36,610 bases of DNA from a virus (taxonomy: Duplodnaviria > Caudoviricetes), in IMG/VR virus record IMGVR_UViG_3300027732_000062, positions 1 through 36,610 of that record; one strand, written 5' to 3'. A program made the translations under genes and the position numbers. Within the stretch, counting starts at the first letter, position 1, and each line of letters opens with the position of its first letter. Positions 1 to 36,610 of this stretch are shown piece by piece. Below the pieces are notes generated by a model. It saw only the letters and a list, made by a program, of their open reading frames with translations. It was not told where the DNA came from and made no database searches.

Positions 1-21
1 TGAATTTTTAAAATTAGATTA

Positions 22-285
22 ATGGCAAAAAAACAAATAGAAAAATATATTCCAACAGATGAAGAATTACAATGTAGTTATATTTGTCACAAGAATGATT
101 TAGCTTATGTTATACAGCCAATAAAAGATTCAAAGAAGTATAAGGTAATTAAGTTTCAAATATCAAATAGATTACAAGTACACACTTTAAAAGATAATAT
201 ACAAGACTTAGAATTTACAGAATACGATGCATTAAAAAAAACAATGGAACTTTACACACAACATTCAAAAAGATTTAACAAATGA
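22..285 (+). CDS. Hypothetical phage protein (87 aa)
   Basis: ORF; near-identical to 31550..31813. Confidence 0.8.
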   Translation: MAKKQIEKYIPTDEELQCSYICHKNDLAYVIQPIKDSKKYKVIKFQISNRLQVHTLKDNIQDLEFTEYDALKKTMELYTQHSKRFNK

Positions 286-530
286 CAACATTACAATATT
301 ACGACAATGAAGATAATAAAAGAAGATTAGAAGAATTAAAACCTAAAGATACAATAGTAGAAAGCGTTATAGAACAATTTAAACAACGTTCTGAAGTAGG
401 AATAAAAAAATACAATACAACATTAGATAGAACAGATTTAACACGCTTAGAATGGCTACAACATCTTCAGGAAGAATTATTTGATGCCAGCCTTTATATC
501 GAAAAATTAAAACAATATGAAAGTAAATAA
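282..530 (+). CDS. Small all-alpha protein, possibly MazG-like/NTP pyrophosphohydrolase family
   Basis: RSEVGIKKYNTTLDRTDL..EWLQHLQEELFDASLY, with an EExxD motif; C-terminal part shared with 31838..32245. Confidence 0.5.
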   Translation: MTTLQYYDNEDNKRRLEELKPKDTIVESVIEQFKQRSEVGIKKYNTTLDRTDLTRLEWLQHLQEELFDASLYIEKLKQYESK

Positions 531-648
531 AAAAGAAATTATAGTTAGATTATTAAAACAAATTTATGATTTAATAGATTATAATTTAGAATTAAAAAAA
601 GAAAGAGAAGAACTTGAAAAGAAATTATTAAAATATGACAAAGAGTAA
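517..648 (+). CDS. Hypothetical 43-aa protein, haplotype A only
   Basis: Manual translation MKVNKKEIIVRLLKQIYDLIDYNLELKKEREELEKKLLKYDKE; overlaps both neighbours; absent from copy B. Confidence 0.6.
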   Translation: MKVNKKEIIVRLLKQIYDLIDYNLELKKEREELEKKLLKYDKE

Positions 649-769
649 ACAATCACCACTTCAAAGAATAAATAGAATAATAGACTTCAACTGGAAAAGA
701 GGTAATAATAAAGAATCAGTTAATGAAGTGTATCGGAAAATAATTAATCAAAGGCTACTTAAACAGTAG
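635..769 (+). CDS. Hypothetical 44-aa basic protein
   Basis: Manual translation MTKSKQSPLQRINRIIDFNWKRGNNKESVNEVYRKIINQRLLKQ; frame conserved at 32232..32366. Confidence 0.7.
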   Translation: MTKSKQSPLQRINRIIDFNWKRGNNKESVNEVYRKIINQRLLKQ

Positions 770-778
770 CTTTTTTTT
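751..778 (+). terminator. Intrinsic terminator
   Basis: GCTACT-TAAAC-AGTAGC followed by T8. Confidence 0.85.
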
Positions 779-780
779 AT

Positions 781-830
781 GTTAAATATTTGTTAAAATG
801 TATTTTATGTTAAAAAGTTGTTTATATTTG
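781..830 (+). promoter_or_regulatory. Early (host sigma) promoter with upstream GTTAA-N6-GTTAA element
   Basis: GTTAAATATTTGTTAA-N26-TATATTTG (Bacteroidota -7 box TAnnTTTG). Confidence 0.8.
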
Positions 831-853
831 TATAACAATTTAAAACAAACATT

Positions 854-1063
854 ATGACAAAGCAAGAAATTATTGAAACATTAAGTAACTGCATTGAATT
901 ATCTAATCTATCAGAAAACGTTTATATGAGAAATAGACTAACTGAAGTTGCAGAAGCATTAATACAAGAATGGAATGATTCAGATGGTTATGAAGAACAA
1001 GTTAAACAGGTTCTTAATTACGATGAAACAATGAATAATTTAAATAATATAAAAATAAGATAA
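854..1063 (+). CDS. Hypothetical early protein (69 aa)
   Basis: First ORF after the promoter; conserved at 32454..32663. Confidence 0.8.
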   Translation: MTKQEIIETLSNCIELSNLSENVYMRNRLTEVAEALIQEWNDSDGYEEQVKQVLNYDETMNNLNNIKIR

Positions 1064-1266
1064 TGAACGAACAAGCATTAATAAAAATACAATCTAAAGT
1101 AATTGGATTAGATAGAGAATTACATAAATTAATAAATGAATTAATAAATGGGCAAAGTCTTTTAAGTGACGAACATTTAACTATTATGATTAATAGCACA
1201 GAACGTGAATTAAATGTTTACAATCATATTTTAAAGTTATTAATCTATAATCAAAACGTAAATTAA
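1063..1266 (+). CDS. Hypothetical protein (67 aa)
   Basis: TAATG-coupled ORF; conserved at 32663..32866. Confidence 0.8.
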   Translation: MNEQALIKIQSKVIGLDRELHKLINELINGQSLLSDEHLTIMINSTERELNVYNHILKLLIYNQNVN

Positions 1267-1979
1267 TGATAGTATTATTTGATGCAGATAGTTTGATATT
1301 TTCAAGCTGCTACAAGAAACGTGAAACAATAGAAGATGATGGATTCCACCATAACTTAGAAGATTCAATAGTAAAGTTTGATGAAGTGTTTATGAGTATA
1401 ATAAATCACTTAGAAGATATTTACGAAATCAATGAAGTAAAAACATTTTCAGGTTCTAAAGGTAATTTCAGAAAATACATTACACCGAAGTATAAAGCAA
1501 ATCGTGATTATAATAATTTGCCACCATTGTTAAATCAGATGCACGAATATGTTAAAGAACAATATGATTCTATTTGGGGTTATGGTTGTGAAACAGATGA
1601 TGTTGTAGCTAAATACTGGTACACACTTTCAAATGAAATAGGTCGTGATAATGTTATAATAGTAAGCATAGACAAAGACTATAAACAATTTCCTTGCTTG
1701 ATGTATAACTACCATATTAAACATAAATGTATTTATGATATATCAGAAGAAGAAGCACTATATAACTTCTATGAACAAATGATTATAGGTGATACTGCTG
1801 ACAACGTAAACTATTGCAAAGGATATGGTAAAAAGTACGCAGAAAAGTATTTAGTTGATTGTAAAACCAAATATGAATATACTAAAAAGATATACCAACT
1901 ATTTAAAGAAATACACAAAGGAAAAGCAAAGCAAAGATATATTGAATGTTGGAACTTATTAAAATTAAAAACAGAATGA
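1266..1979 (+). CDS. 5'-3' exonuclease/flap endonuclease (PIN-fold, T7 gp6-like)
   Basis: Motifs DADSL, GSKGNFR, YKANR, ETDD, SIDKD, GDTADN. Confidence 0.9.
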   Translation: MIVLFDADSLIFSSCYKKRETIEDDGFHHNLEDSIVKFDEVFMSIINHLEDIYEINEVKTFSGSKGNFRKYITPKYKANRDYNNLPPLLNQMHEYVKEQYDSIWGYGCETDDVVAKYWYTLSNEIGRDNVIIVSIDKDYKQFPCLMYNYHIKHKCIYDISEEEALYNFYEQMIIGDTADNVNYCKGYGKKYAEKYLVDCKTKYEYTKKIYQLFKEIHKGKAKQRYIECWNLLKLKTE

Positions 1980-2602
1980 AAGTAACAGATAAAATAACAA
2001 TAACAAACGAGGATAATATGCTTTTAATGGCACGTTACCCTGATAACTATTTTGATTTAGCAATAGTTGACCCTCCTTATGGGATTAATGTAAGCACAAG
2101 AGTTTTTAACGATGGTAAAGATTGGGATAATGAAATACCAACAAAAGAATATTTTGATGAATTATTTAGAGTTTCTAAAAATCAAATAATCTGGGGTGGC
2201 AATTACTTTTTAGATTATTTAAAAGCAACACCATCTTATATTATTTGGGATAAAAAAATGACTGACAAACATTTAATGTCAATGTCAGAATTTGCTTGGA
2301 CTTCTTTTACTACGAAAAATTTAATTTTTAGACAACCTCCCGTAGGAGATAGAGGGTTTTACAATATTGATGGTACAAGAATACACCCAACTCAAAAAAG
2401 CATAAAACTGTATGAGTACTGTTTATCAAAATACGCAAAGGAAGGCGATAAAATATTAGATACACATTTAGGTTCAGGTTCAATAGCAATAGCAGCACAC
2501 GATTATAAATATGAACTAACAGCTTGTGAATTAGATAAAGAATACTATGACAAAGCAATACAAAGAATAACAAACCATACAAATCAACAAAAGTTATTCT
2601 AA
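1976..2602 (+). CDS. DNA N6-adenine/N4-cytosine methyltransferase (beta class), haplotype A only
   Basis: DPPY precedes HPTQK and LDTHLGSGS; start taken at the ATGA overlap (1976). Confidence 0.92.
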   Translation: MKVTDKITITNEDNMLLMARYPDNYFDLAIVDPPYGINVSTRVFNDGKDWDNEIPTKEYFDELFRVSKNQIIWGGNYFLDYLKATPSYIIWDKKMTDKHLMSMSEFAWTSFTTKNLIFRQPPVGDRGFYNIDGTRIHPTQKSIKLYEYCLSKYAKEGDKILDTHLGSGSIAIAAHDYKYELTACELDKEYYDKAIQRITNHTNQQKLF

Positions 2603-2970
2603 TGGAATACTGCAATGACTTTAAATACGATTTAAAAGTAGGTCAGATAGGTGAACAACTATTAAACGAAATACTTACTTTAAAAACAATAGAAGTTAAA
2701 CGTGATAGCTGGATATATAAAAGTGGAAACATAGCAATAGAATATGAAAGCAGAAACAAACCATCAGGAATAGCAAAATCAGAAGCAGACTATTGGGCAA
2801 TTATATTTTCAGGTGATTACAAAGATGAAATAATCTTAATTATAAAAGCAAATAGACTAAAAGAAATTTGTAGAACATATTACAAAAAAGGAAACATAAA
2901 AACAATGGGTGATAATAACACTTCAAAATCAATACTAATACCAATAACAGAAATACTAAAATGGAAATAA
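2602..2970 (+). CDS. PD-(D/E)xK-like nuclease-fold protein
   Basis: GQIGE...IEVKRD...GNIAIEYESRNKPSGI...ADYW. Confidence 0.55.
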   Translation: MEYCNDFKYDLKVGQIGEQLLNEILTLKTIEVKRDSWIYKSGNIAIEYESRNKPSGIAKSEADYWAIIFSGDYKDEIILIIKANRLKEICRTYYKKGNIKTMGDNNTSKSILIPITEILKWK

Positions 2971-3485
2971 CACAAAGATTAAAAGAAATAATATTACAAG
3001 AAACAGACACAGATATAAACATAAGAACAAGAAAGAAAAACACAGTTGAAATAAGAAGTTTATATTGTAATATCTTAAAAGAATTAAAACCAAATAGAAC
3101 ACTACAATCAATTGGCGACACAGTAGATTTAAATCACGCTTCAGTAATTCATTCTTTAAAAATGTATGAAGTATATTCTAAAGATAATAAAGACTTAAAA
3201 AAGTTAAAAGATATTATAATGAGTCACTTTATAAAAGTAGATGAAAGACAAATAGAAGAACTTAATGAAGTAGAACAATTGCAGCAAAGAATCTATCAAT
3301 TAACATTTGACAAAGACAAATTAGAAATAGATTTAAGAAAACAAAAACAAATAAAAAGATATGACTTTGAAATAATAGAAAACTTAAACAATCTATTAGA
3401 AGAAACAAAAGATACAATGCAATATGAAATAATAAACGATAGACTAAAAGCATTTTACACAATGAATAAAAACATAAGACTATGA
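2961..3485 (+). CDS. DnaA C-terminal-like HTH DNA-binding protein with coiled coil
   Basis: TLQSIGDTVDLNHASVIHSLK resembles the DnaA domain IV signature. Confidence 0.65.
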   Translation: MEITQRLKEIILQETDTDINIRTRKKNTVEIRSLYCNILKELKPNRTLQSIGDTVDLNHASVIHSLKMYEVYSKDNKDLKKLKDIIMSHFIKVDERQIEELNEVEQLQQRIYQLTFDKDKLEIDLRKQKQIKRYDFEIIENLNNLLEETKDTMQYEIINDRLKAFYTMNKNIRL

Positions 3486-3580
3486 GAAAAGAAACAGAAA
3501 CATTTATAACTGCAGTAATAGTAGCATTTATAATAATAGTAACAATAATGAGTTTAATAACATCAATAATAATACTATGA
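3482..3580 (+). CDS. 32-aa single-TM peptide
   Basis: MRKETETFITAVIVAFIIIVTIMSLITSIIIL; ATGA-coupled at both ends. Confidence 0.65.
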   Translation: MRKETETFITAVIVAFIIIVTIMSLITSIIIL

Positions 3581-3771
3581 CACCAAAAGAACAAGCAGAA
3601 AACTATATGAAACTTAAAGCAGGTTACATATCAGCAAAAGAAAGAGCACAAATACTATATGATAAATATTCAATAGAATACAATAGACAATTAGTATCAG
3701 GTGATATGCAACAATCAGAACACTGGAAAGAAGTAGCACGAGAATTAAGTAAACTATATAAAAACAAATAA
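3577..3771 (+). CDS. Hypothetical protein (64 aa)
   Basis: ORF; conserved at 34555..34749. Confidence 0.75.
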   Translation: MTPKEQAENYMKLKAGYISAKERAQILYDKYSIEYNRQLVSGDMQQSEHWKEVARELSKLYKNK

Positions 3772-3772
3772 G

Positions 3773-3964
3773 ATGCCAGATATAACAATGTGTAGTGGTA
3801 ACAACTGCGAACTAAGTTCAACGTGTTACAGATATAAAGCAGAACCAAGTCAATATAGACAATCGTATTTTTGTAAACCACCAAATAATAATTTACAATG
3901 TGATTACTATTGGGAAATAAAAACTAAAGATGAAACAGAAGATAAAACCGATACACAAATTTAA
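3773..3964 (+). CDS. Small Cys-rich protein
   Basis: MPDITMC-x4-C-x5-CYRY...CDYYW; conserved at 35338. Confidence 0.75.
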   Translation: MPDITMCSGNNCELSSTCYRYKAEPSQYRQSYFCKPPNNNLQCDYYWEIKTKDETEDKTDTQI

Positions 3965-4067
3965 TGGTGGAATAGGTGCAACACTATGTAATACTTGTAG
4001 CGTAATAATATCCATAGGATTAACAAAAGAATTATACTGTAATAACTGTAAACCAAAAATAAAATGA
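3930..4067 (+). CDS. 45-aa zinc-finger protein
   Basis: Manual translation MKQKIKPIHKFNGGIGATLCNTCSVIISIGLTKELYCNNCKPKIK; two CxxC. Confidence 0.7.
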   Translation: MKQKIKPIHKFNGGIGATLCNTCSVIISIGLTKELYCNNCKPKIK

Positions 4068-4303
4068 AAGCAATATTAGAATTTAATCTACCTGAAGATA
4101 ACACAGAATATTTAGCAACAGTCAAAGCAATGGATATGGCTAACTTTATATTTGAATTGGTATATAATACAAGAAAAGGTTTAATCAATCAACTAAACGA
4201 TTCTATTACATCACAGTTTCAACAAGATGGTATAGAAATAGTCTTTGATAAAATATGTGAATTATTAGACCATCATAACATATCAATTGATGAACTGATA
4301 TAA
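4064..4303 (+). CDS. Hypothetical protein (79 aa)
   Basis: MKAILEFNLPED start; conserved at 35629. Confidence 0.8.
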   Translation: MKAILEFNLPEDNTEYLATVKAMDMANFIFELVYNTRKGLINQLNDSITSQFQQDGIEIVFDKICELLDHHNISIDELI

Positions 4304-4325
4304 ACAATAAACAAAAATGTTTATT
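4301..4325 (+). promoter_or_regulatory. Candidate late promoter upstream of terS
   Basis: TAAACAA-N13-TTATT, same spacing as four other late-gene sites. Confidence 0.55.
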
Positions 4326-4353
4326 TTTAATTTAATAATAATAACTTTTTTAA

Positions 4354-4647
4354 ATGGAAGATAAAAGAAAAAATAATGGTGGTCATAAATCTGCAGGTAG
4401 AAAAACTAAAGTAGAAGAAGCTAAAGTAAATAATATATTTATACAAGCATTAAAAGAATTGTATAGTAAAGATACTGAAGAAGAAACAAAGATTGCATTT
4501 GTAAAGAATACTTTAATGGATTCACAAAGAGGTCAATTGTTTATTGCAGAGCATATATTTGGTAAACCTAAAGAAACGATTGAAACTACACACAATCTAA
4601 ATGACTTTAATATAAAAGATATATTTCAAATTGATAAGTCTAAATAA
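4354..4647 (+). CDS. terS: Terminase small subunit
   Basis: Directly upstream of terL; NNGGHKSAGRK N-terminus and FGKPKE motif. Confidence 0.75.
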   Translation: MEDKRKNNGGHKSAGRKTKVEEAKVNNIFIQALKELYSKDTEEETKIAFVKNTLMDSQRGQLFIAEHIFGKPKETIETTHNLNDFNIKDIFQIDKSK

Positions 4648-5836
4648 GAAATACAATCTACTTGGTTCTAATAGTAGGTATTTTGTAATAACAGGTGGAA
4701 GGGGTTCAGGGAAATCATATTCTTTGAACTCATTTCTATTGCTATTAACTTATGAAGTAGGACACGTTATATTGTTTACAAGATATACTTTAACTTCTGC
4801 AAATGTTTCTATTATACCTGAATTTATAGATAAGATTGAAACAGCTAATTTAAGCCACGAATTTTATATTACTAAAGACGAAATCATAAATAAAAAAACA
4901 GGGTCTAAGATTCTATTTAAAGGTATTAAAACAAGTAGTGGAACACAAACTGCAAGTTTAAAATCATTAGCAGGAGTTACAACTTGGGTATTAGATGAAG
5001 CAGAAGAATTAAACGATGAAGAAATATTTGAAAAGATAGACTTCAGTATAAGAACTAAAGGAATTCAGAATAGAGTTTTATTAGTATTGAATCCAGCAAC
5101 TAAAGAACATTTTATTTATAAGAAATTCTTTGAAGATAAAGGAGTTCAAGCAGGAAGTAATTTAATCAAAGGTGATACAACGTACATTCATACAACTTAT
5201 GAAGATAACATTGAAAACTTATCTGAATCATTTATTAATCAAATAGAGAATATAAAGAAACGTAGACCTGAAAAGTATAAGCATCAAATCTTAGGTGGGT
5301 GGTTAGATAAAGCAGAAGGAGTTATATTTACTAACTGGACTATAGGCAAGTATGAACAAGTAGGAACATCAGTATTTGGACAAGATTTTGGTTTCAGTAA
5401 TGACCCAACAACATTAGTAGAATGTAATATAGACGCTTCTAATAAACGAATTTATATAAATGAACGTTTCTATTTACAAGCATTAACAACGAGTCAAATA
5501 CACAACTTAAATAAACAACATTGTTTAGATAGTTTAATAGTTGCAGATAGTGCTGAACCAAGACTAATATCTGAGTTACAATCGGCAGGTTTAAATATAG
5601 TACCTGCAATTAAAGGTCAAGGTTCAGTTACTTATGGAATAGCATTACTACAAGATTATGATTTGATTATAAGTCCAGAATCAATTAATTTAATTAAAGA
5701 ATTAAATAACTACAGTTGGTTAGAAAAGAAATCAAATACACCTATTGATAATCATAATCATTTAATAGATGCTTTAAGGTATGCTGTAGGTTACCAATTA
5801 GAGAACCCAAACAAAGGAAACTATTTTATATATTAA
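4631..5836 (+). CDS. terL: Terminase large subunit (PBSX/SPP1-like), TTG start
   Basis: Walker A GGRGSGKS, Walker B VLDEAEE, LNP, nuclease motifs GQDFG, ADSAEP, HLIDALRY. Confidence 0.97.
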   Translation: MISLNKKYNLLGSNSRYFVITGGRGSGKSYSLNSFLLLLTYEVGHVILFTRYTLTSANVSIIPEFIDKIETANLSHEFYITKDEIINKKTGSKILFKGIKTSSGTQTASLKSLAGVTTWVLDEAEELNDEEIFEKIDFSIRTKGIQNRVLLVLNPATKEHFIYKKFFEDKGVQAGSNLIKGDTTYIHTTYEDNIENLSESFINQIENIKKRRPEKYKHQILGGWLDKAEGVIFTNWTIGKYEQVGTSVFGQDFGFSNDPTTLVECNIDASNKRIYINERFYLQALTTSQIHNLNKQHCLDSLIVADSAEPRLISELQSAGLNIVPAIKGQGSVTYGIALLQDYDLIISPESINLIKELNNYSWLEKKSNTPIDNHNHLIDALRYAVGYQLENPNKGNYFIY

Positions 5837-5850
5837 TTAAATAAAACATT

Positions 5851-6000
5851 ATGAGCTACGGACAAATGATTGCCACAATACAATGTTATTTACATCACGT
5901 TAAGAATGTAGAAGTAATGATTAACTTACCAAGAAATATAGGTGAAATTAAAAAGATGCAGCAAATGTATTTAATAGCTTCTGCTTATTTGAATAGTTAA
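5851..6000 (+). CDS. Hypothetical 49-aa protein
   Basis: Manual translation MSYGQMIATIQCYLHHVKNVEVMINLPRNIGEIKKMQQMYLIASAYLNS. Confidence 0.6.
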   Translation: MSYGQMIATIQCYLHHVKNVEVMINLPRNIGEIKKMQQMYLIASAYLNS

Positions 6001-6045
6001 AGTTTTGTTAAATGTATTTTATTTAAAACATAATGATTATATTTG
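5996..6045 (+). promoter_or_regulatory. Early-type promoter
   Basis: GTTAAAGTTTTGTTAA-N26-TATATTTG. Confidence 0.8.
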
Positions 6046-6067
6046 CTTATAATTAAAAACAAAAAAT

Positions 6068-6232
6068 ATGAAAACATTTAAAGTTGAAGGTTGGTATCGT
6101 TACAGTAACGCTAACGAAAAAGATTATATATATGAATCTATAACTTGTACAAGCGTTCAAGTAGCATTACAAATATTTACAGAGAAGTATTCTAATATAA
6201 ACTTCTTTAAAATATATACAACGGAAAATTAA
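6068..6232 (+). CDS. 54-aa accessory (moron) protein
   Basis: MKTFKVEGWYRYSNANEKDYIYESITCTSVQVALQIFTEKYSNINFFKIYTTEN; has its own promoter and terminator. Confidence 0.75.
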   Translation: MKTFKVEGWYRYSNANEKDYIYESITCTSVQVALQIFTEKYSNINFFKIYTTEN

Positions 6233-6257
6233 ATCTGGTTAATTAATAATGGAAATT

Positions 6258-6286
6258 AGACTTACAGAAATGTAGGTCTTTTTTTT
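6258..6286 (+). terminator. Intrinsic terminator
   Basis: AGACTTACA-GAAA-TGTAGGTCT followed by a T run. Confidence 0.9.
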
Positions 6287-6290
6287 GTTT

Positions 6291-6320
6291 AATACAATTA
6301 CAACTTTATTTTATTATAAT
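6291..6320 (+). promoter_or_regulatory. Candidate late promoter
   Basis: AATACAA-N13-TTATTATAAT. Confidence 0.6.
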
Positions 6321-6333
6321 AAAAAACAATAAT

Positions 6334-7017
6334 ATGAAGTTAGAAATTAGCATACCAACAGAATTAAATGAAATTAAGTTATCACAGTACCAAGCATTTT
6401 TAAAGATAGCTAAAGATAACACAGATGAAGAATTCTTACATCAGAAAATGGTTCAAACGTTTTGTGGTATAGACTTAAAAGAAGTTGCAGAAATAAGATA
6501 TAAAGAAGTAATAGAAATTACTGAGTCACTTGGTAAAATGTTTGATATTAAAAATCATAAATTTATCAGTAGATTTAAAATGGGTGGTGTTGAATTTGGG
6601 TTTATACCTAATTTAGATGATATGACCTTTGGTGAATATACAGACTTAGACACATATATAAACGACTGGGAGCAAATGCATAAAGCAATGGCAGTATTAT
6701 ATAGGCCAATTAAAAAGAATGGCTTAAATGGAATGTATGACATTGAAAAATATAATGGTTCTATAACATATTCTGACGTAATGAAACACGCACCACTTGA
6801 TGTTGTATTTGGTGCTACTGTTTTTTTTTACACTTTAGGCAACGAACTATTGAAAAGTACGATGACTTATTTGGAGAACAGCAAGGAGATGAAGGATATT
6901 CTGCAACAGCACAATTCGGAAAACGGTGGGGCTGGTATAGTTCAATCTATGCTCTTGCTAAAGGAAACGTTACAGACTTTGATAGAATTACCGAATTACC
7001 AATTAACCAATGTTTAA
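6334..7017 (+). CDS. Probable tail assembly chaperone (frame-0 product)
   Basis: First gene of the tail operon; contains a T9 slippery run at 6821-6829. Confidence 0.55.
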   Translation: MKLEISIPTELNEIKLSQYQAFLKIAKDNTDEEFLHQKMVQTFCGIDLKEVAEIRYKEVIEITESLGKMFDIKNHKFISRFKMGGVEFGFIPNLDDMTFGEYTDLDTYINDWEQMHKAMAVLYRPIKKNGLNGMYDIEKYNGSITYSDVMKHAPLDVVFGATVFFYTLGNELLKSTMTYLENSKEMKDILQQHNSENGGAGIVQSMLLLKETLQTLIELPNYQLTNV

Positions 7018-7082
7018 CATATTTAACTTTTGAAAAGCAAAAGAATCAAATAGAATCAGATTTAATAAAAAGAAATAAATGA
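6828..7082 (+). CDS. -1 frame extension of the 6334 gene (frameshift product C-terminus, 84 aa)
   Basis: Open frame LHFRQRTIEKYDDLFG...FGKRWGWYSSIYALAKGNVTDFDRITELPINQCLTYLTFEKQK...; no ATG; its stop is ATGA-coupled to the next gene. Confidence 0.7.
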   Translation, partial: LHFRQRTIEKYDDLFGEQQGDEGYSATAQFGKRWGWYSSIYALAKGNVTDFDRITELPINQCLTYLTFEKQKNQIESDLIKRNK

Positions 7083-7534
7083 GTACATTTTACGAAATAA
7101 CACAAGCAATAAAGAATCAATTACAAGAAGATATTTTTGTAAACACAGTTACAACTGGTGATATATTTAAAGTTGATTTAAACAAACAAACTATATTTCC
7201 TTTGAGTCATATTATAGTTAATTCAGTTAGCTATCAGGGTAACGTTTTAAATTATAACATATCTATTTTAAGTATGGATATAGTAGACGAAAGTAAAGAA
7301 GAAGTTACAGATATATTTATAGGCAATGATAACGAACAAGATGTTTTAAATACACAATTAGCAGTTGCAAATAGATTCTTAGAAGTATTAAATCGTGGTT
7401 CGTTAGGTGAAGATTACGAACTTGTAAATGGTACTGCATCAATTGAATTCTTTACTGAAAGATTTGAAAATAAAATAGCTGGAGTAACCTATACATTTGA
7501 TATTGCAATACAAAATTCAATGACTATATGTTAG
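7079..7534 (+). CDS. Putative tail terminator/completion protein
   Basis: 151 aa, acidic, tail operon context. Confidence 0.5.
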   Translation: MSTFYEITQAIKNQLQEDIFVNTVTTGDIFKVDLNKQTIFPLSHIIVNSVSYQGNVLNYNISILSMDIVDESKEEVTDIFIGNDNEQDVLNTQLAVANRFLEVLNRGSLGEDYELVNGTASIEFFTERFENKIAGVTYTFDIAIQNSMTIC

Positions 7535-8079
7535 AAGTAGAAAAGACTATTAAGCGTTTTAGGGATTATGTTATTCAACAGTCAAGAAGTAACCTATCTA
7601 AAAGTGGTAAGAATAGTTCTAAAGAATTATATAATAGTTTAAAAGGCGAAGTAGTAACTGAAAACGGATTTACTATTGTAGGATTTCAAATGGCTGATTA
7701 TGGAGCATTTGTAGACCAAGGTGTTAAAGGTGCAGACCCTTCAAAAGTATCTAAGAACGCAAAGATAACAGGACAACAAGCACCAAATAGTCCTTATAGT
7801 TTTAAAACAAAAAGACCACCATCTAAATTTTTAGAAGATTGGGCAAAGCAAAAGAACTTTAGATTGCGAGATAGTAAAGGAAAATTTACGCAAGGTAATT
7901 ATAAAACAATAGGTATAATTTTAGCAAAGAATGTTTGGGCAAGAGGAATTAAACCAAGTTTGTTTTTTACAAAACCATTTGAAGAAGGATATAAGAAATA
8001 TATAGATGTTGATTTATTAAAAGCATTTGGTCAAGATATAGAAACAATGGTAGGTTATAATTTAAAAGATATAAAATGA
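7528..8079 (+). CDS. Putative neck/tail-completion protein (HK97 gp10-like)
   Basis: Basic 183 aa; LYNSL, YGAFVDQGVKG, GIKPSLFFTKPFE. Confidence 0.5.
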   Translation: MLEVEKTIKRFRDYVIQQSRSNLSKSGKNSSKELYNSLKGEVVTENGFTIVGFQMADYGAFVDQGVKGADPSKVSKNAKITGQQAPNSPYSFKTKRPPSKFLEDWAKQKNFRLRDSKGKFTQGNYKTIGIILAKNVWARGIKPSLFFTKPFEEGYKKYIDVDLLKAFGQDIETMVGYNLKDIK

Positions 8080-8240
8080 ATACAGTAAAAATTTACATAA
8101 CAGGTAACGAAAATATTCCAGCTTTTACAATTGAAAGCGAAAATACAATTGACTCAAGTCAGTACGTAATTTTGTGGGATTGTAAAGAGGAAATATATAT
8201 AGATGAAGAATTAATTGAAACAAAATATCATACAGTATGA
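8076..8240 (+). CDS. Hypothetical 54-aa acidic protein
   Basis: MNTVKIYITGNENIPAFTIES...KYHTV; ATGA overlaps at both ends. Confidence 0.7.
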   Translation: MNTVKIYITGNENIPAFTIESENTIDSSQYVILWDCKEEIYIDEELIETKYHTV

Positions 8241-9352
8241 AAGTAGTAAAAGTTAGAAGCCCATTTATAATTGAAGTAAATGAAGCGGGTGCAATAGGTA
8301 GCAAAGTTGAATTATATATTTATCCTTATACAGGTCCATATCCTGCAAGTCCAACATATACACTATCAAAATTAAATCCAAGTACAACACAATTAAAGAC
8401 ATCTTATAATGTTTCTAATTACGTAAAAGAATATATAGATAATATAAAAGCTAATTATCTTAATTATTATGGTGCAAATACAGAACCTAATGATTATGTG
8501 CTTTTTAAAGTAAAAAGATATAAATTAGTAGGAACTACTTATACACTTTTAACTGATGTTGATTATATAGGTTTAAATGGATTTACAGATTATACAGAAG
8601 GAAATCAAAACCCAGGTACTTCATTTGTAAATCTTTTAACAAATACAAATATTAATAATTACTATTATAAACAAACTACATACCCAAATGATTTAATTCA
8701 ATATGTAAACTTATTATTTGATAAAACAACTACGAATACAACTATTGTAAATATAAAATACGAAAGAATTGATGGTGTTGTTTATAATAACAATTCAGAT
8801 TTGGCAGTTGGTTTTGCAGGTATTTTTAATATAAAACTTCCAATTACTTTAGCTAAATTAGATTCAAATTTTATTAACGGTTGTAAAGTCACAATCACAT
8901 ACACACCTGCTGCAGGAAGTCCTATAGTTAAATCATTTTATACATACCCAATTGAAGAATGTAAATACACTCCAGTACTTTGTGACTTTATAAATAGATA
9001 CGGAGGTTGGCAAACAATTACTTTTTTCAAGGCTCAGACAAATGCTGTAAGTGTAAAAGGTTCGGAATATAATTTACTTCCTGATGCAATTGATTATAAT
9101 ATATATAAAGGGCAAAGCAAAGTTTTTAACATAAACGGAACACAAACTGTTAAATTAAATACGGGTTGGGTTGATGAAAATTACAATGAGTTAATAACTG
9201 ATTTGTTATTGAGTGAAACTGTATTATTGGATAATAAACCCGTAAAAGTTAAAACACAATCACATACTTACAAAACACAATTAAAAGATAAAATGATAAA
9301 CTTTGAAATTGATTTTGAATATGCTTTTGATTTAATAAATGACGTTGTATGA
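8237..9352 (+). CDS. Tail tip/distal tail structural protein
   Basis: 371 aa beta-rich; FINRYGGW and LNTGWVDE motifs; tail context. Confidence 0.6.
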   Translation: MKVVKVRSPFIIEVNEAGAIGSKVELYIYPYTGPYPASPTYTLSKLNPSTTQLKTSYNVSNYVKEYIDNIKANYLNYYGANTEPNDYVLFKVKRYKLVGTTYTLLTDVDYIGLNGFTDYTEGNQNPGTSFVNLLTNTNINNYYYKQTTYPNDLIQYVNLLFDKTTTNTTIVNIKYERIDGVVYNNNSDLAVGFAGIFNIKLPITLAKLDSNFINGCKVTITYTPAAGSPIVKSFYTYPIEECKYTPVLCDFINRYGGWQTITFFKAQTNAVSVKGSEYNLLPDAIDYNIYKGQSKVFNINGTQTVKLNTGWVDENYNELITDLLLSETVLLDNKPVKVKTQSHTYKTQLKDKMINFEIDFEYAFDLINDVV

Positions 9353-11352
9353 TAGTAGTAGGAATATACATAAAGAATTTATCTACATTAGAATATGATA
9401 GGGTTGAGTTATTTGCTGACGAAAAAATAAGCGTTACAAGTTCTATTCAAAACATAAATGATATAGGTAAAACATACACTGATTTTAGCCAAACATTTAC
9501 AGTTCCAGCTACTAAAAACAATAATAAGATTTTCAAACATTGGTATGAAAATTCAAATGATAATGGATTTAGCACATTAGTTAAAGCAGATGCGTATATT
9601 GAAATAGATACTATACTTTTTAGAAGTGGTAAGATACAGTTAGAAAGTGCGAATGTAAAAAATGGTAAACCACAAGATTACAGTATTACTTTCATAGGTA
9701 TGTTAGGAAGTTTAAAAGATAAATTTGGTGGCAAAAATTTAAATGTAATAGATTTATCTTCAAGTACAATTTCTTACAACGGAACAATAGTTAAAAACAG
9801 AGTTCAAAATACAGGTACATTTAATGTTAGATTTCCATTAATATCTTCTGATAGATTATGGGCAGAAACAGGAACAACGCAAAATGTAACAACTACTGGT
9901 GGTGCTATAAGTTATTTAGAATTATTTCCTGCTATAAAATTAAATAAAATATTTGATGCTATTGGTGCTTATTCTGGAGTTACTTTTAATGGCAACTTTT
10001 TATCTGATGCAAGATTTACAGATGCATTTTTATATTTAAAAAACGCTGAGCAATTTACATTAAAAACATTGCCTACTGTAATTGATTTTACTACAACTTC
10101 GGGAGATATAACATTTGCAACATTTAATACTACAACTGACAAAGCAACATTATCTAATTACGATGCACCAGTTGGAAATACTTATGTATCAGCATCAATT
10201 GATTTCAATATAAAATTTACTGTTGCAAATCTTGAATTTAATATTTTAGTTTATAAAGATGGAGTTTTACAAAATACATTTACTAAATTAACAAAAACAG
10301 CATTAACATCTTATAGAATCTTTAATACTACTTCGCCTATTGGTGATTTCGCAGGAGTATATAATTATGTAATTACAGCTGAAGAACCAGTATCATTTAC
10401 TGATGTAAATATAAAATATAATTATACCTATGAAAATGATATTACAAGCGTACAAACAACAAAAATATTAACAGTTACAAAACCAACAGCACCAACCGTA
10501 ACTACAACTTCAAATATAGATTTATCATCTTATATTCCTGATATAAAAATAGAAGATTTCTTTAGTGGTATTTTAAAACAATTTAATTTAACTTGTTATT
10601 CAGAAACTGCAAATGTTTATACTATAAATACTATTGAAACTTATTATTCATTAGGAACAATTAAAGACATTACAAAGCATATTAAATCTGATAGCGTAAA
10701 TTTAAATAGGTCAAAAACATATAAGAAAATAAATTTTGATTACGAGAAAAGCAATTGTTTTTTATCACAAAAATATCTTTCAAATAATGGTGTTGAGTAT
10801 GGAAATTTAAAAGCTGACTTAGGAACTGAAGGCGAAGATTATGCTGTGAAATTACCATTTGAAAATTTATTGTTTTCAAAGTTTACAAATCAAGATTTAC
10901 AGCTTGGATATTGTTTAGATAGTAATTATCAACCATATATTCCTAAGCCAATTATATTATATAATTATGGTATTGTAAGTTCAAGTTTTTATATAAATGA
11001 TGGTTCTGCCGATTATTTATTAACTAATTACAATGCATTTGGACAAGATTTATTAGTAAGTGGAATTAACTATTCTTTAAATTTTGGTTCAGACATTAGT
11101 AGCTTATTATTATATCCAATAGAAAATAGTTTATACAATCAATATTACGAAAAATATTTAGTTAATATATTTAACTATAAAGCACGTTTAATTAAGGTTA
11201 GTGCTATACTACCAACATCAATATTAACTACGCTTAAATTGAATGATAGACTTATAATAAGAGATAAAAGATATATTATAAATTCATTCACAACGGATTT
11301 AACAACAGGTGAAGCATCGTTTGAATTATTAACTGACTTAAGAACATTATGA
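9349..11352 (+). CDS. Tail tip/baseplate hub-like structural protein
   Basis: 667 aa; FSQTFTVPATKNNNKIFKHWY N-terminus; precedes the tape measure gene. Confidence 0.6.
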   Translation: MIVVGIYIKNLSTLEYDRVELFADEKISVTSSIQNINDIGKTYTDFSQTFTVPATKNNNKIFKHWYENSNDNGFSTLVKADAYIEIDTILFRSGKIQLESANVKNGKPQDYSITFIGMLGSLKDKFGGKNLNVIDLSSSTISYNGTIVKNRVQNTGTFNVRFPLISSDRLWAETGTTQNVTTTGGAISYLELFPAIKLNKIFDAIGAYSGVTFNGNFLSDARFTDAFLYLKNAEQFTLKTLPTVIDFTTTSGDITFATFNTTTDKATLSNYDAPVGNTYVSASIDFNIKFTVANLEFNILVYKDGVLQNTFTKLTKTALTSYRIFNTTSPIGDFAGVYNYVITAEEPVSFTDVNIKYNYTYENDITSVQTTKILTVTKPTAPTVTTTSNIDLSSYIPDIKIEDFFSGILKQFNLTCYSETANVYTINTIETYYSLGTIKDITKHIKSDSVNLNRSKTYKKINFDYEKSNCFLSQKYLSNNGVEYGNLKADLGTEGEDYAVKLPFENLLFSKFTNQDLQLGYCLDSNYQPYIPKPIILYNYGIVSSSFYINDGSADYLLTNYNAFGQDLLVSGINYSLNFGSDISSLLLYPIENSLYNQYYEKYLVNIFNYKARLIKVSAILPTSILTTLKLNDRLIIRDKRYIINSFTTDLTTGEASFELLTDLRTL

Positions 11353-11495
11353 TAAAACACATTTTAGAATTATTAGCATTGCACGAACATTACGGACAAA
11401 GCGAAGTAATAGAAATAGCGAAAGGAAAATATAAATTAATAACTACTTGGAGTCAAGTATTTGAACAAATAAAAAGACAATGGAGAATAAGGTAG
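11349..11495 (+). CDS. Hypothetical 48-aa protein
   Basis: MIKHILELLALHEHYGQSEVIEIAKGKYKLITTWSQVFEQIKRQWRIR; fills the gap with coupled ends. Confidence 0.7.
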   Translation: MIKHILELLALHEHYGQSEVIEIAKGKYKLITTWSQVFEQIKRQWRIR

Positions 11496-13330
11496 TTACA
11501 TTAAAAATAGAAAGCAATTTAAATAGTATAACTAAAGACGTTAAAAAATTAGGTAATACTTTTGAAGATACTGCTGACGAAATAAAAGGCATACAGCAAT
11601 CAACTAAAAGTGCTGAATCAGGAGTTAAATCTTTGGCTGATGGATTTAAAGGAATGGGCTTAGCTATTAAAGCAATCGGTATTGGTTTAGTAATGGAGGC
11701 TTTTAATTTATTTAAAGAAGTCTTAGGTAAGAATCAAAAAGTAGTAGATGGTTTTAATACCGTTATTGGTGCTTTATCTATTGCGTTTAATGATTTGTTT
11801 GGTTTTGTTTTTGATAATTTCCCTACAGTAATTAAAATCTTTAAAGATGTATTTGAAAACCCTACTACCTATTTAAAAAAGTTTGGTGATTTAGTTAAAG
11901 AAAATTTAATTGAAAGATTTAATTCGTTTTTAGATACTATAGGTTACGTTGGTGAATCAATTAAAAAAGTATTTGAAGGTGATTTTGCAGGTGCTATGGA
12001 ATCTGTAAAGAAAGCAGGTAAAGAATCATTAGATGTTTTAACAGGTGTTAATAATTCATTTGATAAAGGTAAGAAAATAGTTGGTGATGCTGCTGCTGCA
12101 ATTGGTAACTATGCAATAAAAACTTTAAAAGCATCTGAAGCAAATGTTAATTTACAAAATTCTGCTTTAATAGCTGCTGCTGAACAAGCTAAATTAGTTG
12201 AAAAGTATGATGCTGATGCTGAAAAGTTAAGAAAGATTAGGGATAATGATTTGTTATCAGTTAAAGATAGAATAAAAGCAAATGATGATTTAAAACAAGT
12301 TTTAAAAAATCAATCAGATGCAATGAAAACACTTGCGGCTAAACAAGTAGAAGCAGCAGAAGCAACTTATAAATTAAATGATTCAACAGAAAATCACGTT
12401 GCATTAATAAACGCACAAGGAAACGCTTTAGGTGTTGTTGCACAAATAGAAGGATTAACAAGTGAACAAGAATCTAATAGGGTATCATTAAAAAAAGAAT
12501 TAAATGAATTAGACCAAACCAAATTAGAAAATATAAATGCTTTAACAATTGAGCAAAAGAAATTTAATGAAACTTTAGAAAATGATGAATTAAAAAAACT
12601 TGAAAATCAAAGGTTAAATTTAGAAGAAGAAAAAAGAATTGAACTTTTAAGATTACAAGATAAAATAAATAAAGCTGCTGAAGGTACAAAAGCAAAATTA
12701 GATGCTGAAAATGAATATGCAATTAAAACTCAAGAAATTGATAACGCTTTAACAACTAATAAAAAAGCTATTGCTGATGAAGAAATAAAAATTGAAAAAG
12801 CAAAAGCCGACCAAAAGAAAGCTATACAAGATGCTGAATTTGCTTTAGCATCAGGGGCTGTTAATTTTTTAAAAGAAATTGGTGGTAAAAGTAAAGCAAT
12901 TCAAAAAGCGGCTATTATTGCTGAAAATGCAATAGGTATAGGTAAAATGATTATTGCTAATAACGCTGCTAATATTGGTGCGTTAGCAACACCACAAGCA
13001 ATTGCATCAAGTGGAGTTTCTGCTATTCCTGTTATAGCAATGAATAATATTACAACTGCATTAGGTGTTGCAACTACAATAGCGGCAACTGCAAAAGCAT
13101 TAAGTGCTGTTGGTGGTGGTTCTGCAGGTAGTGCTGGTTCTGTTGGTGGTGGTATGTCTGCTTCTGCTGCTCCTTCATTTAACGTTGTAGGTACTTCAGG
13201 AACAAATCAATTAGCACAAACAATAGGTTCACAACAACAACAACCTATTAAGGCTTATGTAGTAGCGAATGATGTAACAACTCAACAAGGCTTAGATAGA
13301 AATATAGTACAATCAGCAAGTATTGGATAA
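11480..13330 (+). CDS. Tail tape measure protein
   Basis: 616 aa, Ala/Lys/Glu-rich coiled coil with hydrophobic Gly/Ala segments. Confidence 0.78.
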   Translation: MENKVVTLKIESNLNSITKDVKKLGNTFEDTADEIKGIQQSTKSAESGVKSLADGFKGMGLAIKAIGIGLVMEAFNLFKEVLGKNQKVVDGFNTVIGALSIAFNDLFGFVFDNFPTVIKIFKDVFENPTTYLKKFGDLVKENLIERFNSFLDTIGYVGESIKKVFEGDFAGAMESVKKAGKESLDVLTGVNNSFDKGKKIVGDAAAAIGNYAIKTLKASEANVNLQNSALIAAAEQAKLVEKYDADAEKLRKIRDNDLLSVKDRIKANDDLKQVLKNQSDAMKTLAAKQVEAAEATYKLNDSTENHVALINAQGNALGVVAQIEGLTSEQESNRVSLKKELNELDQTKLENINALTIEQKKFNETLENDELKKLENQRLNLEEEKRIELLRLQDKINKAAEGTKAKLDAENEYAIKTQEIDNALTTNKKAIADEEIKIEKAKADQKKAIQDAEFALASGAVNFLKEIGGKSKAIQKAAIIAENAIGIGKMIIANNAANIGALATPQAIASSGVSAIPVIAMNNITTALGVATTIAATAKALSAVGGGSAGSAGSVGGGMSASAAPSFNVVGTSGTNQLAQTIGSQQQQPIKAYVVANDVTTQQGLDRNIVQSASIG

Positions 13331-13332
13331 TT

Positions 13333-13362
13333 AAAACAAATAAAAATTAAATTAATTATAAT
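13333..13362 (+). promoter_or_regulatory. Candidate late promoter
   Basis: AAAACAA-N13-TAATTATAAT. Confidence 0.6.
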
Positions 13363-13376
13363 TAAAAAAATATAAT

Positions 13377-13967
13377 ATGAGAATAGTTGAATTAATAATA
13401 GACGAAACTGAAAAGTTAAACGGAATAGAGGCGGTGTCAATCGTTGAATTTCCTGCCATAGAGTCCAATTTCATTGCATTAAGCGAACATTTAGAACTTG
13501 CAAAAGTAGATGATGAAAAAAAGATTTTAATGGGAGCTGCATTAATACCAAATAAAAACATTTATCGTAGAAATGGTAATGATGAATATTATATTTTCTT
13601 TTCAGAAGATACAGTACGCAAAGCAAGTGAATTGTTTTTAATGAATTCAAATCAAAACAACGCTACATTAGAACACGAAAAGAAACTAAAGGATTTAACT
13701 GTAGTTGAATCTTGGATAGTTGAAGATGTAGATATGGATAAATCTAAAAAGTATGGCTTAAATGCACCCGTAGGCACTTGGATGGTATCTATGAAAGTAA
13801 ACAATGAAGCTATATGGAATGACTTTGTTAAAACAGGAAAAGTTAAAGGCTTCAGCATCGAAGGATATTTTTCGGACAAATTAGAAATGAGTTTAGAAAT
13901 TGCAAAAGAACAAGAACTATTAGATAAAATAAAATCAATTATAAATAATGCTGAAATTAATAAATAA
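13377..13967 (+). CDS. Prohead maturation protease (XkdF-like serine protease)
   Basis: GAALIP, NATLEH, VVESW, PVGTW, VKGFSIEG motifs; upstream of scaffold and capsid. Confidence 0.8.
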   Translation: MRIVELIIDETEKLNGIEAVSIVEFPAIESNFIALSEHLELAKVDDEKKILMGAALIPNKNIYRRNGNDEYYIFFSEDTVRKASELFLMNSNQNNATLEHEKKLKDLTVVESWIVEDVDMDKSKKYGLNAPVGTWMVSMKVNNEAIWNDFVKTGKVKGFSIEGYFSDKLEMSLEIAKEQELLDKIKSIINNAEINK

Positions 13968-13971
13968 AATT

Positions 13972-14157
13972 ATGGGACAAAAAACAAGTTCACCAAAAGG
14001 TGGTAAAAGAGGTTGCGTATGTAAAGACGGAACATACAGTTCAAAATGTTGCAATGGAGAATTATCAGAACAAGGAATTGGTGCTTTGACAAATCAACAA
14101 GTTGTTGTAACAACTAACACCGATAACACAAGAACTATAACTAATGTAAGTTCGTAA
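13972..14157 (+). CDS. Small Cys-rich head-operon protein (61 aa)
   Basis: MGQKTSSPKGGKRGCVCKDGTYSSKCCNGELSEQGIG; start taken at ATG 13972. Confidence 0.7.
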   Translation: MGQKTSSPKGGKRGCVCKDGTYSSKCCNGELSEQGIGALTNQQVVVTTNTDNTRTITNVSS

Positions 14158-14160
14158 TTT

Positions 14161-14190
14161 ATAACAAATATAAATAAAAGTAATTAATAA
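14161..14190 (+). promoter_or_regulatory. Candidate late promoter
   Basis: ATAACAA-N13-TAATT. Confidence 0.5.
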
Positions 14191-14202
14191 AAAAAAAGTA
14201 AT

Positions 14203-14580
14203 ATGACAACTGAAAAATTAGTAATGAATTCTTTGTTTGGAAAAACAGAATTAGCATCACAAAAAATTGAATTAGCTTTAGTTGATGATTTTAATAAAGA
14301 CTATCAAAAACTAAATGATGTTTTTTTTAAAGCAGAAACAAACGTAGTTGATTACAATGAATTATCAAATAAAATAGCAAGTGATTTTAATTCAGCAGGT
14401 TCAGTTTTATTAAGTGCAAATAAAAAATTTGAAGATGTATTAAAATCTGCAAAAGATTTAGGAATTGATTTACCTGCACAAATAAAAAATCAAGGTGAAG
14501 CATTAAAACTTTATGCTAAAGATATAGATTATTATGTTACTAAATTAAAAAGTAATAAAATAGCTTTAAGAAACGGATAA
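14203..14580 (+). CDS. Putative internal head (cargo) protein 1 with scaffold-like N-terminal leader
   Basis: MTTEKLVMNSLFGKTELASQKIELALVDD...AKDLGI; paralogue of 16812..17159. Confidence 0.6.
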   Translation: MTTEKLVMNSLFGKTELASQKIELALVDDFNKDYQKLNDVFFKAETNVVDYNELSNKIASDFNSAGSVLLSANKKFEDVLKSAKDLGIDLPAQIKNQGEALKLYAKDIDYYVTKLKSNKIALRNG

Positions 14581-14605
14581 TAATAAATAAGTAAATTAAG
14601 TAAAT

Positions 14606-15145
14606 ATGAATGTAATTAATGAAATCAAAACTCTTTTGGGTATGGAAGTAAAACTTGCTCAAATGAAACTTAAAGATGGTGTTACAGTAATCGAAGCAGA
14701 TGCTTTTGAACCTGAACAAGCTGTTTTTATAGTAAACGGTGAAGAACGTATTGCAATGCCAGTTGGTGAATACGAACTTGAAGATGGAATGATTTTAGTA
14801 GTAGCCGTTGAAGGTATTATTGCTGAAATTAAAGAAGCTGCAGTTGTTGAAGAAGAAGCACCTGAAACAGAAGTTGAAGTTGAAGTTGAAGCACAAGCTG
14901 AAACAGTTGCAACTCCTAAAAGAATTGTTGAATCAGTTTCTAAAGAAATGTTCTTTGCTGAAATTGAAAAACTAAGAACTGAAATTGCTGAATTAAAATC
15001 AGTAAAACAAGAATTAAGTTCAGAAGTTGTTGTTGAACCATTAACACACTCACCTGAAGTTAAAAATGAAGTTAAACTAAATAAAATATCAACTAACCGC
15101 CAAATGACGACACAAGATATCGTTATGGCAAAACTTTTTAATTAA
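14606..15145 (+). CDS. Capsid scaffolding protein
   Basis: Highly acidic 179 aa directly upstream of the capsid gene; PVGEYELEDG motif. Confidence 0.78.
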   Translation: MNVINEIKTLLGMEVKLAQMKLKDGVTVIEADAFEPEQAVFIVNGEERIAMPVGEYELEDGMILVVAVEGIIAEIKEAAVVEEEAPETEVEVEVEAQAETVATPKRIVESVSKEMFFAEIEKLRTEIAELKSVKQELSSEVVVEPLTHSPEVKNEVKLNKISTNRQMTTQDIVMAKLFN

Positions 15146-15151
15146 TAAATT

Positions 15152-16096
15152 ATGGCTACTACAACTAATGTGACGACTACGTATGCTGGAGAATTTGCTG
15201 GAAAATACATTTCTGCTGCATTATTATCAGGTTCTACTATTGCAAATGGTGGAATCGAAGTTAAACCAAATGTAAAATACAAAGAGGTTATCAAGAAAAT
15301 TGCTACTGATTCAATCGTAGCTAATGCAACTTGTGATTTTACTTCTACTTCTACAGTTACTTTGACTGAAAGAATTTTGACCCCTGAGGAATTCCAAGTA
15401 AATCTTGAATTTTGTAAAAAAACGTTTAAATCGGATTGGGAAGCCGTTCAAATGGGATATTCTGCATTTGATAACTTGCCACCTGCTTTTGCTGATTTTA
15501 TTTTAGCACACGTTGTTGCTAAAGTTGCAGAAAAAATGGAAAACAATATTTGGAAAGGTGTTAATGCTACTGCAGGTGAATTTGATGGATTTGTAACATT
15601 GGCTACTGCTGATGCTGGAGTTATTGATGTAGCTTCTCCTATTGCTGGTGGAATTACTGCTGCAAATGTTATCGGTGAACTTGGGAAACTTGTTGATGCT
15701 ATTCCTGCTGCATTGTACGGAAAAGAAGATTTATATCTTTATATTTCACAATCTGTAGCTCGTGATTATGTTCGTGCTCTTGGTGGATTTGGTGCAAGTG
15801 GATTAGGTGCTAACGGTACAAACGCACAAGGTACACAATGGTTTAACAATGGTTCACTTTCTTTTGATGGTGTTAAAATCTTTGTTGCAAATGGATTGGC
15901 TAACGATTATATGATGGCTGCTCAAAAATCTAACTTATATTTTGGAACAGGTTTATTAGCTGACCACAACGAAGTTAAATTAATTGATTTAGCAGATATT
16001 GACGGTTCAGAAAATGTAAGAGTTGTAATGAGATTTACAGCTGGTGTTCAATACGGAATTAGTTCTGATATCGTTCTTTACACACCTGCAGCATAA
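15152..16096 (+). CDS. Major capsid protein
   Basis: 314 aa Ala/Gly/Thr-rich, follows the scaffold, ends at a terminator. Confidence 0.88.
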   Translation: MATTTNVTTTYAGEFAGKYISAALLSGSTIANGGIEVKPNVKYKEVIKKIATDSIVANATCDFTSTSTVTLTERILTPEEFQVNLEFCKKTFKSDWEAVQMGYSAFDNLPPAFADFILAHVVAKVAEKMENNIWKGVNATAGEFDGFVTLATADAGVIDVASPIAGGITAANVIGELGKLVDAIPAALYGKEDLYLYISQSVARDYVRALGGFGASGLGANGTNAQGTQWFNNGSLSFDGVKIFVANGLANDYMMAAQKSNLYFGTGLLADHNEVKLIDLADIDGSENVRVVMRFTAGVQYGISSDIVLYTPAA

Positions 16097-16107
16097 TTAT
16101 TATAAAT

Positions 16108-16129
16108 AGGGGTGTAAAAACCCCTTTTT
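16108..16129 (+). terminator. Intrinsic terminator after the capsid gene
   Basis: AGGGGT-GTAAAA-ACCCCT followed by TTTT. Confidence 0.8.
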
Positions 16130-16186
16130 ATTAATTTAAAAAAGTAGATAACTACTTGATTATTAACAATTTAAATATAAAACGGG

Positions 16187-16729
16187 ATGCCTTGTGATAT
16201 TTCTTTGGGACGTGCTGAACAATGCAAAAATAGCGTTGGAGGCTTAAGAGCTGTATACTTCATTAATTGGGGTGATGCAACAGCTGTAACTTATTCTGCA
16301 ACTGCAGGACAAGAAGATGTTATAACTGGATTAGGTGGAACTCCTATTGGTTATAAATATGAATTGAAGGGAACTTCAACTTTTGAACAAACTGTAACAA
16401 GTTCAAGAGAAAACGGAACTACATTTGTAGACCAAAAATTAAGTTTGAGTTTAGCTAAATTAACTATTGCAGATAATAAGCAACTTAAATTACTTAGTTA
16501 CGGAAGACCTCAAGTTATTGTTGAAGATAACAATGGTTCTTTCTTTATGGCAGGTTTAACAAAAGGTATGGACTTAGTAACTGCAACTATTTCAAATGGT
16601 GCTGCTATGGGTGATATGAGTGGGTATAAAATGGAATTTCAAGGAATGGAGCCTGTTGCTGCTAACTTTGTAACTGGACCATTAACTACAGGTATTTTAG
16701 CTTCTATTGTTGAAGGTACTGTAGCATAA
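16187..16729 (+). CDS. Major tail (tube) protein
   Basis: 180 aa; CKNSVGGL, SRENGTTF, VIVEDNNG, GAAMGDMSGY. Confidence 0.7.
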   Translation: MPCDISLGRAEQCKNSVGGLRAVYFINWGDATAVTYSATAGQEDVITGLGGTPIGYKYELKGTSTFEQTVTSSRENGTTFVDQKLSLSLAKLTIADNKQLKLLSYGRPQVIVEDNNGSFFMAGLTKGMDLVTATISNGAAMGDMSGYKMEFQGMEPVAANFVTGPLTTGILASIVEGTVA

Positions 16730-16749
16730 TTTTATTATTTGTTTTTTTT

Positions 16750-16785
16750 AAAAGGGGTTTATGGTTAAAGTAAATCCCTTTTTTT
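16750..16785 (+). terminator. Intrinsic terminator
   Basis: AAAAGGGGTTTA...TAAATCCCTTTT followed by a T run. Confidence 0.8.
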
Positions 16786-16811
16786 AAACAATAACTTTTA
16801 AATATAAAAAA

Positions 16812-17159
16812 ATGAGTGAATTAAAAACGGTAATGAATAAATTATTCAAAACTGAATTATCAATTCAAAAAGTTGAACTTGCTTTAATTGATGATATTGA
16901 AAAAATATTAGATGGTGCATTATCTAAACAAAGAAATTTAATTGCTTCAGGTTTAAAAATATCTGAAGGATTATTAGCATTAACTTCTGATTATCAGAAA
17001 ACATTAAGTATGGCTATTCAAGCAGCAAATATGGCAAAAGAATTAGGTATTACTGATGCTGAAAAATTGTTTAGAGTTAGAGCATCTGAAGCAAAAGATT
17101 ATCTTGATGTTGTAGGTAAAGTTTCTAATCAAATTGATTCTGCTTTACGTTCTATATAA
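16812..17159 (+). CDS. Putative internal head (cargo) protein 2 with scaffold-like N-terminal leader
   Basis: MSELKTVMNKLFKTELSIQKVELALIDD...AKELGI; paralogue of 14203..14580. Confidence 0.6.
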   Translation: MSELKTVMNKLFKTELSIQKVELALIDDIEKILDGALSKQRNLIASGLKISEGLLALTSDYQKTLSMAIQAANMAKELGITDAEKLFRVRASEAKDYLDVVGKVSNQIDSALRSI

Positions 17160-17164
17160 TTAAT

Positions 17165-17200
17165 AAAAAAAGGGTAACTTAATTGCTACCCTTTTCTTTT
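17165..17200. terminator. Bidirectional terminator between convergent genes
   Basis: A6-AGGGTAAC-TTAATT-GCTACCCT-TTTCTTTT. Confidence 0.75.
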
Positions 17201-17373
17201 TGTGATTCTTCCATTATTAACCGCATATTAGTTATTTCAAGTCGAAGATTACTTATAATATTTTCCGAAGCTTTTAATTTACCTTCTGCACTATATTTAT
17301 ATCTATCTAAAGATTTATTTTCTATTTTTAAATCTACTATTTCTTCTATTAAATATTTTACTACTTCTTTCAT
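17179..17373 (-). CDS. 64-aa coiled-coil accessory protein
   Basis: Second gene of the minus-strand cassette; AAAAAAATTATG start context. Confidence 0.72.
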   Translation of the reverse strand: MKEVVKYLIEEIVDLKIENKSLDRYKYSAEGKLKASENIISNLRLEITNMRLIMEESQKEKGSN

Positions 17374-17380
17374 AATTTTT

Positions 17381-17512
17381 TTACATTAATTTATTTAAGT
17401 TAAACACAAATTGACTACCATCTTCAAACCTAAACAAGCCAAAGTTTTTATTTGTTTGTATTAAAGTTCCTATTGTATTATTCCAAAACTTATACTTTGT
17501 TCCTATTTCCAT
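17381..17512 (-). CDS. 43-aa accessory protein
   Basis: Manual translation MEIGTKYKFWNNTIGTLIQTNKNFGLFRFEDGSQFVFNLNKLM, just downstream of a minus-strand promoter. Confidence 0.7.
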   Translation of the reverse strand: MEIGTKYKFWNNTIGTLIQTNKNFGLFRFEDGSQFVFNLNKLM

Positions 17513-17536
17513 TTTTTTTGTTTTAAATTGTTTTGA

Positions 17537-17586
17537 CAAATATATAAAACTTTATAATACAAAACTTACTTTAACAAATATTTAAC
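17537..17586 (-). promoter_or_regulatory. Early-type promoter, minus strand
   Basis: Reverse complement reads GTTAAATATTTGTTAA-N26-TATATTTG. Confidence 0.8.
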
Positions 17587-17590
17587 TATT

Positions 17591-17620
17591 AAAACAATTC
17601 TTATTTATATTTATTATAAT
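17591..17620 (+). promoter_or_regulatory. Candidate late promoter
   Basis: AAAACAA-N13-TTATTATAAT. Confidence 0.6.
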
Positions 17621-17632
17621 TAAAAATATTAT

Positions 17633-18046
17633 ATGATAATTTTAAAAGAGCAAATAGAATCACAAACTATAAAATTCATACCGAGATTTTACTCGGCAGA
17701 TACTCTTATTTTAAGAAACGAAACAACTAATATTTCAGTTACATTAAATCCTACATTTGTAGTTGATGGATATTATTTAAAATGTGATTTAGCTTTAGAT
17801 TTAAAAGAAAATACTTTTTATAATTTAACTATTTTAAGTACACCTTTACCTTTTACTGCTGACAATGGAATTAAAACAGCTGATAATAATATATTAACTG
17901 CAGATATGACACAATTTAGTAGTGAAAATTCTTTAATTTATAGAGATAAAATCTTTTGTACAAATCAAAACAAGAATAACTATACAGTTAATGAGAATCA
18001 ATACATAGAGAACGTTACAACAAACGAATTTAAAATATATGAGTAA
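17633..18046 (+). CDS. Putative head-closure/neck protein with three TAD repeats
   Basis: 137 aa, upstream of the portal; TADNGIK-TADNNIL-TADM. Confidence 0.5.
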   Translation: MIILKEQIESQTIKFIPRFYSADTLILRNETTNISVTLNPTFVVDGYYLKCDLALDLKENTFYNLTILSTPLPFTADNGIKTADNNILTADMTQFSSENSLIYRDKIFCTNQNKNNYTVNENQYIENVTTNEFKIYE

Positions 18047-19817
18047 TATATCAATTGTAAATTTAAGTGCTTATACAAGCCCTACAATACAAGAAAACAA
18101 GAAAAATAACTATATTGAATATGGTGCTGATAATAATTACTTTCAATACTTAATTGATAGGTATTTATATAGTGCTACAAATGGTGCTATTATTACAGGT
18201 GTTTCTAATATGATTTATGGTAAAGGATTAGATGCTTTAGATTCTAATAAAAAGCCTAATGAATATGCACAAATGAAATCTATTATAAAAGATTCTGATT
18301 TAAAGAAAATAGCTTTAGAACGCAAACTTTTAGGAATGGCTGCTATGCAAGTTGTAATGGAAAAGAAACAAGTTAAACAAGTGCTTCATTTCCCTATGCA
18401 TACATTAAGAGCAGAAAAATGCAATGACAAAGGACAAATAGAAAATTGGTATTATCACCCTGATTGGACTAAAAAGAAACCAAGTGAAGAATTAAAACGT
18501 ATTCCTGCTTTTGGTTTTGGTAACGGAAATGAAGTTGAACTTTATATTTTACATCCTTACGTTAGTGGATTTGATTATTATAGTCCAATAGATTATAGTG
18601 GTTCTTTGCCTTATGCTTTGCTTGAAGAAAACATTGCAGATTATCAAATTAATGATTGCCAGAACGGTTTTAGTGGAACTAAAGTTATCAATTTTAACAA
18701 CGGTATTCCTACTGAAGAAATGCGTGATAAAATGAAACGTGATGTACTTGGTAAATTAACAGGTGCAAGAGGTGAAAAAGTTATCATTGCTTTTAATGCT
18801 AATGCTGAAAGTAAAACTACAGTTGAAGATTTACCTTTAAATGATGCTCCTGCACATTACGAATATTTAAGTAAAGAATGTTTTGAAAAATTAATTGTAG
18901 GTCATAGAGTTACTTCACCTATGTTATTAGGAATTCGTGAAACAGGTGGTGGCTTAGGTAACAATGCAGACGAAATAAAGACTGCTACGCTATTATTTGA
19001 CAACATAGTAATAAAACCATATCAGTTAGAAATAACTGATGCCTTAGATGAAATTTTAGCTATTAATAATATATCATTAAAGTTATATTTTAAAACTATC
19101 CAACCATTAGAATTTGTAGATATATCAGGAATGAACGCAGAAACAACAGAAGAAGAAACTGGTGTTAAAATGAGTTCAGATAGTAACGCTGATTTATTAA
19201 TTGAAAAAGGAGAAACTTTAGGTGATGAATGGTTTTTAATTGATGAAACTGAAGTAGATTATGAAACTGAAGATGAATTAGATTTAGAAATTGAAACTTT
19301 AAATAATAAAAAGAAAAGCACATTATCTAAAATGTGGCAATTTATTACTTCTACAGGAACTGCAAAACCAAACGCTAAAAGTCCTGAGCAAGATAAAGTT
19401 ATTGATGGTGTTCAATTCGTTACAAGATATGTTTATAGTGGTGATTTAACAGGTGAAAGACAATTTTGCAATAAAATGTTAAGAGCAGATAAAGTATATC
19501 GTAAAGAAGATATAGTTGCAATGGAAACACAAGTTGTTAATTCAGGATTCGGTCCTAAAGGTTCTGATTCTTATTCTATATGGTTATACAAAGGCGGAGC
19601 AAGATGCAATCATAAATGGTTAAGAAGAACTTATGCTAATTTTGATGGTGTTAAAATTGACCCTACAAATCCAAATGCAAAAGCTATTAGTTCTGCAACT
19701 GCTGAAAAATATGGTTATAGAATTAGAAACGATAAAGAAGTAGCAATGAAACCAAGTGATATGCCTACAAAAGGATACACACAAGAGTATTGGGATAAAA
19801 TGGGATATACAAATTAA
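18039..19817 (+). CDS. Portal protein with a C-terminal extra (MuF-like) domain
   Basis: YGADNNYFQYLID, GHRVTSPMLLGI, VIKPYQ core; C-terminal RQFC...KGGARCNHKW. Confidence 0.85.
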   Translation: MSNISIVNLSAYTSPTIQENKKNNYIEYGADNNYFQYLIDRYLYSATNGAIITGVSNMIYGKGLDALDSNKKPNEYAQMKSIIKDSDLKKIALERKLLGMAAMQVVMEKKQVKQVLHFPMHTLRAEKCNDKGQIENWYYHPDWTKKKPSEELKRIPAFGFGNGNEVELYILHPYVSGFDYYSPIDYSGSLPYALLEENIADYQINDCQNGFSGTKVINFNNGIPTEEMRDKMKRDVLGKLTGARGEKVIIAFNANAESKTTVEDLPLNDAPAHYEYLSKECFEKLIVGHRVTSPMLLGIRETGGGLGNNADEIKTATLLFDNIVIKPYQLEITDALDEILAINNISLKLYFKTIQPLEFVDISGMNAETTEEETGVKMSSDSNADLLIEKGETLGDEWFLIDETEVDYETEDELDLEIETLNNKKKSTLSKMWQFITSTGTAKPNAKSPEQDKVIDGVQFVTRYVYSGDLTGERQFCNKMLRADKVYRKEDIVAMETQVVNSGFGPKGSDSYSIWLYKGGARCNHKWLRRTYANFDGVKIDPTNPNAKAISSATAEKYGYRIRNDKEVAMKPSDMPTKGYTQEYWDKMGYTN

Positions 19818-19823
19818 TAAGAT

Positions 19824-20324
19824 ATGGCACAAGGTTTATTTATAAGTACAAACGATATAGTTAAATTCACTGTTTTAAATGGTAATTTAGACCCTGATAT
19901 TTATACACAGTATATTTTTCAAGCACAACAGTTGCACATTCAAAACTATTTAGGTACAAAGCTATATAACAAGATTAATGATGGTATTGTAGCAGGTAAT
20001 TTAGCAGCACCATATACAACGCTTTTAAGCGTATATATTAAACCAATGGTAATACATTGGGCTATGGTAGAATTTTTACCTTATGCAGCGTATAAAGTAT
20101 CTTCAAAAGGAGTATTTAAACATAATTCTGAAAACAGTACAACAGTTGAAAAGAATGAAATTGATTTCTTAATTGAAAAAGAAAGAGATGTTGCACAAAG
20201 TTATACAAATAGATTCATTGATTATATGACTTTTAATCAATCTTCATTTCCTGAATATAATAGTAATTCAAATGCTGATGTATATCCAGATAAAGATAGT
20301 GCGTTTGTTGGCTGGGTTTTATAA
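19824..20324 (+). CDS. Putative head-tail adaptor
   Basis: 166 aa helical protein directly after the portal. Confidence 0.55.
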   Translation: MAQGLFISTNDIVKFTVLNGNLDPDIYTQYIFQAQQLHIQNYLGTKLYNKINDGIVAGNLAAPYTTLLSVYIKPMVIHWAMVEFLPYAAYKVSSKGVFKHNSENSTTVEKNEIDFLIEKERDVAQSYTNRFIDYMTFNQSSFPEYNSNSNADVYPDKDSAFVGWVL

Positions 20325-20331
20325 TAATATT

Positions 20332-20430
20332 ATGAGTGTAAAAGAAACATATAAACCGAAAGAAGTAAACGTTAAGAAATTAGAAATTTTTTTAAATAAA
20401 TTAGATAAAAGAAATGATACAAGTAATTAA
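20332..20430 (+). CDS. Hypothetical 32-aa basic peptide
   Basis: MSVKETYKPKEVNVKKLEIFLNKLDKRNDTSN fills the intergenic gap. Confidence 0.55.
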   Translation: MSVKETYKPKEVNVKKLEIFLNKLDKRNDTSN

Positions 20431-21028
20431 TATAGGAACAACTGCAAATGATGGTACTGGTGATACAGTAAGAAATGCATTTGATAAAGTTAATGATAAT
20501 TTTATTGAAGTTTCAAAAGGCTTATATGCACAAACTGCTTTAGGCACTCCTGTAGTTTATGCTCCAAGTGGTGGACAAAAAGACTTAATTGGAACAGGTG
20601 TAGGAAGTTTGGTTATTCCTGCTAATACACTTAAAATAGGTGATTCATTTGCTGCTAAAATGTGTGGTAATTTAACTAACACAAATAATCAAATATTGCA
20701 CTTTAGAATTAAATCAAACGGGGTTGTTATTATAGATGCTTTAGAATATACTTTAGCGACAGCTACAAATAAAATATTTGATTTAATATTAGATTTTACA
20801 ATAACAAAAATAGGTGGCGCAGGAGTTGCTGAATTATTTGCAAACGGAAGTTTTACATATAACAAAGATGCTTCAAATGCAATTGAAGGCATAAATTTTG
20901 GATTAGTAAGTAATACTGTTTTTAATACAACTGTAAGTAATACACTAACAATTACAGCAGAATGGATAACTAATAATGCTGCTAATTCAATACGTTCACA
21001 AAATTTCACATTAACTAAAGTTTATTAA
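20414..21028 (+). CDS. Virion appendage protein with T4 gp9/gp10-like N-terminal motif
   Basis: QVINIGTTANDGTGDTVRNAFDKVNDNF followed by a beta-rich domain. Confidence 0.65.
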   Translation: MIQVINIGTTANDGTGDTVRNAFDKVNDNFIEVSKGLYAQTALGTPVVYAPSGGQKDLIGTGVGSLVIPANTLKIGDSFAAKMCGNLTNTNNQILHFRIKSNGVVIIDALEYTLATATNKIFDLILDFTITKIGGAGVAELFANGSFTYNKDASNAIEGINFGLVSNTVFNTTVSNTLTITAEWITNNAANSIRSQNFTLTKVY

Positions 21029-21030
21029 TT

Positions 21031-21267
21031 ATGTCAGACTGGGGACAAGGAGCAAATAATAACAATATAGGTTGGGGTCAAGGTGCTTTTAATAATATTA
21101 TATCTTGGGGTAAATCACATTATGTTAGTTGGAGTGGTGAAACAGATATTGTAGGAAATGAAGGTGGTATAACTACAAATTTTAAAGCAAGAGTTTTAGC
21201 TGATTCAGGAATATTTGAAGCACAATCTTGTTTATTAGCAACATTAGAAAATTTAGATAAGATATGA
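21031..21267 (+). CDS. Small structural protein with WG repeats
   Basis: WGQGA-x6-WGQGA-x6-WGKSH. Confidence 0.6.
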   Translation: MSDWGQGANNNNIGWGQGAFNNIISWGKSHYVSWSGETDIVGNEGGITTNFKARVLADSGIFEAQSCLLATLENLDKI

Positions 21268-22427
21268 GTTTATTAGATAAAGCGAGTTTGGTTATAACAC
21301 CAAATGCAGTAAAAACTGGGAAATTGTATTCAGTAGTTCCAAACACTACTTTAGGCGATATGACTGTAGTTCGTGGTACAATAGCAACGAGAGTAAATAG
21401 TGCGGGTTTAATTGAAAGCGTAGGAGTTAACATTCCACGAATAGATTACACAAACGTAAGTTGTCCTACTTTATTGGTAGAACCACTTAGAACTAATTTA
21501 GCTTTAAATAACGATGGAAATTTAAGTACATATCCAACAGCTATAAATGTAACTAACGCATCAAGTTCTTTTAATTCTTTTGTTAATGCAATACAATTTC
21601 CAAACACGGGTTTAGCCTTAGCTTATAAGTCAGTTTCTACAACAGTTCAAACTTATGCTATTTCTGCTTTTATAAAAATGGATGATAATTCAGTTCCAAT
21701 ACTTTCAGCGAGTGCAACAACTGGAAACGTATGTTTAGTTATAGCAGGTAATGTTGCTACAAATAATTTAAAAGTTGAAAGTTATGGTAACAATGTTTAT
21801 AGATTAAGTGCAACCGCAACAAGTTCAGGAAGTAATAATAATAATGGTGTGCTTAGATACGACACACAAGTATTAAAATCTTTTAAAATTACAGGAATAC
21901 AATTAGAAGTAGGCTCATACGCCACTTCATACGTGCCAACTGTAGCTGCTTCAGTAACTCGTAATGCTGATGTAATATCTAAAACAGGAATAAGTAGTTT
22001 AATAGGGCAAACAGAAGGTACTATTTATTATGAATTTTCTGCTCCTCTTGTAGAAAATATTACAAGAGCATTAAGTGTAAGTGGTTCTGATACTAATAAT
22101 AGAATTAATATTTCAACTTTTTCAAGTTCAATTTTTGTTCGTGTAGATGTTGGAGGTGCTAATCAAGTAAATTCAAGTGCGGTAATAACAGTTACTAATA
22201 TGAATAAAGTTGCTTTTAGATATAAGGCTAATGATTTTTCATTATATGTTAATGGTGTAAATGTAATTACAGACACGAGTGGAATAACTTTCCCTGCAGC
22301 AACATTAGATAGATTTAGTAATATTCAACCTGATTCTTCGTCGCCTTTCAATGGTAATATTAAACAAGTTACATTTTTTAAAACTGCTTTGTCAAATTCT
22401 GAGCTTGCACAATTAACAACTATATAA
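21264..22427 (+). CDS. Fibre/spike protein with ConA/LamG-like C-terminal domain
   Basis: ATRVN, PRIDY, LLVEP.RTNL, QLEVGSYATSYVPT, VTRNAD, LYVNG motifs. Confidence 0.7.
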   Translation: MSLLDKASLVITPNAVKTGKLYSVVPNTTLGDMTVVRGTIATRVNSAGLIESVGVNIPRIDYTNVSCPTLLVEPLRTNLALNNDGNLSTYPTAINVTNASSSFNSFVNAIQFPNTGLALAYKSVSTTVQTYAISAFIKMDDNSVPILSASATTGNVCLVIAGNVATNNLKVESYGNNVYRLSATATSSGSNNNNGVLRYDTQVLKSFKITGIQLEVGSYATSYVPTVAASVTRNADVISKTGISSLIGQTEGTIYYEFSAPLVENITRALSVSGSDTNNRINISTFSSSIFVRVDVGGANQVNSSAVITVTNMNKVAFRYKANDFSLYVNGVNVITDTSGITFPAATLDRFSNIQPDSSSPFNGNIKQVTFFKTALSNSELAQLTTI

Positions 22428-22428
22428 T

Positions 22429-22752
22429 ATGAATATTTTTAAACTTAATTACACAGACAAAGACACTGCAATAGCTGATTTGATAGCTAAAGGAGTATAT
22501 GTTGAAACAGAAAAAGGACTTATTTACGGGCAAGGTATTCACGCAATTGTTGAAATTGGTAAAATAGTTTTAACAAATGGAACATACGATGCTGATTTTA
22601 AAGAATTAACTGCTCCGATATTCGCTGATGGATATGCTTACGATGTAATGTCAGATATAGAATATAATTTTGAAAGTGAAATATTTCCAACTAATCCAGT
22701 ACACGGTTTTGCTGGATGTGAAGCAATTATAGATGAGCAAGGAGCAATTTGA
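22429..22752 (+). CDS. Fibre-associated small protein
   Basis: 107 aa directly after the fibre gene; PTNPVHGFAG C-terminal motif. Confidence 0.55.
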   Translation: MNIFKLNYTDKDTAIADLIAKGVYVETEKGLIYGQGIHAIVEIGKIVLTNGTYDADFKELTAPIFADGYAYDVMSDIEYNFESEIFPTNPVHGFAGCEAIIDEQGAI

Positions 22753-22915
22753 TATAATATTAAGTAAATGGATTTCACGCAAGTTACTTGTTTTTATGGT
22801 AGCTTGTGGAGGTTTATTTAGCGGTCAATTAACCTCAAGTGATTGGGTTATAATTGCAACTGCTTACATAGGAATTGAAGGAATTACAACAATAGTAGAA
22901 AGATTAAGAAAATGA
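22733..22915 (+). CDS. Holin/antiholin-like membrane protein
   Basis: 60 aa, two hydrophobic segments, SRKLLV motif, upstream of the endolysin. Confidence 0.65.
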   Translation: MSKEQFDIILSKWISRKLLVFMVACGGLFSGQLTSSDWVIIATAYIGIEGITTIVERLRK

Positions 22916-23076
22916 TTGATAATTTAAAAATTTATTTATTGAATACAGGTGTATTTTTGTTTTCATTAAGTAAAGCAGAAGCAAATTTAAAAATAGTTTT
23001 ACTATTAGTTTCAATAATATACACAGGTATGAAAATATTTGATTGGTTAAAAAGCAAAAAAGATGAAGTTAAATAA
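22912..23076 (+). CDS. Second holin-like membrane protein (54 aa)
   Basis: MIDNLKIYLLNTGVFLFSLSKAEANLKIVLLLVSIIYTGMKIFDWLKSKKDEVK. Confidence 0.65.
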   Translation: MIDNLKIYLLNTGVFLFSLSKAEANLKIVLLLVSIIYTGMKIFDWLKSKKDEVK

Positions 23077-23509
23077 TTCTGGCTACCTTTTAATTACAGA
23101 GTTTGAAGGATATAGTGCAAAGCCTTATTTATGTTCTGCAAAAGTACCGACAATAGGATATGGTAACACATATTATACTGATGGTAAACGTGTGACAATG
23201 TTAGACAAAGAGGTAAACAAACAACAAGCGTTTGAAATGTTTAAAGTAATTGCTGATAGATTTGCTTCTAAAGTTTCTAATTTAGTTAAAACACCTTTAA
23301 ATCAAAATCAATTTAATGCTTGTGTATCTTTAGCATATAATATAGGAATGGCTAATTTTATGAATAGTACACTTTTAAAATTAGTGAATAAAAATCACAA
23401 TGACATTTTAATTGGCTTAGAATTTAAGAAGTGGAATAAAGTAAATAAAAAAGTAGTTGCAGGTTTAACAAGAAGAAGAAATTATGAAAGCGATATATAT
23501 TTTAGTTAG
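23063..23509 (+). CDS. Endolysin, GH24 lysozyme family
   Basis: FEG..YLCSAKVPTIGYG (E-x8-C-x5-T), NQNQF, AYNIG, GLTRRR. Confidence 0.93.
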   Translation: MKLNNSGYLLITEFEGYSAKPYLCSAKVPTIGYGNTYYTDGKRVTMLDKEVNKQQAFEMFKVIADRFASKVSNLVKTPLNQNQFNACVSLAYNIGMANFMNSTLLKLVNKNHNDILIGLEFKKWNKVNKKVVAGLTRRRNYESDIYFS

Positions 23510-23942
23510 TTTAATTTTATTTAGTTGTGGTTCACGCAAAGTAAATATATCTAATTTAGAAATAAAAAAAGATAGTTTGTCACAAATAGATACTAAAATT
23601 GTTACAAAAGAAATTTTTAAAAATGAAATTAAGAATGATATTTTAATTGAAGAATTTACTATTAAACCATTTGATACTTTAAAAGATATTGTAATAAACG
23701 GTGTAAATTATAAAAATGCTATTATAAGCTATAAAAAAGTAAAAGATAATACTTTACATATAAATAATAAAATAACATCTAAAATCAAACATAAACAACA
23801 AAATACCAATGTTTCAATAATAAAAAAAGAATTTAAAAAAGTAACAGATAAAAAATTTAATTATTTGTTATTGCTTTGGCTTTTATTAATTCCTATTCTA
23901 TATTTAATTTATCGGTTTTGGATATTTAAGTTTTTTGTATAG
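23484..23942 (+). CDS. Putative unimolecular spanin
   Basis: Lipobox ILFSC at the N-terminus and a C-terminal TM segment (YLLLLWLLLIPILYLIY), after the endolysin. Confidence 0.7.
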   Translation: MKAIYILVSLILFSCGSRKVNISNLEIKKDSLSQIDTKIVTKEIFKNEIKNDILIEEFTIKPFDTLKDIVINGVNYKNAIISYKKVKDNTLHINNKITSKIKHKQQNTNVSIIKKEFKKVTDKKFNYLLLLWLLLIPILYLIYRFWIFKFFV

Positions 23943-24131
23943 TCGCCTTCACCACACTTTGTTCTACTTATTTTGTTTTTGTAAACTTTTTTTAAATTTT
24001 CTTTAGTTTCTTATTTTGTTTTTTAAAAATCTTATTTGTTTGTTGCGAACAAGGCAAAGTTATAGAATTAAAATTAAAAAGATTCTGTTTTTTTAAAAAA
24101 TTTATTAACACGATTGTTAATATCTTAAATT

Positions 24132-24139
24132 TATATTTG
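24132..24139 (+). promoter_or_regulatory. TAnnTTTG -7 box upstream of the HNH/ninG genes
   Basis: TATATTTG, preceded by palindrome TTAACA-CGAT-TGTTAA (24105-24120). Confidence 0.5.
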
Positions 24140-24142
24140 TAT

Positions 24143-24703
24143 ATGAAGAAATGTGTAAAATGTAATATAGAAAAAAATTTAACCGAATTTATAAAACAAA
24201 AAAGAAATAAAGATGGTTATAGAAATGATTGTAAAATTTGTGCAAAAGAATATTTTAAGGAATATTATTTAAAAAATTTAGAAAATATAAAAACTAAAAC
24301 AAAAGAATATCAATTAAATAATTTAGAAAAAATAAAAGAATATAATTTTAATAATAAAGTAAATAGAAATAATAGAGATAAAAAAAGAAAATTAGAAAAT
24401 CCATTGTTTAAATTAAGATGTAATATAAGAACGAGAATATGTAGTTCAATAAAAAATAATGGTTATACTAAAAAATCAGTATCACATAAAATATTAGGAT
24501 GTAGTTTTGAAAAATTTAAACAACATTTAGAAAAACAATTTACTAAAGGTATGACTTGGGAAAATGCTGGTAAATGGCATCTTGACCATATTTATCCTGT
24601 ATCATTAGCAAAGACAGAAGAAGAACTTATAAAGTTAAATCATTATACTAATTTTCAACCTTTATGGGCAATTGACAATATTATTAAAGGAAATAAGATA
24701 TAA
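24143..24703 (+). CDS. HNH-type endonuclease with N-terminal zinc ribbon
   Basis: CVKC...CKIC; WHLDHIYP...NFQPLWAIDN. Confidence 0.85.
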   Translation: MKKCVKCNIEKNLTEFIKQKRNKDGYRNDCKICAKEYFKEYYLKNLENIKTKTKEYQLNNLEKIKEYNFNNKVNRNNRDKKRKLENPLFKLRCNIRTRICSSIKNNGYTKKSVSHKILGCSFEKFKQHLEKQFTKGMTWENAGKWHLDHIYPVSLAKTEEELIKLNHYTNFQPLWAIDNIIKGNKI

Positions 24704-25105
24704 ATGGCTAAAGAAATAAAAAGAAGTACGCTTGTTAAAAAATTAGATACTATATTTAGTATTTATATTAGAAGAAAAGATTCTGTAAATGATATTGCAG
24801 AGTGCGTTACTTGTGGTAAAAAAAGTCATTGGTCAAAACTTCAAAATGGTCATTGGGCAAGTAGAAGGCATTATTCAACTCGATGGGATGAACAAAACTG
24901 CAACGTTCAATGTGCAGGTTGCAATGTATTTAGAGCAGGTGAAATTTACTTATATACTAAATATCTTTGTTCAAAATATGGTGATAACTTTCCTGAAGAA
25001 ATGTATATTAAATCACATAAAGTTGTTAAATTTGCAGACGTAGATTTGCAAGATATGATAGAATACTATACTAATAAGGTTACGTACTTAGATAGCATAC
25101 CATAA
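24704..25105 (+). CDS. ninG: Lambda NinG/Rap-like recombination endonuclease
   Basis: FSIYIRRKD, CVTCG, QNGH, TRWDEQN, QCAGCN. Confidence 0.85.
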   Translation: MAKEIKRSTLVKKLDTIFSIYIRRKDSVNDIAECVTCGKKSHWSKLQNGHWASRRHYSTRWDEQNCNVQCAGCNVFRAGEIYLYTKYLCSKYGDNFPEEMYIKSHKVVKFADVDLQDMIEYYTNKVTYLDSIP

Positions 25106-25150
25106 GCACTGCTTTTAAGTCTTTTTTTGTTTTTGTTTTTCTTTGTTTTA

Positions 25151-25179
25151 AAAGGCTACTGTAAAAGGTAGCTTTTTTT
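25151..25179 (+). terminator. Intrinsic terminator
   Basis: AAAGGCTAC...GTAGCTTT followed by a T run. Confidence 0.75.
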
Positions 25180-25183
25180 ATTT

Positions 25184-25234
25184 GTTAAAGTTTTGTTAAT
25201 GTAGTTTTATATTCAAAAAACAGTTATATATTTG
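25184..25234 (+). promoter_or_regulatory. Early-type promoter of the recombination/replication operon
   Basis: GTTAAAGTTTTGTTAA-N27-TATATTTG. Confidence 0.8.
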
Positions 25235-25273
25235 CATAACAATAACAATTAAAAACAAACATAAACAAACATT

Positions 25274-25366
25274 ATGAAACAACATTTAAAAGATTTCGCA
25301 TTATCATTAGCCTTTATGGTTACACTTACATTAATTTATTTAACACTAACTTTTTATTTTTTATAA
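25274..25366 (+). CDS. 30-aa single-TM peptide
   Basis: MKQHLKDFALSLAFMVTLTLIYLTLTFYFL; AAACAAACATTATG leader as at 854. Confidence 0.65.
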   Translation: MKQHLKDFALSLAFMVTLTLIYLTLTFYFL

Positions 25367-25367
25367 T

Positions 25368-25547
25368 ATGAAAGATTTAACAGATTTCCAAAGGTTTCAA
25401 ATACAAAGTTTACAAGCAAGAATTTGCGAACTTGAAAACATTAACAATCAATTAGCAGAATATTGCTTTGAAGCATTAACAGATGAAATTACATCAGAAT
25501 ATAAAACTGTAATTAAAAAAGAAATTTATAACTTAAAATCAAATTAA
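25368..25547 (+). CDS. Hypothetical 59-aa protein
   Basis: MKDLTDFQRFQIQSLQARICELEN...LKSN; tightly packed ORF. Confidence 0.7.
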   Translation: MKDLTDFQRFQIQSLQARICELENINNQLAEYCFEALTDEITSEYKTVIKKEIYNLKSN

Positions 25548-25548
25548 A

Positions 25549-25770
25549 ATGAAATATAGAATAATTGAAAAAGCAAATGGTTATTTTATACCACAAGTTA
25601 AATTTGGTTTTGGTTGGGATTGGAATAACCTTGACAAAGATTTATACAATTGGTATATAGAAACAAATTATTGTAAATTTGAAACGTTTTCAGAAGCATT
25701 AGCAATAATTGAAAAATATAAAATACAAATAGAAGAAGATAAAATAATTAAATACTATAAAATAAATTAA
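25549..25770 (+). CDS. Hypothetical protein (73 aa)
   Basis: MKYRIIE...FIPQVK...W; operon packing. Confidence 0.75.
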   Translation: MKYRIIEKANGYFIPQVKFGFGWDWNNLDKDLYNWYIETNYCKFETFSEALAIIEKYKIQIEEDKIIKYYKIN

Positions 25771-25771
25771 A

Positions 25772-26305
25772 ATGGAATTAACATTAAACCAAAAACTGTC
25801 TTTAATTCAAAAAGAATTTAAAGCAAACAAATCAAAATTCAATTCATTTGGGAAATATAACTTTAGAAGTGCTGAAGATATATTAGAAGCATTAAAACCT
25901 TACAATGAAAAATACCAAGTAAACTTTACAATAACAGAATCAATGGTAGAATCACAATTTTTACAGTTCCCAATGTTACGTTCAGTAGTTGCAATAAGCG
26001 ATGATTTAGACACATTAACTGCTTCAGCTATAGTTGGTGTAGATTTAGAACAAAAAGGAATGCAAATGCCACAAAAGTTTGGTTCTGCAAGTTCATACGC
26101 TAAAAAATATGCATTGGGTAACTTATTACTTATTGATGATACACAAGATGCTGACGCAACTAACAAAGGTGATAATAAATGGTTAAATTTAAATACACCT
26201 GAATTTAAAAAAGCAGTTGAATACATTAAAGGCGGTGGTTCTGTTTCTGCAATAGAAGCTAAATATAAAATGACTAAAGAAGTTAAAGACGAATTAAGTA
26301 AATAA
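25772..26305 (+). CDS. erf: ERF-family single-strand annealing protein
   Basis: FGKYNFRSAEDILEALKP; GSASSYAKKYALGNLLLIDD..DAD. Confidence 0.88.
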   Translation: MELTLNQKLSLIQKEFKANKSKFNSFGKYNFRSAEDILEALKPYNEKYQVNFTITESMVESQFLQFPMLRSVVAISDDLDTLTASAIVGVDLEQKGMQMPQKFGSASSYAKKYALGNLLLIDDTQDADATNKGDNKWLNLNTPEFKKAVEYIKGGGSVSAIEAKYKMTKEVKDELSK

Positions 26306-26359
26306 TAAAACTGAATAGCTGACAACAGTAAAAAAAGGTAAGCAAATAAAACAAATAAT

Positions 26360-26656
26360 ATGAGTGCATTAATTAATTTAAGTTTAAGAGTAGACAAATT
26401 ACCAAAAGAAAAATTTGTAAGTGGAAAAGATGGAGCAGTTTATTATAACTTCACAATTGGAGTTAATGATGATTCTAACCAGTACGGACAAAATGTTTCT
26501 GCAACTGATTCACAAACAAAAGAAGAACGTGAAGCAAAGAAAGCTAAAACATATCTTGGAAATGGTAATGTTGTCTGGACAGATGGTAATATTAAAGTTG
26601 CTGATAAAAAAGTAGAAGCAACTGCAAAAGAAGTAGAATCGGATTTACCGTTCTAA
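26360..26656 (+). CDS. ssb: Single-stranded DNA-binding protein
   Basis: Follows erf; acidic C-terminal ESDLPF tail. Confidence 0.72.
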   Translation: MSALINLSLRVDKLPKEKFVSGKDGAVYYNFTIGVNDDSNQYGQNVSATDSQTKEEREAKKAKTYLGNGNVVWTDGNIKVADKKVEATAKEVESDLPF

Positions 26657-26721
26657 AAATTAAAAACTATAAATCGGCAGTAAACTAAATTTGCTGCCGA
26701 AATATAGAAACAAAGAAACAA

Positions 26722-27567
26722 ATGAAAACAGTTAATAGCATATCAGGTGGTAAAACTTCTTCATATTTAGCCAAACATTATCCAGCAGATATAAATATAT
26801 TTTCTTTAGTTCGTATTGATGATAAAGATAATTTATGGATGAAAGGTAAAGATGAAAAGACAAGGCAAATAGTTTCTGATAAATTAGGAAAAGAATTTAT
26901 AGGTACAGCTGAAATGGATGAAATAATATATACCATTTTAGATTTAGAACAGTTTATAGGTTCAGAAATAACTTGGGTAACTGGAGATTCATTTGAAGAA
27001 ATAATCAAAAAAAACTATGGTTATTTACCTAACAAAATGACAAGGTATTGTACTGTAGAAATGAAATTAAAACCTATTTTTAATTGGTTACAAGAAAACA
27101 CAGAACTACCAGTAGAAATGAGAATAGGATTTAGACCTAATGAAATATCACGAGCAGAAACAGTTTTAAAACGTGCTGATGAAAATGGAATTGAATTTTT
27201 CAATACTATAATTGGTAAAAGAAAATCACAAAACAAGTGGGGTTTAGTACCATATAGAAAAGTTACTTTTCCTTTAATAGAAAATAATATTCAAAAAGAT
27301 ATAATTTATAATTATTGGAATGATAAAAGTGTTAGATTTGCATATAGAAATAATTGCGTTGGGTGTGTTAATAGACAACCATTAATGATTTCACATATGG
27401 CAAGTAAAGACATAGACAAGGTTAAATGGTTTGAGAAACAAGAAACAATAACAGGAAACAGATTTCTATCAGATGTTTCATTTAATCAAATATTAAAATT
27501 TGGTACACAAACAAGTTTTTTTGATGATGATTTTAATGAATGTGATAGTGGATTTTGTGGAATATAA
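26722..27567 (+). CDS. PAPS reductase-like (PP-loop adenine nucleotide alpha-hydrolase) protein
   Basis: SISGGKTS PP-loop, RYCT, NCVGC, C-terminal ECDSGFCG. Confidence 0.75.
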   Translation: MKTVNSISGGKTSSYLAKHYPADINIFSLVRIDDKDNLWMKGKDEKTRQIVSDKLGKEFIGTAEMDEIIYTILDLEQFIGSEITWVTGDSFEEIIKKNYGYLPNKMTRYCTVEMKLKPIFNWLQENTELPVEMRIGFRPNEISRAETVLKRADENGIEFFNTIIGKRKSQNKWGLVPYRKVTFPLIENNIQKDIIYNYWNDKSVRFAYRNNCVGCVNRQPLMISHMASKDIDKVKWFEKQETITGNRFLSDVSFNQILKFGTQTSFFDDDFNECDSGFCGI

Positions 27568-27578
27568 ATAAAAAACAA

Positions 27579-28421
27579 ATGGACAAAGAAGCACAAAGAT
27601 TATTAATGCAAATGTTTGAAGAAGATTGCTTTATTAATCCATTAGAAAAAATAGAACACCCAATACCAGCAATTTCATTTGGATTTAAAAGTTATGAAAC
27701 TAAAGATGGTGAAATTAGTTATCCAACGCCAATTGGAACTTATGGTAACTTTAGCTTTTTACAAGCACCACCTAAAAGCAAGAAAACATTTTTTGTAAGT
27801 TTATTATCAGCAGTATATTTAGCAGGTGAATTACAACAGTTTGGAGGTGATTTAAGAGCAGATAGACAAAATAGACATATAATACACTTTGACACAGAAC
27901 AAGGGAACTTTCACGCTGCAAATGTGTTTAAACGCCCTATTGATATGACTGGAATTAAAACAGATAAATATCATACTTTAGCATTAAGACAATTAAGTTT
28001 TAAAGAACGTGTTGATTTTATAGAATATTACTTATATGATAAATTAGAAAGTAAAAATATAGGCTTAGTTATTATTGATGGTATTGCAGATTTATGTTCT
28101 GATGTAAATAATATTGAAGAAAGTAATGCAGTAGTGCAAAAGTTAATGAAATGGACAAAAGAATTAAATTGTCATATATTAACAGTAATACATTCTAATT
28201 TTGGAACAGATAAACCAACAGGGCATTTAGGTTCATTCTTAGAAAAGAAAGCAGAAACACAAATACAATTAGAATTAAATACAGTAAATAAACATTTAGT
28301 AACAGTAAGTTGTAAACGTTCAAGAAATGCACCATTTGAAAACTTTAGCTTTAAAGTTAATAATTTTGGATTGCCACAAGTTGAAGGAGCATTTTACGAC
28401 CCATTAAAAGACATATTTTAA
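27579..28421 (+). CDS. RecA-fold AAA ATPase/helicase (RepA/DnaB-like)
   Basis: Degenerate Walker A APPKSKKT, FDTEQG, Walker B IIDGIAD, GHLGS. Confidence 0.75.
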   Translation: MDKEAQRLLMQMFEEDCFINPLEKIEHPIPAISFGFKSYETKDGEISYPTPIGTYGNFSFLQAPPKSKKTFFVSLLSAVYLAGELQQFGGDLRADRQNRHIIHFDTEQGNFHAANVFKRPIDMTGIKTDKYHTLALRQLSFKERVDFIEYYLYDKLESKNIGLVIIDGIADLCSDVNNIEESNAVVQKLMKWTKELNCHILTVIHSNFGTDKPTGHLGSFLEKKAETQIQLELNTVNKHLVTVSCKRSRNAPFENFSFKVNNFGLPQVEGAFYDPLKDIF

Positions 28422-28423
28422 TT

Positions 28424-28615
28424 ATGACACCAAAAGCAAAACTTAAATCAATAGAAAGAAAAATGCAACTAATTCAAAAAAATAATCCTGAATTAGATTT
28501 AAAAATAATTTCAAGTAAATTTTTTGATATTGAAAGATATTATAAATTAAGACAAGAACATTTTTTTTTAGATTTTGAAATTAATCATTGTATAACTTGT
28601 GGTAAAAAAATATAA
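28424..28615 (+). CDS. Hypothetical protein (63 aa) with a C-terminal CxxC
   Basis: HCITCGKKI; operon packing. Confidence 0.65.
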   Translation: MTPKAKLKSIERKMQLIQKNNPELDLKIISSKFFDIERYYKLRQEHFFLDFEINHCITCGKKI

Positions 28616-28617
28616 TT

Positions 28618-28914
28618 ATGAAAATAACAATGAAAAACCACATCGAACAATTACAAACATCTGCAACTAGAATGTTAGTTTTAAATTCAGATAATAGTAT
28701 GTTAATAAGTTATTTCAAAGACTTGAATGAAAAGATTGTATATTTGAAAGAATTAGTAGATATGGATTCAAAGTATAATTGGATTGATATAGAAAATATG
28801 ATGAATTTATTAAAAGATAAAGATTCAGAATTAACTAATATCAATGTAAATTTTAAAATAAAAGAAGTAACTACAGAAAAGAAAGAAGCATTTTTAAAAA
28901 TTAAAGTTTTATAA
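28618..28914 (+). CDS. Hypothetical protein (98 aa)
   Basis: ORF with TAATTATG junctions. Confidence 0.7.
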   Translation: MKITMKNHIEQLQTSATRMLVLNSDNSMLISYFKDLNEKIVYLKELVDMDSKYNWIDIENMMNLLKDKDSELTNINVNFKIKEVTTEKKEAFLKIKVL

Positions 28915-28916
28915 TT

Positions 28917-29132
28917 ATGATAGTATTATTAGTATTAGTTTTAGCAGTAGTTTTTATAGTAATGAATTTCGTAGATTGTGATATATTAATAACACCAATT
29001 AAAGGTATTATGTTTGGTGCTTTATATAACGATGATGTTTACGATGAAGAAACAGACCATACAATTCAAATATTAATATTATTTATATCATTCAATTTCC
29101 TATGGACAACTACAAATGGCTTGAACAAGTAG
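28917..29132 (+). CDS. Small membrane protein
   Basis: Hydrophobic N-terminus MIVLLVLVLAVVFIVM. Confidence 0.7.
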   Translation: MIVLLVLVLAVVFIVMNFVDCDILITPIKGIMFGALYNDDVYDEETDHTIQILILFISFNFLWTTTNGLNK

Positions 29133-29644
29133 CAAAGCATCACAAAGAATGGGTTGAGGTGATACATAAACTTGGAGAACACGATATGGCTGAGGATATT
29201 GTCCAAGAAAGTTACATTGCATTAATAAAATACGCTGATGCAACAAAGTTAATTGATTCACAAGGATTAGTTCGCAAAGGATATATGTTTTTCACTTTAC
29301 GTTCTTTATATTATCAGTTTTACAATAAAAAGAAAAAGATTAATAAAGTATCTTTTGATGATTGTTGGGAATTATTTGATGATTCAAACATAGAAGAACA
29401 AAAAGCGTATAATGATATATGTTTATTGATTGATGAAGAAATAGATAACTGGCATTGGTACGATAAGAAGCTGTTTAAATTATATCGTGATACAGATATG
29501 TCTATGCGTGATATAGCAAAAGAAACAAATATAAGTTTAATATCAATATTTCATTCAATTAAAAACTACAAAGAAATATTAAATACAAAGTTTCAACAAG
29601 ATTACGATGATTATATTTCAAATGACTATAATAATATTTATTGA
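29102..29644 (+). CDS. ECF-like sigma-70 factor (probable late transcription)
   Basis: Region-2-like AEDIVQESYI and region-4 HTH MSMRDIAKETNISLISIFHSIK. Confidence 0.8.
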   Translation: MDNYKWLEQVAKHHKEWVEVIHKLGEHDMAEDIVQESYIALIKYADATKLIDSQGLVRKGYMFFTLRSLYYQFYNKKKKINKVSFDDCWELFDDSNIEEQKAYNDICLLIDEEIDNWHWYDKKLFKLYRDTDMSMRDIAKETNISLISIFHSIKNYKEILNTKFQQDYDDYISNDYNNIY

Positions 29645-30420
29645 TGAAAAAATGTAGTAAATGCAAAATAGAAAAGTCTTATGATAATTTTAACAAAGAC
29701 AAAACAAAAAAAAATGGAATAACATCAAGTTGTAAAGATTGTCATAAAATATATAATGATAATAAAAGAGGTTATTTAACAGAAGAAGAAAAAAGAAAAA
29801 GATTAGAAAGAGGTAAATTAAGTCGTTCTGAATATTTAAAAAAATATAACATAAATAATAAAGAACGTATTTTAGATTATGCAAAAAAATATAGAGAAAT
29901 CAATTCAGATAAAATAAAAGAATATCATAAAAATAATAAGTATAAAAGAAAAATTAGAGATGAAAAAAATAAAGAAACTTTAAATAATTATAAAAGAATT
30001 TGGTATCAAAATAATAAGGATAAAGCAAAAAAATATAATGAAAGCAATAAAGAAAAAAGAAATTGTCAATTAACCAATAGAAGAAAAATTGATTATTTAT
30101 TTAAATTAAAATGTACTATAAAATCTTTAATATTTTCTTCAATTAAAAAAAATGGTTATTCTAAAAAAACAAAAACTTATCAAATATTAGGATGTTCATT
30201 TGAAGAATTTAAACAACATTTAGAAAGACAATTTACAAAAGGTATGAATTGGGATAATCAAGGACAATGGCATTTAGACCATATATACCCAGTATCTTTA
30301 GCAAAAGATGAAGAAGAATTAATAAGATTAAATCATTACACTAATTTTCAACCTTTATGGGCTATTGATAATTTAAAAAAAGGAAATAAAATAATAGAAC
30401 AACAATTAATACTAATTTAA
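29644..30420 (+). CDS. HNH-type endonuclease with zinc ribbon, paralogue of 24143
   Basis: CSKC...CKDC; WHLDHIYP...NFQPLWAIDN. Confidence 0.85.
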   Translation: MKKCSKCKIEKSYDNFNKDKTKKNGITSSCKDCHKIYNDNKRGYLTEEEKRKRLERGKLSRSEYLKKYNINNKERILDYAKKYREINSDKIKEYHKNNKYKRKIRDEKNKETLNNYKRIWYQNNKDKAKKYNESNKEKRNCQLTNRRKIDYLFKLKCTIKSLIFSSIKKNGYSKKTKTYQILGCSFEEFKQHLERQFTKGMNWDNQGQWHLDHIYPVSLAKDEEELIRLNHYTNFQPLWAIDNLKKGNKIIEQQLILI

Positions 30421-30431
30421 AATTTAATAAA

Positions 30432-30815
30432 ATGGCAAAATCAAAAAAAGAATCAGTAGGTCTTGGAGATACTATTGAAAAATTAACTACTGCTACAGGA
30501 ATAAAAGCTGCAGTTGAAATGTTTACAAAAGTTACAGGTGTAGATTGTAATTGCGACAAACGTAAAGAAACATTAAATAAATTATTTCCTTACAATTCAA
30601 ACATTAACTGTTTAACAGAATCAGATTATAATTTACTCACAACTTTTGTAGACCCTTTAAAAAATACATTAACACCAAGTGAACAATTAATAGTATCAGA
30701 TATTTATTTTAACGTGTTTAATTATCGTTTACAATTATCATCTTGCGGTTCTTGTTGGAAAGGTAAAATAGATGAACTAAGAAAAGTGTATAATGAATAT
30801 AAATTAAATGACTAA
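30432..30815 (+). CDS. Cys-containing hypothetical protein
   Basis: GLGDTIEK, DCNCDKRK, SCGSC. Confidence 0.7.
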   Translation: MAKSKKESVGLGDTIEKLTTATGIKAAVEMFTKVTGVDCNCDKRKETLNKLFPYNSNINCLTESDYNLLTTFVDPLKNTLTPSEQLIVSDIYFNVFNYRLQLSSCGSCWKGKIDELRKVYNEYKLND

Positions 30816-31203
30816 CTGGAAAGAAGTTGATTTATTTAATTGGTTAAAAGAAAATGTATATCCTGATTTAGTTAAAGCTAAAAATCAAATGTCAAGATGG
30901 GATTGTTACAGTCCCATTACAGGACATAGGCTTGAATTAAAGTGTAGAAAAGCACATTATGATACTTTATTACTTGAAAAGAAAAAGTACGATGCTATGA
31001 AGCAAGAATGTGAAAAGCATTTAGACACACCAATGTATTTTAATTCAACTCCAAAAGGTATTTATAGTTTTAATTTAAACATAATAATACCTGAATGGGA
31101 AATTAATTTTAAGAATCCAGCAACAACACATTTTAAAAATACCAATAAAGTAGAAAAAGAAGTAGCATATTTAGAAATAACAAAGGCAAAACAATGGAAA
31201 TAA
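30808..31203 (+). CDS. PD-(D/E)xK-like nuclease-fold protein
   Basis: WDC...LELKCR...LLEKKKYD. Confidence 0.55.
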   Translation: MTNWKEVDLFNWLKENVYPDLVKAKNQMSRWDCYSPITGHRLELKCRKAHYDTLLLEKKKYDAMKQECEKHLDTPMYFNSTPKGIYSFNLNIIIPEWEINFKNPATTHFKNTNKVEKEVAYLEITKAKQWK

Positions 31204-31550
31204 ATGTAATACAACAAGAATATTTAAAATCAGTAATATTAAGTCAATTATTACTTGAATCAAATGAATCATTATTTTTCACACAACAGTATAAGCAACA
31301 AATTAAACACAAAATAAATAGTTTAAATAAAGACTTAGAAGAAACAGTAAGAAAAGAATATAGTATAATTTACAATACAGACCCAGAAACAACTACAAAC
31401 ATTTTAAATAGCATTGAATCAATTGTAAAGAAACTACAAACAAGTTCAATAGATGAATTAGTATTTATTAATGCAGTAATTGACAAGTATAAAGAAAACA
31501 AAGAATGGTTTAAAACGTATGGTGAAACTGAATTTTTAAAATTAGATTAA
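31194..31550 (+). CDS. Hypothetical protein (118 aa)
   Basis: ORF; its last codons also form window bases 1-22. Confidence 0.75.
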   Translation: MEINVIQQEYLKSVILSQLLLESNESLFFTQQYKQQIKHKINSLNKDLEETVRKEYSIIYNTDPETTTNILNSIESIVKKLQTSSIDELVFINAVIDKYKENKEWFKTYGETEFLKLD

Positions 31551-31813
31551 TGGCAAAAAAACAAATAGAAAAATATATTCCAACAGATGAAGAATTACAA
31601 TGTAGTTATATTTGTCACAAGAATGATTTAGCTTATGTTATACAGCCAATATTAAATTCAAAGAAGTATAAAGTAGTTAAGTTTCAAATATCAAATAGAT
31701 TAGAAGTGCATACTTTAAAAGATAATGTACAAGATTTAGAATTTACAGAATACGATGCATTAAAAAAAACAATGGAACTTTACACACAACACTCAAAAAG
31801 ATTTAACAAATGA
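31550..31813 (+). CDS. Hypothetical protein, allele of 22..285
   Basis: Near-identical translation. Confidence 0.8.
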   Translation: MAKKQIEKYIPTDEELQCSYICHKNDLAYVIQPILNSKKYKVVKFQISNRLEVHTLKDNVQDLEFTEYDALKKTMELYTQHSKRFNK

Positions 31814-31837
31814 AAATAAGCGAAAAAAAAATTTAAT

Positions 31838-32245
31838 ATGAAATATCAATTCAGACCCTATGCAACTATGCAACCTACTGTAGTAACATTAACAGGTAAA
31901 GTTTATGAAAAAGGAGAACATCCTTTATATACAGAACATAAAATTATTGAGGTTGTTGATGAACAAGGTGAAATGCATTATGCTTTTGAAGATGAACTTA
32001 AATCAGATGAAGTAGAGAAACAACAAAAAGTTTATAGTGAGGAAGATATGGAAGAAATGATAGATACAATAGTAGAATCAGTTATAAACCAATTTAAACA
32101 ACGTTCTGAAGTAGGAATAAGAAAATACAATACAACATTAGATAGAACAGATTTAACACGCTTAGAATGGCTACAACACGCACAAGAAGAAGCAATGGAT
32201 TTAATATTATATTTAGAAAAATTAAAACAATATGACAAAGAGTAA
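31838..32245 (+). CDS. MazG-like protein allele with a different, longer N-terminus
   Basis: Shares DTIVESVI..QFKQRSEVGI onward with 282..530. Confidence 0.55.
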   Translation: MKYQFRPYATMQPTVVTLTGKVYEKGEHPLYTEHKIIEVVDEQGEMHYAFEDELKSDEVEKQQKVYSEEDMEEMIDTIVESVINQFKQRSEVGIRKYNTTLDRTDLTRLEWLQHAQEEAMDLILYLEKLKQYDKE

Positions 32246-32366
32246 ACAATCAGCACTACAAAGAATAAATAGAATTATAGACTTTAACTGGAAACGAGGT
32301 AATAACAAAGAATCAGTTAATGAAGTGTATCGGAAAATAATTAATCAAAAGCTACTTAAACAGTAG
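32232..32366 (+). CDS. 44-aa protein, allele of 635..769
   Basis: Manual translation. Confidence 0.7.
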   Translation: MTKSKQSALQRINRIIDFNWKRGNNKESVNEVYRKIINQKLLKQ

Positions 32367-32375
32367 CTTTTTTTT
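32347..32375 (+). terminator. Intrinsic terminator (copy B)
   Basis: AAAAGCTACT-TAAAC-AGTAGCTTTT. Confidence 0.85.
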
Positions 32376-32380
32376 ATTTA

Positions 32381-32430
32381 GTTAAATATTTGTTAAAATG
32401 TATTTTATGTTAAAAAGTTGTTTATATTTG
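32381..32430 (+). promoter_or_regulatory. Early promoter (copy B)
   Basis: Identical to 781..830. Confidence 0.8.
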
Positions 32431-32453
32431 TATAACAATTTAAAACAAACATT

Positions 32454-32663
32454 ATGACAAAGCAAGAAATTATTGAAACATTAAGTAACTGCATTGAATT
32501 ATCTAACTTATCAGAAAACGTTTATATGAGAAATAGACTAACTGAAGTTGCAGAAGCATTAATAGAAGAATGGAACGAATCAGATGCTTATGATGAAGTA
32601 GTTAAACAGGTTCTTAATTACGATGAAACAATGAATAATTTAAACAATATAAGAATAAGATAA
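32454..32663 (+). CDS. Allele of 854..1063
   Basis: Near-identical translation. Confidence 0.8.
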   Translation: MTKQEIIETLSNCIELSNLSENVYMRNRLTEVAEALIEEWNESDAYDEVVKQVLNYDETMNNLNNIRIR

Positions 32664-32866
32664 TGAACGAACAAGCATTAATAAAAATTCAATCTAAAGT
32701 AATTGGATTAGATAGAGAATTACATAAATTAATCAATGAATTAATAAATGGACAAAGTCTTACAAGTGACGAACATTTAACTATTATGATTAATAGCACA
32801 GAACGTGAATTAAGTATTTACAATGATATTTTAAAGTTAATAATTAACAATTGGAACGAAAACTAA
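32663..32866 (+). CDS. Allele of 1063..1266
   Basis: Near-identical; C-terminus differs. Confidence 0.8.
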   Translation: MNEQALIKIQSKVIGLDRELHKLINELINGQSLTSDEHLTIMINSTERELSIYNDILKLIINNWNEN

Positions 32867-33579
32867 TGATAGTGTTATTTGATGCAGATAGTTTGATATT
32901 TTCAAGCTGCTATAAGAAACGAGAAACAATAGAGGATGATGGTTTCCACCATAACTTAGAAGATTCAATAGTAAAGTTTGATGAAGTGTTTATGAGTATA
33001 ATAAATCACTTAGAAGATATTTACGAAATCAATGAAGTAAAAACATTTTCAGGTTCTAAAGGTAATTTTAGAAAATACATTACACCGAAGTATAAAGCAA
33101 ATAGAGATTATAATAATTTGCCACCATTGTTAAATCAAATGCACGAATATGTAAAAGAACAATACGATTCTATTTGGGGTTATGGTTGTGAAACTGATGA
33201 CGTTGTAGCTAAATACTGGTACACACTTTCAAATGAAATAGGCAGAGATAATGTTATAATAGTTTCAATAGATAAAGACTATAAACAATTCCCTTGTTTG
33301 ATGTATAACTACCATATTAAACATAAAGTAGTTTATGATATATCAGAAGAAGAAGCAAGATATAACTTTTATGAGCAAATGATTGTTGGAGATACTGCTG
33401 ACAATGTAAACTACTGCAAAGGTTATGGTAAAAAATATGCTGAAAAGTATTTAGCAGAATGTAAAACTAAATATGAATATACTAAAAAGATATACCAACT
33501 ATTTAAAGAAATACACAAAGGAAAAGCAAGGCAACGTTATATTGAATGTTGGAACTTATTAAAACTTAAAACTGACTAA
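32866..33579 (+). CDS. 5'-3' exonuclease (copy B)
   Basis: Allele of 1266..1979. Confidence 0.9.
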   Translation: MIVLFDADSLIFSSCYKKRETIEDDGFHHNLEDSIVKFDEVFMSIINHLEDIYEINEVKTFSGSKGNFRKYITPKYKANRDYNNLPPLLNQMHEYVKEQYDSIWGYGCETDDVVAKYWYTLSNEIGRDNVIIVSIDKDYKQFPCLMYNYHIKHKVVYDISEEEARYNFYEQMIVGDTADNVNYCKGYGKKYAEKYLAECKTKYEYTKKIYQLFKEIHKGKARQRYIECWNLLKLKTD

Positions 33580-33948
33580 ATGGAATACTGCAATGACTTT
33601 AAATATGATTTAAAAGTAGGACAGATAGGTGAACAACTATTAAACGATATATTCACTTTAAAAACAATAGAAGTAAAACGTGATAGCTGGATATATAAAA
33701 GCGGTAACATAGCAATAGAATATGAAAGCAGAAATAAACCATCAGGAATAGCAAAATCAGAAGCAGACTATTGGGCAATTATATTTTCAGGTGATTATAA
33801 AGATGAAATAATATTAATAATAAAAGCAAATAGATTAAAAGATATTTGTAGAACATATTACAAGAAAGGAAATATAAAATCAATGGGTGATAATAACACA
33901 TCAAAAGCAATATTAATACCAATAACAGAAATATTAAAATGGACATAA
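33580..33948 (+). CDS. PD-(D/E)xK-like protein (copy B)
   Basis: Allele of 2602..2970, here directly after the exonuclease. Confidence 0.55.
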   Translation: MEYCNDFKYDLKVGQIGEQLLNDIFTLKTIEVKRDSWIYKSGNIAIEYESRNKPSGIAKSEADYWAIIFSGDYKDEIILIIKANRLKDICRTYYKKGNIKSMGDNNTSKAILIPITEILKWT

Positions 33949-34463
33949 CAGAAAGATTAAAAGAAATAATACTACAAGAAACAGATACAGATATAAACAT
34001 AAGAACAAGAAAGAAAAACACTGTAGAAATACGTTCTTTATATTGTAATATCTTAAAAGAATTAAAACCAAATAAAACGCTTCAATCAATTGGTGATACA
34101 TTAGAATTAAATCACGCATCAGTAATTCATTCTTTAAAAATGTATGAAGTATATTCTAAAGATAATAAAGACTTAAAAAAGTTAAAAGACATTATAATGT
34201 CACACTTTATAAAAGTAGATGAAAGACAAATAGAAGAACTTAATGAAGTAGAACAATTGCAGCAAAGAATATATCAATTAACATTTGACAAAGATAGATT
34301 AGAAATAGAGCTAAGAAAACAAAAACAAATGAAAAGATATAACTTTGAAATAATAGAAAACTTAAACAATCTATTAGAAGAAACAAACGGAACAATGCAA
34401 TATGAAATAATAAACGATAGACTAAAAGCATTTTACACAATGAATAAAAACATAAGACTATGA
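33939..34463 (+). CDS. DnaA-C-like HTH protein (copy B)
   Basis: Allele of 2961..3485. Confidence 0.65.
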   Translation: MDITERLKEIILQETDTDINIRTRKKNTVEIRSLYCNILKELKPNKTLQSIGDTLELNHASVIHSLKMYEVYSKDNKDLKKLKDIIMSHFIKVDERQIEELNEVEQLQQRIYQLTFDKDRLEIELRKQKQMKRYNFEIIENLNNLLEETNGTMQYEIINDRLKAFYTMNKNIRL

Positions 34464-34558
34464 GAAAAGAAACAGAAACATTTATAACTGCAGTAATAGT
34501 AGCATTTATAATAATAGTAACAATAATGAGTTTAATAACATCAATAATAATACTATGA
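34460..34558 (+). CDS. 32-aa TM peptide (copy B)
   Basis: Allele of 3482..3580. Confidence 0.65.
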   Translation: MRKETETFITAVIVAFIIIVTIMSLITSIIIL

Positions 34559-34749
34559 CAGCAAGAGAACAAGCAGAAAACTATATGAAACTAAAAGCAG
34601 GTTACATATCAGCAAAAGAAAGAGCACAAATACTATATGATAAATATTCAATAGAATACAATAGAGCATTAGTATCAGGTGATATGCAACAATCAGAACA
34701 TTGGAAGGAAGTAGCAAAAGAATTAAGTAAACTATATAAACAAAAGTAA
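34555..34749 (+). CDS. Allele of 3577..3771
   Basis: Near-identical translation. Confidence 0.75.
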   Translation: MTAREQAENYMKLKAGYISAKERAQILYDKYSIEYNRALVSGDMQQSEHWKEVAKELSKLYKQK

Positions 34750-34750
34750 A

Positions 34751-35335
34751 ATGAAATTAGATTTAATCACAAACAAAGCAGAAAAACAAAGTGGATTTAT
34801 TTATGGAAATACAAATAAAAAAGAAATTATTGCAAATATAAATCCTAACGATGAATATTACACTCCTAATTATGCAATAGAACCATTATTAAATTATTTA
34901 AAACCAAACAGTATTATTTGGTGTCCTTTTGATACATTAGAAAGTAATTTTGTAAAAATATTTATAAATCAAGGTCACAAAGTTATAAATACACATATAG
35001 AAAATGGATTTAATTTTTTTAATATTAATATTCCTGAATGTGATTATGTTATTTCTAATCCTCCATATTCTTTAAAATATGAAGTATTTAATAAACTTTT
35101 TGAAATTGGAAAGCCTTTTGCTATGTTAGTTGGAATTGTTGGATTATTTGAAAGCAAAAAAAGATTTAAAATGTTTAAAGAAAATAATTTTGAAATAATG
35201 TATTTTGATAAAAGAATAAGTTATTTTAAAAGTTATGATGACCAAAAACCAAGTTTAAATCCTCCTTTTTCAAGTGTTTATATTTGTAAAGATATATTAC
35301 CAAATAGAATAATATTTAATAATATAAATAAATAA
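34751..35335 (+). CDS. Adenine-specific methyltransferase, haplotype B only
   Basis: DEYYTP, IWCPFD, ISNPPYS, GKPFAML; no visible similarity to 1976..2602. Confidence 0.8.
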   Translation: MKLDLITNKAEKQSGFIYGNTNKKEIIANINPNDEYYTPNYAIEPLLNYLKPNSIIWCPFDTLESNFVKIFINQGHKVINTHIENGFNFFNINIPECDYVISNPPYSLKYEVFNKLFEIGKPFAMLVGIVGLFESKKRFKMFKENNFEIMYFDKRISYFKSYDDQKPSLNPPFSSVYICKDILPNRIIFNNINK

Positions 35336-35337
35336 TT

Positions 35338-35523
35338 ATGCCAGATATAACAATGTGTAGTGGTAACAACTGCGAACTAAGTTCAACGTGTTACAGATAT
35401 AAAGCAGAACCAAATCAATATAGACAATCGTATTTTTGTAAACCACCAAATGATAATTTAGAATGTGATTACTATTGGGAAATAAAAACTAAAGATGAAA
35501 CAGAAGATAAAACCAATCCATAA
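35338..35523 (+). CDS. Cys-rich protein (copy B)
   Basis: Allele of 3773..3964. Confidence 0.75.
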   Translation: MPDITMCSGNNCELSSTCYRYKAEPNQYRQSYFCKPPNDNLECDYYWEIKTKDETEDKTNP

Positions 35524-35632
35524 ATTAAATGGTGGAATAGGTGCAACACTATGCCATACTTGTAGCGTAATAATATCCATAGGATTAACAAAAGAATTAT
35601 ACTGTAATAACTGTAAACCAAAAACAAAATGA
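35495..35632 (+). CDS. 45-aa zinc-finger protein (copy B)
   Basis: Allele of 3930..4067, both CxxC retained. Confidence 0.7.
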   Translation: MKQKIKPIHKLNGGIGATLCHTCSVIISIGLTKELYCNNCKPKTK

Positions 35633-35868
35633 AAGCAACATTAGAATTTAACTTACCTGAAGATAACACAGAATATTTAGCAACAGTCAAAGCATTAGAT
35701 ATGGCGAACTTTATATTTGAATTGGTATATAATACAAAAAAAGGATTAATCAATCAACTAAACGATTCTATTACATCACAATATGAAGCAGATGGAATAG
35801 ATATAGTATTTGAAAAGATATGCGAACTATTGCAACATCATAATATAGAAATTGATGAACTGATATAA
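35629..35868 (+). CDS. Allele of 4064..4303
   Basis: Near-identical translation. Confidence 0.8.
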   Translation: MKATLEFNLPEDNTEYLATVKALDMANFIFELVYNTKKGLINQLNDSITSQYEADGIDIVFEKICELLQHHNIEIDELI

Positions 35869-35918
35869 ACAATAAACAAAAATGTTTATTTTTAATTTAA
35901 TAATAATAACTTTTTTAA

Positions 35919-36212
35919 ATGGAAGATAAAAGAAAGAATAACGGAGGTCATAAATCTGCAGGTAGAAAAACTAAAGTAGAAGAAGCTAAAGTAAATAATA
36001 TATTCATACAAGCATTAAAAGAATTGTATAATAAAGATACTGAAGAAGAAACAAAGATTGCATTTGTAAAGAATACTTTAATGGATTCACAAAGAGGTCA
36101 ATTGTTTATTGCTGAACATATATTTGGTAAGCCAAAAGAGATTATAGAAGCTACTCACAATGTAAATGACTTTAACATAAAAGATATTTTTAAAGTTGGA
36201 AATAAATCTTAA
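35919..36212 (+). CDS. terS: Terminase small subunit (copy B)
   Basis: Allele of 4354..4647. Confidence 0.75.
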   Translation: MEDKRKNNGGHKSAGRKTKVEEAKVNNIFIQALKELYNKDTEEETKIAFVKNTLMDSQRGQLFIAEHIFGKPKEIIEATHNVNDFNIKDIFKVGNKS

Positions 36213-36610
36213 CGACAAATATAATCTATTAGGTTCTGAAAGTAGATATTTTGTAATAACAGGCGGAAGGGGTTCTGGGAAATCATATTCCCTAAATTCC
36301 TTTTTACTTGGTTTAACTTATGAATCAGGTCACGTTATATTATTTACAAGATATACTTTAACTTCTGCAAATGTTTCTATTATACCTGAATTTATAGATA
36401 AGATTGAAACAGCTAATTTAAGCCACGAATTTTATATTACTAAAGACGAAATTATAAATAAGAAAACAGGGTCTAAGATACTCTTTAAAGGTATTAAAAC
36501 AAGTAGTGGAACACAAACTGCAAGTTTAAAATCATTAGCAGGAGTTACAACTTGGGTATTAGATGAAGCAGAAGAATTAAACGATGAAGAAATATTTGAA
36601 AAGATAGACT
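36196..36610 (+). CDS. terL: Terminase large subunit (copy B), truncated by the window end
   Basis: TTG start, (M)EINLNDKYNLLGSESRYFVITGGRGSGKS. Confidence 0.9.
   Translation, partial: MEINLNDKYNLLGSESRYFVITGGRGSGKSYSLNSFLLGLTYESGHVILFTRYTLTSANVSIIPEFIDKIETANLSHEFYITKDEIINKKTGSKILFKGIKTSSGTQTASLKSLAGVTTWVLDEAEELNDEEIFEKID

Follow-up and report, generated by a model that had tools for sequence, protein, structure and literature searches.

We lean toward reading the small open reading frames (ORFs) 14203 and 16812 of this phage as optional cassettes, each joining a lineage-specific leader to a swappable hairpin body, with the leader loading the protein into the head, the head protease cutting it and the bodies probably being injected as counter-defense factors. 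The window (the whole stretch of 36,610 nucleotides that was analyzed) represents a tailed phage with a genome of about 31.5 kb; its two ends overlap, at 93-96% identity. Its head module runs in the order protease (PF14550), small Cys-rich ORF, ORF 14203, scaffold-like ORF, capsid protein, ORF 16187, ORF 16812, ORF 17633 and portal, with the following features:

13377..13967, plus strand: prohead protease, XkdF type (PF14550, E 6.8e-16, residues 40-164, 58.8 bits against a cut-off of 24)
13491-13502 and 13881-13892, plus strand: candidate cut motifs of protease ORF 13377, on either side of the catalytic domain
13948..14157, plus strand: small Cys-rich conserved ORF without a leader, between the protease and the cargo slot
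14164..14185, plus strand: late-promoter-like element, also present upstream of the protease and of ORFs 6334 and 17633
14203..14580, plus strand: cargo gene 1, slot B, 125 aa (leader helix 14206-14238; motifs 14245-14256 and 14266-14277; helical-hairpin body from 14275)
14606..15145, plus strand: scaffold-like protein, 179 aa (N-terminal helix plus motif 14648-14659; second motif 15008-15019; conserved C-terminal helix 15107-15139)
15152..16096, plus strand: major capsid protein, HK97 fold (cut motif not enriched; 34% to Nonlabens phage P12024S)
16187..16729, plus strand: conserved structural ORF (phrog_19091)
16812..17159, plus strand: cargo gene 2, slot D, 115 aa, an optional insert (leader; motifs 16851-16862 and 16872-16883; body from 16881)
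18039..19817, plus strand: portal protein (phrog_33693; motif 19164-19175, separating the portal core from a modular C-terminal extension)

ORF 13377 carries both the PF14550 domain and the conserved Ser motif that define the XkdF type; among its full-length relatives, G.S[IV]EG occurs in 123/123 and the T.EH pattern in 96/123. His100 and Ser160 are the presumed catalytic residues, as for this protease clan. ORF 14606 matches the C-terminal half of a protease-scaffold fusion (phrog_24921) and is presumably the scaffold, given its position and a capsid protein that has no N-terminal extension; ORF 16187 is a putative tail tube. The sole cultured match to the capsid is the Nonlabens phage P12024 (34%), a relationship that suggests a host within the Flavobacteriia. 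All six sequencing runs holding at least half of the region's words are from freshwater, and a search of GTDB bins for the host returned only two short matches and no prophage.

The two cargo genes were singled out in the earlier note by the likeness of their starts to the end of the scaffold, and the coordinates, translations and ungapped match reported there are correct. The last 13 residues of the scaffold (15104-15142) are identical to the first 13 of ORF 14203 at 7 positions and to those of ORF 16812 at 6, giving scores of 35 and 23 compared to 11 for the runner-up among 105 ORF starts in the window (at least 40 aa, ATG, both strands). Among 9,820 13-mers from plus-strand ORFs the two rank second and fourth, with the scaffold itself first. 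One internal 13-mer of ORF 19824 also scores 24, so the match of ORF 16812 is modest by itself. As the same note had observed, both ORFs contain a KTEL..ELAL.DD block and an AK[DE]LGI turn, and BLASTP aligns the two proteins over residues 1-32 only. Of the consensus that it proposed, the 11-residue core is conserved across 92 distinct scaffold C-termini but the opening Met is not.

Related loci place these genes in a large and variable family. The comparison used 228 loci, namely 227 fetched via capsid-protein searches plus the P12024S genome, of which 216 had a full capsid gene; some fetched loci are one contig twice, and counts are therefore given on distinct sequences. Both strands (1,808 ORFs of 80-220 aa) were scanned with an iterative leader HMM, which picked out 141 leader ORFs, all on the plus strand, and 10 more were added by leader prefix after inspection, for a total of 151 occurrences and 124 distinct proteins. 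They occupy four slots: after the protease (A), before the scaffold (B), between scaffold and capsid (C) and after ORF 16187 (D). Within the 8-10 kb that the loci extend from the capsid gene, beyond which further leader-gene copies would escape the count, the 93 complete head modules hold no separate cargo gene in 45 cases, one in 27, two in 15 and three in 6, in keeping with the expectation that relatives would differ in how many leader-bearing ORFs they carry. At least one of the 45 gene-free modules (L011) has a protease-fused body, recognized by eye. On a quick tree of 87 capsid rows, cargo was gained or lost at least 13 times.

Beyond these loci, a profile search of 1.84 billion representatives recovered 604 clusters (50% identity) at E up to 1e-10, a figure preferred to the 2,899 obtained at E 0.001, which is inflated by generic coiled coils. 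The family profile also matches a designed bundle at 42.5 bits, and one of its top 150 matches is a low-complexity false match. A 1,172-aa protein with nine matched stretches was considered as a polyprotein and ruled out as low-complexity sequence. No longer fused forms were found among 7,996 candidates, in a search that is insensitive, as fusions occur in the fetched loci. The cargo proteins have no Pfam or PHROG match and no NCBIfam match near cut-off, and our literature search found no description of the leader-cassette family, although subscription papers or supplements could hold one.

The leader consists of two parts, a helix and then a [VI][EK]L-[ASG] motif. For the helix, a profile was built from 45 distinct scaffold C-terminal 11-mers and run on 1,939 distinct plus-strand ORFs, where it gave 193 matches of at least 12 bits compared to 5 in shuffles (504,607 positions). 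Most of the 193 are scaffolds, and the remainder lie mostly at residues 2-5 of small ORFs. With the bodies' own helices as the null, seven of the 12 leader types, among them both types in the window, reach p ≤0.005; the failing types comprise four Trp-bearing slot-C types and one slot-B type, and the PEV leader type fails. Across library representatives, 66 of 103 non-Trp sequences score above the 99th percentile, whereas none of 42 Trp-type sequences passes. Likeness to the scaffold C-terminal helix family therefore exceeds that of generic amphipathic helices in seven types, and five types do not match the scaffold profile. The companion expectation, that each leader co-varies with the scaffold tip of its own genome, is not borne out: of 17 leader-lineage units, only 2 match their own scaffold best (p = 0.086), and p rises to 0.315 when the window's lineage is left out.

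Leader types are mostly restricted to single lineages (e.g., 25/25 and 12/12), and for the slot-B leader of the window's lineage the score is 23.5 with its own scaffold group and 1.7-9.3 with the seven others. The N-terminus of the scaffold has the same helix-plus-motif layout and is weakly matched by the scaffold-C profile, so that the binding partner of the leader helix may be the core instead of the coat. The helix thus appears often to resemble the scaffold-tip family, strongly so in the window's lineage, and strict mimicry goes beyond the evidence. Docking of the helix in the capsid pocket of the scaffold C-terminus rather than on the scaffold core is plausible, though we hold it to be a little short of probable.

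As its second part, each leader closes with [VI][EK]L and a small residue behind it, present once or twice. Relative to shuffles, this motif is enriched in the scaffold (4.8x), the N-terminal part of the protease (4.9x), the protease tail (3.5x) and the portal extension (2.5x), compared to 1.1x in the capsid, 0.2x in the portal core and none in the catalytic part of the protease (12.3 expected); it is not enriched in tail proteins. It also recurs at fixed places, in 52 of 73 scaffold N-segments (6.1 expected), 57 of 96 scaffold C-segments (4.7 expected) and 28 of 66 segments behind the protease domain (0.7 expected), compared to 3 of 75 in a control segment. Because these sequences are related, the enrichment counts lack independence, and the 16x enrichment in the leader itself is to some extent circular. 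The motif borders both sides of the protease domain and lies behind the N-terminal helix of the scaffold, ahead of its C-terminal arm and just behind the portal core. Prohead-protease sites in T4 and giant phages are described in this pattern, with redundant sites in propeptides (PMC9026906); the placement here is alike but the cutting rule differs. The motif is thus likely to be the site of the XkdF-type protease, common to the head proteins associated with it, and the cut is placed behind Leu because this is its near-invariant residue. On these patterns we are confident of the joint proposal that the motif would serve as a protease site and that leader proteins would enter the prohead.

Bodies behind the leader range from 68 to 141 aa and fall into 90 clusters at 50% identity among the 124 distinct proteins. 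They form one family nonetheless, since cross-validated forward profiles beat reversed ones in 52/52 and 72/72 cases; they are a single helical-hairpin fold family rather than diverse, unrelated payloads. The predicted structure of ORF 14203 (mean pLDDT 91.5) is a long antiparallel hairpin with helices at residues 2-86 and 92-124 joined by a turn. A fold search with this hairpin found nothing in PDB at E 0.001, and its BFVD matches are uncharacterized phage proteins only. WXG100 (Esx) proteins have a central W-x-G turn in a hairpin of ~100 aa. Membership of that family was rejected, as the turn here is AK.LG at two thirds of the body, Trp makes up 0.3% of body residues and Esx fold matches appear only at E above 2. 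An origin of the body from tape-measure proteins was likewise not above controls (up to 21 bits compared to 16 for reversed sequences and a cargo median of 48). Slot-C bodies of marine loci are strongly acidic (median net charge -12) while other bodies are near neutral; with charge differing between slots, one common DNA-mimic role is unlikely.

Within alleles the bodies are under purifying selection (pN/pS 0.24 over 37 non-independent pairs), and between lineages they are exchanged at the motif codons. Of 20 relatives compared, 19 have a slot-B body 16-28% identical to that of the window, with a leader at 71-96% and a scaffold at 77-99% identity, and 6 of 21 multi-member body clusters cross scaffold lineages behind different leaders. 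In the relative L238 the scaffold and protease are 56% and 54% identical to those of the window, and 300 of 318 bases are the same from the motif codons onward; the window's slot-B body occurs again in a further locus (L240) behind a third leader. Bodies are also polymorphic within one lake sample. In one lake run (X3), contigs diverge from the window at 14253, at 14271 in two cases, and at 14279; they return to it at 14593-14597, at joints whose short sides cover 21-38 bases at 90% likeness and may derive from relatives, and other contigs of this run skip the whole of gene 14203. Another run (X4) has a 332-base replacement, and the 16812 insert is skipped in three runs. At seven distinct loci found by HMM and two more found by eye, furthermore, the protease tail carries a helix, the same motif and then a fused body, and two of these fused bodies match free-standing alleles of other loci, again by eye. 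Such a body would be taken into the head together with the protease, and the fusions are thus the strongest indirect sign of an internal location.

A promoter-like pattern, derived post hoc from this window, lies upstream of slot-B genes in 27 of 41 cases, of scaffolds lacking a slot-B gene in 22 of 76 and of scaffolds that follow one in 1 of 46. The scaffold-capsid unit thus probably begins at slot B. The element precedes none of 7 slot-D genes, gene 16812 included, and genes in slots A, C and D, which have no such element, would rely on read-through. A scan for sigma-70 promoters was at chance level (27 compared to 24.8). In one RNA run, scaffold and capsid are covered and the cargo genes barely so, in contigs that cannot rank expression.

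The closest functional parallel lies in phage T4, whose internal proteins IPI-III carry a capsid targeting sequence cut by the prohead protease gp21 (PMC9026906, PMC3012670, PMC12373910) and, by these accounts, bear an N-terminal tag, are injected and individually block one GmrSD variant each (PMC12373910, PMC3012670). Like them, the leader cassettes are small non-essential genes in hotspot slots with an N-terminal tag and a repertoire that varies among relatives, and a short motif is common to core proteins and protease. The T4 tag as described, however, has 10 residues and an L/I-X-E cut, compared to a leader of 18-40 residues with an invariant Leu/Met here, where the position of the E is freely K, D, Q, N or A. 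T4 uses a gp21-type protease, whereas an XkdF-type protease (PF14550) serves a genome of about 31.5 kb here, and mature Ip1-3 are described as lacking mutual homology, whereas all bodies here share one hairpin fold that is also carried on the protease. The cassettes work like T4 internal proteins but fail three defining features and are not members of that group.

Natural reuse of a scaffold tip is already known from CpmB of SaPI1, at the C-terminus and for another purpose. CpmB carries a copy of the C-terminal amphipathic helix of the phage 80alpha scaffold and binds the same capsid site (PMC5644958). The present system may be similar in that a second protein would bear a copy of the scaffold's C-terminal helix, with 7 of 12 leader types passing the scaffold profile but no significant co-variation (p = 0.086). 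In the account of CpmB, however, the copy is C-terminal, satellite-encoded and redirects capsid size, whereas here the putative copy is N-terminal and lies in the phage's own head module, ahead of a likely cut site. Phage P1 provides a precedent for coat-docked cargo in DarA/Hdf, anti-defense proteins located on the inner capsid surface and lost at DNA ejection (PMC12810830); we found no sequence or fold link to them, and exchange of leader cassettes is absent from that account as far as it goes. The nearest cultured relative, Nonlabens phage P12024S (Inhavirus), has the same head gene order, a capsid at 34% and motifs in its fused protease-scaffold and portal, but no leader or body gene was found in its genome or in the seven loci of its group.

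In the mechanism that we consider most likely, the leader-body protein would be synthesized late and docked by its leader helix in the assembling head, and the XkdF-type protease would cut at [VI][EK]L-[ASG] during maturation, freeing the body. The mature hairpin would be retained in the head and injected into the host with the DNA, where it might act on a variable host target as an allele-specific counter-defense factor. By analogy with the T4 internal proteins, a mature hairpin of ~100 aa, two helices wide, could pass the tail and act on such a target, though we rate this as slightly less likely than not. Optional presence, discrete conserved alleles and exchange together fit an arms race better than a structural role.

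Several alternative hypotheses were weighed against this proposal. The leader could be a propeptide that targets the core, like the N-terminal helix of the scaffold plus a cut site, with its likeness to the scaffold tip arising by convergence on an amphipathic helix; only the docking site would then differ. Scaffold N-termini do share the leader layout, some leader types also pass the scaffold-N profile (one at p = 0.004), leaders do not follow their own scaffold tip, and T4 tags are described as targeting the core (PMC9026906). Against this, among the 103 non-Trp representatives the scaffold-C profile is passed by 66 and the scaffold-N profile by 11, and the slot-B leader of the window's lineage strongly prefers its own scaffold group (23.5 compared to 1.7-9.3 for seven others), so that we regard a core propeptide as distinctly unlikely. 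It is highly unlikely that the proteins are instead auxiliary scaffolding or head-lining proteins of the CpmB or DarA/Hdf kind, which would bind the capsid by a helix mounted on a coiled-coil stalk, adjust its assembly, size or stability and do nothing in the host. CpmB is described as a helical dimer domain bearing a helix like that of the scaffold (PMC5644958), the predicted long antiparallel hairpin would suit it, and slot B heads the scaffold-capsid unit; yet 45 of 93 complete modules have no separate gene, at least 13 gains or losses occur on the capsid tree, the 124 proteins form 90 body clusters at 50%, and bodies shift between lineages with different capsids, although a part that fits the capsid should follow it.

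The many alleles and empty slots found together in one sample could also point to weapons between phages, whereby, during co-infection, the tag would load the protein into the prohead of any related phage, and the body, once injected, would exclude or disable genomes without the matching allele. One fold with discrete conserved alleles may resemble recognition systems, but locus maps show no linked immunity gene beside the cassettes and the mostly lineage-restricted leaders would limit cross-loading, leaving this hypothesis a slim prospect. Slimmer still is the possibility that the protease frees the bodies to act late in the cytoplasm as decoys or inhibitors, or that they build a conduit for ejection, rather than being accessory injected factors. 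A 2026 preprint describes phage proteases as triggers of CBASS (PMC12991175), and bodies bear a weak feature-level likeness to tape-measure fragments; a conduit, however, should be essential, yet about half of the modules have no gene, and the tape-measure scores (up to 21 bits; reversed 16) fall far under the cargo median of 48.

Injected, optional cassettes thus remain the reading that we favor. We regard its fullest form as rather unlikely, in which an N-terminal mimic of the scaffold helix would bring a polymorphic set of effectors, hundreds of them and all of one fold, into a small head, effectors would be swapped by crossover at the very codons that encode the protease site, the population would hold a library of injected anti-defense or competition factors and the motif would be the first XkdF cutting rule. 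No published cutting rule for XkdF-type proteases was found in our literature search, and the motif provides a testable one. If the tag works, it would offer a 25-residue means of loading proteins into a small phage head. The large unnamed family of 604 clusters likely consists of factors that lake and sea phages deliver in their virions, and its defined variable part lets alleles be tested one by one.

The window carries the following features, among them a modular portal extension behind the motif [VI][EK]L-[ASG], the candidate cut site of the prohead protease:

13948-14157: conserved small Cys-rich ORF
19164-19817: modular portal extension of ~215 aa
6294, 13336, 14164 and 17594: two-part late-promoter-like element, drawn after the fact from the window, ahead of four structural genes
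17517-17597, 774-849, 5983-6074 and 32372-32449: repeat of ~80 bases, in both orientations
24137-24703 and 29641-30420: endonuclease VII-like genes

The portal extension is missing from some lineages, and a helix inside it was judged by eye to be similar to the Trp-bearing cargo leaders that fail the scaffold C-terminal profile. Many proteases of relatives have a second domain of ~100 aa fused behind a similar motif (e.g., L035:5877-6776, L040, L144), for which Pfam gave no name and which also has matches in halovirus and Roseobacter phage head genes; longer protease tails add DUF3721 and DUF5824. Homologues of the Cys-rich ORF in relatives vary in their C-terminal extensions (44-199 aa).

The same phage encodes a sigma-like protein (position 29102). 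One copy of the ~80-base repeat, which is possibly an early promoter, lies within the optional insert carrying cargo ORF 16812, ahead of two minus-strand ORFs.

Positions 1-5042 and 31529-36610, the two contig ends, repeat each other at 93-96% identity but differ in gene insertions. The contig spans about 1.16 genomes, and two strains are probably joined in it.

Among relatives, the homologue of the conserved structural ORF 16187 is tandemly duplicated at the position of the last cargo slot (slot D) in L004, L010, and L208. Other insertions, some endonuclease-like by eye, lie in or adjoining cargo slots in L011, L050, and L065 and may help the movement of cargo cassettes.
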